DNA of 64,000 bases from Clostridia bacterium (GTDB taxonomy: Bacteria > Bacillota > Clostridia > Christensenellales > CAG-138), in contig JAFWJN010000050.1 in NCBI GenBank assembly GCA_017514685.1, positions 9,836 through 73,835 of the forward strand. The letters are read 5' to 3'. Positions within the stretch are counted from its first letter, which is position 1. Every line of letters begins with the position of its first letter. Positions 1 to 64,000 of this stretch are shown here, piece after piece. The position numbers and the translations under genes are program-made. The notes beneath the pieces are model-generated. The model made no database searches. It saw only the letters and a list, made by a program, of their open reading frames with translations, and was not told where the DNA came from.

Positions 1-628
1 ACATTACGGAAGCGGGAAAAGCAATATCGCCGTGAATTATGCGGAAAAGCTTGCAGGTTCCGGATTGAAAACCGCACTGGCGGATATTGACATCGTAAAC
101 CCTTATTTCCGATCGGCCGATTCCAAAGAGGAACTGGAGAAGGCAGGCGTTCAAGTAGTAGCGCTTCCTTTTGCCAATTCCAATGTGGATCTGCCTGCAC
201 TCCCGCAGGAAGTATACGGGCTGGTACAAAGAAGAGATATCCATGCCGTTCTGGATGTTGGAGGAGATGACCGAGGGGCGCTTGCGCTCGGTCGGTTTGC
301 ACCCTATATTCTGGAAGAGAATGACTATGAGATGCTGTTCGTTGTGAATTTTTACCGTCCGCTGACAGGAGATCCCGAAAGCGCATTTGAAGTGCTGAAG
401 GAAATCGAGACAGCAGCAGGAATGCAGTTCACAGGAATCGTCAACAACTCCAACCTCGGGGAGGAGACCACAAAGGAAATCATCGAGCAGACCGTACCGT
501 TGACGGAGAAGCTGTCGATGCTTTCAGGACTTCCCTGCGTGATGACAACAATTGAAGACCGGCACAGCGGTAAAGTAAATGTCGAGAACCCATTTCCGAT
601 CCGGCTTCAGAAAAAATATTACAATTAA
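1..628 (+). CDS. P-loop NTPase (MinD/ParA/CooC-like ATPase), 5' end lies outside the window
   Basis: The frame is open from nt 2. Upstream of the ORF-track start it reads HYGSGKSNIAVNYAEKLA, a Walker A motif (GxGKS), so the gene starts before nt 1. Stop codon at 626-628. It sits directly upstream of the OFOR operon. Confidence 0.6.
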   Translation, partial: HYGSGKSNIAVNYAEKLAGSGLKTALADIDIVNPYFRSADSKEELEKAGVQVVALPFANSNVDLPALPQEVYGLVQRRDIHAVLDVGGDDRGALALGRFAPYILEENDYEMLFVVNFYRPLTGDPESAFEVLKEIETAAGMQFTGIVNNSNLGEETTKEIIEQTVPLTEKLSMLSGLPCVMTTIEDRHSGKVNVENPFPIRLQKKYYN

Positions 629-650
629 CTGACAATGAAGGAGCAGCTTT

Positions 651-857
651 ATGGCTAAGGTTACATTCAACGTGGACGGCTGCAAAGGGTGCGGGCTGTG
701 CGTGGAAGCCTGTCCCAAGAAGATCATTGTGATTGCTCGGGACATTATAAACAAAAAAGGTCACAATCCTGCGGCAATTACCGATCAGAGCAAATGCATT
801 GCATGCGCTTTCTGTGCAACAATGTGCCCGGACTGCGTGATTACAGTTGAGAAATGA
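651..857 (+). CDS. 4Fe-4S dicluster ferredoxin, delta subunit of 2-oxoacid:ferredoxin oxidoreductase
   Basis: 68 aa with two CxxCxxCxxxCP motifs (CKGCGLCVEACP, CIACAFCATMCP). It is the first gene of a delta-alpha-beta-gamma set. Confidence 0.85.
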   Translation: MAKVTFNVDGCKGCGLCVEACPKKIIVIARDIINKKGHNPAAITDQSKCIACAFCATMCPDCVITVEK

Positions 858-867
858 GGTGGGCAGA

Positions 868-1935
868 ATGGCGAACAAAGTATTGATGAAAGGCAATGAA
901 GCGATTGCCGAAGCAGCGATTCGCGCAGGCTGCCGCCACTATTTCGGGTATCCGATCACACCGCAGACCGAAGTAGCAGCTTATATGGCAAAGAGAATGC
1001 CAAAGGTCGGCGGAACTTTTTTGCAGGCTGAAAGTGAAGTTGCGGCAATCAACATGGTATATGGTGTCGCAAGTACCGGGAGGAGAGTTATGACATCCTC
1101 TTCTTCACCTGGTATATCCTTAAAGCAGGAAGGGATTTCCTATATAGCGGGGAGCGATCTTCCCTGTCTGGTTGTCAATGTTCAGCGCGGAGGTCCCGGA
1201 CTCGGAGGGATTCAGCCTTCTCAGTCAGACTATTTTCAGGCGACAAAAGGAGGAGGACACGGAGATTATCATCTGATCGTTCTTGCGCCTTCTTCTGTAC
1301 AGGAAATGGCAGACATGACGACCCTTGCGTTCGAGCTGGCCGATAAGTACAGAATGCCCGCGATGCTTTTGGCGGACGGTACTATTGGCCAAATGATGGA
1401 GCCTGTCGAGCTAGCTGAACCCGAAGAAGTGGTCTTCACGGAAAAGGACTGGGCAGTTACGGGGACAAAGATGCAGAGGAAGCATCATATCGTTAACTCC
1501 CTGTATCTCAATCCGGAAGTTCTTGAGCAAAAAAATATGGAACGTTTCGCGCGCTATGCGGAGATTGAAAAAGAGGAAGCACGTTATGAAAGCTTTCTGA
1601 TGGAGGACGCAGAGTATTGTGTCGTAGCCTTTGGGATTGCTGCCCGTGTTTCTAAGAACGCGGTTGTCGCGGCAAGAAAAGAAGGCATTAAAGTCGGCTT
1701 GATCCGTCCGATCACACTCTGGCCTTTCCCGAAGGAAGTTATGGCAAAAGCGGCAGATCGTGTGAAGGGCTTTGTTTCCGTTGAGCTTTCAATGGGACAG
1801 ATGATCGAAGATGTCAAGCTTTCAATCGAATGCAGAAGGCCGGTGCTTTTATGCAACCGGACAGGAGGAATGATCATGTCTCCGGATGAAGTTCTGAACA
1901 GCATTCGGGCACTGTGCGGAGGTGAAGCAAAATGA
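868..1935 (+). CDS. 2-oxoacid:ferredoxin (acceptor) oxidoreductase subunit alpha
   Basis: N-terminus [35 protein letters not shown] is typical of KorA/VorA. GAGGTGG RBS lies 6 nt before the ATG at 868; the ORF-track start at 847 overlaps the ferredoxin gene. ATGA overlap with the beta subunit. Confidence 0.9.
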
Positions 1936-2690
1936 TCGTATTTGAAAAGCCGAAAAGTCTCACTGACAAGGAATTCCATTACTGCCCCGGATGTCCGCAT
2001 GGTATTATTCACAGGCTGGTCGCGGAAGCAATCGACACGCTTGGAATCGAAGGGATTACGATCGGTGTTGCACCGGTCGGATGTGCAGTTATGGCATATG
2101 ATTATTTTACGTGCGATATGGTCGAGGCCGCACATGGACGTGCCCCGGCGATGGCGACCGGAATTAAACGCAGCTTGCCGGAGAATATTGTTTTCACTTA
2201 TCAGGGCGACGGCGACCTTGCTTCCATCGGAATGGCGGAAACGGTTCATGCGGCGACCCGCAATGAAAATATAACCGTGATTTTCGTGAATAATGCAATT
2301 TACGGAATGACCGGAGGACAGATGGCCCCGACTTCGCTGCCGGGACAGATTACCCAGACGTCACCTTACGGAAGAGATGTGAAAACAGCCGGATATCCCG
2401 TGAAAGTCGCTGAATTACTTTCTTCTCTGGATGGACCCGAATTTATAGCGAGGGTTGCGGTCAACAACGTGAAAAACGTCAGAAACGCGAAAAAAGTTAT
2501 TCAGAAAGCATTTGAAAATCAGATTCAGAACAAAGGTTTTTCCCTTGTTGAAGTGATTTCAGCATGTCCTACCAACTGGGGCATGACACCGGTGAACGCG
2601 CTTAAGTGGGTAGAGGATAACATGATTCCTTATTATCCGCTCGGGATTTATAAAGACAAGAGCGCGCAGAAGGAGGCGGAAAACAAATGA
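1932..2690 (+). CDS. 2-oxoacid:ferredoxin oxidoreductase subunit beta (TPP-binding)
   Basis: Contains YCPGCPHG and the GDGD...NN TPP-binding motif ([11 protein letters not shown]...[13 protein letters not shown]). Translationally coupled to both neighbours. Confidence 0.9.
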
Positions 2691-3226
2691 CAACTCAGAT
2701 TTTAATTGCGGGGTTCGGAGGACAGGGCATCCTTTTCGCCGGCAAATTTCTGGCAAATAAAGGAATGCTGGAGGGAAGGTATCTGAGCTGGCTTCCGTCC
2801 TATGGACCGGAAATGCGCGGAGGAACCGCCAACTGCAGCGTTGTTCTGTCGGATGATCCGGTTGGCTCTCCTATTGTCAATCATCCTGACGTACTGATCG
2901 TGATGAACCTGCCTTCGTTGGACAAGTATGAAGATGCTGTCGTGCCGGGTGGGACAATTTTTGTGGATTCAACGCTGATTGAACGCAAAGTCAACAGACA
3001 GGATGTGAAATCTATCTATATCCCGGCGACAAAAATCGCTCAGCAGAACGGGATCCCGACTCTGGCGAACATGATTCTGCTTGGGAAGGTTATGAAAGAA
3101 ACCGAGTTTGTATCTTATCAGGGAATCGAAGAAGCGGTCAGATCAGTCGTATCCGCAAAACACGCGGATTTATATGAGCTGAACCTGAAAGCAATCCGGA
3201 TGGGATATGAATATCAGGAACAATGA
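2687..3226 (+). CDS. 2-oxoacid:ferredoxin oxidoreductase subunit gamma
   Basis: N-terminus [19 protein letters not shown]...YGPEMRGG is typical of the gamma subunit. 179 aa. Confidence 0.9.
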
Positions 3227-3305
3227 CTACGGCTTGGAAAACGTCCCGCTGCAGTAAGAGAACAGATTATACGATAAAGTAACAGAGGTTGAAAACCCTC
3301 GAAGC

Positions 3306-4136
3306 ATGCGATTCGGGGAGAAACTGAAAATGGTAGGACAATATTCAGTCATCGATGCACACTGTCATGTATATCCGGACGCGATTGCGGAAAGAGCGGT
3401 CGCAGGAACGGGAAATTTTTACTCGGTTCCGTTCGCTATGGATGGCACGGAAAAAACGCTGAGAAAAGCGGCAGAAGCAGCCGGGATCGATCATTGTGTG
3501 ATTCAGTCCGTTGCAACAAGTCCCCGACAGGTCAAAAGCATCAATGAATTTATTGCCCGGACGGTGAAAGAAGGAGAAGGCAGGTATACAGGTCTCGGCA
3601 CTCTTCATCCGGACAGTCAGGATATAGAGGGCGATGTCATGCACCTGAAAGAACTCGGACTGCATGGTGTCAAACTTCATCCGGATATTCAGCGGTTTCC
3701 GGTCGATGATGAAAGATGTACTCCTTTTTATGAGCTCTGCTCGGAACTGGAACTGCCGATTCTGATTCATACCGGGGACAAGCGCTATGATTATTCCAAT
3801 CCTAACCGGCTGATTCCTCTTCTCCGGCGTTTTCCAAAGCTGACTGTCATCGGGGCGCATCTCGGAGGGTGGTCGATTTGGGAAGAAGCTTCCGATCAGT
3901 TGAAGGAAATTCCAAATCTGTACTTTGACTGTTCTTCCTCTTTCCCGTGGATCGGACCCGAAAAAGTGGAAAGAATTATCCGAAAACTAGGGGCTGACCG
4001 CGTCATGTTCGGAACGGATTATCCGATGTGGGAACCCAAGCTGGAGCTGGAAGTCTTTTTCCGAATGAAAATCGAAGAGCCCGCAAAAAAAGCGATTCTG
4101 GCAGAAAACGCAAAACGTATTTTTAAAATTGAATGA
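3306..4136 (+). CDS. amidohydrolase-family (TIM-barrel metal-dependent hydrolase) protein
   Basis: IDAHCHVYPD metal-binding HxH motif near the N-terminus, with later HTGD and GTDYP motifs. An alternative start at ATG 3330 has a better-spaced GGGGAG RBS. Confidence 0.75.
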   Translation: MRFGEKLKMVGQYSVIDAHCHVYPDAIAERAVAGTGNFYSVPFAMDGTEKTLRKAAEAAGIDHCVIQSVATSPRQVKSINEFIARTVKEGEGRYTGLGTLHPDSQDIEGDVMHLKELGLHGVKLHPDIQRFPVDDERCTPFYELCSELELPILIHTGDKRYDYSNPNRLIPLLRRFPKLTVIGAHLGGWSIWEEASDQLKEIPNLYFDCSSSFPWIGPEKVERIIRKLGADRVMFGTDYPMWEPKLELEVFFRMKIEEPAKKAILAENAKRIFKIE

Positions 4137-4147
4137 TGTGTAAAGAA

Positions 4148-4185
4148 AAACGTTGCCGTTACCGGCAGCGGTTTTCTGTTTTTGG
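4148..4185 (+). terminator. rho-independent terminator after the amidohydrolase gene
   Basis: Stem CGTTGCCG / CGGCAGCG (one G-T pair), loop TTAC, followed by GTTTTCTGTTTTT. Confidence 0.6.
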
Positions 4186-4237
4186 AATGCCCCTTAAGGA
4201 ATTCGTTCACTGAAAATTCACCGCAGAAGAAAGACGG

Positions 4238-4248
4238 TTGTGATATAC
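4238..4248 (+). promoter_or_regulatory. extended -10 promoter element (TGaTATACT) upstream of mreC
   Basis: TGTGATATACT at 4238-4248, about 43 nt before the mreC ATG. No good -35 element is present. Confidence 0.4.
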
Positions 4249-4290
4249 TGTATACGTATCGGTATATGCATTGGAAAGGCAGGAAGCAAG

Positions 4291-5124
4291 ATGCGAAAAT
4301 TGTGGAGAAACCGGCCGTTATGGATCAGCGCCGCACTGTTTGTGCTGTGCTTGGTTTTGGCTGCATCCACAATGGGAGATAAAACAATTACCTATACGGA
4401 AGGACTGTTCCGCACGGCGGCGCAGCCGGTTCAGACATGGCTGTCACATGCGCAAAGTGAAGTAAGAGGATTTTTGATTCGAGTTTTCAATCCTTCTGAG
4501 CTGGAAAAAGAAAACGAAGAACTAAAAAAGAAGCTGAATGAACAGGCGGCTGCGCTTGCGTTCTATGAAGATACCGCACGTGAAAATGCGAGATTGACAG
4601 AACTGCTGAATTTTACCGATGCAAATCCGAAACTTCGTTTTTTAACTGCGGAGGTAATCGGGAGAGGGACCAATCCGTATATTGATACGCTCACGCTGAA
4701 CATCGGGACACGTCATGGCGCTTCCGAAAAAATGGCAGTTATTACATCAGACGGAGTGATCGGCAGGGTATCGGAGATCGGGCCGACCTGGTGCCGTGTT
4801 CGAACACTCTCCAATGATGACATGCGCATTTCCGTTATGGTACAGAGGACCCGCGATGAAGGAATGTACGGCGGATTGCACGCTCTTCCTGACGGAACGC
4901 TGGGAGGGAAACTATATTATCTTCCTGATAATGCAGACATCAGGATCGGAGATGTTATCGTTACTTCCGGTCTGGATGAAGTTTTTCCGAAAGGACTATT
5001 GATCGGTAAGGTCATTGCGCTTGATGAAAACACCGGAGCATTTGATGCAATTGTTCAATGGGATGCAGATCTGGATCATCTTGAGGAGGTTCTTGTCATC
5101 GCGCCGGTAGGAGGCGCGTCATGA
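4291..5124 (+). CDS. mreC: rod shape-determining protein MreC
   Basis: N-terminal TM segment, then a coiled-coil (SELEKENEELKKKLNEQ) and a beta-rich C-terminal domain (VITSDGVIGRVSEI..., TSGLDEVFPKGLLIGKV). The ATG at 4291 is preceded by GGAAAGGCAGGAAG. ATGA overlap with mreD. Confidence 0.9.
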   Translation: MRKLWRNRPLWISAALFVLCLVLAASTMGDKTITYTEGLFRTAAQPVQTWLSHAQSEVRGFLIRVFNPSELEKENEELKKKLNEQAAALAFYEDTARENARLTELLNFTDANPKLRFLTAEVIGRGTNPYIDTLTLNIGTRHGASEKMAVITSDGVIGRVSEIGPTWCRVRTLSNDDMRISVMVQRTRDEGMYGGLHALPDGTLGGKLYYLPDNADIRIGDVIVTSGLDEVFPKGLLIGKVIALDENTGAFDAIVQWDADLDHLEEVLVIAPVGGAS

Positions 5125-5612
5125 AACGGTATTTGACCTTGATAACCGCCGGAGTGATCGCAACAGCGCTGGATATCACAATCTTTGCACAGGCGGGAGG
5201 CATGTGCCCTTGTATGCTTTTGGCAGTTGCTCTGGCATCCTGCGTATCGCTGAATGTACAGAGCGCAATCATAACGGCACTGGTCGGAGGGCTGGTGATT
5301 GACGCCTTGACCAATTCCTATCTGGGGCTGACCGCGGCGTGCTGCCTGCTATCAGTTTCGGTTCTTTATCTGATGATTCGGAAAAATCATCCCAAACTGT
5401 TCATGCTATGGCTGTATGCCTTTATCAGCGTTGTGATCGCTTCTCCGATTGTCCTGCTTTATTCCTATCTTCTGGGGGCGAGATTTCAACTGCTTCGAAC
5501 ACTCGCAGTTGAAGTTGTTCCTTCGGGAGTGCTGACAGGATTATGTGTTTTACCTGTTGTAAAACTGCTTGATTGGGCTAAGATAAACCGCAGAGACCGT
5601 ATCGCGATATGA
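5121..5612 (+). CDS. mreD: rod shape-determining protein MreD
   Basis: 163-aa polytopic membrane protein immediately after mreC and before a class B PBP. Confidence 0.8.
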   Translation: MKRYLTLITAGVIATALDITIFAQAGGMCPCMLLAVALASCVSLNVQSAIITALVGGLVIDALTNSYLGLTAACCLLSVSVLYLMIRKNHPKLFMLWLYAFISVVIASPIVLLYSYLLGARFQLLRTLAVEVVPSGVLTGLCVLPVVKLLDWAKINRRDRIAI

Positions 5613-5613
5613 T

Positions 5614-8148
5614 GTGATGAAAACCGGAAGCAAAGGAAAACTGAATATACGCATCTGGCTGCTGATAGCAGTCTTTGCTGTGTTGCTTTTTGTGCTTTTC
5701 TGGTATATACGCAAACTGACGATAACGGAAGTGGAAGCTTATACCGCTGCGGTTTCGCAGTCAACCAAAGCAGTCACATATCAATCAGGCTCAAGAGGAA
5801 AAATCCTGGATCGAAACGGAAAGGTGCTTGCTTACGATGAGGTGACATATAACGTCCGTTTTTATCGGGATCCGAACAATACAACTCCTGTTGACAGTAT
5901 GCGGTATACGCATTCGCTGATTGAGGCGATCAAGATTATTGAAGCCGGCGGCGGAAAGATCATTGACACTTTCTATATTCAGCTGGCATCCGACGGATCA
6001 TTTTATTATGATTTCGGGACAACCAGTGAATCCGCACAAGCTGTTCGGAAAAAGAATTTTATAGAGGCATGCAACTTTTCCAACCCGGAGTTGACAGCGG
6101 AAGAAGCATATCTGATTCTGAGGGAATCCTGGCGCATACCCGATGATATGACTTTTTCGGAAGCGAGAAAGATCATGTCTGTCAGACAGGAAGCGGTTCT
6201 GAACAGTTATCGGGCTTTTGAGGGTGTCACAATTGCGAACGATGTTTCACTGGCTGTTGTTACGGAACTGGATATGCGGGCGAGTGAGCTTGTTGGGATA
6301 CGGACGGAAAGATCCAGTATTCGGGTATATCCTTATGGGAATACCGCATCTCATATTCTCGGCTATATGAGTAAACAGGTAACAACGGACATGTCGGCAA
6401 TCAATTATTCCTATGATGATTATCGCGGAATGGTTGATGTGGAAGAAACGGAAAACATGCTCAAACTCGGGTATTCCTACAGTGACCCGATCGGGGTCGC
6501 CGGCGTTGAAAAAACAATGGAAGCCTATCTGACTTCGCATCTTTACGGAAGGCTCGGAACCACGACAATTCTAAAAAACCGCAGGGGAGCTATCCTGGAA
6601 GTGCTGGAATCGACGGAACCCAAGGACGGAAACGATGTCACACTGACAATTGATATCGAACTGCAGAAGGTCGTTGAATCCGCTTTGAAGCATAATATTG
6701 AATCAACATACCAGAAACAGGTTCAGAGAATCTCTGAAAATGCAGCAACATACCGCCGAAGAGTATCTGATCTGGACGCGATCCAAAAAGCAAACAGCGG
6801 GGCGATCGTTGTCATGGAAGTCGATACCGGGAAAGTTCTCGCTATGGCGTCTTATCCTGATTACGATCCGAACCTGTTCAGGGACGGAGTTGATAATGAG
6901 GAATACGAGATGCTTTTCGGAGAAGACAGCAATCAGCCGACTCTGAATCGTGCAATCGCTATCCGAACCATGACCGGTTCCGTGTTTAAAATGGCTACCG
7001 GATTTGCAGGCCTGATGGAAGGAAAGATCACAATTGATGAACGGATCTCCGATCGGTCTCCTTACTATTATTTTGTGGATGATCCAACGACGAAAGTCGA
7101 ACAGAACGCACCGAGCTGCTGGGTAAAAAACACCGCTTCACATGCCAACCTGACCATATCAAGAGCTCTGACCGTATCCTGCAATTACTTCTTTTTCACA
7201 GTAGCCGACAGGGTAGGCGTAGAGCGACTTGTTTACTGGGCGGGGAGGCTCGGATTGAAAGATACCACGGGAGTGGAACTTCCGGGAGAACTGTCCGTGC
7301 AGGTCGGAGGACAGAAGGCACGGTATGATTATACGAAATCGCTGTCGGAGCAGACATCTGCATTGCCAAGGCTGATTTATAATCAGATTTATGCGCTGCT
7401 GCGGAATATCACTCAGCAGAATCACATTCCGGTGACAAGCAGGCAGCTGTCGGCATGTGCAAACCGGCTGCTGCAGCTCCAGAATGGAGTTCAGAGGGAG
7501 ATGGGAAATGAGATTCGTGAAGTCTTGTATGAGGAACTGAACATTCCTGTCGGAATATCCTATGTCCATACAAACTGGGTCGTTTCCATATCGACCTGGC
7601 TGGAGGAACTCCGCTGGAAACCGACATATACGATTCAGACCGGAATCGGACAGGGCGTTATGCTGATTACGCCGATCTCCCTTGCAAGATACGGAGCAAC
7701 ACTCGCTAACCGGGGAACAGTCTATAAAACAACGATTATGGATCATGTCACGGATCCGGACGGAAACCTTTTAAAGAAAAATGAAACGGTAACAGTGGAT
7801 TCCGTTTATGCGCCGGAAGAATTCTGGGACGCGATTATTGAAGGAATGGAAGGCGTCGTGTCACCGGAGGACGGAGGAACGGCCGCATCTTCCTTTTCAA
7901 CCAAATTCCGCGATAAAGGATACCTGGATCAGATCATCGGAAAAACAGGAACGGCACAGACATCTGTAACATCATCGACCAACATCGATATTGAGAACAC
8001 CGCTTGGTTTATTGCTGCGACGCCAAGGGAAAAGCCGGAGATTGTGATTGTTGTTTTTATACCAAACGGGTTATCCGGAAGCTCAAATGCGACGGCTGTC
8101 GAGGAGATAGTAAGTTACTGGCTGGAAAACAGAAAAGATGCCGCATGA
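5614..8148 (+). CDS. mrdA: penicillin-binding protein 2 (elongation-type class B PBP, transpeptidase)
   Basis: N-terminal TM segment. All three catalytic motifs are intact: SxxK = SVFK (TGSVFKMATG), SxN = SCN (VSCNYFF), KTG = KTGT (IGKTGTAQ). It follows mreCD. The start is GTG 5614 or ATG 5617. Confidence 0.9.
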   Translation: MMKTGSKGKLNIRIWLLIAVFAVLLFVLFWYIRKLTITEVEAYTAAVSQSTKAVTYQSGSRGKILDRNGKVLAYDEVTYNVRFYRDPNNTTPVDSMRYTHSLIEAIKIIEAGGGKIIDTFYIQLASDGSFYYDFGTTSESAQAVRKKNFIEACNFSNPELTAEEAYLILRESWRIPDDMTFSEARKIMSVRQEAVLNSYRAFEGVTIANDVSLAVVTELDMRASELVGIRTERSSIRVYPYGNTASHILGYMSKQVTTDMSAINYSYDDYRGMVDVEETENMLKLGYSYSDPIGVAGVEKTMEAYLTSHLYGRLGTTTILKNRRGAILEVLESTEPKDGNDVTLTIDIELQKVVESALKHNIESTYQKQVQRISENAATYRRRVSDLDAIQKANSGAIVVMEVDTGKVLAMASYPDYDPNLFRDGVDNEEYEMLFGEDSNQPTLNRAIAIRTMTGSVFKMATGFAGLMEGKITIDERISDRSPYYYFVDDPTTKVEQNAPSCWVKNTASHANLTISRALTVSCNYFFFTVADRVGVERLVYWAGRLGLKDTTGVELPGELSVQVGGQKARYDYTKSLSEQTSALPRLIYNQIYALLRNITQQNHIPVTSRQLSACANRLLQLQNGVQREMGNEIREVLYEELNIPVGISYVHTNWVVSISTWLEELRWKPTYTIQTGIGQGVMLITPISLARYGATLANRGTVYKTTIMDHVTDPDGNLLKKNETVTVDSVYAPEEFWDAIIEGMEGVVSPEDGGTAASSFSTKFRDKGYLDQIIGKTGTAQTSVTSSTNIDIENTAWFIAATPREKPEIVIVVFIPNGLSGSSNATAVEEIVSYWLENRKDAA

Positions 8149-8181
8149 GATAATAAGAGAACAGAATCTGAAGGAAATACG

Positions 8182-8208
8182 AAAAGCCGGCTGCTGCCGG
8201 CTTTTTTA
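8182..8208. terminator. bidirectional terminator between convergent PBP2 and dfx
   Basis: AAAAGCCGGC-TGCT-GCCGGCTTTTTT: a GC-rich stem flanked by an A-run and a T-run. Confidence 0.8.
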
Positions 8209-8233
8209 AATGAATCAAGATATAGAAGACACT

Positions 8234-8608
8234 TTAGGCTTTCCAGAGGCTGTGCAAATTGCAGTAAGCGTAAACGGCAAGAACTTCCTCGTCTTCGCAA
8301 AGTGCGAAAACTGCTTTGGGAGGTTCACCCGGCTGCAACTGCTTCCGCTGATTTCCTTTTGTTGTCTGCAGTGCAATCCACTCGATATAATGAGCAGGCA
8401 GCATAGGATGCTCAACAGCACCGACCGTAACATATACTTTGTTTTCTTTTACTTCAAAGACCGGAACATGTTTTTCAACAGATGCATCGGTCGTTCCGGG
8501 AACGATCTCTTTCATTTTCTGCCCACAGCAGACAACAGGAACGCCTGAGTCTTTTACCATGCCGATGATATTTCCGCAATGTTCGCAGATATAAAACTTC
8601 ATTTCCAT
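8234..8608 (-). CDS. dfx: desulfoferrodoxin (2Fe superoxide reductase)
   Basis: N-terminal desulforedoxin motif (CEHCGN...VCCG) and a C-terminal SOR domain (EKHVPV..., H...H..., CNLHSLW). 124 aa. Confidence 0.9.
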   Translation of the reverse strand: MEMKFYICEHCGNIIGMVKDSGVPVVCCGQKMKEIVPGTTDASVEKHVPVFEVKENKVYVTVGAVEHPMLPAHYIEWIALQTTKGNQRKQLQPGEPPKAVFALCEDEEVLAVYAYCNLHSLWKA

Positions 8609-8685
8609 ACCTTACCTCCAATTATTGGTCGAGTTCATCATAGCACACACAATAAGAAAACACAAGAAAAAAGCATTTCCATATA

Positions 8686-9861
8686 TTACAGTACCTGAAG
8701 AATATAGAATTTCAGATAAGTAGTTTCATCTGCGGCAAGAAGTGCAGGATGATCGGGAGCCTGCGTACGGGATTCAAACACACGGATCCGGCGGCTGCTT
8801 TCATGTGCGGATTCCTTCAGCATCTTTTCAAAAAGGGAAGCACTCATATAGTGGGAACAGCTGGCAGTGACCAGAAAACCGCCATGCCGAACCAGCTTCA
8901 TGCCAAGAATATTGATATCTTTGTATCCCCGGTAGGCGTTTTTCACATCATTGGCCGTTTTTGCAAAAGCGGGAGGATCTAAAATCACGGTATCGTATTT
9001 CCGTCCTTCAGTTCTGTATTTTCGAAGGAGTTCGAAAACATCCCCGCATTCTGTTTGGATCACATCTTCCAAATCGTTAAGCCGGGCGTTTTCACGGACA
9101 TCTGAAAGGGCTTTCTCGGAAATATCGAGTGCAATTACGTTTTTTGCTCCGGCGGCCGCAGCATTGAGCGCAAAGCCGCCCACATTGCAGAAACAATCGA
9201 GAACTTCTGCTCCCTGGCAATATCTTCGGATGGCAAACCGGTTTTCCTTCTGGTCCAGAAAATAACCGGTCTTTTGTCCGTTTTCCAGATCAGCAATCAG
9301 GAAAAGACCATTTTCTTCAATTTGAACACGGGGATCGAAATTACCGTATAAGGGACCTTTCATCAGAGGAAGGCCTTCTTTTTTACGTACCTCTGCATCG
9401 CTTCTTTCATAGATTCCGCGAGGCCGGAACACCTCTATAAGAGCATCCACGATTTCAGCTTTGCGAAGATCCATTCCGAGAGACAGAAACTGTACGGATA
9501 AAAGATCATGATACTTATCAACGATCAACGCAGGCAGATTGTCCGCTTCCGCGAAGACAGCCCGGTAGCAATCAGAAAATCCAAGCTTTTCGCGGATCTC
9601 TTTCGCTTCCCGGATTCTTCGCACGAAAAAATCACGGTCAACGGTTTCCATATCATTGCGGAGAAAAATCCGGACAAGAATTTTAGAAAGGTGATTGATA
9701 AATCCACGGCCAATGAATCTTCCGGAAGCATCGTACACGGACGCCAGATCTCCGTTTTTTCCGGAACCATCGATGTGATCGACTTCATTTGCGTATACCC
9801 ATGCATGCCCGTCGACAATTCTTTTTTCTTCATGCTTTTTCAGAAAAACACTGTATGGCAT
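8686..9861 (-). CDS. rlmI: class I SAM-dependent rRNA (cytosine-C5) methyltransferase, RlmI-like (PUA + MTase)
   Basis: PUA-like N-terminus (KKHEEKRIVDGHAWVYANEV). MTase motifs VLDCFCNVGGF and ILDPPAF. 391 aa. Confidence 0.8.
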   Translation of the reverse strand: MPYSVFLKKHEEKRIVDGHAWVYANEVDHIDGSGKNGDLASVYDASGRFIGRGFINHLSKILVRIFLRNDMETVDRDFFVRRIREAKEIREKLGFSDCYRAVFAEADNLPALIVDKYHDLLSVQFLSLGMDLRKAEIVDALIEVFRPRGIYERSDAEVRKKEGLPLMKGPLYGNFDPRVQIEENGLFLIADLENGQKTGYFLDQKENRFAIRRYCQGAEVLDCFCNVGGFALNAAAAGAKNVIALDISEKALSDVRENARLNDLEDVIQTECGDVFELLRKYRTEGRKYDTVILDPPAFAKTANDVKNAYRGYKDINILGMKLVRHGGFLVTASCSHYMSASLFEKMLKESAHESSRRIRVFESRTQAPDHPALLAADETTYLKFYILQVL

Positions 9862-9943
9862 CAGTAAAACCTCCGGGTCGTCTGATCTGTTCCTAATGAT
9901 AACAAAAACCTAACCGGCATTCAAGCCGTTTGTGCGAATCCTT

Positions 9944-9976
9944 TCTGAAAGAACAGGCGGCTGAAAAGCCGCCTGG
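9944..9976 (-). terminator. terminator downstream of mogA
   Basis: On the minus strand: CAGGCGGC-TTTTCA-GCCGCCTG followed by TTCTTTC. Confidence 0.6.
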
Positions 9977-9994
9977 AAACGATTTGGATAACAG

Positions 9995-10486
9995 TCAGGA
10001 TTCTGCAGAACAGTTTTGCGGGCCGCCTCTCAGCATTTTAAGCCCATGTTCAAGAGCGGAAATAACCGCTTCAAGATTCTCTTTCGCGCCTTTTGGACTT
10101 CCAGGCAGATTTATAATCAGCGAATGGTCTTTAATGCCTGCCGCAGATCGGGACAATACTGCGCGAGGTGTGATTTTCAGAGAAGCATAGCGCATTGCTT
10201 CCGGAATGCCGGGTACAGGGCGATCGCAAAAATCAAGAGTAACCTCAGGAGTATTGTCACGAGGTGAAAAACCGGTTCCCCCAGTGGTTATGATCAATGC
10301 AGCGTCTTCATTAACGGCTTTCTGCAAAGCGATGCGGATGGAATCCGGATCGTCTGAGCAGAGTTCTGAGGAAAGCAGTTCATAGCCGGCTGATTTCAGC
10401 ATTTCTTCAACCGCGGGGCCGCTCAGATCGACTGCTTCACCGCGGGAACACCGGTCGCTTACAGTAATGACTTTTGCAGTATACAT
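9995..10486 (-). CDS. mogA: MogA/MoaB-family molybdenum cofactor biosynthesis protein
   Basis: Starts MYTAKVITVSDRCSRGE and contains TTGGTGFSPRDNTPE, the MoCF_biosynth signature. The ATG at 10486 was chosen over the longer ORF-track start. Confidence 0.85.
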   Translation of the reverse strand: MYTAKVITVSDRCSRGEAVDLSGPAVEEMLKSAGYELLSSELCSDDPDSIRIALQKAVNEDAALIITTGGTGFSPRDNTPEVTLDFCDRPVPGIPEAMRYASLKITPRAVLSRSAAGIKDHSLIINLPGSPKGAKENLEAVISALEHGLKMLRGGPQNCSAES

Positions 10487-10508
10487 AAGAAGTCCTTTCT
10501 TGTAGATG

Positions 10509-11528
10509 TTATTTTCCAAACGGGCAATGGGGGAAAGTGCATGGATTGCATCCGAGGCATAAACCGCCTTCTCCAAGTTCAACAAAGTCTTTTTTTGTCA
10601 GCCTGACACCTGCGGCAATTCTTGGAAATATCAGGTCAAAGACAGTAGCTTTCGCATACATAACACATCCCGGAAGGCCAAGGACAGGTGTTCCGTTACG
10701 ATAGTATCCGAGAAGGATCATTGCCCCCGGCAGAACCGGAGAACCGTAAGTGATAACGGAGGCACCGCTTTCTCGGATAGCATATGGGGTCCGGTCATCC
10801 GGATCGACGCTCATGCCTCCGGTACACAAAATGACATCCAGAGACAGCTTTTTAGCGGTTTCGATTGCGGAAATGATGTTTTCCGCATGGTCGTCGGCAA
10901 CTGTTTGGAAAACAACGGAAATGCCGTATGCTTTCAGTTTCTCTATCAGAACAGGAGTAAAACGGTCCTGAATTCTTCCATGATAGATTTCCGATCCGGT
11001 CGATATAATGGCAGCTGTTTTCAGCTTGTAAGGAAGCAGCTTCAGAATCGGGGCGCCATCCGCGATACTTTCTGCCTGAAGCAGTTTCTGTTCTTCAACC
11101 ACCAGAGGAATCACACGCATACCGGCAAGTTTATCGCCGGCTTTAACGGGAAAGTTTCCTTTTCTGGTCGCAATTGTGATCTCATCAATCGAATTAATCA
11201 AAAAGAGTTTTTCGGAATCTACCAGGAAGACACCGTCTCTTGCGGCTGTTAATTCAATTTTACCCTCTTTGACTTCAGACCGGTTCATGCCGTCATTGAG
11301 TGTAATGGCACAAAGCCTTTCCGCGGCATCGTTTTCATGAAGAAATCCTGGCTGCAATTCCCATACATAAAGGTGCTCTTTACCCATTGAAAGAAGGACA
11401 GGAATATCCTCTTCCGTTACAATGTGCCCCTTTTGAAAGCGCGGCCCTTTGAATTCACCGGGGATGATTTGCGTCAAATCATGGCAGAGAACATGCCCCA
11501 CCGCCTCTTCGGTCCGTACGAGCTTCAT
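10509..11528 (-). CDS. molybdopterin-binding (MoeA-like/MoCF_biosynth) protein with Cys-rich C-terminus
   Basis: AIISTGSEI...CTGGMSVDPDDRTP molybdopterin-binding fold. C-terminal GGLCLGCNPCTFPHCPFGK. The ATG at 11528 forms an ATGA overlap with the moaC stop. Confidence 0.7.
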   Translation of the reverse strand: MKLVRTEEAVGHVLCHDLTQIIPGEFKGPRFQKGHIVTEEDIPVLLSMGKEHLYVWELQPGFLHENDAAERLCAITLNDGMNRSEVKEGKIELTAARDGVFLVDSEKLFLINSIDEITIATRKGNFPVKAGDKLAGMRVIPLVVEEQKLLQAESIADGAPILKLLPYKLKTAAIISTGSEIYHGRIQDRFTPVLIEKLKAYGISVVFQTVADDHAENIISAIETAKKLSLDVILCTGGMSVDPDDRTPYAIRESGASVITYGSPVLPGAMILLGYYRNGTPVLGLPGCVMYAKATVFDLIFPRIAAGVRLTKKDFVELGEGGLCLGCNPCTFPHCPFGK

Positions 11529-12007
11529 ACCCTCTGGACCTCCCGGCGATAGAAATGGCTTTTTCCTCCGCTTTTTTCCAGAAGATGAAGGTCTGTGATC
11601 TCCATATCTTTTTGAACGGCTTTGCACATATCATATACGGTCAGGGCAGCGGCCGAACATGCAGTCAGGGCTTCCATCTCGACACCGGTTTCTCCGTTGC
11701 ACTTAACAGTGGAGCGGATCAGGATTCCTTTTTCCTCAAATGAGAAACGGATATCCGCAGATGTGATCATAAGCGGATGGCACATCGGAATTATCTCATA
11801 AGTCCGTTTGGCGGCCATGATTCCCGCTACCTGCGCGACAGAAAGAACATCTCCTTTGGGAAGACCCCCTGTCTGGACCAGGCGGATGGTTTCGGCGTTC
11901 ATGAGAATACGGCATTCCGCAACAGCGGCGCGCGCGGTAACGGGTTTTTCGGAGACGTCAACCATACGGGCATGCCCCTCTTCGTTAAAATGTGTAAAAT
12001 CTTCCAT
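11525..12007 (-). CDS. moaC: cyclic pyranopterin monophosphate synthase MoaC
   Basis: LTHFNEEGHARMVDVSEK...KGDVL..A..AGI.AAK.T...IPMCHPL is the canonical MoaC sequence. 160 aa. Confidence 0.92.
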   Translation of the reverse strand: MEDFTHFNEEGHARMVDVSEKPVTARAAVAECRILMNAETIRLVQTGGLPKGDVLSVAQVAGIMAAKRTYEIIPMCHPLMITSADIRFSFEEKGILIRSTVKCNGETGVEMEALTACSAAALTVYDMCKAVQKDMEITDLHLLEKSGGKSHFYRREVQRV

Positions 12008-12009
12008 GA

Positions 12010-12957
12010 TTATCCTCCGATTTCATACATGTTGCGCAGCGTACCGCTTTGGTGTGTTTGATTCAGAAGGTGTTCTTTCGGTTTGGAAAGGATAGCGGCT
12101 TTTAACGCATTTTCCAGCTCCTGATCACTCAGACCGGTTAATGGAATTTCTGCCGCACTGTGCAGGCAAGGTTTCAGTTTTCCGTCTGCTGTTAACCGGA
12201 TTCGATTGCAGCGGGAACAGAACTTGCGGCTCATAGGAGGGATCAGACCGATTGTTCCAAGATATCCTGGAAGACGATAGCGCACGGAAACGCCGTCGGT
12301 ATCAACAAATTCCAGATCCGGAAGAGCTTTCAGGACTGCGTCAGAAGACAGGAAACATTGGCTGTCCCAGTTCGCACTGCATCCCAGCGGCATTAATTCA
12401 ATAAAGCGAACAGATAAATCACGCGATTTAGTCAGTTCCGCAAAAGCAGGAATTTCTGTATCGTTAAAACCGCCGATCAATACAGCATTGAGCTTTGTCC
12501 CGGTAAATCCAACCTGTTCAGCAGTTTCTATCCCATGAAGAACATCTTCCAATGATCCGGTACGTGTCATGGAATGGAATTTTTCAGGGTCGAGAGTGTC
12601 AAGGCTGATATTCAGCCGGTCAACCCCGGCATCTTTCAGACCGGCAGCGAAATCGGTAAGGAAACTTCCGTTGGTAGTCATGGATAGTTCTTTGATTTCA
12701 GGTATCGATTTCAGCATTCTGCACAGGTCCAGAATACCGCGACGAACGAGAGGTTCTCCCCCGGTCAGACGTATTTTTCTGATTCCCAGCCCGGCAGCAA
12801 CAGAGGCGATTCTGGTGATCTCTTCAAAAGAAAGAACATCTCTATGAGTGCGCTTCGGGATGCCGTCCTCACCCATACAGTATTTGCAGCGGTAATTGCA
12901 CAGGTCGGTCACGGAAATGCGAAGCACGCTGATTTCCCTGCCATAGTTATCCTGCAT
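12010..12957 (-). CDS. moaA: GTP 3',8-cyclase MoaA (radical SAM)
   Basis: CNYRCKYC radical-SAM motif, and C-terminal CSRCNRIRLTADGKLKPCL for the second cluster. The ATG at 12957 is preceded by AGAGGTG. Confidence 0.92.
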   Translation of the reverse strand: MQDNYGREISVLRISVTDLCNYRCKYCMGEDGIPKRTHRDVLSFEEITRIASVAAGLGIRKIRLTGGEPLVRRGILDLCRMLKSIPEIKELSMTTNGSFLTDFAAGLKDAGVDRLNISLDTLDPEKFHSMTRTGSLEDVLHGIETAEQVGFTGTKLNAVLIGGFNDTEIPAFAELTKSRDLSVRFIELMPLGCSANWDSQCFLSSDAVLKALPDLEFVDTDGVSVRYRLPGYLGTIGLIPPMSRKFCSRCNRIRLTADGKLKPCLHSAAEIPLTGLSDQELENALKAAILSKPKEHLLNQTHQSGTLRNMYEIGG

Positions 12958-13007
12958 AACCCTTTTCACCTCTTTAACGTTATTCACCGGAGAAAACAAC
13001 CAGTATC

Positions 13008-13016
13008 AGTATACCA
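13008..13016 (-). promoter_or_regulatory. extended -10 promoter element (TGgTATACT) for the moaA operon
   Basis: The minus strand reads CATGGTATACT, about 50 nt upstream of the moaA ATG and just downstream of the dCMP deaminase terminator. Confidence 0.4.
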
Positions 13017-13035
13017 TGTTCATGCGCAAAATGAA

Positions 13036-13062
13036 ATAAAAAGAAAAAGTCCCGAAGGACTT
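13036..13062 (-). terminator. terminator downstream of the dCMP deaminase gene
   Basis: On the minus strand: AAGTCC-TTCG-GGACTT followed by TTTTCTTTTT. Confidence 0.6.
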
Positions 13063-13115
13063 ATCATTGATTGAGAGAAGAAAGCTTCGGAATGACGGTT
13101 TTGTTTGATAATCTG

Positions 13116-13613
13116 TCAGACTTTCGCTTCATCAAAGTCAATGACAATACTGTCACGGTTTAATGTCAGCTTTGTCAGTTTTACGCCGGCGGCAATAAAC
13201 ATCCTTTTACTTGCCCGGGTCATAGGGGTATTCGCATATTTATCGGACAGATAAACGACTTCTTTAATGCCGCTTTGAATAATAGCCTTTGCGCATTCGT
13301 TGCAGGGGAAAAGCGCAACATAGATCCGGCAGCCGGAAAGCGAGGAGCCGTCATTGTTCAGAATCGCATTCAGTTCCGCATGGCATACATAAGGATACTT
13401 TGTATCATAAGGATCTCCCTCGCGATCCCAGGGGAACTCATCATCACTGCAACCGATCGGAAAACCATTGTAACCGACCGACATGATTTTGTTATGCTCG
13501 TTTACGATGCAGGCACCGACCTGAGTGTTAGGATCTTTGCTTCGATAGGAAGACAGGAGAGCTATTCCCATAAAATATTCATCCCAGGAGAGATAATCGG
13601 CGCGTTTGTTCAT
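13116..13613 (-). CDS. deoxycytidylate (dCMP) deaminase, ComEB-like
   Basis: Zinc motifs HAELNA and PCNECAK. N-terminus [13 protein letters not shown]. 165 aa. Confidence 0.9.
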
Positions 13614-13839
13614 ATTGCGAAACTCCTTTCAGGCCGGTAATGTTAAGGGCTGTGCATCAAGAGAAAGAGCAGATGTGCACGGCATTTCTATTATCTATTA
13701 TCATAGCGGTTTCGGACCCAAATAGCAAACAGAAAATATGGCTTTTCCACAAATATAGCCGGTAATTGCTGTTTTCGAAACAAATTCTTCAGAATGAAAC
13801 TACGGTGAAAAGAATAACACGTAAAAAGAGAAGAATTGA

Positions 13840-13868
13840 TTGATAGTAAAGCAGAGGTGTGATATACT
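13840..13868 (+). promoter_or_regulatory. sigma-A type promoter upstream of the ACP gene
   Basis: -35 TTGATA (13840-45), 17-nt spacer, TG-extended -10 TGaTATACT (13860-68). Confidence 0.55.
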
Positions 13869-13903
13869 ATCACAATTACAGGACATTCTTTCGGAGGATG
13901 AGC

Positions 13904-14137
13904 ATGACTTTTGAGCGCTTGATAAAAATATTCAAGAAAGTAATGCCGTATGCCAATACGGATAAGATTTCACCGAAGAGTTCTTTGGTGCTGGATCTTC
14001 ATATTGATTCTGTTACATTGCTGATGCTTGTACTTGGAATAGAAGATGAGTTCGGCATCCAGTTTGACAATCTGGATAACACGGCATTTAACACGGTTGA
14101 AGATGTAATCGCATATATCGACTCTAAACTAAAATAA
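13904..14137 (+). CDS. acyl carrier protein-like carrier protein (orphan, not in a fab cluster)
   Basis: DLHIDSVTLLMLVLGIEDEFGIQFD matches the ACP phosphopantetheine-attachment helix (DS motif). GGAGG RBS lies 6 nt before ATG 13904. Confidence 0.75.
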   Translation: MTFERLIKIFKKVMPYANTDKISPKSSLVLDLHIDSVTLLMLVLGIEDEFGIQFDNLDNTAFNTVEDVIAYIDSKLK

Positions 14138-14156
14138 TTCCCCAGGGGAGAAAAAT

Positions 14157-15314
14157 ATGAAACCATTATCTAATCGAACGGAACATCTTTCCGATTCCAG
14201 TATTCGCCGGATGACAAGAATCGCACTGGAATGCGGAGCGATTAATCTTTCACAGGGTTTTCCGGACTTTGATCCGCCGGAATGCATTATGCGCCGTCTG
14301 GCAGAAATCGCAACGGAAGGACCGCATCAGTACTCTCCAACATGGGGAGCAGCGAACTATCGTGCGGCGCTTGCGCGTAAAGTATCTCACTGGATGGGAA
14401 TTCCGGTTGATCCGAATGAAAATCTGCTTGCGACGGTCGGAAGCACGGAAGCAATGATGGCTTCTTTGATGGCTGTCACGAATCCAGGAGACAAAGTTGC
14501 GATCTTTTCCCCGTTTTTTGAAAACTATGAAGCGCAATCGCTGCTTCTCGGATGCGAACCGATCTATGTTCCGCTTCGTCCACCGGAAAACAATTTTGAT
14601 CCGAACGAGCTGGAAGATGCTTTCAAGCAAGGTGTGAAGGCAATGATCGTCTGCAATCCTTCCAATCCAAACGGTAAAGTATTTACAAAGGAAGAACTGC
14701 AGATCATTGCGGACCTGGCGATCAAGTATGATGTGTATATCATTATGGATGAAGTGTACGAGCACATCATTTTTGCGCCTCATGTTCACACCTATATGGC
14801 TTCTCTGCCCGGTATGTGGGAGAGAACAATCTCCTGCTCTTCTTTGAGCAAGACATATTCCATAACAGGATGGCGGCTGGGCTATATTGTTGCCTGCAAG
14901 AAGATCATGGACAGCTGTAAGAAGACGCATGATTTCCTGACGGTATGCGCGCCTTCTCCGCTGCAGGAAGCAATCATTACAGGTCTGGAGCTGCCGGATT
15001 CCTATTACTTGGACCTGCAGGCGCATTATACGCATATGAAAGATCTGTTCTGCGGAGGACTGAGAAATCTGGGATTTGATTTTATTGAACCGCAGGGATC
15101 GTACTTCTTGCTAGTTGATATTGGGAAATATGCGAAGGGTGACGATGTTGCTTTCTGCGAACGGCTTGCAAGAGAAGTCGGCGTGGCTGTTGTCCCCGGA
15201 AGCACATTTTATAAAGAAGAAGTCCATCATCTTGCCCGATTCCATTTTGCGAAGAAGGATAAGACGCTGATTGCAGCACTGGATCGACTGGCAGATATCG
15301 GAAAACTGGAATAA
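14157..15314 (+). CDS. class I/II PLP-dependent aminotransferase
   Basis: NLSQGFPDF, NPSNPNGKVF and SLSKTYSITGWRLGY (PLP lysine) motifs. 385 aa. Confidence 0.88.
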   Translation: MKPLSNRTEHLSDSSIRRMTRIALECGAINLSQGFPDFDPPECIMRRLAEIATEGPHQYSPTWGAANYRAALARKVSHWMGIPVDPNENLLATVGSTEAMMASLMAVTNPGDKVAIFSPFFENYEAQSLLLGCEPIYVPLRPPENNFDPNELEDAFKQGVKAMIVCNPSNPNGKVFTKEELQIIADLAIKYDVYIIMDEVYEHIIFAPHVHTYMASLPGMWERTISCSSLSKTYSITGWRLGYIVACKKIMDSCKKTHDFLTVCAPSPLQEAIITGLELPDSYYLDLQAHYTHMKDLFCGGLRNLGFDFIEPQGSYFLLVDIGKYAKGDDVAFCERLAREVGVAVVPGSTFYKEEVHHLARFHFAKKDKTLIAALDRLADIGKLE

Positions 15315-15327
15315 CGAGGCGGAAAAA

Positions 15328-16860
15328 ATGAAAAGGAGATTGATTCTGTTTCTGACAGTAATCCTGCTTTTGATACCGATAGCCGCATCTGCTGATACGG
15401 TAATCAACGATAAGGTAGACATTGAGATTCACGCGGCAGAAGTGAACATGAAATACCTTACGGATTTCACGTATACCACAACGGTAACGATGACGAAGGG
15501 AGACTGGTTCACTGTCAGTTTCAAGCCGGAGCAGAAAGTCGGGGCAGTCTACTGGGAATGGCGATCAATTCCGAAAAAAGCGCTTGTTGAGTGTCTGAAC
15601 GAAGCGGGGGAAGTTGTCTGGTCCCGTGAATATGGAAACATCATTCGGTTTTTGTCGGTGTTTCCGGAAGAGGATGTCCGCTGTGTCAGAATGACTGTTC
15701 TGGAAGGAACCGGAAAAATGGCGGAGTTGTTTGTCTACAAGGAAGGCGGAATTGCTCCGAAAGCAATTGTGTGGGAAGACAGATATGACAAAGCTGATAT
15801 CATGCTGGTGGAAACACACGGAAACGATGACGTTCTGGTTTTCAGCGCAGTTCTTCCGACTTATACGGACCGCAACAAGGCTGTCCAGGTTGTAGACATT
15901 GCATGTGATACGATTGGAAGACAGAGAAAAAGTTCGCCAGGCTCCTATCTGAACGGGCTTCGACATTATAAAACATTTTTCCAGTTTACGGGTCTGCACA
16001 CGACAAATTACAACAGTTTTGTAGAAGATTGGATCAAAAAAGATTCCAGAGATCCGGTCGCAATGCTTGTACAGGAAATCAGACGGTGCAGGCCAGAAGT
16101 TGTGGTCACGCACGATATTTATAACGGAGATTTCAATGACGGATCACATAAGCTGACGGCGGAAATTACAAAGCAGGCGGTCGAAGCGGCTTCCGATCCG
16201 GAGCAGTATCCGGAATCAGCACAGCAATACGGCGCCTGGCAGGTGAAAAAACTGTATTTCCATATGTACCCGGAAAACCAGATATGGATTGATGTGGATA
16301 CACCGCTGGCATCCTTTAATGGCCAGACCGCACTGGAACTGGCAAGAAAAGGCTATGTTCTCTGGGATAAAACGGAAACAAAGCAAATCAATGGAATCAA
16401 GAATAAAAAATATCATCCCAGCGAGTACGGCCTGGCGTTCAGCACCGTAGGCGAGGATGTGGAGAAGAATGATTTTCTGGAGAACATCCCGTCAGAACTT
16501 TTGAGCGATTATATTCCGCCAACACCGGAGCCAACGCCGGAACCGACGCCGACACCGGAACCGACGCCGGAACCGACCTCGACGCCGGAGCCGACACAAG
16601 AACCGACATCAGAGCCGACAGAAAAGGCTGAGGAAGAACTGACTGTTTCCGTTTCAAACGTAACGACGGAAATGCCGTCAAAAGAAAACCCTGAGGAGAC
16701 TGCAGAAGAACCGGCTGAAGAACCTGCCGAAGAAACGGAAGGATCACGTCTTCCATTGATTGGTATCATAGCCGCAGTTGTTATATTCGGAGGATTAGCG
16801 GAATTTTTCCGCTGGAAACAGAAAAAATCAGTAGAGAGGTTTACGGAACCAAGGCGATAA
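15328..16860 (+). CDS. secreted/membrane-anchored protein: signal peptide, discoidin/CBM-like module, PIG-L/LmbE-like region, PT-rich linker, C-terminal TM anchor
   Basis: Signal peptide MKRRLILFLTVILLLIPIAASA. Contains IMLVETHGNDDVLVF (resembles the PIG-L AHPDDE motif) and VVTHD...GSH. Linker PTPEPTPEPTPTPEPTPEPTSTPEPTQEPTSEPTE. Terminal hydrophobic segment plus RWKQKK. The domain assignment is tentative. Confidence 0.5.
   Translation: MKRRLILFLTVILLLIPIAASADTVINDKVDIEIHAAEVNMKYLTDFTYTTTVTMTKGDWFTVSFKPEQKVGAVYWEWRSIPKKALVECLNEAGEVVWSREYGNIIRFLSVFPEEDVRCVRMTVLEGTGKMAELFVYKEGGIAPKAIVWEDRYDKADIMLVETHGNDDVLVFSAVLPTYTDRNKAVQVVDIACDTIGRQRKSSPGSYLNGLRHYKTFFQFTGLHTTNYNSFVEDWIKKDSRDPVAMLVQEIRRCRPEVVVTHDIYNGDFNDGSHKLTAEITKQAVEAASDPEQYPESAQQYGAWQVKKLYFHMYPENQIWIDVDTPLASFNGQTALELARKGYVLWDKTETKQINGIKNKKYHPSEYGLAFSTVGEDVEKNDFLENIPSELLSDYIPPTPEPTPEPTPTPEPTPEPTSTPEPTQEPTSEPTEKAEEELTVSVSNVTTEMPSKENPEETAEEPAEEPAEETEGSRLPLIGIIAAVVIFGGLAEFFRWKQKKSVERFTEPRR
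16516..16620 (+). repeat. imperfect tandem repeats encoding the (P-E/T-P-T)n linker
   Basis: CCGGAACCGACGCCG-type units are repeated and visible directly in the DNA. Confidence 0.8.
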
Positions 16861-16872
16861 TTCAGATACAGA

Positions 16873-16910
16873 CAAACGCGGGAGAACTTGTTCTTCCGCG
16901 TTTGATATTT
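16873..16910 (+). terminator. rho-independent terminator
   Basis: CAAACGCGGGAGAAC-TT-GTTCTTCCGCGTTTG (one G-T pair), followed by ATATTT. Confidence 0.6.
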
Positions 16911-17004
16911 GGCAAGCAAGATACGTGAGATGGCGCATTGCTTTTTAGCGGCGATTTTCGTATAATAACAATAATAAAGAAAAGAAAGAAAGGATCGATC
17001 CAAG

Positions 17005-17403
17005 ATGCTTTACGAATATCAGCTACAGACCGGAAAAGAAGGATTCATTGACATTACAGATAAAGTACGCGACGCTGTAAAACAAAGCGGCGTGTTTGAC
17101 GGGATGGCAACCGTATACTGCCCGCATACAACGGCAGGCGTGACAATCAACGAAAACGCTGACCCGGATGTGGTGAAAGACCTTTTATTCGCACTGGACC
17201 AGACCTATCCGGACCGCGAAGAATTTCGTCATGTGGAAGGAAACAGCGCAGCCCATTTGAAAGCCAGTGTTATCGGGAGCAGCGTCACTGTCATGATAGA
17301 TGACGGAAAGTTGGTTCTCGGACGGTGGCAGGGGATCTATTTTACGGAATTTGACGGACCGAGACAGCGCAGATTCTCTGTAAAAATTATTGGACAGCAC
17401 TGA
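17005..17403 (+). CDS. YjbQ-family (UPF0047) secondary thiamine-phosphate synthase enzyme
   Basis: FIDITDKV...VYCPHTTAGVTINENADPDV..D......HVEGNSAAHLKAS is a classic YjbQ sequence. 132 aa. Confidence 0.85.
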   Translation: MLYEYQLQTGKEGFIDITDKVRDAVKQSGVFDGMATVYCPHTTAGVTINENADPDVVKDLLFALDQTYPDREEFRHVEGNSAAHLKASVIGSSVTVMIDDGKLVLGRWQGIYFTEFDGPRQRRFSVKIIGQH

Positions 17404-17419
17404 TTGAAAGGAGAATCCT

Positions 17420-18646
17420 ATGCGCGCTTATGAAAGACTTCTGCGATATGTTGTAATCCACACAACCAGCGATGAAAACAGCACGACAACACCGTCTTCA
17501 GCACGACAGTTTGAACTCGCAAAACTGTTGGTACAGGAAATGAAAAAGCTCGGGATTGAGGACGCCTGTGTAAATGAAAAATGCTATGTATACGGCTCGC
17601 TCCCGGCGACGGAAGGGTTTGAGAATGCGACGAGGCTGGGGCTTATTGCGCATATGGACACCTCACCCGACTGCAGCGGAGAAAACGTTAAACCGCAGAT
17701 TATTGCAAATTATGACGGAAAAGATATCACGCTGCCAAGCGGACGCGTTCTGGATACAATCAACTTCCCGCACCTTCCGGGTCTGAAAGGCCGTACCCTG
17801 ATAACTTCTGACGGCACTACGCTCCTTGGGGCAGACGATAAAGCGGGAATTGCGGAAATCATGACAGCGCTTGAACGGATTCAAACCGAAAGAATCCCGC
17901 ACGGAAAAATATCGATTGCATTTACACCGGATGAGGAAATCGGGGCCGGAGCGGATCATTTTGATGTGGAGCGATTCGGCGCGGACTTTGGCTATACGGT
18001 CGATGGCGGTCCGGAGGGAGAACTGGAATACGAAAACTTCAATGCCGCTGCCGCAATGTTTGAAATCAAAGGCTTTTCCGTGCATCCGGGAAGTGCAAAA
18101 AATGTAATGGTCAATGCGCTTCTGGTAGCGTGCGAAATCAACTCCATGCTTCCCGCTTTGGATATTCCTCGCTGCACTGAAGAATATGAGGGGTTTTATC
18201 ACCTTACGAAGCTCGGGGGAACGATTGAACAGGCGCACATCGCATATATTATACGGGATCATAGTTTTGCCTGCTATGAAGGCCGTCTTGCAGTGCTGAG
18301 GCATATCGAAAAAGCGTTGAATGAAAAGTACGGAGAAGGAACCGTTTCCCTTACAATTAGGGAACAGTACAGGAATATGAAGGAAAAGATTGAGCCGAAT
18401 ATGCACCTGATCGAGAATGCAAAAACAGCGGCTGAACTCGCGGGAATGAAAGCGACGGTTGTTCCGATCAGAGGAGGAACGGACGGAGCGAGGCTCAGTT
18501 ACATGGGACTGCCCTGCCCGAATCTCGGAACCGGCGGATATGCATTTCACGGACCGTGTGAACATATTACCGCGGAAGGGATGGATTTGGTAACCGATAT
18601 GCTCCTGCAGCTGATCGGGCTGTATGGTAAACGTACCCGCGGATAA
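17420..18646 (+). CDS. pepT: peptidase T (tripeptide aminopeptidase)
   Basis: M20B signature: ERLLRYV.I.T.SDE, HMDTSPD, GADDKAGIAEIM, FTPDEEIG, GGTDGA. 408 aa. Confidence 0.92.
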   Translation: MRAYERLLRYVVIHTTSDENSTTTPSSARQFELAKLLVQEMKKLGIEDACVNEKCYVYGSLPATEGFENATRLGLIAHMDTSPDCSGENVKPQIIANYDGKDITLPSGRVLDTINFPHLPGLKGRTLITSDGTTLLGADDKAGIAEIMTALERIQTERIPHGKISIAFTPDEEIGAGADHFDVERFGADFGYTVDGGPEGELEYENFNAAAAMFEIKGFSVHPGSAKNVMVNALLVACEINSMLPALDIPRCTEEYEGFYHLTKLGGTIEQAHIAYIIRDHSFACYEGRLAVLRHIEKALNEKYGEGTVSLTIREQYRNMKEKIEPNMHLIENAKTAAELAGMKATVVPIRGGTDGARLSYMGLPCPNLGTGGYAFHGPCEHITAEGMDLVTDMLLQLIGLYGKRTRG

Positions 18647-18657
18647 ATCTGAAGAAC

Positions 18658-18696
18658 AAAGGATGCCTGGAAATTTGTTTCCAGGCATCCTTTTTC
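18658..18696. terminator. bidirectional terminator between convergent pepT and clpX
   Basis: Perfect 13-bp stem GGATGCCTGGAAA / TTTCCAGGCATCC, flanked by A-rich and T-rich runs. Confidence 0.85.
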
Positions 18697-18705
18697 ATAG
18701 AGTTT

Positions 18706-20040
18706 TTATTCAGCTTTCTTTATGTTCGTTTTGCGCTTGCGAGCAGGTGCTTTTGCTGTCGTTGCCTTTGGAACCGGGGTATCTGAAGAACTTCTGATCA
18801 GAACGGGCGGAGAAATCTTGCGGATGGTATCTCCGGTGATTTCGCAGGCGGTGACATTGTTCTGTGAAGGAATGTCATACATAATATCGAGCATGACATC
18901 TTCCATGATTGCGCGAAGACCTCTTGCGCCGGTTTTGCGTTCGATTGCCTTTTTTGCAACTTCACGAAGTGCGTCTTCGGTTACGATCAGCTGAACACCG
19001 TCCATTTCAAACAACCGCTGATACTGACGCGTCAAAGCGTTTTTCGGCTCCGTCAGAATTTTGATCAGAGCGGCTTCGTCAAGATTTTCAAGCGTCACGA
19101 TCACAGGAACACGGCCGACAAATTCAGGAATCAGCCCGAATTTCAGAAGGTCTTCCGGAAGAATGTCTTTCAGAACCGTTCCGATATCTTTCTCTTCATA
19201 CTTTTTAATCTCTGCGCCGAAGCCCATCAGCTTTTTGCCGGTACGTTTCTCAATGATCTTATCAATACCGGTGAAGGCGCCACCGACGATAAAGAGAATG
19301 TTCGTCGTGTCAATCTGCAGGCATTCCTGTTGTGGATGCTTACGGCCGCCCTGCGGGGGGACGTTGGCAACAGTGCCTTCCAGAATTTTCAGAAGCGCCT
19401 GCTGTACCCCTTCCCCGGAAACATCCCGGGTGATGGATACATTTTCACCTTTCCGCGCGATTTTATCGATTTCATCGATATAAACAATGCCTGTCTGCGC
19501 GCGGCGGATATCATAATCCGCAGCCTGGATCAGCTTCAGGAGAATGTTTTCAACATCATCTCCGACATAACCTGCTTCCGTGAGAGCTGTAGCATCTGCA
19601 ACAGCAAATGGAACATCCAGAATTTTAGCCAGCGTCTGAGCCAGCATGGTTTTACCGCAGCCGGTCGGTCCGAGCATGATGATGTTGCTTTTCTGAAGTT
19701 CGACATCGTCGTCTTTCTTCTGCGACCGGATTCTTTTATAGTGATTGTAAACAGCAACGGAGAGCGCACGCTTTGCAGCCTGCTGGCCGATAACGTATTC
19801 GTCCAGCTTGGCAACGATCTCAGCGGGCTTCGGAATGTCGGTCAGGGTGACTTCCGGTTCAGCAGAATCGGAAGCAGGATCAAACCGCATATCTTCCTGC
19901 ACGATCTCACGGCAAAGTTCAACGCACTCGTTGCATATATAGGCGTTTGGGCCTGCGATCAGCTTGCGAACCTGACTGCGGGGTTTTCCGCAGAAGCTGC
20001 ATCTGACCTTATCAAAATTATCTCTGTCTCTTGTTGCCAT
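18706..20040 (-). CDS. clpX: ATP-dependent Clp protease ATP-binding subunit ClpX
   Basis: N-terminal zinc finger CSFCGK...CNEC, Walker A GPTGCGKT, and [10 protein letters not shown]. Confidence 0.97.
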
Positions 20041-20044
20041 CGGC

Positions 20045-20629
20045 TCACCTCCTGGGCTGAATGATCTCGTCGACCAGCCCGTACTTTAAAGCCTGTTCCG
20101 CATCCATGTAATTATCACGTTCCGTATCTGCCTCGATTACGGAAAGCGGCTGACCTGTCCGATCAGACAGAATCCTGTTCAAACGTTCGCGGATCTTCAG
20201 GATTTGTTCTGCATGAATCCGGATTTCAGTTGCCTGTCCTTGCGCACCGCCGCTCGGCTGGTGAATCATTATTTCCGCGTTGGACAGAGTTTTTCTTTTC
20301 CCTTTCGCTCCTGCGGCAAGAAGAAATGCTCCCATGCTGGCGGCAAGACCGACACAGATGGTCTGGCACTCGCATTTAATGTATTGCATGGTGTCATAGA
20401 TTGCAAGTCCTGCTGAAACAGAACCGCCGGGGCTGTTAATATATAGGAAGATATCCTTGTCCGGGTCTTCTGCTTCCAGGAAAAGCAATTGTGCAATGAC
20501 AAGATTTGCGGTGTCATCATCAATCGGACCGCCGAGAAAAATGATACGGTCCTTCAGAAGACGGGAATAGATGTCATAGGAACGTTCGCCATGACCGGAC
20601 TGTTCAACAACCATAGGGATCAGATTCAT
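20045..20629 (-). CDS. clpP: ATP-dependent Clp protease proteolytic subunit ClpP
   Basis: Starts [30 protein letters not shown]. Catalytic Ser in GLAASMGA and His in MIHQP. Confidence 0.97.
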
Positions 20630-20693
20630 TTGGAGTTCCTCCTTGTCTTAAGAGTCATGCGATTCCGCGCATGCCGGCTTATTAATCTTTCTT

Positions 20694-21980
20694 TCAAGCT
20701 TCCTCTGTTTCAACGGCGGAATCGGAAAGAAGTTTAACGGCTTTCTCCACCGTTGCGCGTTCTCTCAGATATTCATAGTCACTGTCAGTTAAACGCGCTT
20801 TGAAATCTTCAGTGACCATACCGGTGTCTTCTGCAAATTTGTCAATTTCGGCAGCCAGCTCATCGTCGTTTGCACTCAGGTTTTCGGCTTTGATGATTGC
20901 ATCGATGACAAGCTGCGTTTTCACACGTGCTTCCGCTTCCGGACGGAAGTTCTTGCGCATTTCATCAAGGCTGGTACCAAGATATTTGCAGTAGGTATCC
21001 ATGTCAAGGCCGCTTCCGGAGAGACGGTATTCAAGATCACGGATCATAGATTCCACCTGGTGATCGATCATGACTTCGGGGATTTCGACAGAAGCGTTTG
21101 CAGTGGCGCCATTGATTGCAGCGTTTTCACGGGCTGCAGCAGCGGAACGTTTCTTTTCTTCTGCGAGCTTTTCTTTTTTATCAGCTTTCCAGTCAGCGAT
21201 CGTATCGAATTCGGAAATGTCGCCGATCAGCTCATCATCCAGAGCGGGCAATTCCTTAACCTGCACTTCTTTAACGTTGCAGGCAAAGACCGCTTCCTTA
21301 CCGGCGAGCTCTTTTGCATGGTATTCAGCAGGGAAGGTAACCTGGATATCCTTCTGCTCCCCAGCGGAAACACCGATCAGCTGCTCTTCAAAGCCGGGAA
21401 TAAAAGCATTGGAACCGAGGACGAGCGTCTGGTCTTCCGCTGTACCGCCGTCAAATTTTTCACCGTCTACAGAACCACTATAGTCGAGCAGAAGGCGGTC
21501 GCCGTTTTCTGCGGGACGGTCAACGTTGACAAATCTTGCCTGCTTTTCTCTTTCATCTTCCAATGCCTTGTCAACTTCCTCATCAGTGACCTCAACGACT
21601 GATTTGGGAACCGGAAGACCTTTATATTGGCCGAGGGTAACTTCAGGCTGAAGCTGGACGGTTGCGGTGAATTCCACACCTTCCTTGCCGATGGAGTTGA
21701 TATCCAGGGAAGGCTGATCAACAGGGATCAGATTATGCTCATCAATAGCAGCGTCATAAGCGTTGCCCCACACAGCGTCAAAAGCCTCTTCGTAGAAAAC
21801 GCCTGCGCCGTAATAGTTTTCAATGACTTTCCGGGGGGTTTTCCCTTTGCGGAATCCTTGAACCGTGTAGCGGCTTCCGGTTTTACGGTAGGCTTCCTGA
21901 AGCGCTTTTTCGAATTCCTCCGCGCTTACATTGATGGTCAGTTTTGCCTTGTTTCCTTCCAACATTTCGAATTGTGACAT
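20694..21980 (-). CDS. tig: trigger factor
   Basis: GFRKGKTPRKVIE ribosome-binding motif and a central FKBP PPIase domain. The ATG at 21980 is preceded by AAGGAGA. Forms the conserved tig-clpP-clpX order. Confidence 0.95.
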   Translation of the reverse strand: MSQFEMLEGNKAKLTINVSAEEFEKALQEAYRKTGSRYTVQGFRKGKTPRKVIENYYGAGVFYEEAFDAVWGNAYDAAIDEHNLIPVDQPSLDINSIGKEGVEFTATVQLQPEVTLGQYKGLPVPKSVVEVTDEEVDKALEDEREKQARFVNVDRPAENGDRLLLDYSGSVDGEKFDGGTAEDQTLVLGSNAFIPGFEEQLIGVSAGEQKDIQVTFPAEYHAKELAGKEAVFACNVKEVQVKELPALDDELIGDISEFDTIADWKADKKEKLAEEKKRSAAAARENAAINGATANASVEIPEVMIDHQVESMIRDLEYRLSGSGLDMDTYCKYLGTSLDEMRKNFRPEAEARVKTQLVIDAIIKAENLSANDDELAAEIDKFAEDTGMVTEDFKARLTDSDYEYLRERATVEKAVKLLSDSAVETEEA

Positions 21981-22183
21981 CTTGTTTCTCCTTAATATAT
22001 TATAAATCATTGCGTTTTTTGCATATTACGCCAGTATCTATGTAGTCTACCACAGGCATTTTTTGTTTGCAAGAACTTTTCTTTTATTTCGATAGAATGT
22101 AACAAAGTTTTTGCATTCCCATGATATGATATTCAGCAGAATCGAATTGAAAGCAAGGAACCCGATGCAGGGAGCCGATAACC

Positions 22184-22212
22184 TTGACCATGTTCCATTT
22201 CTATGGTAGGAT
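22184..22212 (+). promoter_or_regulatory. candidate promoter for dagK
   Basis: -35 TTGACC, 17-nt spacer, TG-extended -10 TGgTAGGAT. Confidence 0.4.
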
Positions 22213-22243
22213 ATGTGAGTAAAAATGTATCGAGGATTGAAAA

Positions 22244-23131
22244 ATGGCGGATATATGTTTGATCACGAACCCGACAGCGAAAAGCGGGGAAGCTGTAAAT
22301 GCGGTAAAGAAAGTATGCGAGCATCTTGAAAAAAGAGGAGCAGACTTTGCTGTATGGGAAACAGAATACCCGGGGCACGCAACAGAACTGGCAAAAGAAG
22401 CAGTCCGGGAAGGTTATAAACTTATCGTTTCGGTCGGAGGCGATGGAACGCTGAGGGAAACGGCGCTGGGTGTTGCCCAGACAGACGCCGTTCTAGGCGT
22501 GATTGCCTGCGGAACGGGAAATGATTTTGTCCGAACAATGAAGATTCCGACGGACCTGGAAAAAGCGGCGGATGTATTGCTGGACGGAGAAGACAGAATC
22601 ATAGACGCAGGAATGGCGAATGGAGAAATGTTTTTCAACGCTGCGGGATTCGGATTCGATGTTGATGTTCTGGATTATACCGAATTCTATAAACCGAAGT
22701 GCAAAAACGGCAGTACGGCATACCTTCGTGGATTGGCAAGAGCCTTGCTGAAGTTGCAGCTGAGAAAAGCTAAAATCACTTTCCCGGATGGGACAATTGA
22801 AAAAAATGTTCTGCTGGTTGCAGCGGGAAACGGACGGTTTTATGGCGGAGGGATTGAAGTGACTCCGGATGCGGATCCGTCAGATGGCTATCTGGACATC
22901 TGCATTGTCCATGATGTGAACTATTTCAAAGTTCCGAAGATTCTTCCCAGATTTCTGAAAGGAAAGCATCTCGGTTTGAAAGAAGTTACCTATCGCAAAG
23001 AAAAGACGGTTTCAATTGAATGCGAACCGGAGTCCAGAATCCAGGTTGACGGAGAAAGGATGCCCGGAACACCTGTTACGTTCCGGATTGTTGAAAAGGC
23101 GTTAAAAATCAGAGTACCAAAGACTGAGTAA
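22244..23131 (+). CDS. diacylglycerol/lipid kinase (YegS/DagK family)
   Basis: Starts NPTAKSG and contains the VGGDGTLRE (GGDGT) motif. 295 aa. Confidence 0.88.
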   Translation: MADICLITNPTAKSGEAVNAVKKVCEHLEKRGADFAVWETEYPGHATELAKEAVREGYKLIVSVGGDGTLRETALGVAQTDAVLGVIACGTGNDFVRTMKIPTDLEKAADVLLDGEDRIIDAGMANGEMFFNAAGFGFDVDVLDYTEFYKPKCKNGSTAYLRGLARALLKLQLRKAKITFPDGTIEKNVLLVAAGNGRFYGGGIEVTPDADPSDGYLDICIVHDVNYFKVPKILPRFLKGKHLGLKEVTYRKEKTVSIECEPESRIQVDGERMPGTPVTFRIVEKALKIRVPKTE

Positions 23132-23155
23132 GGTACATAAAAAAGGGTACTGTCG

Positions 23156-24361
23156 TTGAGAGATTTCTGGAGAAAGATAAAAGCATATCTGCGGAAAAGC
23201 GCATCCGTTGAGGTAAAGATCGGACAAATGACCGTTACCCGCCTCACTATTTTTGGTATCGCCGCTGCGATCGTTGTTTTCGGGCTTGTTTTTCTGCTCT
23301 ATATGGTTTACGGAAACAAAGAAGTCAGCCTGAATCTGGAGCGGACGGATATGGAACCCGGACATGCTTACAGAATCAATGATGGCGTTGTGTTCTATGA
23401 TACTTCCAGCAGTTATATCTCGCTGAAACCTGCGGAGTCTGCAAGAGTGACTACTTCCAACGCTCTCGTCACCGCAGACGGTTATGATATTTCTTCCACG
23501 ACAAAAGTCGTATTTCTTGGGAGTTCCGCACAGATCATCGGACCGGAACATGAACAGGATGAGTTCGTCCTGGAAGGCGGGGGAAGAATTCTGTCTGCCA
23601 GAGCAGGAAGACGCCACGCAGCACTTTTATACCGGAATCAATACGGGGATTCGCGTATCTCGATTATGAATTCGACAACAAAAGATCCCCAGGTGGATGC
23701 AACGGTCCCGATAACAGGCGGCGAGGTTGTAGCATTTGGCTTTTTGCAATTGAATGATAATACGGAATATCTTTGGGTTTCCACAATGGACATCAATCAG
23801 TTTTCAGAAGAATCCATGGTACGTGTTTATAATTGCGACAACAATGGTGCCCTGATATTCTATTCCACTTCGTTTTATAACCAAACGATTAAAAATGCGC
23901 TGCTGACACCAAGGTGCCTGTATCTGATCGGTTCACAGGATATCATACGATATGACAGGACGGATGACGGCTTTTCTTCAGAACGTGCCAGGGTCAGTAT
24001 CTATGGGAGCACCGTTCTTGACTGCAGACAGTCTGCAGACAGTGAAAGCGCCTATTTTATCACGATACCTGTGACGGCAGAAACAGAAAAAACACATATC
24101 TGCAGGCTTTTAACAGTATCACAGTCGGATGAGGAGTGGGCGACTGTTCTTCAGCAATTCATGTCCTCTCCGATTGTTGGCGCGTTTCTGCGAGAAGATA
24201 AAGTGTGCGTCGTAACAGAAAAAACCTATGAAGAATATTCCTATGCGGGAAAACAATCCTTGTCGCTGGAGTTTGAGGAAACCCCGGACAAGGTCGTTAA
24301 GTATGCGGATGGGTTTTTCCTTGCCACTCCGACGGCCTGTTACCGTGTAACGGTAGAATAA
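23156..24361 (+). CDS. hypothetical membrane-anchored protein (single N-terminal TM, beta-rich ectodomain)
   Basis: TM segment LTIFGIAAAIVVFGLVFLLYMV. No enzymatic motif recognised. TTG start at 23156; an alternative ATG lies at 23228. Confidence 0.55.
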   Translation: MRDFWRKIKAYLRKSASVEVKIGQMTVTRLTIFGIAAAIVVFGLVFLLYMVYGNKEVSLNLERTDMEPGHAYRINDGVVFYDTSSSYISLKPAESARVTTSNALVTADGYDISSTTKVVFLGSSAQIIGPEHEQDEFVLEGGGRILSARAGRRHAALLYRNQYGDSRISIMNSTTKDPQVDATVPITGGEVVAFGFLQLNDNTEYLWVSTMDINQFSEESMVRVYNCDNNGALIFYSTSFYNQTIKNALLTPRCLYLIGSQDIIRYDRTDDGFSSERARVSIYGSTVLDCRQSADSESAYFITIPVTAETEKTHICRLLTVSQSDEEWATVLQQFMSSPIVGAFLREDKVCVVTEKTYEEYSYAGKQSLSLEFEETPDKVVKYADGFFLATPTACYRVTVE

Positions 24362-24382
24362 TTAAGGAAAGGAGCCGACCTC

Positions 24383-25084
24383 ATGATAGATGTGGCAATA
24401 CTGATCGTTTTTATCCTCTGTATTCTGGCAGGTTATTACAGAGGAACGATTTATGCAGCGATCAACATCGGAATAACGGTGCTTTCCTTCTTTTTAGCGC
24501 TGCTAATGGTTCCGGCAGCTGCCGGAATCGTCAAAAAGTCCGATACGCTCTACAAAGGCATGCTTTATTATTTTGAAGGATATGAGTATATCAGTGCTTC
24601 CAGCGTGGAACGTGTTCATGATATTGCAACGGCAACCCCGGATGAGGAACTCGATTATCTGATAGAGAATGCCAATATGCCCCTTCCTTTTGGCAAAGCG
24701 GTCTGGAAGAACATCCATGGACTGGCATATGCGAAAAAAGGCATCGTCACGCTGGGGGATTATTTTAATCAGACAATCGTAGACGTTGTAATCAATATTC
24801 TATCGCTGCTGCTGCTGTTTATCATTATTCGGCTTGCAATAGGCTGGGCATTGTCGGCGGCTGATTTTTCGGTTGGAGGGCTGCCCGTCATGAAAAGGTA
24901 TGACGCGCTTTTTTCCTGCGGAATCGGTTTTTTACACGGAGTGGTTCTGCTCTACATAATTTTTTTGATCGTACCGGTCGTACTGGCGGTAGTTCCGCGA
25001 ATCGGCAATTATCTCGAAGCGTCTAAACTCGGCGGATTCTTCTATCATATGAATCCATTGCTCTGGATGATTCCAACAACTTAA
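24383..25084 (+). CDS. CvpA-family membrane protein
   Basis: Starts MIDVAILIVFILCILAGYYRG, the CvpA-type N-terminus. Polytopic, with RBS GGAAAGGAG. Confidence 0.7.
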   Translation: MIDVAILIVFILCILAGYYRGTIYAAINIGITVLSFFLALLMVPAAAGIVKKSDTLYKGMLYYFEGYEYISASSVERVHDIATATPDEELDYLIENANMPLPFGKAVWKNIHGLAYAKKGIVTLGDYFNQTIVDVVINILSLLLLFIIIRLAIGWALSAADFSVGGLPVMKRYDALFSCGIGFLHGVVLLYIIFLIVPVVLAVVPRIGNYLEASKLGGFFYHMNPLLWMIPTT

Positions 25085-25122
25085 CGGCACAACACACAAG
25101 AAACAAATAAGGAGACAGAAAC

Positions 25123-26034
25123 ATGTTAGACGTTGCTATCATCGGGGCAGGACCTGCCGGACTTACTGCTGCATTGTACGCTGCGCGCGGGGGAGCTTCC
25201 GTGCGCCTGTTCGAGGAATTATTTCCCGGAGGACAGATCGTAAAAACACATCGGGTTGAGAATTATCCCGGAATGTCAGACGGCCCGGACGGGTATGAAC
25301 TTGCTGCCCGGTTTGAAAAACATACTGCCCAGTTCGGTGTTACAGCAGAGTATACCGCTGTCAAGCAGCTTATTCTTTCGGATTCCCAAAAGGAAATTAT
25401 CCTTTCGTCAGGTGAAACCATTGAGACCAAAACGGTGATTTTAGCAATGGGGGCCTCTCCGCGGCCACTAGGGATTCCCGGAGAAAAAGAGCTGCTGAAT
25501 CATGGAATTTCATATTGCGCAACCTGCGACGGAGCGTTTTTCAGAGGAAGAACCGCATCTGTCATCGGAGGCGGGGATACGGCGATTTCCGACGCATTAT
25601 ATCTTTCCAAACTGTGCAAAAAAGTATATGTCATCCATCGCCGCGATGAACTTCGCGCGAGCGCGATTCTGGCAGATGCCGCAAAGAACACGGAGAATAT
25701 TGAGTTTGTCTTTAACAGCATACCGGAGGAATTTCTGGGAGAAAAGAATCTTTCGGGAATCCGTCTCCGCAACACCAAAACAGGCGAACTTTCCGTTCTG
25801 GAAACAGACGGTGCGTTTATCGCTGTCGGAATCATACCCAGAACAGATCTGGTTCAGGGGCAGATTAAACTGGCCCCGAACGGATCCATTGAAACGGATG
25901 AACATATGGAAACAAGCGTAAAAGGCGTATTTGCAGCCGGGGACATCCGGAACACGCCTCTCAGACAGGTTGTAATGGCCTGCGCCGATGGGGCGGTTGC
26001 CGCTTCATATGCGATTGAGGCGGGAAGACAATGA
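25123..26034 (+). CDS. trxB: thioredoxin-disulfide reductase
   Basis: GAGPAG FAD motif, CATCDG redox-active site, GGGDTA NADPH motif and the C-terminal GDIR sequence. Confidence 0.95.
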   Translation: MLDVAIIGAGPAGLTAALYAARGGASVRLFEELFPGGQIVKTHRVENYPGMSDGPDGYELAARFEKHTAQFGVTAEYTAVKQLILSDSQKEIILSSGETIETKTVILAMGASPRPLGIPGEKELLNHGISYCATCDGAFFRGRTASVIGGGDTAISDALYLSKLCKKVYVIHRRDELRASAILADAAKNTENIEFVFNSIPEEFLGEKNLSGIRLRNTKTGELSVLETDGAFIAVGIIPRTDLVQGQIKLAPNGSIETDEHMETSVKGVFAAGDIRNTPLRQVVMACADGAVAASYAIEAGRQ

Positions 26035-26666
26035 TGCTGACAAAGGAAAAACAGAAAACGGCTCTCCGCCTGCTGAAAGAATCCTATCCGGATGCAAAAC
26101 CTGCGCTGCATTTCAGTTCACCCTTTGAATTGCTGGTTGCAACAATGCTTTCCGCACAGTGCACGGATAAACAAGTGAACAAAGTCACAGACGTATTGTT
26201 TAAGAAATACAATACTGCAGAGGCGTTTTCCCAGATCGATTATGAAACGCTGGAACCGTTTATTCACAGTTGCGGCTTTTTCCGGATGAAAGGTCATAAT
26301 ATTCTTGCAATGAGCAGGATATTAACGGAAAAATACGGAGGAGAAGTTCCCCAAACAAGGGAGGAATTGACGGCACTTCCGGGCGTCGGGAGAAAAACGG
26401 CGAATGTTGTTCTATCCAATGCGTTCGGGATTCCGGCGATCGCGGTGGATACGCACGTGTTCCGTGTCAGCAACCGGATCGGGCTGGCGGAAGCAAATGA
26501 TGTGGAAAAGACAGAACAGCAGCTGATGGAAAATATTCCGGAAGAAGACTGGTCTGCTGCGCACCATTGGCTGATTTATCACGGAAGATTGGTTTGTGCG
26601 GCACAGAAGCCAAAGTGTGAAGAATGCACCCTGAGGGAGGTTTGCGATTTTGCAGTTCATCGATAA
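26031..26666 (+). CDS. nth: endonuclease III
   Basis: HhH-GPD motif LPGVGRKTANVV and the C-terminal 4Fe-4S ligand pattern CAAQKPKCEECTLREVC. Confidence 0.93.
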   Translation: MMLTKEKQKTALRLLKESYPDAKPALHFSSPFELLVATMLSAQCTDKQVNKVTDVLFKKYNTAEAFSQIDYETLEPFIHSCGFFRMKGHNILAMSRILTEKYGGEVPQTREELTALPGVGRKTANVVLSNAFGIPAIAVDTHVFRVSNRIGLAEANDVEKTEQQLMENIPEEDWSAAHHWLIYHGRLVCAAQKPKCEECTLREVCDFAVHR

Positions 26667-27918
26667 AACAAGCATATATATTAAGGCGGGAAACGGCGGA
26701 AACGGATGCGCGGCATTTCACCGTGAAAAATACGTCAACAAAGGCGGCCCGTCCGGCGGAGACGGAGGAAAAGGCGGAAGCATCATTTTTGTGGCGGATC
26801 CGCAGGACAATACGCTGCTTGCCTTTAAGAAAACTGTTCATTTCCGCGCGGAAAACGGTGAGAACGGCCGTCCGGAGTTACAGCATGGCAAGGATGGAAA
26901 GGATCTCTATATTCGCGTACCGGTCGGGACGATCGTAAGAGATATCGAAACAGGCGGTATCTTGGCGGACATGAGTGAGCCCGGTAAGGAAAAGACGGTT
27001 CTTCGGGGAGGACGCGGAGGAAAAGGAAACGCACGGTTCGCAACACCGACGCATCAGTCTCCAAGATTTGCACAGAACGGGGTCAAAACAGAAGAACGGC
27101 GTGTAGAGCTGGAACTGAAAACAATCGCCGACGTCGGGATAATAGGATTCCCGTCGGTAGGGAAAAGTACGATTCTATCGGTTTTAACCAGCGCAAAGCC
27201 GAAAATCGCAGCTTATCATTTCACAACACTGACACCGAATCTCGGTGTGGCGGAAAGGCATGGACATGCGTTTGTTCTGGCAGATATTCCGGGACTGATT
27301 GAAGGCGCGGCAGAAGGCGCGGGACTCGGACATGATTTTTTAAGACACATCGAGCGTACAAGAATGCTGGTTCATGTTCTGGATGCCTCCGGATGCGAAA
27401 TGCGCGATCCGTTGGAGGATTATCAGAAGATCAACGCGGAACTGGCAGGTTTTTCGGAAACTTTGGCTGCGCTCCCTCAAATCGTATGCTGCAACAAAAT
27501 GGATCTGCCGGATGCGGAAGAGAATCTGATTCGGATACGGAAAGCACTCGAACCGGAAGGGATTTCCGTGTTCGGTGTTTCTGCGGCTACGGTAAGCGGA
27601 TTTGATGAAATGCTGGATTGCATTATCGCAAAGCTTGACACACTGCCGCCGGTTCGGGTTTATGATGAAGCAGAACTTGAGATCGGAACTGCGGAGACCG
27701 GCTTTACAGTCCGGAAAGAAGAAACCGGGATCTATGTTGTGGAAGGCGGAGATGTTGACCGGCTGCTTGATACAACGGATCCGGAAGATGAGACTTCCAT
27801 GAGACGTTTTCAGCAGCTTCTGATCAAAACCGGGATTATCGCAGCGCTGAGAGAAATGGGAGCAAAGGACGGCGACACGATCGTTCTTGGAGAATGGGAC
27901 TTTGAATTTACTGAATAA
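26650..27918 (+). CDS. obg: GTPase Obg
   Basis: N-terminus (TTG)QFIDKTSIYIKAGNGGNGCAAFHREKY with Gly-rich Obg fold. G1 GFPSVGKST, G3 DIPGLIEGA, and a C-terminal OCT domain. 17-nt overlap with nth. Confidence 0.95.
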   Translation: MQFIDKTSIYIKAGNGGNGCAAFHREKYVNKGGPSGGDGGKGGSIIFVADPQDNTLLAFKKTVHFRAENGENGRPELQHGKDGKDLYIRVPVGTIVRDIETGGILADMSEPGKEKTVLRGGRGGKGNARFATPTHQSPRFAQNGVKTEERRVELELKTIADVGIIGFPSVGKSTILSVLTSAKPKIAAYHFTTLTPNLGVAERHGHAFVLADIPGLIEGAAEGAGLGHDFLRHIERTRMLVHVLDASGCEMRDPLEDYQKINAELAGFSETLAALPQIVCCNKMDLPDAEENLIRIRKALEPEGISVFGVSAATVSGFDEMLDCIIAKLDTLPPVRVYDEAELEIGTAETGFTVRKEETGIYVVEGGDVDRLLDTTDPEDETSMRRFQQLLIKTGIIAALREMGAKDGDTIVLGEWDFEFTE

Positions 27919-27936
27919 AGAGATAGGAGAAATCAT

Positions 27937-28212
27937 ATGACAGGAAAAGAACGCGCGGAATGGCGTAAACAGGCAAATACGTTATCTGCGATTTTCCAAA
28001 TCGGAAAAGACAATATTACGCAGCCGCTGATAGAAGCAGTGGATGCCGCTCTCAAAAAAAGAGAACTGATCAAACTCAGCGTTCTGGAAACGAGCGAACT
28101 TTCCGCAAAGGAAGCTGCAGGCATGCTTGCTGAAGCAACAGGCGCAGACATAATTCAGTGTATCGGAAAAAAATTTGTCCTTTACCGGCCGAAACCGGAG
28201 GAAGAAGCGTAA
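27937..28212 (+). CDS. yhbY: YhbY-family (CRM domain) RNA-binding protein
   Basis: LTGKERAEWRKQANTL..IFQIGK.....L......AL..RELIK pattern. 91 aa, directly after obg. Confidence 0.8.
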   Translation: MTGKERAEWRKQANTLSAIFQIGKDNITQPLIEAVDAALKKRELIKLSVLETSELSAKEAAGMLAEATGADIIQCIGKKFVLYRPKPEEEA

Positions 28213-28253
28213 AGAGCGGTTTCACATTTTGTCATAAAAAAGTTCATTTTCAT

Positions 28254-28284
28254 GTGACAACTTTTACGTGATACATGGTATACT
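28254..28284 (+). promoter_or_regulatory. candidate promoter for cdaA-cdaR
   Basis: GTGACA, a rather long 19-nt spacer, then TG-extended -10 TGgTATACT (28276-84). Confidence 0.4.
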
Positions 28285-28339
28285 ATCATAAAGAAGCAGG
28301 CTCATTGAACCTACAGTAATCTGAACTGAGGAAAGCAGA

Positions 28340-29215
28340 ATGACGGAAGTTCAAGACATATTCCGCACCATATTGAATGTATTCCGGCAACCCAGCGGAA
28401 TCGCAAGTGTAATTGTCGATATACTGATCATTACGTTTTTGGTGTACAAACTTCTAAAATACACAAAGGGCACGCGCGCCTATGAGGTCATGAAAGGCGT
28501 CGGGCTTTTGTTTGTATTATCTATTATATTCAGGCTCCTTGGATTGAACACAATCACCTGGGTTCTGGACGGAATCCTGTCAAGCGGTACGATTTTCGTG
28601 ATCCTGTTTATTTTGTTTACTCCGGAGCTGCGCAGATTCCTGGAACGTCTCGGAAGTACCAGTAAACGTTTCGGGCGCAGGATCGGCGAAGCGGATATTG
28701 AAAAGGAGCAGCTGGTACTCGATCTGCAGAGAACGGTGATGCGGCTTTCGCGCAGACGTATCGGTGCGCTGATTGTTTTCGAACAGAAAACCGGACTGGA
28801 AGATATTGCATCGACCGGAACCAGACTTGATGCGGTCCTTTCCGGTGCTCTGATCGAAAATATCTTTGAGCCCAAAACTCCGCTGCATGACGGAGCGGTT
28901 ATTGTTCGCGATACAACGATAACAGCAGCAGCCTGTCTGCTTCCGCTGTCTGACGATCCGAAAGTAGCCCGCGAACTGGGAACACGACATCGTGCGGCGA
29001 TCGGCTGTTCTGCCGCCTCTGACTGTGTGGTTCTGGTGGTATCCGAAGAGACGGGAGCTATTTCTGTCGCGAAAGAAGGGAAACTGATCCGTTATCTGGA
29101 TGAGCAGGCACTCAGTTCTGTTCTGGAAGGTCTTCTTCTGAACAGATCCGGCCTTTTCCCCTGGAACAGGGGAAGAGCTGAGCGCAAAGGAAAAGGAGGC
29201 GGAAAATATGAATAA
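28340..29215 (+). CDS. cdaA: diadenylate cyclase CdaA
   Basis: Three N-terminal TM helices and a DAC domain with the DGA (HDGAVIV) and RHR (GTRHRAA) motifs. Confidence 0.93.
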   Translation: MTEVQDIFRTILNVFRQPSGIASVIVDILIITFLVYKLLKYTKGTRAYEVMKGVGLLFVLSIIFRLLGLNTITWVLDGILSSGTIFVILFILFTPELRRFLERLGSTSKRFGRRIGEADIEKEQLVLDLQRTVMRLSRRRIGALIVFEQKTGLEDIASTGTRLDAVLSGALIENIFEPKTPLHDGAVIVRDTTITAAACLLPLSDDPKVARELGTRHRAAIGCSAASDCVVLVVSEETGAISVAKEGKLIRYLDEQALSSVLEGLLLNRSGLFPWNRGRAERKGKGGGKYE

Positions 29216-30557
29216 CAAAAAAAGACCTCTTCTTTCTGCAATCGGTTCGTTTTTAAAAAGCTTTTTCACAGAAAATATATCAATCAAGATCATAGCATTA
29301 TTGTTTGCGATTCTTCTTTGGGGATATGTATTGACAATTGAAAATCCGGAGTATGTGAAAATCGTCCGGGATGTTGAGATCACTTATACCGGTGAAAACT
29401 CCCTGACAGCCAAAGGTCTGATGCTTGTCAACCGGGAGATTGGAACAACAGATGTTTCTGTTCTGTGCCAGATTGGAAAACACAGTGAACTGGATGCTTC
29501 CCGCCTGTCATGCGTGGTGGATCTTTCCAGCCGAGAGATCAGCCTGGCGGAAGATGAAGACAGCAAGGTGATTCCTTTGACTGTAGAGACAACAATCCAG
29601 AACGGTTACGGATCGATTCAGTCTGTGGAAACAAGCACTGTCAATGTGGAAGTTGCTAAAGTATCGTCGCGCAACAGTATCCCGGTAGGAATCGAAATGA
29701 AGGGGAGTATCCCGGAAGGATTTCAGGTTTCTGTCCCGGATAGAGTTTTGATTTCCGTTTCCGGAATGAAGTCACTTGTGGATGCAATCGCAAGGGGAAT
29801 GGTGACGATCGACCTTGAAGCCTTCCCGATCAACGATCCGGAGAATCTGGCAGGAACTTACAGCGGGGTTTATCCGGTAAGGTTCTACAACAGCGGAAAC
29901 GTTGAACTGGAAGATATCTATAATAACAGCGGTGATTCTTATACTTCTGAAGTGACAGTCACGATACGCGCCTATAAAGACGTCGAAGTTGAGCCGGATA
30001 TCCGGGTGGAGGATCTGTATACCTACACCTATACTCTCTCGCGTGAATATGTACGTGTGTTCGGCGAGTTGGAAGAACTTGAAAAGATCGATTCAATCGC
30101 TACGGAACCGGTTACAGGGCTTTCCAATATGGAAGCAGAGAAAATTACGGCGAACTTGATTGTCCCGGATGGAGTATCTTTGGCAAAACTGGATACCGGA
30201 ACGATTGTTGTAACTCTGACGGTAAATGATAAGATGGAGACTCGCCAGTATACGGTGCCGATTGCAATCCGGAATCTGCCAAGTGAGCTTCTTCTGACCG
30301 GAGAAGTACCGACGGAAGCAGAGATCCGCGTATATGGAAATCTTCGGAAACTGGAAGCTTTCTCTTCCGGATATGTAACACTGATTGTTGATCTGGATGG
30401 ATACGGTGCCGGAACGCATGCTGTTCCGATACAAATTGAACTGGACGAACGAACCGGTGACCTGGTGATCGAATTGACTGAAACGATGACGGAGATCAGC
30501 CTGCAGGAGAAAAATCCTCCGGCGGCGGAACCGGCAGGGGAGCCGGAAGGGGAATAA
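29208..30557 (+). CDS. cdaR: CdaR (YbbR-domain) regulator of CdaA
   Basis: N-terminal TM segment followed by repeated YbbR-like beta domains. Overlaps the cdaA stop, giving the conserved cdaA-cdaR pairing. Confidence 0.8.
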   Translation: MNNKKRPLLSAIGSFLKSFFTENISIKIIALLFAILLWGYVLTIENPEYVKIVRDVEITYTGENSLTAKGLMLVNREIGTTDVSVLCQIGKHSELDASRLSCVVDLSSREISLAEDEDSKVIPLTVETTIQNGYGSIQSVETSTVNVEVAKVSSRNSIPVGIEMKGSIPEGFQVSVPDRVLISVSGMKSLVDAIARGMVTIDLEAFPINDPENLAGTYSGVYPVRFYNSGNVELEDIYNNSGDSYTSEVTVTIRAYKDVEVEPDIRVEDLYTYTYTLSREYVRVFGELEELEKIDSIATEPVTGLSNMEAEKITANLIVPDGVSLAKLDTGTIVVTLTVNDKMETRQYTVPIAIRNLPSELLLTGEVPTEAEIRVYGNLRKLEAFSSGYVTLIVDLDGYGAGTHAVPIQIELDERTGDLVIELTETMTEISLQEKNPPAAEPAGEPEGE

Positions 30558-30576
30558 GTCTGAAAACATCTAAAAG

Positions 30577-30616
30577 GAGGCACTTTAAACGAAAGTGCCT
30601 CTTTCGCACTTTTTTC
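30577..30616 (+). terminator. rho-independent terminator after cdaR
   Basis: GAGGCACTTT-AAACG-AAAGTGCCTC followed by TTTCGCACTTTTTT. Confidence 0.75.
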
Positions 30617-30656
30617 CGGCTCGCTTAATCTGCGATACGACTCGCTTTCTGCGTTG

Positions 30657-30685
30657 TTGAGCCATGAAATGGAGTTATCTATAAT
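30657..30685 (+). promoter_or_regulatory. sigma-A type promoter of the HTH-TPR regulator gene
   Basis: -35 TTGAGC, 17-nt spacer, -10 TATAAT (30680-85). Confidence 0.55.
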
Positions 30686-30727
30686 GAGATTGCAAAAAAA
30701 GAGCAATACTCATTGGAGGTAAGAACG

Positions 30728-31783
30728 ATGGAACTTGGAAAGAAAATCAAACAACTTCGATTCAAAGCAGGGCTAACCCAGGAACAGCTGGCGGAAAAGC
30801 TTGGTGTTGTCCCTCAGTCGGTTTCAAAATGGGAAACTGCAGTGGCAATGCCGGATATTACAATGCTGCCGCTTCTCGCGGAAATCTTTGGGGTCAGTAT
30901 TGATGATCTGTTCGATCTGACGGCTGAACAGCGCTTCAACCGAATCGAAAATCGGATGGATGCCGAAGAGGAACTTCCGCAGGATGTATTTTGGGACTAT
31001 GAGGAATTTCTGAAAGGACAGCTGAATTCGGATCAGTACAAGAAGCGGGCAACGGAACTGATTGCATATCTCTATTGGCACCGGATGAACAGCTATGCAA
31101 AGAAAGCCGAACGGTACGCGAAGGATGCGATACGCCTTAATCCGGATGAAAAAGGATGCCAATGGATTCTTCAGAAGGCTGCAGGACATGTTGCCTGGGA
31201 CTGGAACATATCCAACCATTCCAAAGCAGTTGATTTTTACCGTGAGCTGATCAAAGAAAACCCGGACAGCAGATTGTCTTACTACTATCTGATGGATAAT
31301 CTGCTCGCTGATCACCGTACAAAGGAAGCGGAAGAAGCGCTCAGGCGTATCTGCGCATTGAAGGACACCCGACCGGTCATCAACCAGGTATATCGGGCAC
31401 ATATTGCGTTAGCGCGTTTTGATGAAAAAGAGGCCGACCGGATTATTGAGGAATTGGTTGCCGAGCATCGTGACGATTCTGCCTGTTTATTTGAAACCGC
31501 CCAGTATTATGCTGAAAAGTGTGATTATGAGAAAGCAATTGCATATTATGAGCAATCTTTCGAAAAAGAAGAAAGAAAACCGAGATTTACAGACGAACTG
31601 ATGGGAATTGCCGATATCTATGAGATTATGGGCGATTACGGGAAAGCGGCGGAAACATACGAGCGTATCTATGATCTGCTGAGAAATGAATGGGGATTGA
31701 CAGAAGACGATGATTCAGAACTGAAGCGCGTCAAAAATGAAAAAGCACGACTGCTTGAAAGGGCAAAAAAGGATAAAGAATAA
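30728..31783 (+). CDS. XRE-family HTH transcriptional regulator with TPR domain (RRNPP-like architecture)
   Basis: N-terminus KIKQLRFKAGLTQEQLAEKLGVVPQSVSKWE (HTH_3), followed by about 280 aa of TPR-like helical repeats. GGAGGT RBS before ATG 30728. Confidence 0.8.
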   Translation: MELGKKIKQLRFKAGLTQEQLAEKLGVVPQSVSKWETAVAMPDITMLPLLAEIFGVSIDDLFDLTAEQRFNRIENRMDAEEELPQDVFWDYEEFLKGQLNSDQYKKRATELIAYLYWHRMNSYAKKAERYAKDAIRLNPDEKGCQWILQKAAGHVAWDWNISNHSKAVDFYRELIKENPDSRLSYYYLMDNLLADHRTKEAEEALRRICALKDTRPVINQVYRAHIALARFDEKEADRIIEELVAEHRDDSACLFETAQYYAEKCDYEKAIAYYEQSFEKEERKPRFTDELMGIADIYEIMGDYGKAAETYERIYDLLRNEWGLTEDDDSELKRVKNEKARLLERAKKDKE

Positions 31784-31787
31784 CTCG

Positions 31788-33395
31788 ATGGAACAGACAC
31801 TCTTGATTCGGAATATCAGAAGAGAACCGGACGCCTCCGATGAGGCGTTCGTTTCGTCCTGCAAAAAAAGGTGGGGAATTCCTGCAGATGAGCCGCTCCG
31901 GTTCCGCATCGTAAGGCAGGCATTGGATGCAAGGAAAAAGCAGGACATCTGTTTTGTCGTTCATGCAGAAATTACTGCGGATAAGAGACTGATTCAGAAA
32001 CTGCTGAAAGACCGCAGGCTGAATGCAGAATTGACGGTTCAAAAGGAAGAAGAGCCTCTGAAACAGGGGACGGAACATCCGGATGGAAGAATTATTGTGG
32101 TTGGAATGGGGCCCGGAGGCTTGTTTGCCGCATGGATGCTTGCCCGTTATGGATACCGGCCGCTTGTCATTGAACGGGGAAAGCGAATTGAGGACCGTGT
32201 CAGGGATGTGGAAACTTATTGGAGTTGCGGCAGGCTTGATACGGAAAGCAATGTTGCGTTTGGAGAAGGAGGAGCGGGAACTTTTTCCGATGGGAAACTG
32301 ACAACGAGGATCAAGGACCCTTCCATCGACAGTATTCTACATCAATTTGTTGCATGCGGCGCACCGGAAGAGATCGTCTATCTTGCCAAGCCTCACATCG
32401 GAACAGACAAGCTGCGGCAGGTTGTCAAAGCAATGAGAGAGGAAATCATTGCGCTTGGCGGTGAGGTCTGGTTTTCCTCCAAATTGACCTCTTTTGAAAA
32501 AAAGGACGGAAGAATTAAAAGTGTTGGCATTCAAAAAGAGGGAAGAACGGAAAAGATTCCCTGCGGAGCGCTTTTGCTTGCAATCGGCCAGGGAGCCAGA
32601 GACACCTACCGGATGCTTTTTGATTCAGGAGTCGCAATGGCTCCGAAAGCTTTTGCGGTCGGAGTACGTGCGGAGCATCCGCAGAGTCTGATCAATAAAA
32701 GCCAATACGGAGAATTCTGGAAACATCCTCGCCTCGGCGCTGCGGAATACCGTCTGACGGGAAGAAGCGGGGAGCGCGGGGTATATACATTCTGCATGTG
32801 CCCGGGAGGGAAGGTCGTTGCCAGCGCGTCAGGCGAGAACCAGATTGTCGTCAATGGTATGAGCAATTATGCACGTGATGAAGAAAATGCAAATGCGGCA
32901 GTAGTTGTTCAGGTCGGACCGGAAGACTTTGGAACAGATCCGCTGGACGGGATGCGGTTTCAGGAAAAACTGGAAGCAACGGCATATGCGGCAGGAAAAG
33001 GAACTGCTCCGGCGTGCATGATCGGGGATTATTTGGAAAAGAAGCCGACACAAACATTCGGATCTGTCAAACCTTCTTACCGGCCGGGAGTGCAAGGTGC
33101 AGATTTATGGAAGTGCCTTCCGGAGTATGTCGCACAAGGTATCTGCGACGGAATCAGATCTTTCGGAACACAGCTGAAAGGATATGATATGAGAGAGGGC
33201 GTTTTGACAGCGGTGGAAAGCAGAACATCTTCTCCTGTCAGAATCCTGCGGGGAGAAGATCGTCAATCAATATCTGTCGCTGGAATTTACCCCATCGGCG
33301 AAGGAGCCGGATATGCCGGAGGAATCGTCAGCGCCGCCGTGGATGGGAAGCACGCTGCAGAGGAAGTAATCCGGCGGTTTGCACCGGAAAAATAA
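31788..33395 (+). CDS. FAD-dependent oxidoreductase (uncharacterised NAD(FAD)-dependent dehydrogenase family)
   Basis: Dinucleotide-binding motif VVGMGPGGLFAAWMLARYGYRPLVIERG and C-terminal GEGAGYAGGI. Confidence 0.75.
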   Translation: MEQTLLIRNIRREPDASDEAFVSSCKKRWGIPADEPLRFRIVRQALDARKKQDICFVVHAEITADKRLIQKLLKDRRLNAELTVQKEEEPLKQGTEHPDGRIIVVGMGPGGLFAAWMLARYGYRPLVIERGKRIEDRVRDVETYWSCGRLDTESNVAFGEGGAGTFSDGKLTTRIKDPSIDSILHQFVACGAPEEIVYLAKPHIGTDKLRQVVKAMREEIIALGGEVWFSSKLTSFEKKDGRIKSVGIQKEGRTEKIPCGALLLAIGQGARDTYRMLFDSGVAMAPKAFAVGVRAEHPQSLINKSQYGEFWKHPRLGAAEYRLTGRSGERGVYTFCMCPGGKVVASASGENQIVVNGMSNYARDEENANAAVVVQVGPEDFGTDPLDGMRFQEKLEATAYAAGKGTAPACMIGDYLEKKPTQTFGSVKPSYRPGVQGADLWKCLPEYVAQGICDGIRSFGTQLKGYDMREGVLTAVESRTSSPVRILRGEDRQSISVAGIYPIGEGAGYAGGIVSAAVDGKHAAEEVIRRFAPEK

Positions 33396-33512
33396 CAGAT
33401 CTGATTGCAACAAAGATGTAATTATTTTTTGAATAACGCTAGAAAGCACTTTTCCAACCGGGAAAAATGTGGTATTCATACAATGAGATTATATCAAAAA
33501 GGAGCGGGAACA

Positions 33513-35516
33513 ATGAAAAAAACAATCGCATTGCTGATAGCGGCTTTAATGCTGGTCATGCTGCCTGCGGTTCCGAGTGCCGAAGAGAACGGCACTACGG
33601 TGCGTGTTCTGCTCGAAACACAGGGAGAAGAAACTCTTACAATCACAGTCAAAGGGACCTACTCCGTGGGGGACACATCTTTCACGGATGGAACCGTCAC
33701 AGCATCGGTCAATAACGGAACGATCACATTGAAGCATTCCGAAAAGGGAATGCTGGTATCGACAACCGGTACAGCGCGGATTGTCAGGGCAGAGGCGGAT
33801 AAGGATGAAGCAAACCTGACTCTGTTCAACAAGGGAAGGAAAGCGACTCTGACTTATCTGGGGGACCTGGTGTTCTGTTATGAAGACAGCGTCATGAAGG
33901 TCATCAATTATGTCGGAATGCGGGAGTACTTATACGGCGTGGTCTCCGGCGAAGTGACAGACAGTTCAAACGAGCAGGTTCTGAAAACAGAAGCAATCTG
34001 TGCAAAAGGTTTTGCCCTGGCGGAAATTTCTGCGCGCAGTAAATTTTCTTTCGATGTATATGATTCAACAACGTCACAGTTATATTATGGGTATAAGGAT
34101 TCTGATAAGAACGTAATCAAGGCGGTGGATGAGGTCTGGCAGAATACTCTTCTGTACAACGGAAAACCTTTAAAGACCTATTACTGCACCGCTAACGGAG
34201 GGCAGGTCATTACCCCGAAGATCCACTGGGGCGGAAGCGATAATGACGGAGCATATTTTTACGGATATGATCCATTTGATCTTGAGGGTTCAAAAGCAAA
34301 TGCGGTTTTAACGGTGAACGGAGCATCTCCAGAATCGCTGCCTGATAAGGTTTACAGCTATTTTCTGACGCTTGCAGCAGAATCACTGGGTGAGGAAGTT
34401 GAGAGAATCGAGGCGATTGTTTCGCTGTATGGTGTTTATGACCCGGATAATCCAAACGGAACTAGCAGATATCCGAAAGATCTTGCTCCCCATGCAAAGA
34501 GTTATATCACCATGAATGTGAAAACGAAGGCAGGAGAATACAAACAGGCAAAGGCGTCATTTACTCTCAGCAATCTGAAAAGCAGTGCGGGTATCACGAC
34601 CTCCGGGACGGTGCTGTTTAGTGTCAGGACAAAAATACAGGAATGGGTAATTGCATTTGGTGAGAAAAAAGGCCATCAGGTCGGTCTTTCTCACCGGGGT
34701 GCAGGCGTCATGGCGAAAAAAGGGTATTCATATGTTGATATTCTGAAATTCTATTATCGCGGAGCAGATTTATACGACGCAGATGGAAAACTGATTCCTT
34801 CATCGGCAGATTTCCATTTTGAGTACACAGGAAGTGACCCTGCGGAAACTCCAACCCCGAGCATAGAACCAAGCGCGACTCCTGAACCAAGCGCAACTCC
34901 GGAAGCAAGTGATACACCGGCGCCCAGCGAAACTCCCGAGCCGAGTGAGTCGCCGGAACCAAGCGCAACTCCCGAACCGAGCGAAACTCCCGAGCCGAGT
35001 GAGTCACCGGAACCAAGCGAAACTCCAGAACCGAGCGAAACTCCCGAACCGAGCGATACACCGGCGCCCAGCGAAACTCCAGAGCCGAGCGAGACTCCGG
35101 AGTCAAGTGATACACCGGCGCCTAGCGAAACTCCCGAACCAAGTGCAACACCGGAGCCAAGTGATACACCAGAGCCGAGCGATACACCGGAGCCAAGTGA
35201 TACACCGGAACCGAGTGAATCGCCAAAGCCGAGCGAAACTCCCGAACCAAGTGAGTCTCCGGAGCCAAGTGAATCGCCGGAACCAAGCACTTCTCCGGAT
35301 CCAAGCGAACCTCCTGCATTGCTGCCAGGAGATGTAGACGGCGAAAACGGAATTACGAAAGCAGATGCACTCATGGTGATTCGCTATTGTGTCGGACTTG
35401 AAACTTTGACAGAAGAGCAGAAGACAAGAGCTGATATCAATAAAGATGGAAAAGTGGATCAGCTGGACGCGGCGGCGATTTTAAGAATGATTACGGTAAA
35501 ACCGCAATGGGTGTAA
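33513..35516 (+). CDS. SpoIID/LytB-domain protein with PEPSET linker and C-terminal type I dockerin
   Basis: Signal peptide MKKTIALLIAALMLVMLPAVPSA. SpoIID-like core (YLYGVVSGEV...LKTEAICAKGFAL...YYCTANGGQ...GHQVGLSHRGA). About 150-aa P/E/S/T repeat. C-terminal GDVDGENGITKADALMVIRY...ADINKDGKVDQLDAAAILRMI forms duplicated Ca-binding dockerin segments. Confidence 0.8.
   Translation: MKKTIALLIAALMLVMLPAVPSAEENGTTVRVLLETQGEETLTITVKGTYSVGDTSFTDGTVTASVNNGTITLKHSEKGMLVSTTGTARIVRAEADKDEANLTLFNKGRKATLTYLGDLVFCYEDSVMKVINYVGMREYLYGVVSGEVTDSSNEQVLKTEAICAKGFALAEISARSKFSFDVYDSTTSQLYYGYKDSDKNVIKAVDEVWQNTLLYNGKPLKTYYCTANGGQVITPKIHWGGSDNDGAYFYGYDPFDLEGSKANAVLTVNGASPESLPDKVYSYFLTLAAESLGEEVERIEAIVSLYGVYDPDNPNGTSRYPKDLAPHAKSYITMNVKTKAGEYKQAKASFTLSNLKSSAGITTSGTVLFSVRTKIQEWVIAFGEKKGHQVGLSHRGAGVMAKKGYSYVDILKFYYRGADLYDADGKLIPSSADFHFEYTGSDPAETPTPSIEPSATPEPSATPEASDTPAPSETPEPSESPEPSATPEPSETPEPSESPEPSETPEPSETPEPSDTPAPSETPEPSETPESSDTPAPSETPEPSATPEPSDTPEPSDTPEPSDTPEPSESPKPSETPEPSESPEPSESPEPSTSPDPSEPPALLPGDVDGENGITKADALMVIRYCVGLETLTEEQKTRADINKDGKVDQLDAAAILRMITVKPQWV
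34840..35315 (+). repeat. imperfect tandem 18-nt repeats (CCGGAACCGAGCGAAACT-like) encoding (PEPSET)n
   Basis: At least 20 consecutive PEPS(E/D/A)(T/S) units. Several frames on both strands are open across it, which is a low-complexity artefact in the ORF track. Confidence 0.9.
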
Positions 35517-35531
35517 ATCATACTGTTACAG

Positions 35532-35566
35532 AATAACGGACAGATCATTACGATCTGTCCGTTATT
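35532..35566. terminator. hairpin between convergent SpoIID-dockerin gene and xylB
   Basis: Perfect 15-bp stem AATAACGGACAGATC / GATCTGTCCGTTATT. The U-tracts are weak on both sides. Confidence 0.55.
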
Positions 35567-35598
35567 AAATTCCAATTCAGAGTATAATTCTGTTTGAA

Positions 35599-37074
35599 TC
35601 ATCGAAGAGCTGAGAAAGTTTCTTTCAGAGAGGGATACAGCAAGCGATATTTCTGATATTGTGCATCATATTTTGCGGCAATTTCAGGATCAGGCTCTAC
35701 AATCTTTGCTGTATGGACGAGCGCCTTCGCACATGATTCCACAGAGGGATACGCGCCGTCTCCGACCATGGAAAGCATCGCACCGCCAAAGCCGGGGCCT
35801 TCTTCCGATTCCGGGAGTTCAAGACGGATGTTCAGAACATTGGCAATGATTTTACGCCACAGGGGAGATCTCGCCCCACCGCCGCACAGACGGCTGCTTG
35901 TGATGGGAATATTCAGCGCCTTGGCGACCTCAAAGCAATCGCGGACAGCAAATGCCACACCTTCCAGGACAGCCTGAACAAGGTCTGCGCGGGTAGTATC
36001 CATGGAAAGGCCGATAAATGTGCCGCGGGCATTTGTATCATTGATCGGGCTGCGCTCGCCCATCAGATACGGGAGAAAATAAACCCGGTTGTTCCCAAGT
36101 TTGTCATCTGTAATCGGGACCTGTTCTTCAGCATACCTTTTTGTCCGCAGTATTTCATCGCAGAACCATTTGTTGCAGCTTGCAGCAGACAGAATACAAC
36201 CCATCAGGTGATAATGTCCATTGGCATGAGCGAAGGAGTGGAGAGCGTTGAAGGGGTCCACGCCGAATTTATCGGACGCAATGAAAATCGTACCGGAAGT
36301 GCCAAGACTGATATTGCAGGATCCATCCGTGACAGTACCCGTACCTATCGCGGCCGCTGCATTGTCACCGGCACCGGCTACAACTTTTACAGAAGGAGCA
36401 AGGCCAAGATCGTCTGCAACAGAAGGAAGCAGAGTGCCGACAACATCATAACTTTCAAAAAGTTTCGGCATCTGTGATTCAGAAATACCGCAAAGATCCA
36501 GCATTTCCTTTGACCAGCATTTGTGTTCCACATCCAACAGCAGCATACCGCTTGCGTCAGAATAATCGCAGGAATGAATACCGGTTAAGCGATAATTAAT
36601 ATAGTCTTTCGGAAGCATGATCTTTGAAATGCGGGCAAAATTTTCCGGTTCATTATTCTGCATCCAGAGAATCTTTGGAGCAGTGAATCCAGCAAAAGCG
36701 ATGTTTGCTGTACGCTCGGAAAGGACACTCTTACCGATTTCTTCATTGAGATAGGCAACTTCTTTTTCTGTCCGGCCATCATTCCAAAGAATCGCGGGAC
36801 GTATGACAGAATCATGTTCATCGAGTGAGACAAGACCGTGCATCTGTCCACCGCAGCCGATTGCACGGATTTCTTCTGCGGGGACAGATCGAATCAGTTC
36901 CCGTACACCGCTCTTAACGGCATTCCACCAGTCAAGAGGATTCTGCTCGCTCCAGCCAGGCCTGGGGAATGAAAGAGGATACTCTTTTGTGACACTGCAC
37001 GCAATCGATCCATTTTGATCGACAAGAAGCAGTTTGACTGCAGAGGTGCCAAGATCAATACCGATATAGTACAT
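35599..37074 (-). CDS. xylB: xylulokinase (FGGY carbohydrate kinase)
   Basis: N-terminus MYYIGIDLGTSAVKLLLVD...GWSEQNP..WW, with FGGY N- and C-terminal motifs (GGGARS). 491 aa. Confidence 0.85.
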   Translation of the reverse strand: MYYIGIDLGTSAVKLLLVDQNGSIACSVTKEYPLSFPRPGWSEQNPLDWWNAVKSGVRELIRSVPAEEIRAIGCGGQMHGLVSLDEHDSVIRPAILWNDGRTEKEVAYLNEEIGKSVLSERTANIAFAGFTAPKILWMQNNEPENFARISKIMLPKDYINYRLTGIHSCDYSDASGMLLLDVEHKCWSKEMLDLCGISESQMPKLFESYDVVGTLLPSVADDLGLAPSVKVVAGAGDNAAAAIGTGTVTDGSCNISLGTSGTIFIASDKFGVDPFNALHSFAHANGHYHLMGCILSAASCNKWFCDEILRTKRYAEEQVPITDDKLGNNRVYFLPYLMGERSPINDTNARGTFIGLSMDTTRADLVQAVLEGVAFAVRDCFEVAKALNIPITSSRLCGGGARSPLWRKIIANVLNIRLELPESEEGPGFGGAMLSMVGDGAYPSVESCAKALVHTAKIVEPDPEIAAKYDAQYQKYRLLYPSLKETFSALR

Positions 37075-37141
37075 ATGAAGCTCCTTTCACAACAGATGAT
37101 TCAGTTTGATTTTTGTATTATTAACAAGAAAAAGACTAAGA

Positions 37142-39553
37142 TCAAAGATCCCTGTAGCCGGTCACAACGTCATCATCAAGGACAACCGGAACAAGAAGTT
37201 CTCCTTTACCTGCCTTTGGCTGAATATAGATTTGTTCTGTATTGACGGTTGTTTTTGTTCCATGCCGCTGTTCAAGAATCAGATCATACGGTTCCGTAAC
37301 GACGCCGGCAAAGGCAACAGAGGTTCCGTTGGAACCATTCTTTTTAAAATCGAATGTTTTCAGGCCTTTTCCGTTTCGGCCTTGGACTTCGTAGTCAAAC
37401 AGAAAACTGCGTTTGCCGAATCCGCGGTCTGAAACGATAATCAGCTCGCCTTCATCACCGATTTGATCGGCAAAGAAGACCTTATCCTTCGGTTCCAGCT
37501 TAATGGCTCCGACACCGGAACCGGTTCGGCCTGTTTTCGGTACCGAGTCCGCTGCAAAGCGGATGCACATACCGGACTTTGTGATGATCAGAATATCCTG
37601 CTCTGTTGCTTTCCAGACTCGTACCAGAGTATCTTTCTCTTTGAGACCGATGGCCGGGGTCCGTTTTGCCCGTACCAGGAAATCTTCGGCAGATGTACGT
37701 TTGATCATTCCGCCGGCGGTGGCAAGCAGATACTCTCCATCGGATGATTCCGGAATCATACTGATAACAGATTCGCCTTTTTCCAACTCCAGAAGAGATA
37801 CAAGGTTGACGGCGCGCTGCGTCGGCCTGGTTTCCGGAATGTCGCTGACCTTCAGAAGCAGAAGAGCTCCTTTATCCGTGAATAGCCGCAGATTCTCATT
37901 GCTCTTGCAGGCAACAGAAAGAGCGGGTTTGTCGGCTTTGATCTGTGCGATATTGAACAGACGCGTCGGAATCTTGCGGACTTTTTGATCAGCCAGAAGC
38001 GTGATGGTCACATCTTCAACAATTTCTTCCTCTTTTAAATCTTCCGCAGGAAGTTCATCCCCGGAGATTACTTCGGTCCGCCGCTTGCCGTCAAAAGTCT
38101 TACGCACTTCCAAAAGTTCTTTTTTGATCAGATTCGCAAGTTTTTTTTCAGAAGCAAGAATCGCTTCAAGTTCAGCAATCAGCTTCTTTGTGTCTTTGTA
38201 TTCTTTCTCAATAGAAAGAAGTTCGAGATTTGTCAGCTTCTGCAATCTCAGGTCAAGGATTGCCTGCGCCTGAATCTCTGTCAGGCTGAAAGTAGCCATC
38301 AATCGTTCACGGGCTTCTTTGGGAGATTTCGAGGAACGGATCAGTTTAATAACACGGTCCAGATTGTTGACCGCAATCATGAGACCTTCCAGAATATGGC
38401 AGCGCTTTTTTGCGATTTCCAGCTCGGTCTTTGTCCTTCTCGTTGTAACTTCTCTCTGATGGCGGATATAGTGCCCGAGGATCTGTTTGAGATTCAGCTG
38501 CTGGGGTTTGCCGTTTGCGATCGCAACGTAGTTTGCGCCAAACGTGCACTGGAGATCGGAATGTTTAAACAGAAGCTGAAGAATTTTCTCCGGATCGCCG
38601 TCTTTTTTGACTTCAATAACCGCCCGGATTCCGGTACGGTCGGATTCATCGCGGATGTCGGCAATGGAGGAAAACAGAGATTTTTTCTCCTGTGTCAGCT
38701 GGAGTATTTTTTCGAGACAGGCAGCTTTGTTGATCGTGAAAGGAAATTCATCGATGACAATACGGACCTTGCCGTTCTTCATATCCTCGAAGTGCGTTTT
38801 TGCCCGCATGGTCAGTTTTCCGCGACCGGTCTCATATGATCTTGCAATCTCTTCAGAATCAAGGAGATATCCCCCGGTCGGGAAATCCGGCGCAGGGAGG
38901 ATCTTCATCAGTTCCGGAATCGTGATCTTTGGGTTGTCGATCATTGCGATGACCGCGTCAATCGTCTCCACCGGGTTGTGCGGTGGAATGTTGGTTGCGA
39001 GGCCGACTGCGATACCGCTGGCTCCGTTGACCAGAAGATTCGGGAAACGTCCCGGAAGGATTTCCGGTTCTTTTGTGGAGTCATCAAAGTTCCAGGTGAA
39101 AGGAACGGTATCCTTGTCGATATCCTTCAGAAGAAGCATGGCGGCTTCGGTCATACGGGCTTCGGTATAACGCATGGCGGCAGCAGAATCTCCGTCGACA
39201 GAGCCGAAATTACCATGCCCGTCAACCAGGCAGACGCCCATGTTGAAAGGCTGCGCCATACGGACGAGAGCATCATAAACGGAGGAATCACCGTGCGGAT
39301 GGTATTTACCAAGACAGTCACCGACAATACGTGCGCACTTGCGGTGCGGTTTGTCGGGCGTATTCCCAAGCTCCAGCATGGTATAGAGAATTCTCCGCTG
39401 TACAGGTTTTAATCCGTCCTCAACACGGGGAAGTGCGCGTTCCAGAATGACATGCTCGGCGTATGGCATCATGGAATTGTGCATCACTTCATCCATGCTG
39501 ATATGCAGAATGGTCTCCTGCGGAGGAGGTGTGGTTGTCTTTTTTGTAGCCAT
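37142..39553 (-). CDS. parC: type IIA DNA topoisomerase subunit A (ParC-like; GyrA-box absent)
   Basis: Contains DGLKPVQRRILY, YHPHGD and the catalytic Tyr in AAMRYTE. No QRRGGKG GyrA-box was seen at the start of the C-terminal beta-pinwheel. Not adjacent to dnaA/dnaN/recF. Confidence 0.6.
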   Translation of the reverse strand: MATKKTTTPPPQETILHISMDEVMHNSMMPYAEHVILERALPRVEDGLKPVQRRILYTMLELGNTPDKPHRKCARIVGDCLGKYHPHGDSSVYDALVRMAQPFNMGVCLVDGHGNFGSVDGDSAAAMRYTEARMTEAAMLLLKDIDKDTVPFTWNFDDSTKEPEILPGRFPNLLVNGASGIAVGLATNIPPHNPVETIDAVIAMIDNPKITIPELMKILPAPDFPTGGYLLDSEEIARSYETGRGKLTMRAKTHFEDMKNGKVRIVIDEFPFTINKAACLEKILQLTQEKKSLFSSIADIRDESDRTGIRAVIEVKKDGDPEKILQLLFKHSDLQCTFGANYVAIANGKPQQLNLKQILGHYIRHQREVTTRRTKTELEIAKKRCHILEGLMIAVNNLDRVIKLIRSSKSPKEARERLMATFSLTEIQAQAILDLRLQKLTNLELLSIEKEYKDTKKLIAELEAILASEKKLANLIKKELLEVRKTFDGKRRTEVISGDELPAEDLKEEEIVEDVTITLLADQKVRKIPTRLFNIAQIKADKPALSVACKSNENLRLFTDKGALLLLKVSDIPETRPTQRAVNLVSLLELEKGESVISMIPESSDGEYLLATAGGMIKRTSAEDFLVRAKRTPAIGLKEKDTLVRVWKATEQDILIITKSGMCIRFAADSVPKTGRTGSGVGAIKLEPKDKVFFADQIGDEGELIIVSDRGFGKRSFLFDYEVQGRNGKGLKTFDFKKNGSNGTSVAFAGVVTEPYDLILEQRHGTKTTVNTEQIYIQPKAGKGELLVPVVLDDDVVTGYRDL

Positions 39554-39557
39554 GGCT

Positions 39558-41519
39558 TTATTCCTTTATTTTCTCGAAAACAGCGCTGGATCGGTTGAAA
39601 TCAGCATATTCGAAGATATATTCTTTACGGGACTGGACACGGTCGCCCATCAGGACGGTTACAAGATGCTCAACTTCCGCTGCATCTTCAATCGTAACGC
39701 AGGTCAGTTTGCGCCCCTGTGGATTCATGGTCGTTTCCCAAAGCTGTTCAGGGTTCATTTCCCCAAGACCCTTATAGCGCTGAAGGGTATAGTTTTTACC
39801 GTTGACCTGCCGCATGGCAGCTTTTAAAGCCGCATCATCATAACAATAGACGGGAGGCTGATTCGGTTTTTGGACACGGTAAAGGGGAGCCATCCCGATA
39901 TATACATGTCCTTCTGTAATCAATGGACGCATATACCGGTAAAAGAAGGTCAGAAGGATAGCACGGATATGAGCACCGTCCTGGTCAGCATCTGACAGGA
40001 TGATGATCTTATTGTATTTTAAGGCATCAATATTGAAATCGTCGCCGATTCCGGTCCCGAGCGCGGTGATGATAGAGCGGAACTCATCATTTTGCAGAAC
40101 CTGCTCAAGCCGTTTTTTTTCGACATTTAACGGCTTTCCGCGGAGCGGGAGAATCGCCTGAAACTTACGGTCTCTTCCCTGCTTAGCGCTTCCGCCTGCG
40201 GAATCACCTTCCACAATGAACAATTCGTTCTGCGAATAATCGCGGCCGGTACAGCTGGAAAGTTTTCCAACCAAAGGAGCGTTTTCAAGCTTGTTTTTCT
40301 CACGCGCGGTTTCTTTGGCTTTGCGGGCGGCGTTTCTGGCTTTTGAAGCTTTGACGGCTTTATCCGCAATCAGGTTCGCCGCAGAAGCGTTTTTCAGATT
40401 TTCCAGCCAGGCGGTAAGCTGCTGAGTGACGACGGTTTCTACCGCAGGCCTGGCTTCGGTGTTGCCGAGTTTCGTTTTCGTCTGCCCTTCAAACTGAATA
40501 TTCCGCATCTTCAGCGAGAGGACGGCGGTCATTCCTTCCCGGAAATCCTCCCCGGCCAGAGCGGGATCTTTGTCTTTAAGTGCTCCGACTTTCCGGCAGT
40601 AATCATTCATGACTTTTGTCAGGGCTGCCTTGAAACCGGTTTCATGCGTTCCGCCTTCCGTTGTCGGAATATTGTTGACATAAGAAGCGATCATTTCAGA
40701 GTATCCGTCGTTGTGCAAAATAGCGACTTCGACTTTGATCCCATTATATTCACCTTCAAAATGAATCGGAACTTCGTACAAAGAAGTCTTGTCTTCCTGG
40801 ATATATCGGGCGAAATCGCTTAAGCCGCCGGTATAGCAGAACTCGTTGTGCTTGTTTTTTCCCCATTCCCGGTTGTCATCCAGCGTGAATTTGACGCCGC
40901 GGTTTAAGTAGGCCAGTTCACGAAGACGCTTCATAATCACGGCATACTGCATGTCGATCGTTTCGAAAACCCGGTCATCCGGAAGAAATGTAACGACTGT
41001 TCCCTGTTTACGGGTACGGCCTGTTTCAGTCAGGGGATACTTCGGCTTACCGGAAACGATCTTTCCGTTCTCATTTTCTTCGCTGGAAAATTCGATTTTG
41101 TAAGCATGATTTTCGTGAAACACTTCAACTGTTACCCAGCGGGAAAGCGCATTCACAACAGAAGCGCCGACACCGTGAAGACCGCCGGAATAACCGTAAG
41201 CATCATTTCCGAATTTACCGCCGGCGTGCAACTGCGTGAAGACAACTTCGACGCCGGAAACGCCCAGTTTTTCATGAATTCCTGTCGGGATTCCGCGCCC
41301 GTTGTCCACGACTGTTACACTTTTGTCGCGGTTCAGGGTCACATTGATTTCATTAGCATAGCCGTTCGCAGCTTCGTCGACCGCGTTGTCCACGATCTCC
41401 CAGAGCATGTGATGTAGTCCGACCGGTCCTGTCGATCCGATATACATGCCGGGGCGCATACGGACCGCGTCAAGCCCTTCCATCACCGTAATGTTGCGGA
41501 CGGAGTATTCTTCAGCCAT
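39558..41519 (-). CDS. parE: type IIA DNA topoisomerase subunit B (ParE-like)
   Basis: GHKL ATPase motifs (EIVDNAVDE, GGLHGVGASVVNALS) and Toprim motifs EGDSAGGSA, PLRGKPLNV, DADQDGAHI. The ATG at 41519 is preceded by GGAGGTAAC. Confidence 0.6.
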   Translation of the reverse strand: MAEEYSVRNITVMEGLDAVRMRPGMYIGSTGPVGLHHMLWEIVDNAVDEAANGYANEINVTLNRDKSVTVVDNGRGIPTGIHEKLGVSGVEVVFTQLHAGGKFGNDAYGYSGGLHGVGASVVNALSRWVTVEVFHENHAYKIEFSSEENENGKIVSGKPKYPLTETGRTRKQGTVVTFLPDDRVFETIDMQYAVIMKRLRELAYLNRGVKFTLDDNREWGKNKHNEFCYTGGLSDFARYIQEDKTSLYEVPIHFEGEYNGIKVEVAILHNDGYSEMIASYVNNIPTTEGGTHETGFKAALTKVMNDYCRKVGALKDKDPALAGEDFREGMTAVLSLKMRNIQFEGQTKTKLGNTEARPAVETVVTQQLTAWLENLKNASAANLIADKAVKASKARNAARKAKETAREKNKLENAPLVGKLSSCTGRDYSQNELFIVEGDSAGGSAKQGRDRKFQAILPLRGKPLNVEKKRLEQVLQNDEFRSIITALGTGIGDDFNIDALKYNKIIILSDADQDGAHIRAILLTFFYRYMRPLITEGHVYIGMAPLYRVQKPNQPPVYCYDDAALKAAMRQVNGKNYTLQRYKGLGEMNPEQLWETTMNPQGRKLTCVTIEDAAEVEHLVTVLMGDRVQSRKEYIFEYADFNRSSAVFEKIKE

Positions 41520-41757
41520 TGTTACCTCCATACGATGGGATTGCAAAGAACGCAAAACCCATTCATTAGCAGTTCATTATACCACAATATCTTGTGGATT
41601 ATGGAAAAATCAAAAACAGTTTTCCGTTTATTCATAAATCAGGAAATACGTTTTCCGACAAATGTGCAGTTACCAAAGGCGAATCTTTATCTTTCCGGGA
41701 TAACCGGCTGAGAAAACCAAGGTTAATAGAAATGTTGCACATCGTTTGCATTTGATG

Positions 41758-41786
41758 GATGACAAAGGTTTGTTTTGGGTGTATAA
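41758..41786 (+). promoter_or_regulatory. candidate promoter of the dcw operon
   Basis: -35 ATGACA, 17-nt spacer, -10 TATAAT (41781-86), 54 nt upstream of the rsmH ATG. Confidence 0.5.
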
Positions 41787-41839
41787 TTCACGTTGTAATA
41801 ATGTTGAACTATACCCTTTTGAAGAAAGAAGAAAGTTTC

Positions 41840-42787
41840 ATGCCGGAAAGAACTGAATTTCATCACGTTCCGATCATGGTTAAAGAAGTGCTGACGCTTC
41901 TGCAGCCGGAACGCGGAGGAATCTTTGTCGATGGAACGCTTGGAGGCGGCGGACATGCCGAAGCGGTGCTGAGCAGACTTCCGGAAAACGGAAGACTGTA
42001 TGGAATCGACCGGGATGATGACGCTCTGGCGGCAGCGGGGAAAAGGCTCGCGCCCTTCGGGGAGCGCTTCACTGCGATCAAAGGCAATTTCTTTGATATG
42101 AAAAGGCTTCTCGCGGAAAAAGGTATTGAAAAAGTGGATGGGATTTTGCTGGATCTCGGTGTTTCTTCCCATCAGCTGGACACAGCGCAAAGGGGATTCT
42201 CCTATAAAGCGGAAGCACCTCTGGACATGAGAATGGATCAGTCGTCGCCTCTGACAGCAAGAGAAATCATCAATCAATGGTCCGTTCAGAATCTGACGGA
42301 AATCTTTTATGAATTTGGAGAAGAGCGCTTTTCGAAAAGAATCGCGGAGCAAATTGCCGCGGCAAGAGCTATCCGGCCGATTGAAACAACGACAGAACTT
42401 GCGGAGATCGTAAGGAATGCAATTCCTGCAAAATTCCGCAACGAACCGCAGCATCCTGCCCGAAGAGTGTTTCAGGCGGTGCGGATTGCAGTCAACGGGG
42501 AACTTGAGGGCTTGGACGCGGCGTTGATCGACGCGCATGATCTTTTGAATCCGAACGGCCGGCTGGCAGTTCTGACGTTTCATTCTCTGGAAGACCGGAT
42601 TGTCAAAAACACTTTCAGAAGATTTGAAAATCCCTGCGTCTGCCCCAAAAGCGCGCCTGTCTGCATCTGCGGGAAAAAACCGACGGCGAAAGTCCTCACG
42701 CGTCACCCGCTGACGGCAACGGAAGCGGAACTGGCGGAAAATTCCAGATCTGCACCTGCAAAACTGCGTGCAATTGAACATCTATAG
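41840..42787 (+). CDS. rsmH: 16S rRNA (cytosine1402-N4)-methyltransferase RsmH
   Basis: Contains HVPIMVKEVL, DGTLGGGGH, LDLGVSSHQLD and FHSLEDRIVK. Confidence 0.95.
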   Translation: MPERTEFHHVPIMVKEVLTLLQPERGGIFVDGTLGGGGHAEAVLSRLPENGRLYGIDRDDDALAAAGKRLAPFGERFTAIKGNFFDMKRLLAEKGIEKVDGILLDLGVSSHQLDTAQRGFSYKAEAPLDMRMDQSSPLTAREIINQWSVQNLTEIFYEFGEERFSKRIAEQIAAARAIRPIETTTELAEIVRNAIPAKFRNEPQHPARRVFQAVRIAVNGELEGLDAALIDAHDLLNPNGRLAVLTFHSLEDRIVKNTFRRFENPCVCPKSAPVCICGKKPTAKVLTRHPLTATEAELAENSRSAPAKLRAIEHL

Positions 42788-42811
42788 AAAGAATCAGTAA
42801 ACGGAATCCAG

Positions 42812-43246
42812 ATGGAAATCAAATTCAACAGCGGAAAAAACGAAAGCTTCGGACCCGCAACCCGTACCTATAATCCGGCTTCCAGAAAAAACCGGAGATA
42901 TGGGGAAGGGGATTTTCCTGTTCCCGTACGGATGGAGTCGGACAGGGATGAGGCGGTTTCTTTTCTGCGCTCTGAAATCCGCTTTTCAGACTTTTCAAAG
43001 ATTTTGATCCTGATTTCCGTCTTCATGGTTGCGCTGACAGCGTTGATTTCTTTGTTTGGAGCAGCGGAATATGCGGAAATTACATCTCAGATCAGCACAA
43101 TCGAATCCGATATCGAGAACTATCAGCAGCAGATTTCTCAGGTTCGGAAAACACAGAGCTCGATGAATGACTATCGGTCCATCAATGATGCGTGCCTGGA
43201 CCGGGGCATGCAGATGATTTGGGAACCGGACAGCTCAAATCCGTAA
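42812..43246 (+). CDS. ftsL: FtsL-like cell division protein
   Basis: Single TM segment (ILILISVFMVALTALISLFGAA) followed by a coiled coil. Sits between rsmH and the PBP gene. Confidence 0.65.
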   Translation: MEIKFNSGKNESFGPATRTYNPASRKNRRYGEGDFPVPVRMESDRDEAVSFLRSEIRFSDFSKILILISVFMVALTALISLFGAAEYAEITSQISTIESDIENYQQQISQVRKTQSSMNDYRSINDACLDRGMQMIWEPDSSNP

Positions 43247-43259
43247 AGGAACGGATGCT

Positions 43260-45503
43260 ATGGGAGAAATCAGACGTACGGCAAAGCGAGGCAGCTGGCT
43301 GAGCCGCAGACAATTTCACAGAAGAAAGATTTCAGCATCCAGAGCGAGGCTTCTGTTTGTTTTGGCAGCAGCAATGCTCGCCTTTTTAATGCTGATCATT
43401 CAGCTTTTTTCTGTTTCGATCTGGAACGGAAAAAACTGGGCGGATAAAGCGATGCGTCAATGGTCCCGCACCACTTATCTGAAGGCGGACCGTGGCAAGA
43501 TCACGGATTCGGACGGAACGGAACTTGCTTCTTCTTATACAACTTATCAGGTTTGCGTGAACCCGCAGAACATTCAGGCGGATGACCGTGAACGAATAGC
43601 TTATATTCTGTCAACTTATCTCCAGATGGACTATGATACCGTCCTTGCAAAAATGAGCAAGACCCGTATCAAAAGAGGAACGGAAAACAGCGACGAACCG
43701 GAGTATGTCCTGCTTTCCCAGGTCAAGATCAAGGATCAGGTGGATAAGGAAATCATCTCCCAGCTGAACGCTATGCAGCTTGGAACGGGCGTCAGTTATT
43801 ATGCCGATGTCAAGAGGGATTATCCGGAAAGCGGTTATTACGGGCAGCTGTTAGGCTTTACAAATGTTGACGGCGACGGGCAGACAGGCGTTGAGCTGAC
43901 CTGCAATTCCTATTTATCCGGTAAAGACGGATATCTGAAAACGGACACAGACCGGGACAACAACCCCGTTCCGGGAGGCGACGAGGAATATGTCATGCCT
44001 ATCGCAGGGGGAAATGTCCGGCTGACGACAAACACAGGGCTGCAGGCAATTCTGGAAAACGCCCTGGAAGAAGCATATACGGTCAATAATGCCGCTACGG
44101 CTTATGGAATCCTGATGAATCCGCAGACCGGAGAGGTTTATGCGGAAGGTTCCTACCCGACGTTTGAATCAGCCAATCCGCCCAGAAGTGACGCAAAAGT
44201 TCTGCTGGAACTGTCCAAGAACAGGATTGTAACGGATACTTATGAGCCGGGAACAACGTTCGGCGTCATCACCATTGCCTCTGCGCTTGAGTCCGGTGCA
44301 ATTTCCATGAATACCATGTTCAACTGCTCAGGATCGCTTCTGGTGAAAGGGGAACGGATCAGATGCATCAATACAAAAGGGCACAAGACGGAATCGCTGC
44401 CGGAAGCACTGACCAACAACTGCAAAACTGCCTTTATGTCGATGGCGCTCCGCATGGGACTGGACTCGTTTTATGACCGGATATACTCGTTTGGCTTCAA
44501 TGATACCACAAGCAGCGGAATCATGGGAGAAACCAGCGGAAAGGTTACACATAAAAAATATGTCAGAGATGCCGATCTGGCAGAAATCGGCTATGGACAG
44601 AATATCACCTGTACAGGCATGCAGCTGACAATGGCTGTTACTGCGGCAATCAACGGCGGGGAACTGATCAAGCCGTATGTTGTGAGTGATATCACGGATA
44701 ATGACGGAATGGTCATTCTTCAGAACGGAAAAACTCTGATCCGCAGAGTCATCTCTCCGGCGACATCGGAACTGGTCAGAACACTGATGCAGTACGTTGT
44801 TGATAACGGGGACGGAAGAGGCGCGCAGGTATACGGCTATACTGTTGGAGGAAAGACCGGGGCTTCTCAGAAATATGACGAGGAAGGAAAACCCACCGGA
44901 AAATGGATCGCATCCTTCATCGGGTTTGCGCCGGTTAATAATCCGCAGTTCATCTGTCTGATTGTGGTGGATGAACCGCAGGTGCCTTCGTCCTATGTCA
45001 ACTATGTTGCTGCGCCGTATGTGCAGGAAGTATTAGCTTCGTCACTCTCCCTGAAAGGAGTTCCTTCCGACAGGAGCAATGTGTCGGAAACGGTTCCGAA
45101 CGTAGTCGGAATGACTGTCGACGAAGCTGTAAAAGCACTTAAAGGAAGAGGATTCAATGCGATTTATCTGGAGGGTGAAGCAAATTCGCTGGTGGTAGGC
45201 CAGGCACCGCGCAACAATATGACGGTTGTTCACGGAAGCAATGTGATTTTATATTCGAACGGCTATACTTTCTATAACAGTGAAGTCACGGAAGAGACGG
45301 AAATGGTGAAAGTGCCGGACGTATATGACAAGGGTAAGGTGGACAGGATCATGGCAAGAGATACTCTGGAAGCGGCAGGACTTGTCATGGACTATGATCC
45401 TGAAAACTGTGTCGGATATGTTGTCGGGCAGTCTTATCCCGAAGGAACACTGGTTCCGGTTGGAACGGTTGTATTCGTACAGTTTGCACCTGAGGAAAAG
45501 TAA
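43260..45503 (+). CDS. class B penicillin-binding protein (FtsI/SpoVD/PBP2B type, two PASTA domains) with degenerate SxxK and SxN motifs
   Basis: N-terminal TM segment, dimerisation domain and transpeptidase fold. The SxxK position reads YEPGTTFGVITIASALE. The SxN position reads LTNNCKTAF. KTG is retained (GGKTGAS). C-terminal PASTA repeats (VPNVVGMTVDEAVKALKGRGF...). Confidence 0.85.
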   Translation: MGEIRRTAKRGSWLSRRQFHRRKISASRARLLFVLAAAMLAFLMLIIQLFSVSIWNGKNWADKAMRQWSRTTYLKADRGKITDSDGTELASSYTTYQVCVNPQNIQADDRERIAYILSTYLQMDYDTVLAKMSKTRIKRGTENSDEPEYVLLSQVKIKDQVDKEIISQLNAMQLGTGVSYYADVKRDYPESGYYGQLLGFTNVDGDGQTGVELTCNSYLSGKDGYLKTDTDRDNNPVPGGDEEYVMPIAGGNVRLTTNTGLQAILENALEEAYTVNNAATAYGILMNPQTGEVYAEGSYPTFESANPPRSDAKVLLELSKNRIVTDTYEPGTTFGVITIASALESGAISMNTMFNCSGSLLVKGERIRCINTKGHKTESLPEALTNNCKTAFMSMALRMGLDSFYDRIYSFGFNDTTSSGIMGETSGKVTHKKYVRDADLAEIGYGQNITCTGMQLTMAVTAAINGGELIKPYVVSDITDNDGMVILQNGKTLIRRVISPATSELVRTLMQYVVDNGDGRGAQVYGYTVGGKTGASQKYDEEGKPTGKWIASFIGFAPVNNPQFICLIVVDEPQVPSSYVNYVAAPYVQEVLASSLSLKGVPSDRSNVSETVPNVVGMTVDEAVKALKGRGFNAIYLEGEANSLVVGQAPRNNMTVVHGSNVILYSNGYTFYNSEVTEETEMVKVPDVYDKGKVDRIMARDTLEAAGLVMDYDPENCVGYVVGQSYPEGTLVPVGTVVFVQFAPEEK

Positions 45504-45529
45504 GAACAAATCAATCCGGAGGAAGGAAC

Positions 45530-46963
45530 ATGAAATTATCACTGATTGCCCGGGAACTCGGGATCGCGTTCTCCGAGGAGGATGCTGAAATCAGTTCTAT
45601 CACATATGATTCGCGGAAAGTTGAGAGCGGGAGCCTTTTCTGCTGCCTGGTCGGACTGGTATCTGACGGGCACACTTTTGCGGGGCAGGCAGTAGACAAG
45701 GGGGCGGCGGCTCTGATTGTTGAACACAGACTTCCGTATAATATTCCGCAGCTGGTTGTCGAAGACGGCAGGAAAGCAATGGCACTTGCGGCCGCCTGCT
45801 TTTACGGGCATCCGGAAAAGGAAATGCTTATGCTGGGAGTAACCGGAACAAACGGGAAAACCAGCACTACCTATATGGTGAAATCCATTGCCGAGCAGGC
45901 GGGGAAAAAAGTCGGACTGATCGGAACCATTCAGAATATGATCGGAGACGAAGTGATCGAAACAGGCCGCACGACTCCGGAATCAGCAGATTTGTTTGCG
46001 CTTCTCAGGCAGATGGCGGATGAAAAGGTAGATCTGGTCATTATGGAAGTTTCCAGTCATGCCCTTGTTCAGGACCGCGTTTACGGGATTCAGTATCAGG
46101 TTGCGCTTTTTACCAATCTGACGCAGGATCATTTGGACTATCATAAGACATTCGACAATTATCTGAGTGCAAAAAAGCTTCTTTTTTCTCAATGCGATAT
46201 CGCGGTGATCAATCACGATGACCCGCACGCGGAAAAAATCATGGAAGGTCTGGAGTGCCCGATTTATACAACGGGAATTCATACCCCTGCGAGCTATAAT
46301 GCTTCCGAAATCGATATACAGACCTCCGGTGTGCGGTTTTTGCTGCGCACACCGAAAGGGGAAAGTCTGATCCGGCTGCACATTTCAGGACTGTTCTCCA
46401 TTTATAACGCAATGGGTGCGGCGGCCATGATGCAGCAGGCAGGTTTTTCTCTCGAACAAATCGTGTCCGGTCTGGAAGCCTTGAAGGGCGTTGCCGGAAG
46501 GCTTCAGGCGGTCAATACAAACGGGAAGCCTTTTTCGGTCTATGTCGACTATGCCCATACTCCGGACGCACTGGAGAATGTGCTGACGACCGTTAGAGCC
46601 TTTGCGAAAGCGAGGGTTCTCAGCCTGTTCGGATGCGGGGGAGACAGAGACCGAGCAAAGCGTCCCCTAATGGGTGAAATCGGAGGAAGACATTCCGATT
46701 ATGTGATCATAACAAGCGATAATCCCCGCTCTGAAGAGCCGGAGTCAATTGTCAAGGCAATCGAAGAGGGAGTGAAAAAAAGCGGGGCTCCGTATACGGT
46801 GATCGTAAATCGCAGGGAAGCGATCGCTTATGCGCTGTCAATACTGGAAGAGAATGATATCCTGGTCATTGCCGGAAAAGGGCATGAGAATTATCAGGAG
46901 ATCAACGGCGTCAAACATCATTTTGACGACAAGGAAATCGTGGAGGAGCTGCTCAGGCAGTAG
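45530..46963 (+). CDS. murE: UDP-N-acetylmuramoyl-L-alanyl-D-glutamate--2,6-diaminopimelate ligase
   Basis: GVTGTNGKTST P-loop and a DNPR motif (ITSDNPRSE), which indicates meso-DAP specificity. Confidence 0.93.
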   Translation: MKLSLIARELGIAFSEEDAEISSITYDSRKVESGSLFCCLVGLVSDGHTFAGQAVDKGAAALIVEHRLPYNIPQLVVEDGRKAMALAAACFYGHPEKEMLMLGVTGTNGKTSTTYMVKSIAEQAGKKVGLIGTIQNMIGDEVIETGRTTPESADLFALLRQMADEKVDLVIMEVSSHALVQDRVYGIQYQVALFTNLTQDHLDYHKTFDNYLSAKKLLFSQCDIAVINHDDPHAEKIMEGLECPIYTTGIHTPASYNASEIDIQTSGVRFLLRTPKGESLIRLHISGLFSIYNAMGAAAMMQQAGFSLEQIVSGLEALKGVAGRLQAVNTNGKPFSVYVDYAHTPDALENVLTTVRAFAKARVLSLFGCGGDRDRAKRPLMGEIGGRHSDYVIITSDNPRSEEPESIVKAIEEGVKKSGAPYTVIVNRREAIAYALSILEENDILVIAGKGHENYQEINGVKHHFDDKEIVEELLRQ

Positions 46964-46968
46964 AAGAT

Positions 46969-47979
46969 ATGTATTCTGTGATTAATCACTCGCTGCTGGC
47001 ACTTCTGACAGCTTTTGCAATTGCTGCGGCTCTCGGCCTTATGACCATTCCGCTTCTGCAGAAACTGACGCAGGGACAGACAGCTTCGAGCGAGGGACCG
47101 AAACCACATACAGGCAAAAAGGGAACGTCCACGATCGGCGGGATCATTATGATGTCCGCTATCATTCTGTCCACGCTTTTCTGGGCAAGAGGGAGCTATA
47201 CCTTTGTGCTGACGGCGCTTTTGATGAGCATGCTGTTCGGACTGGTGGGCTTTGTTGATGATTTTATTAAGGTAAACAGAAACCAAAGCAAAGGACTGAA
47301 CGCATGGCAGAAAATTGTGATCCATTCCATTCTCGCGCTCGGATTCGCTTTCTGGTTCTATCGGATGGAAGATGTCGGACCGTTTGTCTGGAACGGCAGC
47401 CTGAACATCGGCGGCTTATATATTCCGTTCGCTGTACTGGTAATTGTTGCAACCGTCAACTCCGTAAACCTGACGGATGGAATCGACGGGCTCGCCGGAT
47501 CAGTGACATCAGTCTATACCCTGTTCATGGGGCTTCTGCTATGCATTACGGTTGTTGCCGCTCCGGCAACCGCCGATCCGCAGGAATTGCTGGACCGCAG
47601 CGCGCTTGGAGCGTTCTCGATGGCGGTATCAGGAGCATGTATCGGGTTCCTGCTGTTTAATATGCATCCTTCCAGGGTTTCCATGGGGGACACCGGATCG
47701 CATATAATCGGAGGCGCAATTGCCGCTATTGCGCTGATGTCTGGAACGGCTCTGCTGCTTCCGTTGATGTGTGTTTGCTTTGCGGCATCCAGCGTATCTG
47801 TTATTCTGCAGATAGCGACCAATCACCTGCGGAACGGGAAACGGTTGTTCCGCATGGCGCCGATTTATCATCATTTTCAAATGAAAGGAGTGCCGGAAGC
47901 GAAGATCATTTCGATCTACAGCATCATTACGCTGGTCAGCAGCGCTGCCGCACTTCTGATATACTGGGTTTTACAATAG
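46969..47979 (+). CDS. mraY: phospho-N-acetylmuramoyl-pentapeptide transferase
   Basis: Polytopic protein with KKGTSTIGG, FVDDFIKV, NSVNLTDGIDGLA and MGDTGS motifs. Confidence 0.95.
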   Translation: MYSVINHSLLALLTAFAIAAALGLMTIPLLQKLTQGQTASSEGPKPHTGKKGTSTIGGIIMMSAIILSTLFWARGSYTFVLTALLMSMLFGLVGFVDDFIKVNRNQSKGLNAWQKIVIHSILALGFAFWFYRMEDVGPFVWNGSLNIGGLYIPFAVLVIVATVNSVNLTDGIDGLAGSVTSVYTLFMGLLLCITVVAAPATADPQELLDRSALGAFSMAVSGACIGFLLFNMHPSRVSMGDTGSHIIGGAIAAIALMSGTALLLPLMCVCFAASSVSVILQIATNHLRNGKRLFRMAPIYHHFQMKGVPEAKIISIYSIITLVSSAAALLIYWVLQ

Positions 47980-47987
47980 GAGGAACA

Positions 47988-49337
47988 ATGGAAAGACAGA
48001 AAACAGCTCTGATCGTCGGAATGGCGAAAAGCGGAATTGCCGCCGCGCGGCTTTTGTATCAGGATAATTACCGGATCATTATCAACGATATGAAACCGGA
48101 AATAAAAGGTCTTTTCGACCAACTGTCCGGAATCGCATATGAAGTCAAACTCGGCGCGAATCCAATGGATCTTCTCGACAATGTGGATCTGGTAGTCCCG
48201 AGTCCTGCTATTCCAATGACGAGAAACTTCATCGTGGAAGCTAAACGGCGCGGAATCGAGGTAATTTCTGAGATCGAGCTGGGGTACCGTTATTCCAAGG
48301 CGGATTTTGTCTGCATCACGGGAACGAACGGTAAAACAACCTGTACAGCTCTGACCGGCGAACTGTTCAAGGCGGCGGGTAGGACCACATATGTTCTCGG
48401 CAATATCGGAATTGCAATTTCAGCTCATGCATTGGAGACCCGTAAGGGGGATGTTGTTGTTGCCGAAACAGCGGCTTTGCAGCTGGAAGGAAACAGCAGA
48501 TTTCATGCTATCGCTGCAGGAGTATGCAACATTACGCCGGATCATCTTGATCATTTCGGGACGATGGAAAATTATATTGCTGCAAAAGCTAAAATTCTGG
48601 ACAATCAGACTGAAAATGATTATGCAGTCCTGAATTATGATGATCCTACTGTCCGGGATTTTGCAAAACTGACTCCGGCCCATGTTCTGTATTTTTCCAG
48701 AAAAGAAGAAGTGGAACAGGGAATGTTCCTTCGTGGAAACCGGCTCGTTTACCGGATCGGAGAAACAGAAGGCGAATTGATGAATGCGGAAGACATTCGC
48801 ATTCCGGGCGCACATAATCTGGAGAATGCTATGCTGTGCGCATTGCTGGCACTGTCGCAGGGAATTGCACCGGAGACGATTGTCAAGGTGATGAAATCAT
48901 TCCCCGGTGTTGAGCACAGAATCGAATATGTCTGCACCCGCAGCGGGGTCGATTATATTAATGATTCAAAAGGAACAAATCCGGCATCTACCATAAGGGC
49001 TATTCAGGCGATGAAAAAGCCAACGGTTCTGATTCTGGGAGGATATGACAAGAAAATCCCCTTCGATGAATTGTTTGAAGCTTTTACGCCGATTATTAAG
49101 GCGTGCGTTGTGATTGGAGATACACAGAAGACAATTCTTGAGACGGCGGAAAAATACGGTTATGCCGATTTATGCAAAACAGCAGATTCTTTTGGAGCCG
49201 CAGTGGATTTAGCGCATGATCTTGCGAAAAGCGGGGATGCGGTTCTGCTTTCACCGGCCTGTGCGAGCTGGGACATGTTTGACAATTATGAGCAAAGGGG
49301 CAGGGTGTTCAAGGAAATCGCAAGAGAATACCATTGA
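47988..49337 (+). CDS. murD: UDP-N-acetylmuramoylalanine--D-glutamate ligase
   Basis: N-terminus VGMAKSGIAAARLL, GTNGKTT P-loop, and NDSKGTN. The ATG at 47988 is preceded by AGGAGGAAC. Confidence 0.93.
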   Translation: MERQKTALIVGMAKSGIAAARLLYQDNYRIIINDMKPEIKGLFDQLSGIAYEVKLGANPMDLLDNVDLVVPSPAIPMTRNFIVEAKRRGIEVISEIELGYRYSKADFVCITGTNGKTTCTALTGELFKAAGRTTYVLGNIGIAISAHALETRKGDVVVAETAALQLEGNSRFHAIAAGVCNITPDHLDHFGTMENYIAAKAKILDNQTENDYAVLNYDDPTVRDFAKLTPAHVLYFSRKEEVEQGMFLRGNRLVYRIGETEGELMNAEDIRIPGAHNLENAMLCALLALSQGIAPETIVKVMKSFPGVEHRIEYVCTRSGVDYINDSKGTNPASTIRAIQAMKKPTVLILGGYDKKIPFDELFEAFTPIIKACVVIGDTQKTILETAEKYGYADLCKTADSFGAAVDLAHDLAKSGDAVLLSPACASWDMFDNYEQRGRVFKEIAREYH

Positions 49338-49359
49338 GCATTCATAAAGAAGGAAACAA

Positions 49360-50508
49360 ATGGAAGCACTGCAGGAAAAACAAAACAGACAGGTATTCTT
49401 CGGAAGGGCACAGGGCAGGATGGATTTTTCCATTCTGCTGGTTGTGACGATTTTGTGCGCCTTCGGACTTGTCATGATTTTTTCCGCAAGCTACTATTAT
49501 GCCCAGCATTATTCGGGCGCGAACAATGACGGTTTCTATTACCTGAAACGGCAGGCACTTTATTTGGCAATCGGGTATCCGGTTATGCTGGTTCTGTCCA
49601 TGCTGAATTACCGGGTCATTGAAAGAGCAAACTATCTGGCAATGGGGGTTTCCATTTTGCTTCTGATAGCAGTGCTCTTGTGGGGAAGAGACTTAAACGG
49701 AGGAAAACGGTGGCTGTATATCGGTCCGGTTTCTGTTCAGCCGTCTGAAGTCGCGAAGTTCGGCCTGATGATCTATATGTGCGCATTCATGTCCAGACAT
49801 CGCGGAGAAATGGCATCGGTTCAAAAAGGAATGGTCCCGATGCTGTTTGCAATCGTCTTGATTGCAGGATTGATTATGCTGCAGCCGAACATGTCGATGG
49901 CTGTTATCGTCGCGTTTATCGGTGTTGTTCTTCTCTTTTTAGGCGGATGCGACTTAAGACCGCTGATCGTTGTAGGTGTTATCGGCATTATCGGCGTGGT
50001 TGGACTGGCGTTTGCACAGCCGTACAGAATCGACCGCATGACATCCTTCCGGAATCCTGAACTGGATCCTCAGGGAACCGGCTATCAGCTTCTGCAATCG
50101 TTCTATGCGATCGGATCGGGAGGATGGTTTGGAAAAGGACTTGGAAACAGTTATCAGAAATTGCTGTATATGACATACGGCGAATCTGACTTTATCTTTG
50201 CAATTCTTTGCGAGGAGCTAGGATTTGTCGGAGGAACGATTATCATCCTGCTGTATGCATATATTGTTTTTCGCGGGATGCAGATTTCAATGAGATGCAG
50301 AAACAGGTTCGGAAGCCTTCTTAGCGCGGGTATTTCCATCGTTTTCGGCTTCCAGGTATTTGTCAACATCGCTGTTGTTACCGGACTGATGCCGACGACA
50401 GGGCAGGCGCTTCCGTTTATTTCGGCAGGAGGAACGCAGCTTCTGGTGTTCCTTGCCGCTATGGGTGTATTGCTGAACATTTCCAGGGATGTAAATCCGA
50501 ACAATTGA
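49360..50508 (+). CDS. ftsW: FtsW/SpoVE-type SEDS peptidoglycan glycosyltransferase
   Basis: Ten-TM SEDS pattern with VQPSEVAKF, ESDFIFA and LPFISAGGT. Confidence 0.9.
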   Translation: MEALQEKQNRQVFFGRAQGRMDFSILLVVTILCAFGLVMIFSASYYYAQHYSGANNDGFYYLKRQALYLAIGYPVMLVLSMLNYRVIERANYLAMGVSILLLIAVLLWGRDLNGGKRWLYIGPVSVQPSEVAKFGLMIYMCAFMSRHRGEMASVQKGMVPMLFAIVLIAGLIMLQPNMSMAVIVAFIGVVLLFLGGCDLRPLIVVGVIGIIGVVGLAFAQPYRIDRMTSFRNPELDPQGTGYQLLQSFYAIGSGGWFGKGLGNSYQKLLYMTYGESDFIFAILCEELGFVGGTIIILLYAYIVFRGMQISMRCRNRFGSLLSAGISIVFGFQVFVNIAVVTGLMPTTGQALPFISAGGTQLLVFLAAMGVLLNISRDVNPNN

Positions 50509-50546
50509 CAGACTGACAAGAGATACAGGAAAGGAAGAGCAGAATC

Positions 50547-51905
50547 TTGGCTAAGAAGCATGACGATGAGGACCGCGTAATCATCCGGTTTGACAATGAG
50601 GAGGGTGAAGAGGAAGAAGCACCCTTTAATTTGTTTGACGATGAGGATGAAACGTCACAGTCAAAGGATCCAAACCGGTATGCCGATGACTCGGAAGAGA
50701 TAACCGCTGCCGGAGATAAACCGGTGGATGAAGCAGAACAGATGAGGCTTTCTTTCGATCGATACGGCCGCAGGCTTCCTCACAAAAAGAAAAAATCGCA
50801 ATACGGAAAACGAAAAAACGCTCCGAAAGCTTCAACACGAATCATTCAGAATGATACAATTGCTCGAAGGGAATATGAAGCGGCGCAGGAACGTTCCCGC
50901 CAGAGAGCACAAAGACGCAAAGCAAAAGAGCAGAGTGAAAAAAAAAGAAAGGAGCGCGAACGCAGGGCGCGCAGAATTTCAATATTGAAGACTGCCGGGA
51001 TGGCAACAGGGGTGATTCTGATTCTGCTCGTCATGACCTGGTATACGACCAGGATTCGGACGATTAATGTGAATCATGTTCCATCCGGGTACACGGCTGA
51101 CGAGATTGTAAAGCGTTCCGGATTAAAAACAGGAGTCTGCATCGCATTCCAGAATCTGGATGACGCAAAGAAACGAATTGAAGAAGATGCTTATCTGACT
51201 GCAACGGTCAAGTATTCCTTCCCGTCAACAGTTACGATTAATATTGCACAGAGAACCGCTGCTGCGTGTGTTCGCTGGGGACCTCAGAATGAGTACCTGG
51301 CAATCATAGATTCTTCCGCGGTTGTTCTGAATGCAGAATCGGATACAACGGAAGGACTTATTGTCATAGACGGACTTGCGGTTACAACCGCACAAAACGG
51401 AAGAGCACTCGGTGATTCGACCGACATGCAGGTAGCTACCCTGATTCGGCTTTTGACAAAATTGGAGGAGCTGGACCTGATGAATCGATCGCCGCAGATC
51501 TCGCGAATCGATATGAACGAGATGATGAGCATTTCCATGAAAACAAGCGGAAGCAATTATAGCATAGAGGTCGGGGATTCTTCCAATCTGGACACAAAAC
51601 TGTTGCTTTTGCAAAAACATTGGTCGGAAATAATGAATACTGCAGCGCAGTATATAACCAAAGGATATAGTACGGCGACCATTTATCTTTATACAAAGGG
51701 CGGAGTATCTGTATCTCCGTATGAGCCCGGTTATAACTATGCAATGGAACAGATCGGGAATTATACGCTTCCAACAAACGGACCCGATACGACACCGAAC
51801 CCAATCGGTACAACAGAACCGACGGACCCTGACGCGCCGCCACCTGAAACGCCTACACCTACTCCCACCGTTATGCCTCATCAGGGAGGGTCCTTTACAG
51901 GTTGA
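50547..51905 (+). CDS. ftsQ: FtsQ/DivIB-type cell division protein with a long charged N-terminal extension
   Basis: About 145 aa of D/E/K/R-rich sequence, then a TM segment (GMATGVILILLVMTWY). POTRA-like IRTINVNHVPSGYTADEIVKRSGLKTG. P/T-rich C-terminus. TTG start. Confidence 0.7.
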   Translation: MAKKHDDEDRVIIRFDNEEGEEEEAPFNLFDDEDETSQSKDPNRYADDSEEITAAGDKPVDEAEQMRLSFDRYGRRLPHKKKKSQYGKRKNAPKASTRIIQNDTIARREYEAAQERSRQRAQRRKAKEQSEKKRKERERRARRISILKTAGMATGVILILLVMTWYTTRIRTINVNHVPSGYTADEIVKRSGLKTGVCIAFQNLDDAKKRIEEDAYLTATVKYSFPSTVTINIAQRTAAACVRWGPQNEYLAIIDSSAVVLNAESDTTEGLIVIDGLAVTTAQNGRALGDSTDMQVATLIRLLTKLEELDLMNRSPQISRIDMNEMMSISMKTSGSNYSIEVGDSSNLDTKLLLLQKHWSEIMNTAAQYITKGYSTATIYLYTKGGVSVSPYEPGYNYAMEQIGNYTLPTNGPDTTPNPIGTTEPTDPDAPPPETPTPTPTVMPHQGGSFTG

Positions 51906-51996
51906 TTTAAAGAAGAAAAAACCGTTTGAAGAGAGCTTGAAATGTTCTGTCCTTGTCAGGTGGACAAAGGAAATAACTAAAAACTTGTATGTACAC

Positions 51997-52033
51997 AACA
52001 CCTTGTTCAGCATGAGCAGGGTGTTTCTTTTTC
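51997..52033 (+). terminator. terminator after ftsQ (end of dcw operon)
   Basis: 9-bp stem AACACCTTG / CAGGGTGTT (one G-T pair), 11-nt loop, followed by TTTCTTTTT. Confidence 0.5.
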
Positions 52034-52292
52034 GTTTGCTCGTTCAACGAGTAAACGGTATTTCGATTATAATTTCCATGTGCAAGCGATATTGAACTGT
52101 GGCGGAAAAGATACATCGGTGATACAATAAATATATGTAAGAAAGGCAAAGCAATGAAGCAAACAGAGCCCACAAAAGACTTCTAGGAACAAGTGGTAAA
52201 ATATGTTTTGAAAGCTGAAAGTTCAATCAAACAAAAAAATGCAAAAAACTCGATCCGACACATATATAATTAATCTGTTGAGGACTAGGTAG

Positions 52293-52805
52293 ATGAAAGT
52301 AAGAATATCAAAATATAATCCTGCCTTTCGAATGAATGGGATATATACTGTGCCTGATTGGACCAGCGTCAGTGACATTGGTGAAGAATTCGCCGGGGTA
52401 AAGTTAAGCAAAGATATGTATTTAAATGTCGAATCACAATATCTGGCTTGCCTAAATGAACTCATTCTATTATCAAAAACAAATTCAATGCAAATTACAG
52501 CATTTGAAAGAGGACCACGCCAAGGTCTATTATTTGCATTTCAAATGACACACCTACTTAACTGTGGATTATACTTTTTCCGTCCTGTTCAATGGAGAAA
52601 AGGACAAATGCTTTCTTTATCTGAAGTGAAATCATTTATTATGGACAGTTTAAGAGAAAAGTGTTGGGGAAGACTATGTTCAGACTCTATGGCACTGGAT
52701 GTGGGATATGATTATTATGTACACCTTGATACATCTTTGTCTCTTGAATCTGTTCAAAGAGTGGTGTCTAAGTATGGTCTTTATCTTGATCGGATTCATG
52801 AATAA
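52293..52805 (+). CDS. hypothetical protein (170 aa)
   Basis: GAGGAC RBS lies 7 nt before the ATG. Soluble, and I recognise no motif. Sequence features include KVRISKYNP...DWTSVSDIG... and C-terminal VGYDYYVHL. Confidence 0.55.
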   Translation: MKVRISKYNPAFRMNGIYTVPDWTSVSDIGEEFAGVKLSKDMYLNVESQYLACLNELILLSKTNSMQITAFERGPRQGLLFAFQMTHLLNCGLYFFRPVQWRKGQMLSLSEVKSFIMDSLREKCWGRLCSDSMALDVGYDYYVHLDTSLSLESVQRVVSKYGLYLDRIHE

Positions 52806-52981
52806 TCATTTATTGAATGATCAAAATCGATATAATACAGAAACAGATTTGCAAAAAGATGTTAAGAATGATTTGGATCATGGATGGGGTTTCAAAGAGA
52901 AGTCTATATTCAGAATTGACGTATAGAAATAGAACAATTGTTCCCGCGGGATATGCAGTTTATCTTAAATGGGTTCAGTAG

Positions 52982-53917
52982 ATGAAATGCATTATGATGA
53001 AAAAACTTGTTTTATTATTGATCTTGTTTCTCACGATATCCTTCTTCTTTGGTTGCAATAATGACTCATCGGTTTATTATATTCAATCGGAAGAGCAACT
53101 AGAACACCTCATTTCGGATGTGAAGCATAAACAAGAAATCAAAGTATTAAAAATCGATGGTATAATAGAAATTCCGAAAGAAGCTTTTAAGAACTGCAGT
53201 AAACTTCAAGAGCTTATTTTAGGAAACAGCATCCAAGTTATTGGAGAAGATGCTTTCTATGGATGCGAAAATCTGGCTGAGATAAGATGGTCTAAAAGCT
53301 TAATAGAAATAGGAAGTGGTTCTTTTTACGGAACAGGAATTCATGAGCTGACATTTCCAAGCGAATGTAAATTGACAATCCAAGAATCTGCATTTTGGAA
53401 TTGCACTGAGTTAAAGACCGTGAAACTCGGAGAAGAGGTCGCTTGCTTGAAAGATACCTTTCACGATTGTGTTGCTTTGGATAGCATAGAACTTCCCCCC
53501 ACAATTGTCCTGATTGAAGCAGAAATGTGTGCAAAGTGTAATTCTTTAAAGATATTAATTCTGCCTAAGTCTGTCCAGTTTGTGGATGCATGGCCTGCCA
53601 ATAACAGTGCCATAGAGCGTATTGTATTCGAAGGAACTCCAATTGCTGTTTCCGGCTTAGTAACAAATGCAGACGAATATCCGAATCTTAACGAGATCAT
53701 CTTTCTGGAAGGCCCGCCGCAGCAAGATGCAGAACAAGCTGAATTAGTTGATTTGGAATATGCTCCGGATTTGCCTTTTTATATGGGAGATAGAACCGTT
53801 ACTATTCGCTATTTGTCGCAATATCGAGATTTATGGTCACCGAATGGAGAGACCGAATGGAACGGCTTCCCCTTGAAAGAATGTAGTAATATTGAAGACT
53901 TATTAAGTGCTGAATAA
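52982..53917 (+). CDS. BspA-type leucine-rich-repeat lipoprotein
   Basis: Lipoprotein signal LLILFLTISFFFGC. Repeated about 23-aa units of the form I(P/G)xxAFxxCxxLxxIxLPxS (IPKEAFKNCSKLQELILGNSIQVIGEDAFYGCENLAEI...). The start codon is uncertain (ATG 52982, 52994 or 52997). Confidence 0.75.
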   Translation: MKCIMMKKLVLLLILFLTISFFFGCNNDSSVYYIQSEEQLEHLISDVKHKQEIKVLKIDGIIEIPKEAFKNCSKLQELILGNSIQVIGEDAFYGCENLAEIRWSKSLIEIGSGSFYGTGIHELTFPSECKLTIQESAFWNCTELKTVKLGEEVACLKDTFHDCVALDSIELPPTIVLIEAEMCAKCNSLKILILPKSVQFVDAWPANNSAIERIVFEGTPIAVSGLVTNADEYPNLNEIIFLEGPPQQDAEQAELVDLEYAPDLPFYMGDRTVTIRYLSQYRDLWSPNGETEWNGFPLKECSNIEDLLSAE

Positions 53918-54196
53918 ATGTTCTTGTCATAACAATGTCAACGGAACGATTCTCTTGACTACTTTCATCAATGTCGCAGATTCAATAGGTGTTAAGAGGA
54001 CAGCCCTGTTGACAAATGTGATAAAACACGCAGGGACGGTTCTTGCTGTGTAAATACAGGTGCCAACGCAAACAAAATGGTTAGGAACGAATTAAAAAAT
54101 CTGTACCTGGCGTAACCATAAAATACTAATCTTAGAGCCAGAGATTATTTTCCTTCTGGTCAATTCAATTTCAAATCGGGAGATACTACTTATTAT

Positions 54197-54394
54197 GTGA
54201 AATATGAGTATAAAGGGGACGGTATAATAGCCTATGACTATGATACGAAAACTGACTGGGGAAGTGTTGCTAAAAAAACACTCGCCATCATTTTTGTCGC
54301 AGGTACTGCTATTGAGCTATTATTATCTAGTGGGCAATCTGCCGCCGACTTTCAACAAGCAATTGATCAGTTACAAAGAGCGTTTTGTTATTGA
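54197..54394 (+). CDS. small hypothetical protein or gene remnant (65 aa, GTG start)
   Basis: The frame is open from 54122 with no ATG. It has a beta-rich YVKYEYKGDGIIAYDYDTKTDWG segment, then one hydrophobic helix. Its stop lies 13 nt before the next gene. Confidence 0.3.
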   Translation: MKYEYKGDGIIAYDYDTKTDWGSVAKKTLAIIFVAGTAIELLLSSGQSAADFQQAIDQLQRAFCY

Positions 54395-54406
54395 GCAGGG
54401 GGAAAA

Positions 54407-55117
54407 ATGCATCGATTATTAAAAGCCAAAGATGTAATTCGTATAATACAATCATTTGCTGAATCCGAACATTTTTTGAAATTTAGCGACAAATCTTTCT
54501 TTATCATTGAAAATAGTTTGATCAAAAGTTTCAGTATATTCACATCGCAAAAGGGATTCTTATATGATGTTCATTTTAGTGTCAGTCCTCTATGTGGGGA
54601 ATGCCTTCATATTGGATACGAAAACATTCCATTATCTGGAGTTTCTAAACACCCGGGGCCATATTGGATTGGTTCTTCAAATGAAAAAAAGGATTATGAT
54701 TTGACCATGTCTGAAATAATAAAGGACATGAGAACAGTAATGCTTCCTTTTTTTCAAAGGTGTTCGAATATTGAAACTTCAAAAAATGAAATCCTATTAT
54801 TATTAAAAGCCACTTATAAACTAGAATCCATATTATGGGTTCCAGAATTATATGAGCTTGCGACAGCGGCATTGGATTATGATTTGATGTATCAATGCAT
54901 GATGATTCGATATAAAACGAATCTAGAACAAAAAGATAAAATGTATAATGGAAAAAAAGTTGAGCGTATTAAAGAAATCATTCGCATACAAGAACAAGAA
55001 CTTTACCACATAAAAATCAAAGACGATCAGTATTTTTTAGTACAAGCAAACGAGAACAAACGTAATAATATAGATATTTTAGACTCTTCAACAAAAGTAT
55101 GGAAAACTGAATATTAA
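54407..55117 (+). CDS. hypothetical protein (236 aa), resembles DUF4304-type putative immunity proteins
   Basis: GGGGGAAAA RBS. The N-terminal pattern (FLKFSDKSFFIIENSLIKSFSIFTSQKGFLYDVHFSVSPL) resembles DUF4304-like families. This is recognition from memory only. Confidence 0.5.
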   Translation: MHRLLKAKDVIRIIQSFAESEHFLKFSDKSFFIIENSLIKSFSIFTSQKGFLYDVHFSVSPLCGECLHIGYENIPLSGVSKHPGPYWIGSSNEKKDYDLTMSEIIKDMRTVMLPFFQRCSNIETSKNEILLLLKATYKLESILWVPELYELATAALDYDLMYQCMMIRYKTNLEQKDKMYNGKKVERIKEIIRIQEQELYHIKIKDDQYFLVQANENKRNNIDILDSSTKVWKTEY

Positions 55118-55413
55118 AAAGAGTACAAGATGTGGGCTGCGGTGAAAAAACACACCGCAGTCTACTTGGTCACTATTCTCAGCAAATGCAAGTTCAGCTA
55201 GAGCCGCATAAATTACTGTATATACATCAATCGATATGCAACCGACGAGAAACGAGTAACAGAGAGAAATATGAAAATGGATTCAATGAAAAAGTGCTAA
55301 TGAGCGAACGAACTGATCCGGGAAAACAAAAGGGAAAACGAAGAGCTCCGAAGTTCCGCTGTTCAAATTTCTAATGCCGTTTGCACTTACTCTACTGACA
55401 GAAAGGATAGAAA

Positions 55414-55944
55414 ATGAAAAAATATGTATTTTTCGGATTAGTTATTTTCGTGGTTATAATCGCTGTTGCGTTTGGATTCTTTATCATCCATAGGTTTTAT
55501 CTTCCTTCCTCTTTGTATATGCGGTCACTTTCCCTTCCAAATCTAAACTCGAAGCTTGAAGATGTAAAGTCACAGTATAGCATCAATGACAATGATACAA
55601 TAAAAACTGTTTCTCAATATGGCATTCCACAAGTTGTCATTCGGCTTGACGACAGAACATTAACTTTTATTCCGGATAACGTCCAATTTGTAACAGATAT
55701 AAAAGACTACTCAAATAACTTTATCTTAAATCAAGTGCAAGTAACAGGAGGCGATTATAAGATAAATAACATCGGGATAGGAAGTTCGCTAAAGGAAGTA
55801 GAAGAAGCTTTTCGATCTTTTCATAAATGCACTGAAAAGCCAGGCATTGGTGCAGGGTATTATGATGAAGATTATGTTTTTATTAGGTTTCTCTATGATC
55901 AAAATGATCAAGTTGTTTTGATTACAATTGCTAATGAAGTGTAG
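55414..55944 (+). CDS. hypothetical membrane-anchored protein (176 aa)
   Basis: N-terminal TM segment YVFFGLVIFVVIIAVAFGFFII and a small C-terminal beta domain (IGIGSSLKEVEEAF...VFIRFLYDQNDQVVLITI). RBS AAAGGA. Confidence 0.55.
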   Translation: MKKYVFFGLVIFVVIIAVAFGFFIIHRFYLPSSLYMRSLSLPNLNSKLEDVKSQYSINDNDTIKTVSQYGIPQVVIRLDDRTLTFIPDNVQFVTDIKDYSNNFILNQVQVTGGDYKINNIGIGSSLKEVEEAFRSFHKCTEKPGIGAGYYDEDYVFIRFLYDQNDQVVLITIANEV

Positions 55945-56160
55945 TAACTAAGTGTCAGGGGAAGTGTCAGGAAACACAAGGGGACGGTTAGCGTGAAAAC
56001 GAATTCTGGACTGGGGTGAAAAAATGACAGAGGGTATATAATAGCGTATGGGTAGGATAAGGAAGAAATAATACAAGTAATGATATACATAAAGCGCTTA
56101 ACTCCTACGTCTACATAACCAACGTCATAAACTAATCGTTCTTCAGTTGAAACCGCTATG

Positions 56161-56200
56161 CACAGGCGCTCGATTAACTCGTGCGCCTGTGTGTTTTTTC
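56161..56200 (+). terminator. rho-independent terminator at the right edge of the island
   Basis: CACAGGCGC-(13 nt)-GCGCCTGTG followed by TGTTTTTTC. Confidence 0.7.
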
Positions 56201-56329
56201 TTTATAAAACATTGAAAAACCATAAGTTGATACTGGTGATTATCTAATCCGAACGAATCAAAAAAGCAAAAGCTATAGGAATAATTCCGTTTACCTTTGC
56301 GCTTTTTTAATCAATTATGAATGAGGTTC

Positions 56330-57049
56330 TTATAGAAGCATACCTGTTTCCGTATCCCATATTGGCTTTGGACAGAAGTCAAGGGCGTCTGCGGCAGCAA
56401 AGTGATAATAGGTTTCATCATACAAACCGGTAAAAGCAGACGCATGCGCTTTCTTGCCGTGAAGATGCCCATATACGACTGCTTTTACAGAATACGGTTT
56501 TAAAAGAGACACAAAATCACTCGGTTTTCCGGTTTCCGAAAAAGGAGGATAGTGAAACATCACAATGTGCTCGGTATCTGGTTGCAGGCGATTTAAAGAA
56601 AGCTGCAAACGGAGCTTTTCCCGCTCGAACAGTTTCCGGTCGTCCGACTCTTTGAACCCGGAACTTTCCGGAACGGTCCAGCCTCGGGTTCCTGCAATTT
56701 CAACATTATGAAACCGAAAAGTATCATTCTGCAGAGCATATATCCCTTCCGGAAGCATTCGGCGGACCTGTGTTACGCTGGACCACCAGAAATCATGATT
56801 ACCACGCAGAAGCAGCTTTTTTCCAGGGAGTTCCCCCAAAAAAGCAAGATCGGCTGCAGCTTCGGAAAGATACATTGCCCAACTGATATCTCCGGGCACC
56901 AGGACCAGATCGTCCTCGCTTACAATTTCCTTCCATGCGCTTTGCAGCCGGTTTGTATGATTAGCCCATTGTTCACCGAACACATCCATCGCCTTGTTGG
57001 GAACGGAAAAGCTCATGTGCAGATCCGCAATTGCGTAGATCCTGGGCAT
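56330..57049 (-). CDS. metallophosphoesterase (calcineurin-like phosphoesterase family)
   Basis: All five MPE motifs are present: ADLH, PGDIS, RGNHDFW, MFHYPP and VYGHLHG. Confidence 0.85.
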   Translation of the reverse strand: MPRIYAIADLHMSFSVPNKAMDVFGEQWANHTNRLQSAWKEIVSEDDLVLVPGDISWAMYLSEAAADLAFLGELPGKKLLLRGNHDFWWSSVTQVRRMLPEGIYALQNDTFRFHNVEIAGTRGWTVPESSGFKESDDRKLFEREKLRLQLSLNRLQPDTEHIVMFHYPPFSETGKPSDFVSLLKPYSVKAVVYGHLHGKKAHASAFTGLYDETYYHFAAADALDFCPKPIWDTETGMLL

Positions 57050-57064
57050 ATTGATCTCACTTTC

Positions 57065-57373
57065 TCAGTCAGTTGAATCCTCATCGTCTTCCACGGGGAA
57101 GGCTTCTTCGATCGGGTCATCAGCTTCATCAGCACGAACCTGATCCGCATGCAGTTCCAGATCAGCCTGCCGCTTCTGTTCGCGAAGACATTCTTCGCAA
57201 AGGTCTTTTCCCCGGACAGCAGGACGTTCACCGCATTCCGTACACATGATAATTTCATCTTCGTCCGGTTCATGCCGGCGTTTTTTGTCCATTTCAGCCG
57301 CACAGACACGGCAGATGGTCTCATTTCCCCTTAAATAATTCAATTCGCATTTGGGGCATTTTCGTAAAGCCAT
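57065..57373 (-). CDS. small double zinc-ribbon protein with acidic C-terminus
   Basis: Four CxxC pairs: CPKC...CRVC and CTEC...CEEC. The C-terminal 35 aa are D/E-rich. 102 aa. Lies between engB and the phosphoesterase on the same strand. Confidence 0.6.
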   Translation of the reverse strand: MALRKCPKCELNYLRGNETICRVCAAEMDKKRRHEPDEDEIIMCTECGERPAVRGKDLCEECLREQKRQADLELHADQVRADEADDPIEEAFPVEDDEDSTD

Positions 57374-57441
57374 TTAAGCACCTCATTCGATCTATCCTTA
57401 TCAAAGCATAGTATGCAAAGAGAAGCTGATTCTGTCAAGAC

Positions 57442-58062
57442 TTATTTTTCATTTTCCGGGAAAGTTTGCGCATCTTCCAGGATCTGATGGATTCTCTCCA
57501 GTAATTCCGCTTTGCCTTCTCCCGTTTCGGAAGAAAAGGGAACGGCATAGGGCGGGGCTCCGAGAAGTTTTGCGTTGGAATTAGCTGCGGCTTTCCGCTT
57601 GCTTTTTGCAATTTTATCGGACTTGGTGGCGACCAGGGTATATGGAATGTTGTAGTACACAAGATAGCGGAACATCTGCCGGTCGTTTTCTGTCGGTTCA
57701 TGCCGGATGTCAATCAGCAGGAACAGATGATCCACCCGTCCGGATGCGAGATATTTTTCAATCAGTTCGCCCCAGCTTTTCTGCTCGCTCTTTGAAGCTT
57801 TGGCGTATCCGTAACCGGGGAGATCGACAAGATAAAACTGTCCCCTGTTGATGGAAAAGTAATTGATCATCCGCGTTTTACCGGGCTGTGAAGAGGTACG
57901 GGCAAGCTTTCCGTTTCCTGAAATACAGTTGATCAGGCTGGATTTACCGACATTGCTCTTTCCGACAATGGCAATTTCCTTCGGAAACGGGACAGGATAA
58001 TTCTGTCCTAAAGAAACACTTGTGACAAATTCGGCCTGTTTAATCGTGAAAATCGTATCCAT
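57442..58062 (-). CDS. engB: ribosome biogenesis GTP-binding protein EngB/YsxC
   Basis: IKQAEFVTSV....YP....EIAIVGKSNVGKSSLIN (G1), DLPGYGYA (G3), and TKSDK (G4). ATG at 58062. The longer 433-aa ORF-track call runs antisense into mreB and is rejected. Confidence 0.9.
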   Translation of the reverse strand: MDTIFTIKQAEFVTSVSLGQNYPVPFPKEIAIVGKSNVGKSSLINCISGNGKLARTSSQPGKTRMINYFSINRGQFYLVDLPGYGYAKASKSEQKSWGELIEKYLASGRVDHLFLLIDIRHEPTENDRQMFRYLVYYNIPYTLVATKSDKIAKSKRKAAANSNAKLLGAPPYAVPFSSETGEGKAELLERIHQILEDAQTFPENEK

Positions 58063-58243
58063 ATTTTCAGTATAAGGGCAAAATTCACATTTCGCAATAT
58101 GATTGTTCATAAATTCTTCATTCGGCAAATGTTGGAGCATGGTACAATTATGGTACATATCATAAGAGGGCAGTCTGCCCTGAAACACAGGAAGCAAAGA
58201 TAAAACGGCAGTTTTATCGCATGGTGGAAAGGATTTATTCAAA

Positions 58244-59281
58244 ATGGGTTTGTTTTTCTCTTCCGATATCGGGCTGGATCTCGGAACCAGTAATATCATT
58301 GCGTATATCAGGGGAAAGGGGATCGTTCTTCGCGAGCCGTGCATTGCAGCACTTGAACGGGGAACCGGCAAAATTGTCGCTATCGGACAGGAAGCCAAGG
58401 ACATGGTCGGAAGAGCCCCGGAGAATTTAATGATCATCCGCCCGATGCAGGATGGAGTTATTGCCAATTTTGATGCGACGGAAAGGATGCTGACACAGCT
58501 TTTCAACCGGATAGTCGGAAACCGAATTTTTTTCAAGCCTCGTGCGGTTGTTGCGGTTCCTTCAATGGCGACCGAGGTTGAGAAGCGTGCAGTCATTGAA
58601 ACGACAGAAGGCGCAGGGGCAAGATATACATTCCTGATAGAGGAACCGGTGGCGGCAGCAATCGGTGCGGGAATCGATATCACGGAACCGAAGGGAAATA
58701 TCGTACTGGACATCGGCGCGGGAACCTGTGATATGGTCGTCACTTCAATGGGAAAAGCGGTGATTCATGATTCTCTCAGGATCGGTGGAGATAAGTTCGA
58801 TCAGGCAATCGTCCGTTATTTCAAGCGCCAGCACGGCGTTGTGATAGGATTGAATGCGGCGGAGGATCTGAAGATCCGGTACGCATCGGCTTATCCGAGA
58901 GCTGACGAGATCAAGATGGATGTGCGGGGAAGATCTTTGGGAAGAGGACTTCCGGTCGCTCTGGAACTCGGCTCTAACGAACTGACCTTTGCGCTTGCGG
59001 AGCCGCTGCATAATATCGCCGAAGCACTGAAAGACACATTCGAGCAGACCCCGCCGGAACTCGCCGGAGATATTGCGACGAGAGGAATCTGCCTGACCGG
59101 CGGAGGAGCACAGCTATATGGGCTTGACCAGTATATCGCGGAACAGACGGGAGTTCCTTGCTATGTGGCGGAGGATCCGGTTGCATGCGTTGCAATCGGA
59201 TGCGGAAAAGTCCTTGAAGATCCGCGCAAATATGACGGGGTTTTGTATGATTATCGCAGAGGCGACTACTATGAGGAATAA
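58244..59281 (+). CDS. mreB: rod shape-determining protein MreB/Mbl
   Basis: Starts DIGLDLGTSNIIAYIRGKGIVLREPCIAA and contains IRPMQDGVIANFD and VPSMATEVEKRAV. Actin-fold motifs are present. Confidence 0.95.
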   Translation: MGLFFSSDIGLDLGTSNIIAYIRGKGIVLREPCIAALERGTGKIVAIGQEAKDMVGRAPENLMIIRPMQDGVIANFDATERMLTQLFNRIVGNRIFFKPRAVVAVPSMATEVEKRAVIETTEGAGARYTFLIEEPVAAAIGAGIDITEPKGNIVLDIGAGTCDMVVTSMGKAVIHDSLRIGGDKFDQAIVRYFKRQHGVVIGLNAAEDLKIRYASAYPRADEIKMDVRGRSLGRGLPVALELGSNELTFALAEPLHNIAEALKDTFEQTPPELAGDIATRGICLTGGGAQLYGLDQYIAEQTGVPCYVAEDPVACVAIGCGKVLEDPRKYDGVLYDYRRGDYYEE

Positions 59282-59297
59282 CGGGAGTGACGGAAGC

Positions 59298-60260
59298 ATG
59301 ACGGAGACAAAAGGAAAAAAAGCATTGTCGCTCTGTATTCTGCGGGTGCTGGAACAGCATGCATCGGAGCAGAGACCGATTTCCACCAAGCAGATTATTG
59401 AGTTTTTGAAAGATGATTACGGGATGATAGCGGAAAGGAAAGCTGTCGGACGGAATCTGATTCTGCTTTCGGAAATGGGATTCGGGCTTTCAACCTATCA
59501 TGATAATGGAAAAGGTTATTATCTGACATCGGCTGCCGATCCAACAGCGTTCGACCCTGTCATTTATGACGCGCTCTTAAGAGCTCCGGTCAGTGAAGAA
59601 ACGGATCGGAGAATTCGCGCCATGCAGCCGAAAATTCCGATTTACTCTGTAAAGGAAACACCGCAGCTGCTCAGGATGGAGGTGTTTGATACGATGGAAC
59701 GTCTCCGCACAGCAATCGAAGAGCAGAAACAGGTCACTTTCTTATATCATACTGCTCAGTCAGATGATGGAATGACCGCGTCTCCGGATGCAACCTATAC
59801 GATCTCTCCTTATGCTTTGTTTATGGCAAATGATCGATATTATGTATTGGCTGCCGTGTCGGGTTATGGAAGGCTGCTTCATTTCCGTTGTGATTATATC
59901 CGTGATGCAGTGCTTTCAGAACTGCCTGCAAGGGCAAGCTCTGAGCTTGCAGAATGCCGCGGGGGTCTGGATGTTGTCGGATATGTCAATCGCGCTGTAT
60001 TTCATCAGGATACAGCGGAACAATATTCACTGCTTTGCGCGGGCCGTCTCGTTGATGAAATTTCAGATTGTTTCGGGCGATCCGCGAAACTGATTCCGCA
60101 GGGGGATAATGTTCTGGCGGAAGTAACGGCACCGTGGACAGCCGTACGAAGATTTCTGCTGAACAATCTGTCACAGGTTACACTTTTAGAGCCGGAGATC
60201 CGGCAAAGACAAATCCGGGATGAACTGAACAGGGCACTGTCCCTTTATTCGATCCGGTAG
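59298..60260 (+). CDS. WYL-domain transcriptional regulator (wHTH + WYL + C-terminal extension)
   Basis: N-terminal wHTH (LCILRVLEQHASEQRPISTKQIIEFLKDDYGM). WYL-like core (VTFLYH...ISPYALFMANDRYYVLAAVSGYGRLLHFRCDYIRDA). The ATG at 59298 lies 17 nt after the mreB stop. Confidence 0.7.
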   Translation: MTETKGKKALSLCILRVLEQHASEQRPISTKQIIEFLKDDYGMIAERKAVGRNLILLSEMGFGLSTYHDNGKGYYLTSAADPTAFDPVIYDALLRAPVSEETDRRIRAMQPKIPIYSVKETPQLLRMEVFDTMERLRTAIEEQKQVTFLYHTAQSDDGMTASPDATYTISPYALFMANDRYYVLAAVSGYGRLLHFRCDYIRDAVLSELPARASSELAECRGGLDVVGYVNRAVFHQDTAEQYSLLCAGRLVDEISDCFGRSAKLIPQGDNVLAEVTAPWTAVRRFLLNNLSQVTLLEPEIRQRQIRDELNRALSLYSIR

Positions 60261-60341
60261 CAGATGGAAATGTTTATAATGATGACGCAAATCTGTTACA
60301 TTTCCCTGTTATAATGATAATCGGATCATGAGGTGAAAAAT

Positions 60342-62300
60342 ATGAAGGAGAAGTTTCTGAACGCCATGAAAACGGTCTGGAGCAAAATCGTTTCATGGAC
60401 AAAAACCGCCTGGAACAAAACAGTTTCATGGACAAAGGAAAAGGTCGTTCCATGGCTTAAGGATAAAGTGGTACCTGCGCTGAAAAAGGCATGGACATTT
60501 CTAAAGCAGAAAGGAAAAGAACTGCTGCAGGCGATTCCTCCGACAGTCTCCAGAATTATCCGGACAGTTGAAGGATGGCTGAGCAAAGCACTTGGACATA
60601 TCTCCGGAAAGATGGGGGAAAAAGACGGCACTGAACCGAAAAAGCAGCGCGTCAGCCGCCCGCTTCTGTTTCTGGTTCTGTTTGCAATGTGCGCGGTAGT
60701 GATTGCAGGACTGATTCTGACGATTGTTTTCTCAGCCAGATTCTTCGCCTGCGTATGTCATCCCTTGAACAGAGGAAATGATCCGATTGAAATGACGGAG
60801 ACTGCGGTTCCGGGGACTCCTTCAGCAATAGCGGAGCCGACGCCTACGATCAATCCGGATGATACTTACCTCGGCGGAGAAGTATATAAAAAGGGTGACG
60901 ATGATGAAACGATTGCCGTCGTTCAGCAGAGACTGATGGATCTCGGATACATGGATTCTGATGAACCGACGGAGCATTTCGGAAATATTACATTGGATGC
61001 TTTGAAACAGTTCCAGAAGAGAAACGGTCTGGAGGAAACCGGTGAACTGGATGAAACAGTTTACGCCCTGATGTTCAGTGATTCCGCAAAGGAGTTTTTC
61101 ATGCAGATGGGCGATGAAGGAGATGCGGTTGAAGAAATCCAGGAGCGTCTGTACGAACTGGGTTATCTGGACAAAGACAGCAGAACAGGAACATTCGGCG
61201 AGAAAACGGAAGCGGCCGTGATTGCTTTCCAGACAGCGAACGCGCTTCATGCGGACGGGCTGGTAGGTGTTCAGACCAAAGAACAACTGTTCTCCGATGA
61301 AGTAATCGGTAATGTTTTCAAGAGCGGAGACAAGGATGATTCCATCATCGAATATCAGAATCGTCTGATTGAACTGGGATATTTAGGAAGCAGCTATGAT
61401 GCAACCGGAAACATGGACTCCAAGACGGTTTCCGCAATCAAATCATTCCAGGAGGCGAACGGACTTGTCAAAGACGGCGTTCTGGGACCGTCAACCATGA
61501 ATCAGCTGACTTCCAAGGATGCACTGAAATATGCGCTTCGTCTGGGAATGAGCGGAAGCAAGGTAAAAGATATGCAGAAACGCCTGAAAGAACTCGGCTA
61601 TCTGAGTTCTTCCCAGGTTTCAGGATACTTCGGAGATGAGACAGAAGAAGCAGTCAAACTATTCCAGAAGAGAAACGGCCTGTCTCAGGACGGAGCGGTT
61701 GGTTCCAAGACGCTTGAAAAGCTGAACAGTTCCGGAGCAAAACGTGCACCATCCACGGCAACAGCGAAGGCAACGAAGAAACCGACGGCAACAAGCAAAC
61801 CCGGAAGCAAGACTACACCGAAAGCAACAAGCAAGCCCAGCGGCAAAACGACCCCGAAACCAACCGCCAAGCCGACTGCCAAACCGACTGCAACGCCGAA
61901 TACATCTGCGGCAAAGGTCGAAAAGCTGATTCAAATTGCAGAAAGCAAACTGGGATGCCCATATGTACGCGGTGCGAAAGGACCGAATCGATTCGACTGT
62001 TCCGGCTTTGTGTACTGGTGTTTGAACAAGGCCGGCGTAAAACAGGGATATATGACCAGTATTACCTGGAGGACCTGCTCCAAGTATAAGAGAATCACCG
62101 GATGGGGAGAATTCAAACGCGGGGATATTATGGTGTTTAAGGGAAGCAGCATGTCGGTAGGGCATGTCGGAATCTATCTCGGAAACGGAAAGATGATCGA
62201 CGCTTCCAGCGGTGCAGGACAGGTCAGAATCACAAAAACGATTCTTTCCGGTTCCTATTGGAAGCAGCATTTCCTGATGGCATATAGAATCTGGAACTAA
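60342..62300 (+). CDS. membrane-anchored peptidoglycan hydrolase: W/K-rich cytoplasmic N-terminus, TM, four PG_binding_1 repeats, K/P/T linker, C-terminal NlpC/P60 (C40) endopeptidase
   Basis: TM segment LLFLVLFAMCAVVIAGLILTIVF. Four repeats of the type GD.D..I..(I/V)Q.RL.(D/E)LGY(L/M)...G.FG..T..A...FQ..NGL..(D/T)G. NlpC/P60 Cys in FDCSGFVYW and His in GHVGIYLG. TGAGGTG RBS before ATG 60342. Confidence 0.85.
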   Translation: MKEKFLNAMKTVWSKIVSWTKTAWNKTVSWTKEKVVPWLKDKVVPALKKAWTFLKQKGKELLQAIPPTVSRIIRTVEGWLSKALGHISGKMGEKDGTEPKKQRVSRPLLFLVLFAMCAVVIAGLILTIVFSARFFACVCHPLNRGNDPIEMTETAVPGTPSAIAEPTPTINPDDTYLGGEVYKKGDDDETIAVVQQRLMDLGYMDSDEPTEHFGNITLDALKQFQKRNGLEETGELDETVYALMFSDSAKEFFMQMGDEGDAVEEIQERLYELGYLDKDSRTGTFGEKTEAAVIAFQTANALHADGLVGVQTKEQLFSDEVIGNVFKSGDKDDSIIEYQNRLIELGYLGSSYDATGNMDSKTVSAIKSFQEANGLVKDGVLGPSTMNQLTSKDALKYALRLGMSGSKVKDMQKRLKELGYLSSSQVSGYFGDETEEAVKLFQKRNGLSQDGAVGSKTLEKLNSSGAKRAPSTATAKATKKPTATSKPGSKTTPKATSKPSGKTTPKPTAKPTAKPTATPNTSAAKVEKLIQIAESKLGCPYVRGAKGPNRFDCSGFVYWCLNKAGVKQGYMTSITWRTCSKYKRITGWGEFKRGDIMVFKGSSMSVGHVGIYLGNGKMIDASSGAGQVRITKTILSGSYWKQHFLMAYRIWN

Positions 62301-62317
62301 AACATAGGGACAACAAG

Positions 62318-62350
62318 ACAGGAGATGAAATAGTCATCTCCTGTTTTTTG
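62318..62350 (+). terminator. rho-independent terminator after the NlpC/P60 gene
   Basis: ACAGGAGATGA-AATAG-TCATCTCCTGT followed by TTTTT. Confidence 0.85.
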
Positions 62351-62466
62351 TTCGGAAAAATGTCAATTGAATTTTGATGTGATCAACTTAATGACCAACA
62401 GAAAATGGTTATGCAAAAAGCATTAATGCATATGCAAGAGCATGAAAAAAGGCTGAATTTGCATAT

Positions 62467-62537
62467 TAATCCACATCATCCACAGAGTTATCCACACTCA
62501 GAGGTGCGAAATATGGGCAAAAAACAGGTTATCCACC
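62467..62537 (+). promoter_or_regulatory. cluster of four same-orientation DnaA boxes
   Basis: TAATCCACA (62467-75), TCATCCACA (62476-84), TTATCCACA (62488-96, perfect) and TTATCCACC (62529-37), compared with the consensus TTATCCACA. Confidence 0.6.
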
Positions 62538-62665
62538 GCATAAGGGGGGCTGTATATACGAGTAATACATGATGCATGAAAAGACAAAGATACAGTATTT
62601 ATTCGTATTTCATGCATCTTCATGGAAAATGGAATGCATAGAAAAAGCAGAGAACGATAATCGGA

Positions 62666-63784
62666 TTAAAAAGTATAAACTCTTTTGACTCGAGGGAGAA
62701 GAGCAGTCGTAAATGCACAGGCTTCATTGGCGCCGCAGGCTGCTGCCTGCTTTTGAGCGCTGAGAAAAATGCCTGACTCGTCATATCCGAAGAAGGTTAT
62801 CAGATCTCCCGGTGTACATGGTAGGTCACCGATATCGACAAGCGTATGATCCATAAAGCTATATAAAAGAGAGCAGGTCTGTCCATGAAGAAGAACCGGA
62901 AGATGCTGTCTGACGGCGTTCAGATCGATTCCATCTCCGTAACCGATTCCGATGGAAGCGATGCGGGTATCTTTTAAAAGGGTCAAGCCGTCTCCATATC
63001 CGATTTTTTCCCCTGCTTTGCGATGCCAGATACCGGTTACAACGGTCTGCAAAGTGGCAGCTTCGAGAATGTTCCCGTTTGGCCGAACAGGATTGCCCCA
63101 CATCAGACCTCTTCCGACCCGGATCGCGTCCAGAGCATATTCCGGATACAACTCGCTTGCTGCAGAGTCACAGATGTGGCGGAGAGGAATCGAAAACCCA
63201 TGCGATTCCAAAGCGTCTGATAAAGCCATATAGCTTTGAAATTGGGCTTTACATCTGTCCGCATCGAAAGGATCTGCAAAATGGGAATAGGTTCCTTTCA
63301 GAGAGCAGAATGGGCTGCAAGAGTTAAGAGCGGAAATAAGAGGATTTATTTCATCGGGGCTTATTCCGAAGCGATGAAGACCGGTGTCAAATTTAATCTG
63401 CACAGAGACTTTTTTTCCAAGCGCTTCGGCTGCACGTGACATAAGGGAGAGATCGGAAAGACTTCCGACGGTCAAGGTGAGATCGGAAAGAATTGCCGGT
63501 TTATACTGAAAGGGAAGAGCCGGTCCGAGAATAAAAATGGGAAGAGAAATACCGCTGTTCCGAAGCTGAAGACCTTCCTCTATATATGCAACAGCAAAGC
63601 CTGCGATTCGGTCCGAAGAACATAATGCTTTTGCGACAGGAACCAGACCAAGACCGTAAGCGTCAGCTTTTAAAACCGGAATCAATTTTGCCCCACATGG
63701 GAGATGAGAGATAATGCCGGCAGTGTTTTTCTGAATCGCAGAGAGCGAGACAATGAGTCTTGAAAAGGAAATGGAATCTTCCAT
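62666..63784 (-). CDS. alr: alanine racemase
   Basis: PLP-lysine motif PVLKADAYGLG, plus SHFADP, IGYGDG and C-terminal FMDHTLVD. 372 aa, with RBS GAGAGG. Confidence 0.85.
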   Translation of the reverse strand: MEDSISFSRLIVSLSAIQKNTAGIISHLPCGAKLIPVLKADAYGLGLVPVAKALCSSDRIAGFAVAYIEEGLQLRNSGISLPIFILGPALPFQYKPAILSDLTLTVGSLSDLSLMSRAAEALGKKVSVQIKFDTGLHRFGISPDEINPLISALNSCSPFCSLKGTYSHFADPFDADRCKAQFQSYMALSDALESHGFSIPLRHICDSAASELYPEYALDAIRVGRGLMWGNPVRPNGNILEAATLQTVVTGIWHRKAGEKIGYGDGLTLLKDTRIASIGIGYGDGIDLNAVRQHLPVLLHGQTCSLLYSFMDHTLVDIGDLPCTPGDLITFFGYDESGIFLSAQKQAAACGANEACAFTTALLPRVKRVYTF

Positions 63785-63813
63785 GGAAACAACCTCTCTA
63801 TTTAATACGAAGA

Positions 63814-63842
63814 AATCATATCACCGAAAATGCATAAAATCA
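63814..63842 (-). promoter_or_regulatory. candidate alr promoter
   Basis: On the minus strand: -35 TTGATT, a 17-nt spacer (contains TTATGCATTT), then TG-extended -10 TGaTATGAT. Confidence 0.5.
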
Positions 63843-63905
63843 ACAAATATCAATGATAAGAACGTAAAAAATAAATAAAAATACACTAATAATGCATAAA
63901 TATAA

Positions 63906-63934
63906 TTGACAAGCAAACTTGAAAGGCGTATACT
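63906..63934 (+). promoter_or_regulatory. strong sigma-A type promoter
   Basis: -35 TTGACA (63906-11), 17-nt spacer, -10 TATACT (63929-34). Followed by RBS AAAGGAG and ATG 63968. Confidence 0.65.
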
Positions 63935-63967
63935 GGCGTCAATTCCAATAAAGGAGCGTAATTCAAT

Positions 63968-64000
63968 ATGAAAAAGTTTTTTGTAATTCTTCTTGCAGCG
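63968..64000 (+). CDS. 5' end of a gene encoding a probable secreted or membrane protein (truncated by the window end)
   Basis: MKKFFVILLAA is a signal-peptide-like start. Only 11 codons are visible. Confidence 0.4.
   Translation, partial: MKKFFVILLAA

Follow-up and report, generated by a model that had tools for sequence, protein, structure and literature searches.

The dcw cluster of this Clostridia bacterium encodes a class B PBP (bPBP) of the SpoVD/PBP2B/FtsI type whose active site is degenerate. As its catalytic motifs have been lost and yet strong selection continues and the same loss recurs in related proteins, it has apparently been kept for a job other than cross-linking. We consider it probable, at roughly 70%, that the protein is a natural pseudo-transpeptidase, the dcw orthologue of its family, retained as a non-catalytic partner of FtsW and the divisome through a mechanism that we infer.

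The gene lies on the plus strand at positions 43260–45503 of the window, by which we mean the whole 64-kb stretch of DNA analysed, and consists of 747 codons (a 747-aa protein) without a frameshift or internal stop; all features described below are on the same strand. A single long helix in the AlphaFold2 model, running over the hydrophobic segment LLFVLAAAMLAFLMLIIQLF, marks the N-terminal membrane anchor (residues ~26–55, 43335–43424). It is followed by the pedestal or dimerisation domain PF03717 (residues 75–237, 43482–43970; Pfam, E = 2.5e-17), which in bPBPs is generally the part that touches the SEDS partner. The transpeptidase-fold domain PF00905 (residues 284–592, 44109–45035), although catalytically degenerate, is full length, with a Pfam match that covers profile positions 4–298 of 299 (189 bits, E = 1.2e-55). 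Two C-terminal PASTA domains (45090–45494; residues ~611–666 and ~680–745, the limits of the second being approximate) were recognised from two stretches matching PF03793 together with the secondary structure of the model. Anchor, PF03717 pedestal and PF00905 fold, the structural hallmarks of a class B PBP, are all present. The best match among solved structures was Clostridioides difficile SpoVD (7RCZ; HMMER, E = 1.3e-87), and Foldseek comparisons of the AlphaFold2 model gave TM-scores, normalised to the target, of 0.83–0.88 against 7RCZ and about 0.8–0.87 against P. aeruginosa PBP3. At the level of subfamily models, the protein scored below the cutoff of the TIGR02214 SpoVD equivalog (469.6 bits, cutoff 688), as did its homologue P0002 (483.5 bits) and intact relatives (554–564 bits), and below that of the NF011685 FtsI subfamily (165.4 bits, cutoff 737), a model of mainly proteobacterial FtsI. 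An earlier note on this DNA had described the overall fold and the two PASTA domains as intact and free of frameshifts; Pfam, the ORF and the AlphaFold2 model agree.

The catalytic positions have been replaced. At 44241–44264 the DNA reads TAT GAG CCG GGA ACA ACG TTC GGC, that is, Y328-E-P-G-T332-T-F-G335, in which the SxxK motif (44253–44264) is T332-T-F-G335, with Thr in place of the nucleophile Ser and Gly in place of the general-base Lys. The SxN motif (44418–44426, AAC TGC AAA) has become N387-C388-K389, Ser being replaced by Asn and Asn by Lys, while the middle Cys, a Zn ligand, is kept. KTG is retained as K532-T-G (AAG ACC GGG, 44853–44861), followed by A535 instead of the conserved Thr (motif and Ala together, 44853–44864). 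In the HMMER alignment to 7RCZ, YEPGTTFG lies opposite YEPGSTFK, NNCK opposite NSCN and GGKTGAS opposite GGKTGTA, and in the AlphaFold2 model T332 is found at the N-terminus of helix 331–345. Of the three motifs expected in a class B PBP enzyme, only KTG is therefore present; the Ser nucleophile, the Lys general base and both the Ser and the Asn of SxN have been replaced, which is the pattern of a pseudoenzyme. From the motifs alone we infer that the protein would have no DD-transpeptidase activity. The codons ACA (332) and GGC (335) occur in both of the motif-less lineages described below, where relatives have TCN/AGC and AAG, and K335G takes three base substitutions (from AAG to GGC). The motif loss exceeds chance: with the elevated rate of the stem branch, 15% per conserved transpeptidase site, replacement of all four catalytic residues would still be expected in only about 5e-4 of cases. 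The TTFG and NCK replacements and the KTG retained within GGKTGAS had been read from the sequence in the earlier note; its coordinates and codons proved exact, and alignment to PF00905 and to the SpoVD structure places the degenerate residues at the catalytic positions.

A further functional element has been kept. SpoVD and PBP3 of C. difficile carry a Zn-binding tetrad of Cys, Cys and His together with the Cys of SXN (PMC9334274). The corresponding residues of the window protein, C356 (44325–44327), C369 (44364–44366), H375 (44382–44384) and C388 (44421–44423), align with the tetrad of 7RCZ and are invariant in our alignment A1, providing the two Cys (or Asp), the His and the SXN Cys of a predicted Zn site.

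We surveyed homologues of the protein and, among the best 120 listed, found two motif-less members, the window protein itself and P0002. S-x-F-K, SCN and KTGT were kept in 116 of the 120, the exceptions being these two, P0017 and P0113. Positions 332 and 387 are Ser in all 120 closest listed homologues apart from the window protein and P0002; Lys335 is conserved except in these two and P0113 (SVFE), and Asn389 except in these two and P0017 (SCD). An identical protein is encoded in four other assemblies or contigs from different samples, with 6–9 nucleotide differences that are all synonymous, and a second lineage, 90% identical at a dS of about 1.5, carries TSFG/NCK/KTGA on three contigs. The comparison of STFK with TTFG among orthologues shows a loss that is common to two lineages, with most relatives intact. 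It is barely credible that the substitutions are sequencing or assembly errors, or that the alignment has mis-assigned the active-site residues. The motif-less state was observed on seven independent contigs from different samples and assemblers and involves multi-nucleotide changes, including the three bases of K335G, which rules out error. Mis-assignment is ruled out because Pfam, the HMMER comparison with 7RCZ and the AlphaFold2/Foldseek results concur on the positions, and the N-terminus of helix 331–345 in the model offers no alternative S-x-x-K. No observation spoke in favour of either kind of artefact. Conserved synteny with intact relatives likewise excludes a paralogue standing in for the dcw orthologue.

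The sister lineage, L010 (P0017), has SAFK/SCD/KTGV. It shares the multi-nucleotide changes S448N, S450T, S518D and V578S with the motif-less lineages, like them lacks the dcw murA, and has changed at 21% of the conserved transpeptidase sites. Degeneration was staged, and the catalytic residues were replaced in the common ancestor of the two present-day motif-less lineages.

Comparison of the window gene with its counterpart on L001 gave a dN/dS of 0.039 for the whole protein, and of 0.031, 0.041 and 0.049 for the pedestal (residues 1–280), transpeptidase and PASTA regions, respectively; these absolute values are rough because synonymous sites are nearly saturated at a dS of about 1.5. For the neighbouring genes, the same pair of motif-less lineages gave 0.034 (murE), 0.089 (mraY), 0.021 (murD), 0.063 (ftsW) and 0.041 (ftsQ), and the transpeptidase domain of the motif-less pair evolved with a dN/dS no higher than that of intact orthologue pairs (0.055–0.18). 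The reading frame is intact in both lineages and strain variants are synonymous only. Since the motifs were lost, strong purifying selection has acted on the protein as a whole, which is not decaying; the dN/dS and the intact ORFs rule out a decaying pseudogene. The substitutions on the stem branch were concentrated in the transpeptidase domain, where 40 of 263 conserved sites changed (15%), compared with 10 of 216 in the pedestal (4.6%; Fisher p = 1.4e-4) and 36 of 1109 in murE, murD and ftsW together (p = 1.5e-11), while the pedestal did not differ from these housekeeping genes (p = 0.31). The blocks replaced include FGQSxS (now YGQNxT) and VxGST (now SxVNY), which presumably line the pocket, and the 40 substitutions are themselves conserved between both motif-less lineages. 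On the tip branches, 26 of the 263 formerly conserved transpeptidase sites changed, against 6 of 216 in the pedestal, a rate about three times faster (p = 0.0017).

Loss of the motifs is not confined to these two lineages. Nine of the 149 other best representatives of 50% clusters were without motifs and were scattered over the tree, in the groups P0123, P0126, P0132, P0135, P0175, P0190/P0269 and P0208/P0233. Seven or more further lineages of dcw-encoded bPBPs with PASTA domains have lost the motifs independently and retained the Zn tetrad, as CCHC in eight of the nine representatives and as CCYC in P0132. Among these groups and the S/T-M-F-D clade described below, the loci of seven groups were examined, and in each the gene occupies the dcw position between rsmH/ftsL and murE; where the source MAGs are labelled, they bear the names Christensenellales, Christensenellaceae, Christensenella sp. 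or Clostridia. They share family, architecture and Zn tetrad with the window protein but represent independent events with other replacement residues, and some have also lost KTG; P0208, for example, has Lys at the nucleophile position, Gly at the position of the SxxK Lys and GCK at SxN. Even where two motif-less proteins share only 41% identity, both remain full length and retain every domain. The proposal of the earlier note that this is a natural pseudo-transpeptidase is supported by the seven contigs, the second lineage at 90% identity, the low dN/dS, the concentration of the accompanying substitutions in the transpeptidase domain and this recurrence.

A further clade of 28 clusters (P0302–P0335) shows S/T-M-F-D, SCN and I/V-T-G-V, with CCHC kept. 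In contrast to the window protein it has preserved SCN and lost both lysines, and its replacement residues, Asp for the SxxK Lys and Ile/Val for the KTG Lys, hardly vary among the 28 clusters, which are 70–99% identical. Its pedestal is more conserved than its transpeptidase domain. In this clade murD is the last gene of the dcw cluster and no SEDS gene is adjacent; pairing with a dcw-encoded SEDS protein is therefore not universal among dead bPBPs.

The genomic context in the window is that of a dcw-cluster bPBP. The genes are ordered rsmH, ftsL-like, bPBP, murE, mraY, murD, ftsW and ftsQ, so that the bPBP gene lies between ftsL and murE in a cluster with a SEDS gene and ftsQ, in agreement with the earlier placement of the gene beside ftsL and upstream of the SEDS gene. 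The small FtsL-like membrane protein immediately upstream (42812–43246) was assigned as a syntenic ORF present in all relatives; it gave no Pfam match and is 95% identical between the two motif-less lineages. Downstream, murE (45530–46963), mraY (46969–47979) and murD (47988–49337) were assigned through the identical genes on L004 and their Pfam families. An FtsW-type SEDS glycosyltransferase (49360–50508) is presumed to be the partner of the bPBP; it passes the TIGR02614 ftsW model (373.8 bits, cutoff 337.5) and falls below the cutoff of the spoVE model (369.9 bits, cutoff 448.8). Seven of the 227 FtsW columns that are invariant in relatives have changed, and FtsW is as conserved as MurE and MurD. 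Directly after the SEDS gene comes an FtsQ/DivIB-like protein (50547–51905; POTRA_1 and FtsQ_DivIB_C); in intact relatives murA is located between the two, and it is missing from the window. The window also encodes an elongation-type, PBP2/MrdA-like bPBP (5614–8148; TIGR03423, 368 bits) downstream of mreC (4240–5124; TIGR00219). A motif scan of this PBP2 found SVFK (456), SCN (522) and KTGT (777), in accordance with its use as an internal control in the earlier note, and it is a candidate source of DD-cross-links. No sporulation-specific genes were recognised within the 64-kb window, and no Rfam RNA elements were found in it. A SpoIID-domain protein encoded in the window carries a dockerin.

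Precedents for a bPBP that works without its chemistry come from engineered mutants. bPBPs with inactivated catalysis still support division as long as the protein and its SEDS partner are present, and for B. subtilis PBP2B(S309A), E. faecalis PbpB and C. difficile SpoVD(S311A) the protein is needed whereas transpeptidase chemistry is dispensable; such dead bPBPs are thought to activate the SEDS partner allosterically, with cross-links made by another enzyme (PMC12713402; PMC12516126). C. difficile SpoVD resembles the window protein in its anchor, pedestal, transpeptidase domain, PASTA and Cys-Cys-His-Cys(SXN) tetrad, and its gene is likewise placed between ftsL and murE, upstream of a SEDS gene. 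However, SpoVD has STFK, SCN and KTGT and is acylated by ampicillin, whereas the window protein has TTFG, NCK and KTGA. The engineered proteins are single-residue laboratory mutants of active enzymes, whereas in the window protein nature has replaced some 40 other conserved sites of the domain besides four or five catalytic residues, and its motif-less state has been stable over a dS of about 1.5; it looks like their evolved version. Canonical dcw or elongation bPBP function has also been lost in bacteria with pseudogenised ftsI/mrdA loci, which a survey of morphogenetic synthases reported as frameshifted or truncated genes annotated as pseudogenes (PMC12516126). The window gene, in contrast, is an intact ORF under purifying selection and is therefore a pseudoenzyme rather than a pseudogene. 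In the open-access literature we found no naturally motif-less bPBP, which is weak evidence of novelty.

In the most likely working model, the membrane anchor and pedestal would still pair with the adjacent FtsW-type SEDS polymerase and switch it on, and the folded, Zn-stabilised transpeptidase-like domain, along with PASTA, would continue to dock into the wall and the FtsQ/FtsL divisome. Peptide cross-links would be supplied by other enzymes, which may be the intact PBP2, a class A PBP or L,D-transpeptidases. The earlier note had put forward such a role, as a scaffold or SEDS activator with cross-linking done elsewhere. It fits the conserved pedestal, PASTA domains, Zn tetrad and FtsW, the low dN/dS, the recurrent losses and the engineered precedents, and we keep it as a proposed role. 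Against it, a pure scaffold would not obviously require the retained KTG or a transpeptidase domain constrained as tightly as the pedestal.

This constraint could instead reflect a new, non-covalent binding role of the transpeptidase-like domain, which selection would have preserved more than SEDS activation alone; the domain might be a receptor for stem peptides or muropeptides, or a platform on which a regulator or a second PBP docks. We regard this as unlikely. The tight constraint after the loss, the conservation of the 40 stem substitutions between the two lineages, and the nearly invariant replacement residues of the S/T-M-F-D clade, which has no adjacent SEDS gene, would all be accommodated, and C. 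difficile PBP3 is known to aid SpoVD independently of catalysis and to bind divisome parts (PMC12713402). However, the sequence points to no ligand or partner, the roughly threefold excess of tip-branch changes in the transpeptidase domain suggests partial relaxation rather than a newly acquired tight specificity, and in the S/T-M-F-D clade it is the pedestal that is better conserved. Very unlikely, in our view, is that the site has been rewired rather than lost, Thr332 serving as nucleophile and Lys389, moved into the space vacated by the change of Lys335 to Gly, as general base of an enzyme that is still a transpeptidase and perhaps β-lactam insensitive. Thr is a possible nucleophile in other enzyme families, the side chains of the SxxK Lys and the SxN Asn are in contact in solved PBP structures, and a relocated catalytic lysine has a parallel in the WNK kinases. 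The paired K335G and N389K changes are fixed in both lineages and recur, as Gly and GCK, in the independent P0208, and KTG, the Zn tetrad and strong constraint on the domain (dN/dS 0.041) persist. Yet the SxN Ser, a proton shuttle, has gone too, Ala stands in place of the Thr after KTG, some 40 once-conserved residues of the domain have been replaced, including presumed pocket blocks, and we know of no PBP or β-lactamase-fold enzyme with a Thr nucleophile. In P0208, moreover, Lys occupies the nucleophile position, so the Gly/Lys pair is non-catalytic in that lineage, and other motif-less lineages have lost their catalytic residues in quite different ways. Were the site rewired, a lysine would have migrated from SxxK to the third position of SxN, creating a DD-transpeptidase or a new acyl-transferase intrinsically blind to β-lactams.

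A last reading takes the gene for a functionless relic nearing loss, such as a SpoVD left behind after sporulation was lost. In its favour, cultured Christensenellaceae are described as non-spore-forming. The 64-kb window has no recognised sporulation-specific gene, and the same lineages have lost their dcw copy of murA. Firmicutes SEDS/bPBP pairs encoded in the dcw cluster are often sporulation-specific (PMC10693644). We nevertheless strongly disfavour a relic, given a dN/dS of 0.039 at a dS of about 1.5 over 747 codons with neither stop nor frameshift in either lineage, a protein identical across strains that differ at synonymous sites only, motif-less pairs at 41% identity that keep their full length and all domains, and a clade of 28 clusters that is stably motif-less. 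A non-catalytic partner of FtsW and the divisome remains our preferred reading.

Class B PBPs are textbook targets of β-lactams and are usually assumed to exist for the sake of their transpeptidase activity. Studies of mutants engineered in B. subtilis, E. faecalis, S. aureus and C. difficile have suggested a second, non-catalytic job, that of switching on the SEDS polymerase in the divisome. Along with its sister cases, of which at least seven are independent, and the 28-cluster clade, this locus would amount to nature's version of the dead-bPBP experiment: the chemistry has been given up time and again, and strong selection has preserved the protein with its Zn site and PASTA domains and, at this locus, the FtsW partner as well. 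Such proteins would provide a comparative data set for mapping the bPBP surfaces relevant to the non-catalytic role. These Clostridia of the gut and rumen are accordingly predicted to leave septal cross-linking to other enzymes, and their divisome would contain a component that is beyond the reach of β-lactams.

The class B PBP (bPBP) gene of the dcw cluster (43260-45503, +) was found to be an uninterrupted frame of 747 codons, and the codons that the earlier note quoted for the catalytic motifs proved exact: 44241-44264 encodes Y-E-P-G-T-T-F-G at the SxxK position, 44418-44426 N-C-K at the SxN position and 44853-44861 K-T-G, followed by Ala. The fold and two PASTA domains that it took to be intact were recovered by Pfam as PBP_dimer, a full-length Transpeptidase domain (profile positions 4-298 of 299, 189 bits) and two PASTA stretches. 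The closest solved structure was C. difficile SpoVD (7RCZ, E = 1.3e-87), and alignment to it placed these motifs opposite the catalytic ones, with YEPGTTFG against YEPGSTFK of SpoVD, NNCK against NSCN and GGKTGAS against GGKTGTA. An AlphaFold2 model with 30 homologues as input (mean pLDDT 77.5; 80-95 across most of the transpeptidase domain) superposed on 7RCZ with a TM of 0.83-0.88 and placed T332 where helix 331-345 begins. PBP2 of the same window (5614-8148, +), the internal control of the earlier note, has SVFK, SCN and KTGT all present. The observation of motif loss is confirmed as written: the acylation residues are gone from this bPBP. By structure, the protein belongs with the Zn-binding class B PBPs of the SpoVD/PBP2B type and departs from the family's catalytic definition; like its intact relatives, it scored below the curated SpoVD and FtsI cutoffs.

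Among the best 120 homologues from a search across 5.8 billion proteins, Ser/Lys and Ser/Asn were absent from only two protein clusters, the window's own and the 90%-identical P0002 (TSFG, NCK and KTGA). A further 116 homologues (54-76% identity) have S-[TVAI]-F-K, SCN and KTGT. The singleton cluster P0113 is a canonical bPBP except for SVFE, with Glu in place of Lys, and P0103 has atypical S, A, G and D at positions 448, 450, 518 and 578; these oddities could be sequencing error or another early degeneration. Sequence comparison places the loss of the acylation residues in the common ancestor of the window and P0002 lineages. Taking as conserved those sites at which at least 6 of 7 close relatives agree, and as stem-branch changes the substitutions common to the window and L001 (the locus encoding P0002), we counted changes at 40/263 sites in the transpeptidase domain (15.2%), 10/216 in the pedestal (4.6%), 12/378 in murE (3.2%), 10/411 in murD (2.4%) and 14/320 in ftsW (4.4%). 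The excess in the transpeptidase domain was significant against the pedestal (p = 1.4e-4) and against the three housekeeping genes pooled (p = 1.5e-11), from which the pedestal rate did not differ (p = 0.31). Besides the catalytic residues (S332T, K335G, S387N, N389K), the stem changes comprised W370I/L, P390T, R442E, F445Y, S448N and S450T in the FGQSxS block, S518D, K520R, N521G, T535A directly after KTG, V545P, S546T and L549W in strand beta-4, and V578S, G580V, S581N and T582Y. Changes were thus concentrated in the transpeptidase domain, many of them in blocks that, from the fold, presumably line the substrate pocket. The domain again changed about three times as often as the pedestal on the tip branches (26/263 versus 6/216 formerly conserved sites, p = 0.0017).

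That the motif loss is an artefact is almost inconceivable. A protein identical to the window bPBP occurs on four more contigs from different samples, each differing from the window by 6-9 nucleotides that are synonymous without exception; P0002 was found on three contigs, and K335G (AAG to GGC) involves three base changes. It is also very improbable that the protein is a relic heading for loss. Nei-Gojobori dN/dS between the window and the P0002 lineage was 0.039 for the bPBP (dS ~1.5), a value that is rough in absolute terms because dS is near saturation; the robust part of the analysis is the contrast with adjacent genes under the same measurement (murE 0.034, ftsQ 0.041, ftsW 0.063, mraY 0.089). 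Within the protein, dN/dS was lowest in the anchor plus pedestal (0.031), followed by the transpeptidase domain (0.041) and PASTA (0.049). Catalytically intact orthologue pairs gave 0.055-0.18 for the transpeptidase domain, so constraint on the motif-less bPBP is no weaker than on intact ones. Selection has persisted on every domain since the motifs were lost, and the pattern of constraint is shifted while overall constraint is strong.

The predicted Zn site, PASTA domains, pedestal and FtsW are all retained. In C. difficile SpoVD and PBP3, a tetrad is formed by two Cys, one His and the Cys at X of SXN (Sacco et al., PMC9334274). Its counterpart in the window bPBP (C356, C369, H375 and C388) is invariant across the alignment; the membership of C388 in this putative tetrad accounts for the Cys that remains at the centre of NCK. 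The SEDS protein (49360-50508, +) passed the NCBIfam FtsW equivalog cutoff (373.8 versus 337.5) and fell short of that for SpoVE; it is changed at 7 of 227 columns otherwise invariant in relatives, similar to MurE and MurD. The cluster has the usual FtsL-like and FtsQ-like genes on its flanks. Elsewhere in the cluster, mraY (46969-47979) is unusually variable in the window's clade, with the highest dN/dS of the cluster, only 58 invariant columns among 12 relatives and 40-66% identity between lineages whose MurD and FtsW are 89-94% and 78-93% identical. The mechanically listed murD ORF (47769-49337, GTG, 522 aa) runs too long upstream, the product in homologous loci being 449 aa (start 47988). 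mraZ is absent from 41555-41759, upstream of rsmH, where the cluster begins right after a divergent GyrB/GyrA-type topoisomerase pair (39558-41555, 37142-39553), and is present in the more distant relatives L027, L030 and L031. Other wall-related genes of the window encode a 703-aa protein (33405-35516) with an unusual union of a wall-remodelling SpoIID/LytB-type domain and a cellulosome-targeting C-terminal type I dockerin, and a 655-aa protein (60333-62300) in which repeated SleB-like N-terminal peptidoglycan-binding modules are joined to an NlpC/P60 endopeptidase domain at the C-terminus; next to the latter gene lies alanine racemase (62666-63784).

A sister lineage provides a possible intermediate. 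P0017 (L010, 10001-12190; 72% identity) has TEPGSAFK, SCD and KTGV, and 59/282 conserved sites (21%) of its transpeptidase domain carry lineage-specific changes, compared with 4-6% in its neighbours L015, L016 and L023. Of the best 120 homologues, P0017 is the only one that has N448, T450, D518 and S578 in common with the window and P0002; two of the four need two nucleotide changes each. In all intact-bPBP loci reaching that far (eleven in the comparison with the window, L001 and L010; 12 in the full count), murA (EPSP_synthase family) lies directly 3' of the SEDS gene (L008 17336-18604; L031 16716-18032; also L025, L027, L029 and L030), and it stands before ftsQ wherever such a locus extends to ftsQ. 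No murA follows the SEDS gene in the window (50508-50547), L001 or L010; given the shared residues and this absence, the three therefore form one clade. murA is also missing at the four other dead-bPBP loci reaching the same point. Two sister comparisons, the window clade versus L015/L023 and P0123 versus P0122, show the contrast independently, and loss of murA from the dcw cluster may accompany transpeptidase degeneration. Hence the transpeptidase domain was relaxed and dcw murA lost first, and the catalytic Ser and Lys disappeared second; P0017 is possibly a bPBP part-way to a pseudoenzyme, or a transpeptidase with altered specificity.

An exhaustive phmmer search of 1.84 billion 50%-cluster representatives, of which the best 150 hits were aligned, retrieved nine further motif-less representatives (SxxK, SxN and KTG positions in brackets): P0123 (TLFG, GCT, KGG), P0126 (SMFE, SCD, KNG), P0132 (SSFG, SCN, TTG), P0135 (PVFE, ACA, IAG), P0175 (SIFN, MCI, LAG), P0190 (GIFS, GCI, LYG), P0269 (NIAN, GCV, IYS), P0208 (KLMG, GCK, MTD) and P0233 (TLMH, ECN, VND). 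All nine kept the tetrad, as C-C-H-C or, in P0132, C-C-Y-C. They were dispersed over the neighbour-joining tree, the nearest relatives of each singleton or pair (outside the pair) being intact, and these scattered positions point to about seven or eight independent losses, the window's own included. Both members are motif-less in the pairs P0190/P0269 and P0208/P0233, at 41% identity within each pair, so the motif-less state can last very long. At all five loci retrieved for these representatives the gene lies between an FtsL-like gene and murE, with a SEDS gene downstream at four, three of whose products exceed the FtsW cutoff. P0132 derives from a Christensenellales MAG (GCA_050948665.1, 2.38-Mb contig), the cluster of P0175 includes a Christensenellaceae MAG source, and that of the window contains MBR3179587.1, labelled 'Clostridia bacterium'. 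When P0208 was used as the seed of a second, word-indexed search, another clade came to light, made up of 28 clusters with 70-99% mutual identity whose source MAGs bear the names Christensenella sp., Firmicutes HGW-9 or Clostridia. The clade has S/T-M-F-D, SCN and I/V-T-G-V: both lysines are lost and CCHC is retained. Its pedestal is more conserved than its transpeptidase domain (0.91 versus 0.84), the reverse of intact bPBPs in the same alignment (0.52 versus 0.58). The genes occupy the dcw position (L033-L053; for example, L050 562-6923 and L043 477-6840); in the three longest loci the cluster stops after murD with no adjacent SEDS or ftsQ, and the opposite strand then carries isochorismatase, SpoU methylase, GNAT and IF3/MFS genes. 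The same outcome has thus evolved repeatedly.

We propose that the window bPBP would be catalytically inert and retained by the divisome as the cognate allosteric partner of FtsW, serving also as a structural element touching FtsQ/FtsL, while cross-links would be supplied by PBP2, a class A PBP or L,D-transpeptidases. The same model has been put forward for B. subtilis PBP2B(S309A), E. faecalis PbpB and C. difficile SpoVD(S311A) (PMC12713402). A rewired site, with Thr as nucleophile and Lys relocated to the SxN position, is improbable: the same Gly/Lys pair recurs in P0208, but there the nucleophile position is itself Lys, and in the window much of the pocket has been replaced, along with the proton-shuttle Ser and the Thr that follows KTG. 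Tight constraint on the domain favours a new, non-covalent binding function, which is unlikely, if less so than a rewired site, and overlaps with the partner role proposed here.

In C. difficile, SpoVD catalysis is essential only for cortex synthesis, and lineages without a cortex could therefore drop the chemistry and keep the scaffold, a plausible evolutionary scenario. Published surveys list ftsI/mrdA cases that are frameshifted pseudogenes (PMC12516126), whereas the window bPBP is an uninterrupted ORF, and published dead bPBPs are engineered mutants, whereas this loss is natural. Naturally motif-less dcw bPBPs that selection has retained did not turn up in our non-exhaustive search of the open-access literature. 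The losses recur, and they amount to a natural data set on what bPBPs do apart from catalysis.

Follow-up and report, generated by a model that had tools for sequence, protein, structure and literature searches.

The AT-rich segment between ftsQ and a minus-strand metallophosphoesterase gene (positions 51950-56320 of the window, i.e., of the entire 64,000-nucleotide stretch of Clostridia bacterium DNA analysed here) is probably a heterogeneous polyimmunity islet that, judging from the context of its genes, derives from decayed cassettes of Rhs/YD-repeat and PT-HINT toxin tips and their immunity genes. The locus is of an already known kind, neither a new system nor a disrupted cell-division cluster, and the only compositionally foreign stretch of the window can be explained as an ordinary interbacterial-conflict locus. 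The islet carries four intact genes, orf170, LRR311, orf236 and orf176, all on the plus strand and without similarity to one another. A preliminary description suggested surface interaction or immunity/defence; the toxin-tip neighbours of the relatives of these genes favour immunity against interbacterial polymorphic toxins and speak against adhesion and phage defence. A check of co-occurrence shows that all four genes have relatives located directly 3' of toxin tips elsewhere, with the immunity-position association of LRR311 and orf236 resting on a single array (L021).

The G+C content of 51950-56320 is 35.8%, compared with about 48.2-48.3% for the genome (standard deviation 3.3% for 4.3-kb windows; z = -3.8), and equally low values are found in 3 of 4264 genome windows of 4.3 kb. 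In a sliding-window profile, G+C is 0.44-0.48 where ftsQ ends, drops to 0.32-0.41 over 52000-56250 and returns to 0.49-0.52 within the phosphoesterase gene, which agrees with the sharp drop and recovery originally described. The tetranucleotide distance of the island from the genome mean also deviates (z = +5.3; 1 of 1009 windows is equally extreme) and gene content varies among strains, as expected of the accessory segment of foreign composition that was proposed. Low G+C alone was rejected as proof of recent import because AT-rich tips and immunity genes are usual in Rhs cassettes; in the L021 Rhs array, for example, GC is 0.58 in the core and 0.35 in the tips. All five plus-strand ORFs initially reported (170, 311, 65, 236 and 176 aa) are present, and the island is not an assembly artefact: the same arrangement is found in the independent assemblies L036 (99.9% identity) and L054. 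Searches of Pfam, NCBIfam, PADLOC and PHROGs yield no match for orf170, orf65, orf236 or orf176. On the left, the spacer after ftsQ (51906..52292, plus strand) contains two terminator-like hairpins (51997-52025 and 52032-52058), and the block shared with L031/L032 begins within it, at 52243; on the right, an AT-rich spacer (56054..56329) precedes the stop codon of the phosphoesterase gene (56330..57049, minus strand).

The first gene, orf170 (52293-52805, plus strand, 170 aa), is a cytoplasmic immunity-type gene. Its product lacks an export signal and is 35% identical to the product of a gene that, in L026 and L027, lies directly 3' of a toxin tip of the PT-HINT+Ntox21 type; relative to the L031 copy, dN/dS is 0.34. 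The published partner of Ntox21 is Imm41 (PMC3482391); a Pfam search started with orf170 identifies no family at E <= 0.1, and the protein is not detectably Imm41.

The second gene, LRR311 (52982-53917, plus strand, 311 aa), encodes a BspA-type LRR (LRR_5) lipoprotein, as first proposed: the protein matches Pfam LRR_5 with an E-value of 1.4e-29 and has a lipobox-like N-terminus. LRR311 is a candidate immunity protein of the Imm-LRR type. It is 33% identical to an LRR_5 lipoprotein encoded in L021, 10 nt past an Rhs-NlpC/P60 orphan toxin, and is abutted immediately upstream, in the same frame, by a 54-codon ORF (52817..52981, plus strand) that is what remains of the 3' end of an NlpC/P60-type toxin tip; over 52886-52954, its 23 residues share 61% identity with the end of the L021 toxin. 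The defining feature of the Imm-LRR class, an LRR protein encoded beside a polymorphic toxin, is found in L021, where the relative follows the toxin, and in the window, where LRR311 follows the scrap. In a metagenome scan, the relatives of LRR311 are mostly generic LRR_5 proteins without Rhs nearby, so that LRR_5 as such is not immunity-specific. Most of these relatives are large multi-repeat surface proteins, and this, along with the LRR_5 match, weak hits to the HupY/LrrG and Gli349 adhesin models, the lipobox-like N-terminus and the membrane anchor of orf176, would be compatible with a surface-interaction island in which LRR311 would be an adhesin and the adjoining genes would encode accessory envelope proteins that help the cell attach to feed particles, the host or other microbes. 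However, the adhesin-model scores are far under the cut-offs (29 bits vs 1250-1750), LRR311 is short, orf170 and orf236 have no export signal, and the in-frame NlpC/P60 scrap mirrors the intact toxin that precedes the L021 relative. A role in attachment thus appears very improbable, and a role of LRR311 in immunity is the preferred reading.

Downstream of LRR311, a decayed toxin region (53938..54196, plus strand) consists of an Rhs-core 'NGT' join followed by frameshifted toxin-domain sequence. This region is 98.9% identical in the near-identical contig L022, where it is still joined to an Rhs core fragment: the core (E = 1e-18 against the L021 Rhs protein) is fused at 'NFNGT' to the toxin remnant. 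DNA homology to the L021 cassette starts at 54103 and the adjoining orf65 (54197-54394, plus strand, 65 aa), the 3' end of the toxin-tip reading frame, is 80-82% identical to L021:7789-7983. Because amino-acid conservation extends upstream of the orf65 GTG codon in frame and then switches to another frame, orf65 is a truncated, frameshifted remnant and no gene of its own, in accord with its initial characterization as remnant-like.

The third intact gene, orf236 (54407-55117, plus strand, 236 aa), starts 12 nt past the end of orf65 and is a cytoplasmic immunity-type gene whose product has no export signal. The family is rare (5 clusters among 5.8 billion proteins). The orf236 protein is 56% identical to P0005, the product of the gene that follows a 679-aa RHS/YD-shell protein within the L021 array of Rhs-CT and small-gene cassettes; in the tip preceding this relative, a D...ExK motif was discerned by visual inspection alone. 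For orf236, the AF2 model (pLDDT 47) is too poor for use. The earlier assignment of this protein as DUF4304-like (PF14137) was rejected: there is no Pfam hit at E <= 0.1, and an hhalign comparison of the family with a true DUF4304 protein of L023 gives a probability of 0.1%.

The possible decayed fragment noted earlier at 55130-55413 proved to be junction debris (55118..55413, plus strand), in which an 80-aa ORF is spurious. The debris includes an 18-nt copy of the tail motif described below (55133-55150), the first 8 codons (MKMDSMKK, 55271-55294) of a lipoprotein gene that is intact in L022 and L054, and an Rhs-core-like join, 'ANELIREN' (55304-55327), a scar of only 8 residues or 26 nt. Homology to a foreign cassette begins at 55326. 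This cassette (55326-55950) encompasses orf176 (55414-55944, plus strand, 176 aa), a membrane-anchored immunity-type gene, and shows 89% DNA identity to Rhs/PT-HINT arrays of another, 60%-GC species, whereas tig-clpP-clpX are only 66-70% identical between the two species; by sequence comparison, the cassette is a recent addition. The orf176 protein is 88% identical to the product of a gene inside the Rhs/PT-HINT arrays L023-L030, paralogues (26-28% identical) are encoded 10-19 nt past orphan Rhs-CT toxins, and dN/dS is 0.21. The AF2 model (pLDDT 79) consists of an N-terminal helix and an alpha/beta ectodomain that is weakly DUF4309/YjgB-like. Beyond orf176 lies the tail motif (56007..56053, plus strand, ~45 nt, TGGACTGGGGTGAAAAAATGACAGAGGGTATATAATAGCGTATGGG), with which the block ends on the right in L031/L032 and L054. 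The genome contains five more copies, all with an abrupt 5' boundary at TGGA, and the motif may be an IS end.

The toxin parts in the island amount to the 23-residue NlpC/P60 scrap, the frameshifted tip and the 8-residue core scar, with no complete toxin. The combination of an Rhs core fragment and an intact C-terminal toxin domain is absent from the window, where tblastn with Rhs proteins finds scars only; Rhs core fragments are present in L021 and L022. Within the island, an immunity gene directly 3' of a tip is seen for LRR311, next to the scrap, and for orf236, behind orf65. The assembly, which is 82% complete, yielded no full-length Rhs toxin; Rhs is represented by one C-terminal piece, at the end of contig C1. 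The islet would have originated from orphan toxin-tip/immunity cassettes in which the toxin-coding parts were deleted or frameshifted and the immunity genes kept whole, with 3' toxin scraps and recombination scars filling the long intergenic gaps; the low G+C would then be the ordinary composition of tips and immunity genes. The products probably bind and neutralise toxins from neighbouring rumen bacteria. For the exported LRR311 and the membrane-anchored orf176, the site of action would be outside the membrane, the putative target of LRR311 being a peptidoglycan-cleaving NlpC/P60 tip, and the cytoplasmic orf170 and orf236 would counter tips acting in the cytoplasm, by analogy with the Ntox21 and D...ExK tips that adjoin their respective relatives.

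The same debris could be taken for an old array of Rhs orphan cassettes that is now in decay, functionless and awaiting deletion, given that the toxin parts carry frameshifts or truncations, long spacers and junction scraps are present, a promoter search in the island gave no signal above chance, and most of the block is missing in some conspecific strains. Such a dead relic is nevertheless quite unlikely: the breaks affect every toxin part but none of the four immunity-type ORFs, dN/dS lies at 0.21-0.34 where divergence suffices, the foreign orf176 cassette is a recent acquisition, and the block or its parts recur with 95-99.9% identity in seven or more independent assemblies (L036, L054, L031, L032, L022, L055 and L056) and at two chromosomal sites.

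Synteny comparison reveals that the presence of the block at this site varies and that conspecific assemblies carry other cargo. In L035 and L037, a different cargo of 1.74 kb lies between window positions 52893 and 56348. The 3' half of the phosphoesterase gene (56348 to about 56800) is ~15% diverged from L035, compared with ~1% for the adjoining DNA, and this spike is, as the alignment suggests, a homologous-recombination tract accompanying the cargo swap. In L054, a lipoprotein gene replaces orf176, and an IS3 transposase remnant is located between ftsQ and orf170. In L031 and L032, the orf170-to-orf236 segment and the tail motif, without the orf176 cassette, reside at another chromosomal site that is empty in this genome (C53:28362-28468), adjoining IS3 and TnpB pseudogene debris. 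In the island of the window, no tRNA was found and ORF calls and Pfam searches identify no integrase or transposase ORF, and none of the features of an integrase-type genomic island (integrase or transposase, tRNA target, flanking direct repeats) was detected in the window. The characterization of the island as free of mobility genes is valid for the strain of the window but not for the L054 and L031/L032 counterparts. These comparisons suggest that the islet changes through homologous recombination in the conserved flanking sequences, namely ftsQ/orf170 to the left and the phosphoesterase gene to the right, through cassette-level replacement at short common sequences and, at least once, through movement together with IS3-type insertion-sequence DNA.

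The idea that the island occupies the place of murG-ftsA-ftsZ finds no backing, as there is no sign of displacement: in the eight relatives from the same genus that were compared (L013-L020), the cluster likewise ends at ftsQ, and the genes that come next are unrelated and differ from one relative to another. In the closest sister species (G003), the ftsQ-phosphoesterase slot contains a 37%-GC gene with a match to PADLOC PDC-S26 (1.5e-131), which would fit an anti-phage island at a defence hotspot. For the island of the window, this explanation is extremely improbable: its proteins have no meaningful PADLOC or PHROG model match, and all four genes have toxin-tip neighbours elsewhere, in line with polyimmunity. 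The PDC-S26 candidate in the sister slot hints that one hotspot gathers both kinds of defence cargo.

Heterogeneous polyimmunity loci, as described by Zhang, de Souza, Anantharaman, Iyer and Aravind (2012, Biol Direct 7:18; PMC3482391), vary between strains, and LRR repeats are listed among the immunity classes found in them. The islet resembles these loci in that its four immunity-type genes are structurally unrelated, stand in tandem in one orientation and are accompanied by no complete toxin, in that its content differs among strains of one species (L035/L037, L054 and L031/L032), and in that it has an LRR-repeat member. It differs in its small size, four genes being the lower limit of the 'extended' loci of that paper, in that three of its four families lack both a name and a Pfam entry, in having no adjoining XerC/D-type recombinase, and in that the toxin scraps still reveal its origin from Rhs orphan cassettes. 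The islet is also comparable to the orphan rhs-CT/rhsI modules that follow rhs genes (Poole et al. 2011, PMC3150448; Koskiniemi et al. 2014, PMC3967940), where each cassette likewise combines an immunity gene with a variable, AT-rich toxin tip and a fragment of the Rhs core, and where recombination within core sequences joins and exchanges the cassettes. The cassettes of the islet are themselves seen in this form in L021, L022 and L023-L030. Unlike these modules, the window has no Rhs core fragments or toxin domains and no full-length rhs upstream, the islet being located behind ftsQ and not behind a toxin gene.

Clusters of orphan immunity genes in gut Bacteroidales, the acquired interbacterial defence (AID) clusters (see PMC12247911 and PMC10470768), were reportedly described by Ross et al. 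in 2019. Like the islet, AID clusters are stocks of orphan immunity genes that members of a gut community exchange horizontally, with a presumed role in protection against non-kin toxins; unlike the islet, they counter Gram-negative type VI secretion effectors, and some are tied to a recombinase. The host of the islet is a Clostridia bacterium, the source toxins are of the Rhs/PT-HINT type, and protection is putative. The islet provides an example from uncultured rumen Clostridia of a toxin/immunity array decaying into an immunity-only islet, with such cargo being swapped between strains and species, and yields context-based functional predictions, with named toxin tips, for three families unnamed in databases (orf170, orf236 and orf176).

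A doubtful but possible extension is that the islet is one copy of a small, undescribed head-cargo-tail frame, a dedicated vehicle moving immunity cargo among sites. The proposed head, which is conserved, comprises a terminator-like piece and the last ~60-80 codons of an IS3 transposase, the cargo consists of variable, AT-rich orphan genes of envelope or immunity type, and the tail is the sharp-edged ~45 nt motif TGGACTGGGG...TATATAATAGCGTATGGG. In the window, the 51906..52292 spacer retains a diverged trace of the head that bears the IS3 transposase remnant in the sister strain L054. Alternatively, head and tail could be chance IS wreckage. If they are functional ends or recombination handles, immunity cargo would be reshuffled among chromosomal sites in this rumen species. 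The head-cargo-tail layout is found at four places, namely the ftsQ site (L054), the C53 site (L031/L032) and both tuf copies, those adjoining tuf being in C16 and C55 of this genome, with other cargo.

The segment at 51950–56320, 3' of ftsQ, lies on contig C24 (the window being C24:9836–73835) of a MAG of 2.37 Mb (61 contigs, 82% complete) from a genus of uncultured Clostridia with sources in the rumen, omasum and reticulum of cattle, goat, sheep, buffalo and reindeer. Its AT-rich character, noted in the preliminary description, is upheld by quantitative analysis: in a sliding window, the G+C fraction falls from ~0.46 at the end of ftsQ to 0.32–0.41 over 52000–56250 and rises again within the minus-strand metallophosphoesterase gene; the island averages 35.8% G+C compared to 48.2% for the genome (z = -3.8), a value as low as this is found in 3 of the 4264 genome windows of 4.3 kb, and tetranucleotide usage departs from the genome mean by z = +5.3. 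The five plus-strand ORFs are located as that description gave them, namely orf170 (52293–52805), the leucine-rich repeat gene LRR311 (52982–53917), orf65 (54197–54394), orf236 (54407–55117) and orf176 (55414–55944). Two terminator-like hairpins follow ftsQ, a promoter scan of the island gives signal at chance level, a tRNA search of the island returns none, and Rfam scans of the island and of its counterparts in two other assemblies of the same species (L031 and L032) identify no RNA family. The only other equally AT-rich regions of the genome are C39:20500–32300 and C46:17500–27800; judging from translations, the former resembles a capsule/exopolysaccharide locus (chain-length determinant, tyrosine kinase, PHP phosphatase, glycosyltransferases, polymerase/flippase and a LicD-like protein). 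The host genome itself is far more AT-rich than the rest of the genus, with 0.45–0.52 G+C in the dcw region (44000–64000) versus mostly 0.55–0.67 in eight relatives (L013–L020), to which protein identity ranges from 94% for MreB down to 45–67% for FtsQ.

The best explanation of this island is that it represents a heterogeneous polyimmunity islet in the sense of Zhang et al. 2012 (PMC3482391), visibly descended from orphan Rhs cassettes. The island and the described class share an LRR member, LRR repeats being listed by Zhang et al. 2012 (PMC3482391) as an immunity class, and strain-to-strain variation, given there as a hallmark of such loci. The only Pfam match among the island ORFs is LRR_5 (1.4e-29) in the 311-aa ORF, which has a lipobox-like N-terminus; scans of all island ORFs against NCBIfam, PADLOC and PHROGs add no further family, PDB sequence searches with orf170, orf176 and the orf236 family give no significant match, and the host genome contains no paralogues of the island genes except for a weak LRR match on contig C60. 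The 236-aa protein had been described as DUF4304-like, a link that we reject.

Among 5.8 billion proteins, relatives of the orf236 product form just five clusters; one of these, at 56% identity, is encoded directly behind a 679-aa RHS/YD-shell protein on the 57.6-kb contig L021, where the two genes form the first unit of an orphan-cassette array. In the other units of this array, an NlpC/P60-bearing Rhs-CT (its tip at L021:10341–11660) precedes an LRR_5 lipoprotein (33% identical to LRR311), and two further Rhs-CTs precede membrane proteins of 163 aa and 124 aa, respectively. In L021, the Rhs core has a G+C fraction of 0.58 compared to ~0.35 for the tips and the genes after them, so that low G+C is the usual look of Rhs cassettes. 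The orf170 product is 35% identical to that of the gene immediately 3' of a PT-HINT+Ntox21 tip in L026 (14953–15462) and in L027. A relative of orf176 at 88% identity is found on 176 contigs, within long Rhs/PT-HINT arrays that another species carries 3' of tig-clpP-clpX, and its paralogues in the same arrays (26–28% identity) lie 10–19 nt behind orphan Rhs C-terminal fragments that bear a ~200-aa toxin domain. All four intact genes thus belong to families with other members in the immunity position behind polymorphic-toxin tips. One of the orf176-homologue arrays (L027:12524–18525) adjoins phage-like replication genes (family A DNA polymerase, primase/helicase, MazG, DUF3310).

The predicted cellular locations of the four products fit this picture of toxin neighbours. 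LRR311 is a probable lipoprotein, and the toxin beside its relative is a cell-wall hydrolase. The orf170 and orf236 products have no export signal; the tip beside the orf170 relative is Ntox21, and in the one beside the orf236 relative, which has no Pfam match, a D...ExK motif can be read by eye. For orf176, an AF2 model (pLDDT 79) predicts a membrane helix at the N-terminus and an ectodomain of alpha/beta type with only weak Foldseek matches (TM 0.36–0.49, to SCP-protein accessory domains, DUF4309 YjgB and YfeY), which are consistent with an exported binding domain but are not diagnostic; the orf236 model, built from 5 sequences (pLDDT 47), was left out of the fold search. An adhesion island, in which the LRR protein would act at the cell surface, is a very unlikely alternative, as the LRR gene of L021 directly follows a toxin tip. 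A metagenome scan with the LRR alignment recovers for the most part surface proteins of generic LRR_5 type that lack an Rhs in their vicinity, and it affords no association statistics. Orphan immunity arrays are already well described, and the new elements here are no more than three unnamed families of candidate immunity genes for which candidate toxins can be named, a decay series that is easy to read, and a putative head/tail frame.

Toxin debris occupies the gaps between the genes. Immediately before LRR311 and in the same frame, the ORF at 52817–52981 has a C-terminal end, GVSKRSLYSELTYRNRTIVPAGY, that shares 61% identity with the final residues of the NlpC/P60 toxin in L021 (E = 1e-4; 6e-5 in a second computation). 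In L031:2872–3972 and L032:1061–2161, the stop codon between this scrap and the LRR gene is lost, so that the two are called as a 366-aa fusion. The 65-aa ORF, previously suspected to be a remnant, is confirmed as one: it is 80–82% identical to L021:7789–7983, which separates the Rhs ORF from the orf236 homologue, and amino-acid conservation extends 5' of its GTG start codon and from there into another frame ('TWRNHK'), so that it represents the 3' end, truncated and frameshifted, of a longer toxin-tip frame. The near-identical contig L022 from another metagenome (98.9% identity to 53938–55293) retains an Rhs core, 48% identical to the Rhs of L021 (E = 1e-18), that is fused at 'NFNGT' to the toxin remnant. 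In L021 itself (7600–7800), the Rhs toxin before the orf236 homologue ends at 7690 and the conserved tail resumes in another frame across an A-rich DNA run, the cause being either a frameshift from sequencing or a tip that is split or has become a pseudogene. Further downstream, 55271–55294 encodes MKMDSMKK, the first eight codons of a gene for a 211-aa lipoprotein, of which L022 and the assembly L054 have intact copies; it is followed by an 8-residue Rhs-core match, 'ANELIREN', at the point where the L021 orphan fragments start. The orf176 cassette begins after this scar, at 55326, and is 89% identical in DNA to its counterparts in the foreign arrays L023–L030, whose housekeeping flanks are only 66–70% identical to the host genome; the cassette was therefore imported across species. 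The 80-aa ORF at 55132–55374 is spurious.

Such debris could be taken to mean that the whole island is a dead relic, which we regard as improbable: where divergence suffices for measurement, dN/dS is 0.34 for orf170 and 0.21 for orf176, and these immunity-type genes are thus under purifying selection. Composition, homologies, gene positions, toxin scraps, strain states and selection are seen directly in the data, and from them we infer that products of the polyimmunity islet still protect the cell from toxins of its neighbours.

Independent assemblies of the same species, which rule out an assembly artefact, reveal four states of the locus. L036 equals the window at 99.9% identity. L054, which came from the metagenome scan with the LRR alignment, has the window's site with a lipoprotein gene in place of orf176 and an 80-aa IS3 transposase C-terminal remnant between ftsQ and orf170. 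L035 and L037 match the window to 52893 and then carry 1.74 kb of other orphan genes to 56348; their divergence from the window is highest in the phosphoesterase gene, over its 3' half (~15% over 56348–56800), and is zero by 57000, with an ftsQ dS of 0.07, and this peak is the signature of homologous recombination in which DNA of a diverged donor replaced the local sequence. L031 and L032 carry 52243–55115, together with the tail motif, elsewhere in the chromosome; the neighbours there are an EF-G-like and an RCC1-repeat gene, which are ~105 bp apart in the host genome (C53:28362–28468), and the left flank of the block consists of IS3 (rve_2/rve_3) pseudogene sequence and a 3'-terminal piece of a TnpB-type element. 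In these two assemblies, LRR-orf65-orf236 is 99.6% identical to the window and orf170 only 92%, so the block is a mosaic. The description of the island as free of mobility genes thus holds for the window's island, where integrase and transposase ORFs are absent, but not for L054 with its IS3 remnant or for L031 and L032 with their IS3 and TnpB debris.

The ftsQ and phosphoesterase genes are neighbours only in the host genome and in its closest sister species, G003, in which the slot contains a PIG-L/BshB-like deacetylase of high G+C next to a minus-strand gene with 37% G+C. In all seven remaining genus members examined (L014–L020), ftsQ is also the last dcw gene, followed by varied unrelated genes (e.g., PIG-L deacetylase, flotillin, holA). 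The island has therefore not displaced murG-ftsA-ftsZ, and the end of the dcw cluster is a site of rearrangement and cargo. The 37%-GC gene of G003 (L013:3040–4539, G003:C286, minus strand, 499 aa) matches PADLOC PDC-S26, a single-gene defence candidate, at 1.5e-131, and phage defence could likewise be envisaged for the island; given PADLOC's silence on its ORFs, this is the least credible of the alternatives.

The right end of the block is a ~45-nt motif, TGGACTGGGGTGAAAAAATGACAGAGGGTATATAATAGCGTATGGG, with a sharp 5' edge and variable 3' extent. Besides the window's copy (56007–56053), the host genome has five more (C2:61012–61060, C7:3473–3500, C10:26491–26525, C16:521–566 and C55:1495–1521); the motif is near absent from 27 other genus species, with one match, in G002, whose neighbour is the gene of a YkuD-like lipoprotein, not a transposase. 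Two copies delimit AT-rich islets beside both tuf copies, one on each contig (C16:521–2006 and C55:1495–3584), with the same frame as the block, an IS3-transposase C-terminal remnant as head and the motif as tail, and small membrane/lipoprotein orphan genes as cargo (153 and 161 aa in C16; 111, 119 and 283 aa in C55). The motif may be an IS end (perhaps the left end of an IS3), a MITE scar or a promoter-like element; no full-length IS3 is present in the host assembly.

Full-length Rhs is likewise absent from this 82% complete assembly, where the only Rhs is a C-terminal piece at the end of C1 (7278–8420, minus strand, running off the contig), followed by a 259-aa AT-rich gene. Recombinase/integrase-like, relaxase-like and ParB-like ORFs, read from translations, lie beside it, suggesting that C1:1–8421 is a mobile element carrying an Rhs toxin; the membership of C1 in the host organism is uncertain. 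Finally, a ~230-bp repeat with 95–99% identity, which codes for the zinc-finger C-terminus of a TnpB-type (Cas12f1-like TNB) protein and extends into the sequence 3' of it, is found at the ends of contigs C2, C5, C7, C9, C21, C42, C44, C45, C53 and C60, where a multicopy IS200/IS605-type element probably breaks the host assembly.

Follow-up and report, generated by a model that had tools for sequence, protein, structure and literature searches.

The window analysed here is a 64-kb stretch of DNA (C24:9836-73835) from Clostridia bacterium GCA_017514685.1, contig JAFWJN010000050.1. The source genome (G000) is a 2.37-Mb draft in 61 contigs, and its family, referred to below as the host family, consists of uncultured gut and rumen Clostridia. 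Two convergent genes in the window, one for an NlpC/P60 hydrolase of 655 aa with four PG_binding_1 repeats (60333-62300, plus strand) and the other for alanine racemase (alr; 62666-63784, minus strand), were confirmed by Pfam. Between their stops, at 62300 and 62666, lies a non-coding spacer of 365 bp with a GC content of 36.2%, compared with 47.1% for the window. Its left limit is the intrinsic terminator of the NlpC/P60 gene (62318-62350, plus strand), which has an 11-bp stem and a T-run.

Within this spacer, four DnaA boxes lie in the same orientation in 71 bp of the plus strand, with starts at 62467, 62476, 62488 and 62529. Box 1 (TAATCCACA, 62467-62475) and box 2 (TCATCCACA, 62476-62484) are contiguous and have one mismatch each, and box 3 (TTATCCACA, 62488-62496), which is perfect, follows 3 bp after box 2. 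Box 4 (TTATCCACC, 62529-62537) has one mismatch and starts 41 bp after the start of box 3, from which it is separated by 32 nt (62497-62528) that include an A6 tract at 62519-62524. The initial annotation, made from the letters of the window, had reported four such 9-mers in an AT-rich spacer between the NlpC/P60 terminator and the 3' end of alr; the sequences and coordinates of the boxes are correct, and the stops, the Pfam matches and the hairpin bear out the setting. A perfect 10-bp inverted repeat (ATGCATGAAA / TTTCATGCAT, at 62572-62581 and 62608-62617, with a 26-nt loop) occurs between box 4 and the alr stop, and its AT-richness and wide loop rule it out as a standard terminator. No obvious intrinsic terminator was found for alr, so the alr transcript may run into the box array.

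A scan of the 2.37-Mb genome identified 529 DnaA boxes at no more than one mismatch, 14 of them perfect. Only four places in the genome have three or more boxes within 150 bp, and one of these is oriC, where six boxes occupy the dnaA-dnaN spacer (C46:21803-21896). The others are the four-box cluster in the window, C48:27678-27747 and C46:34583-34612, which makes the four-box cluster one of only three outside oriC. When the 529 matches were re-placed randomly, four boxes fell within 71 bp in 0.025% of trials (P ~2.5e-4 genome-wide), and the four-box event did not occur at all in 12 Mb of Markov sequence trained on the AT-rich windows of the genome. The genome-wide scan, a check proposed in the initial annotation, thus finds dense clusters to be few and not common by chance. 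Chance grouping of DnaA-box-like words in AT-rich DNA would be helped somewhat by the 36% GC of the spacer, which raises the frequency of such words, but it is refuted by the re-placement probability, by the Markov null and by the retention of the cluster across 50 genera (see below), and we give it practically no weight.

The other two non-oriC clusters of the source genome lie outside the window. The one at C48:27678-27747 reads TCATCCACA-GAG-TTATCCACA-G-TTGTCCACA, together with TTATCCACC in inverted orientation, and lies in a spacer of 745 bp. The convergent genes on either side, identified only by eye, would encode a GH2-like glycosidase and a CBS-DHH pyrophosphatase-like protein. This cluster matches the model R1 described below in part (37.7 bits), and is without TG(C/A/T)ATA flanks. 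The cluster at C46:34583-34612, TAATCCACA-TCATCCACA-AAC-TTGTCCACA, is located 13 kb downstream of dnaA and upstream of a lipoprotein/LRR gene (gene X), and it shares its first 18 nt exactly with boxes 1-2 in the window.

A BLAST search against 40 relatives recovered stretches of ~137 bp, 72-80% identical to the spacer, from five species of the same genus. These orthologues keep the four boxes and a gap of 32-33 nt between boxes 3 and 4, and the sequence of the gap differs. The exact pattern TCCAC-N3-GTTATCCACA-N30-35-TTATCCAC was found in 29 of the 151 host-family genomes, representing 14 of 50 genera, and nearly always once per genome; the reversed control pattern was found in none of the 151. 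We aligned 27 loci from the pattern matches (alignment A1). Boxes 2-4 were imposed by the pattern used to collect these sequences, so their invariance in A1 is partly imposed, whereas box 1 and the flanks were free to vary. In A1, box 1 has the form nTATCCACA, with positions T23, C24, C25, A26 and C27 at least 90% conserved, and box 2 (tCaTCCACA) is directly contiguous with it. The 3 bp between boxes 2 and 3 are usually nAG, box 3 is TTATCCACA, and box 4, TTATCCAC(C/A), comes after 31-35 nt in which no sequence is conserved other than an A/T run toward the 3' end, present in most orthologues.

A sequence-only model built from A1 (R1) was then applied with a cut-off of E <= 0.001. It matches 147 of the 151 host-family genomes (~97%), including 101 of the 102 high-quality ones, and all 50 genera. 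At least 96 genomes match at E <= 1e-10 over nearly the full length, normally with one full copy each, and most host-family genomes also have one or two partial matches, to the triple-box part alone. The match in the window (62454-62564, plus strand; G000:C24:72289-72399; 71.9 bits, E = 4e-20) is the sole full-length copy in the source genome. In other families of the same order, a weaker four-box version occurs in 30 of ~116 genomes. As judged by comparison of these sequences, the four boxes are the core of a non-coding module of ~170 bp that is kept across the whole host family. The initial annotation had named conservation of the spacer in relatives as a further check: the boxes are kept and the spacer sequence drifts. 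Its description of the boxes stands, but it missed the family-wide ~170-bp module around them, with its phased repeats and, in relatives, its usual position within 0.15-47 kb of dnaA. In an all-species scan, the box pattern also matches ordinary oriC arrays adjoining dnaA in many phyla. Box geometry alone is therefore not specific, and it is the flank repeats together with a non-dnaA context that define the module.

Among the hexamers of the orthologous regions, the strongest enrichment is that of TATGCA/TGCATA, with 26 copies observed and 1.1 expected, rather than that of any DnaA-box word. The 365-bp spacer has 5 copies, compared with 0.2 expected, and nowhere else in the genome are they clustered as densely. 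The motif was generalised to TG(C/A/T)ATA and its offsets were tallied in 33 host-family loci. On the left, it is present at -62 from box 3 (within 1 bp) in 18 loci and at -36 or -28 in 21; on the right, it is present at +21/22 from box 4 in 19 loci, at +43/44 in 17, and at +55 or +64 in some. Copies at fixed offsets share one orientation, and the period of the right flank is ~22 bp. These offsets are fixed even though the repeats were absent from the search pattern.

In the window, the leftmost of these elements is a TATGCA at 62410-62415, which reads TGCATA on the minus strand and has a conserved offset of about -78 relative to box 3. Orthologues L006, L007 and L008 also have the element at this offset. 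The palindrome TGCATATGCA (62427-62436) supplies accessory repeats at -61 and -57 from box 3, and a TGCATAT repeat (62460-62466, plus strand) abuts box 1 at -28 from box 3. Right of the boxes, TGTATAT (62551-62557, plus strand) lies at +22 from box 4, and the degenerate repeat TGCATGA (62573-62579, plus strand), at +44, also forms the left arm of ATGCATGAAA / TTTCATGCAT, the inverted repeat described above. TG(C/A/T)ATA is absent from the true oriC regions of four genomes and from 88 of 120 matches to the same box pattern in other taxa, and a motif score of at least 3 is reached, among the 120 box-pattern matches, by host-family members only.

Two other identities for the repeats were considered. 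Some copies in other genera (GGTGCATAA) could be read as weak inverted DnaA boxes (TGTGNATAA), but the whole set could not: the two bases expected to be TG under this reading are not conserved overall, and true oriC lacks the motif. An identity as promoter elements for sporulation-sigma or sigma-A was rejected as unsupported, since the spacings are wrong for either. The AATGCATA octamers that an earlier first-reader note listed around alr are at the positions given there. That reading made no link between repeats and boxes, a link now provided by the fixed offsets around the boxes, and the octamers inside the spacer belong to the conserved module, independent of alr. AATGCATAA motifs are also present at 63831-63836 and 63893-63898, in the promoter region between alr and a divergent solute-binding-protein gene, and in four copies in an AT-rich promoter region on contig C23 (G000:C23:8588-8660). 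Given these occurrences in promoter regions outside the module, the TGCATA word may also serve a general regulator.

Neither dnaA nor dnaN is encoded in the 64-kb window. In the source genome dnaA is at C46:~20.4-21.8 kb, where the GC skew of C46 switches sign, and the true oriC is the dnaA-dnaN spacer (L001:2516-2756; G000:C46:21797-22037). This spacer has six boxes at no more than one mismatch, with CTA-type DnaA-trios (CTACTATTACTACTTC) and AT-rich sequence behind them. The dnaA-dnaN spacers of three relatives have the same arrangement. It fits the definition of the basal unwinding system of oriC (PMC8287927). Beside the module, alignment A1 has no conserved column after box 3 or box 4 that could represent DnaA-trios or an unwinding element. 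The skew of contig C24 is positive over its whole 109 kb, with no switch on the contig and no change at the cluster. The module is not a replication origin. The initial annotation had rejected oriC for the cluster, and the origin is indeed on another contig, in the dnaA-dnaN spacer at the GC-skew switch. Upstream of dnaA, the source genome has a minus-strand AAA+ gene (DNA polymerase III gamma/tau-like), not rpmH, and in G076, from a related genus, a perfect parS-type palindrome, TGTTTCACGTGAAACA, is found in the 104-bp spacer just upstream of dnaA (L051:5845-5949).

The genes around the module differ among lineages. In two genera (eight loci) the left neighbour is the 3' end of an NlpC/P60 gene. 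A cwlD-like amidase gene in divergent orientation is located 84-172 bp to the left in eight loci, and tsaD (= gcp) adjoins the module in four. The right neighbours also vary, and include pyrG and alr. Neighbours and orientation thus change between genera while the module is constant, which indicates that it is independent of neighbouring genes.

Thirteen relatives have the module and dnaA on a shared contig, at distances of 0.15-47 kb. The module is closest to dnaA in G067 (genus g44), ~150 bp upstream of the dnaA start. The distance is 3.4 kb in G088, 6.6 kb in G076, 9 kb in G008, 11 kb in G009 and G071, 12 kb in G103, 12.5 kb in G145 and 31 kb in G158, and in four complete genomes of 2.4-3.4 Mb it is 31 kb (G125), 36 kb (G051), 43 kb (G100) and 47 kb (G184). 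In the source genome, when C24 is placed beside C46 in agreement with the skew, the module is at least 57 kb from dnaA, a value that is only a lower bound on the distance to oriC because the assembly is a draft. In another family of the order, two complete genomes have their weaker four-box clusters at 423 and 528 kb from dnaA. Closeness to the origin, a relevant factor where titration depends on dosage, is thus not a general rule.

The gene order in G008 and G009, which are from the same genus, is dnaA, dnaN, ..., mreB, WYL regulator, NlpC/P60, module, gene X, gene Y. In the source genome, genes X and Y are 9-13 kb from dnaA, with only the triple-box next to X (C46:34583), and the block from mreB to the module is on C24. 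The full module in the neighbourhood of X in G008 and G009 indicates that a rearrangement has split this region in the source genome. A single inversion between the C24 and C46 clusters that separated the module from dnaA was considered, but the orientations do not fit so simple a model. The block of mreB, wHTH-WYL regulator and NlpC/P60 hydrolase (58244-62300 in the window) is syntenic with the module in two genera, and lies 6-11 kb from dnaA in G008, G009 and G076.

We propose that the module is a conserved cis-acting DnaA-binding site away from the origin, ~170 bp in length and with one full copy per genome, and assign this reading a probability of roughly 0.6. Most likely, it serves the replication initiator DnaA as a site of docking or control. 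We infer both the binding of DnaA by the module and any effect on replication, and by analogy the module may act as a DnaA sink or regulator, through titration or modulation. A promoter-independent cluster outside oriC had been suggested in the initial annotation, and the position between convergent 3' ends, in one of three non-oriC clusters of the genome, agrees with this. Potentially, the three head-to-tail boxes, with starts 9 and 12 bp apart, could nucleate a DnaA oligomer, and the fourth box, four helical turns off, would close or extend the complex across a spacer of fixed length and free sequence with an A/T tract inside. The phased TG(C/A/T)ATA repeats on both flanks might recruit a second, putative factor or give weak extra contacts. 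The assembly would then be a DnaA sink or regulator of the B. subtilis type, with the effect of damping or tuning initiation.

Among described elements, the closest are indeed the DnaA-box clusters outside oriC in B. subtilis. Six such clusters bind DnaA, and their joint deletion leads to early initiation; most of them (five of six) are near oriC, and their neighbour genes differ in different Bacillus species (PMC3245932). Like these, the module is a dense intergenic array of consensus boxes away from the unwinding site, has neighbours that vary by lineage, and in the four host-family loci noted above is beside tsaD (= gcp); in relatives it may also count as mostly near oriC. It differs in that it is one dominant, rigid unit per genome rather than six loose clusters, in that its sequence and spacing are conserved family-wide, and in its phased TG(C/A/T)ATA flanks, which are not described for B. 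subtilis. DnaA binding and a replication phenotype are, for the module, predictions.

The same box grammar is found in B. subtilis oriC1/incAB and in Clostridioides difficile oriC1 (PMC7561715). The module of G067 is at exactly the position of such a dnaA-upstream cluster, whereas in most genera it is 3-47 kb away, and here at least 57 kb. Because it is located between unrelated genes, it is neither a dnaA promoter nor a contiguous part of the origin. Its tandem co-oriented pair, with a gap of at most 3 bp, also resembles the basal unwinding system of oriC (boxes 6 and 7 plus DnaA-trios; PMC6669920, PMC8287927), but the module boxes are not followed by a conserved trio run or AT-rich unwinding element. 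Elsewhere in the host family, the regions upstream of dnaA are poor in boxes and have no box cluster. Together with the position in G067, this suggests that the ancestor of the module was possibly the box cluster that bipartite Firmicute origins carry upstream of dnaA.

In E. coli, datA, DARS1 and DARS2 are non-coding DnaA-box loci of fixed architecture that are conserved within a bacterial family. In addition to the boxes they have binding sites for accessory proteins, and they stimulate ATP hydrolysis or nucleotide exchange on DnaA. The module resembles these loci, as an architectural analogy only, in its fixed-length spacer with an A/T tract and in its co-conserved accessory repeats. It has no sequence relationship to them and its accessory motif is different; Firmicutes are not known to have IHF or Fis. 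Tentatively, the module could be a dedicated DnaA-control locus of the whole family, a counterpart of datA/DARS in Clostridia with a putative repeat-binding partner, formed from a dnaA-upstream origin half that was freed. In that case, a repeat-bound protein and a DnaA oligomer on the four fixed boxes might switch or sequester the initiator. We regard so specific a function as possible, albeit doubtful.

A DnaA-binding site could also act mainly on transcription, as a DnaA-dependent promoter/operator or roadblock for a neighbour gene or a short transcript, with titration as a by-product. Candidate targets are dnaA, the cwlD-like amidase gene, gene X and an unannotated short transcript. The position ~150 bp upstream of dnaA in G067 is the classic one for autoregulation, the cwlD-like gene starts 84-172 bp away on the opposite strand in eight loci, and several B. 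subtilis clusters are also DnaA-regulated promoters. In the source genome, however, the module lies between two convergent 3' ends, and its neighbours and orientation shift between genera while the module itself is unchanged. An Rfam scan of 61500-64000 at E <= 1 returned nothing, and no sigma-70-like promoter was found in a scan of the spacer. Neither of the ORFs that cover the boxes (55 aa and 41 aa) matches Pfam, a 38-aa frame right of the boxes is without a ribosome-binding site, and small ORFs, this frame included, are not conserved. The consensus fold of the right flank from five genus members (-4.6 kcal/mol) has 0 compensatory pairs. The small DnaA-regulated transcript that the initial annotation offered as an alternative thus finds no support in the Rfam and sigma-70 scans, ORF conservation or covariation, and we consider a mainly transcriptional role unlikely, although in some lineages the module may work as a promoter or operator. 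Quite improbable, in our estimate, is a displaced second half of a bipartite origin that cooperates with the dnaA-dnaN unwinding region via DnaA looping over kilobases. Arrays of the same geometry (box, 3 bp, box, 30-35 bp, box) adjoin dnaA in many phyla, on both sides of the gene in a Blautia genome, which would suit an origin half, as would the box-poor dnaA-upstream regions of the host family and the location of the module upstream of dnaA in G067 and 3-47 kb away in 12 others. Set against this are the at least 57 kb that separate it from dnaA here and the 423-528 kb in the other family, and we know of no precedent for origin halves that act over such distances. Furthermore, there are no conserved DnaA-trios or unwinding element beside the module, and the GC skew does not switch at it.

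The TG(C/A/T)ATA repeats might themselves be primary and bind a protein other than DnaA in the manner of iterons, either a nucleoid organiser or an initiator of the replicon type. The boxes would then be helpers, which is the part that DnaA boxes play in iteron plasmid origins. This would account for TATGCA/TGCATA being the top enriched hexamer (26 vs 1.1 expected) and forming its densest cluster in the genome here, for the fixed offsets and the ~22-bp spacing of the right flank, and for the absence of the repeats from four true oriC regions and from 88 of the 120 pattern matches in other taxa. Iteron-like sites nevertheless seem very improbable to us: no rep-like or mobile-element gene is linked to the module, its neighbours are core chromosomal genes (here mreB, the WYL regulator, NlpC/P60 and alr), every genus has a single copy per genome, the skew is undisturbed, and the boxes are better conserved than the repeats. 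We therefore retain a DnaA-binding site away from the origin as the preferred reading.

To our knowledge, the control of initiation outside oriC is understood only in a few models, namely datA/DARS in E. coli, the B. subtilis clusters and one cluster in Streptomyces. The occurrence of a rigid module in ~97% of the sampled genomes, whatever its neighbours, argues for an important role in these uncultured Clostridia, and probably for one of greater specificity than passive titration. Conserved together with the boxes, the phased repeats suggest a putative partner protein, and the fixed geometry of the module makes it a ready substrate for DnaA binding and pull-down work. The module is also a marker for the annotation of origin regions in metagenome-assembled genomes.
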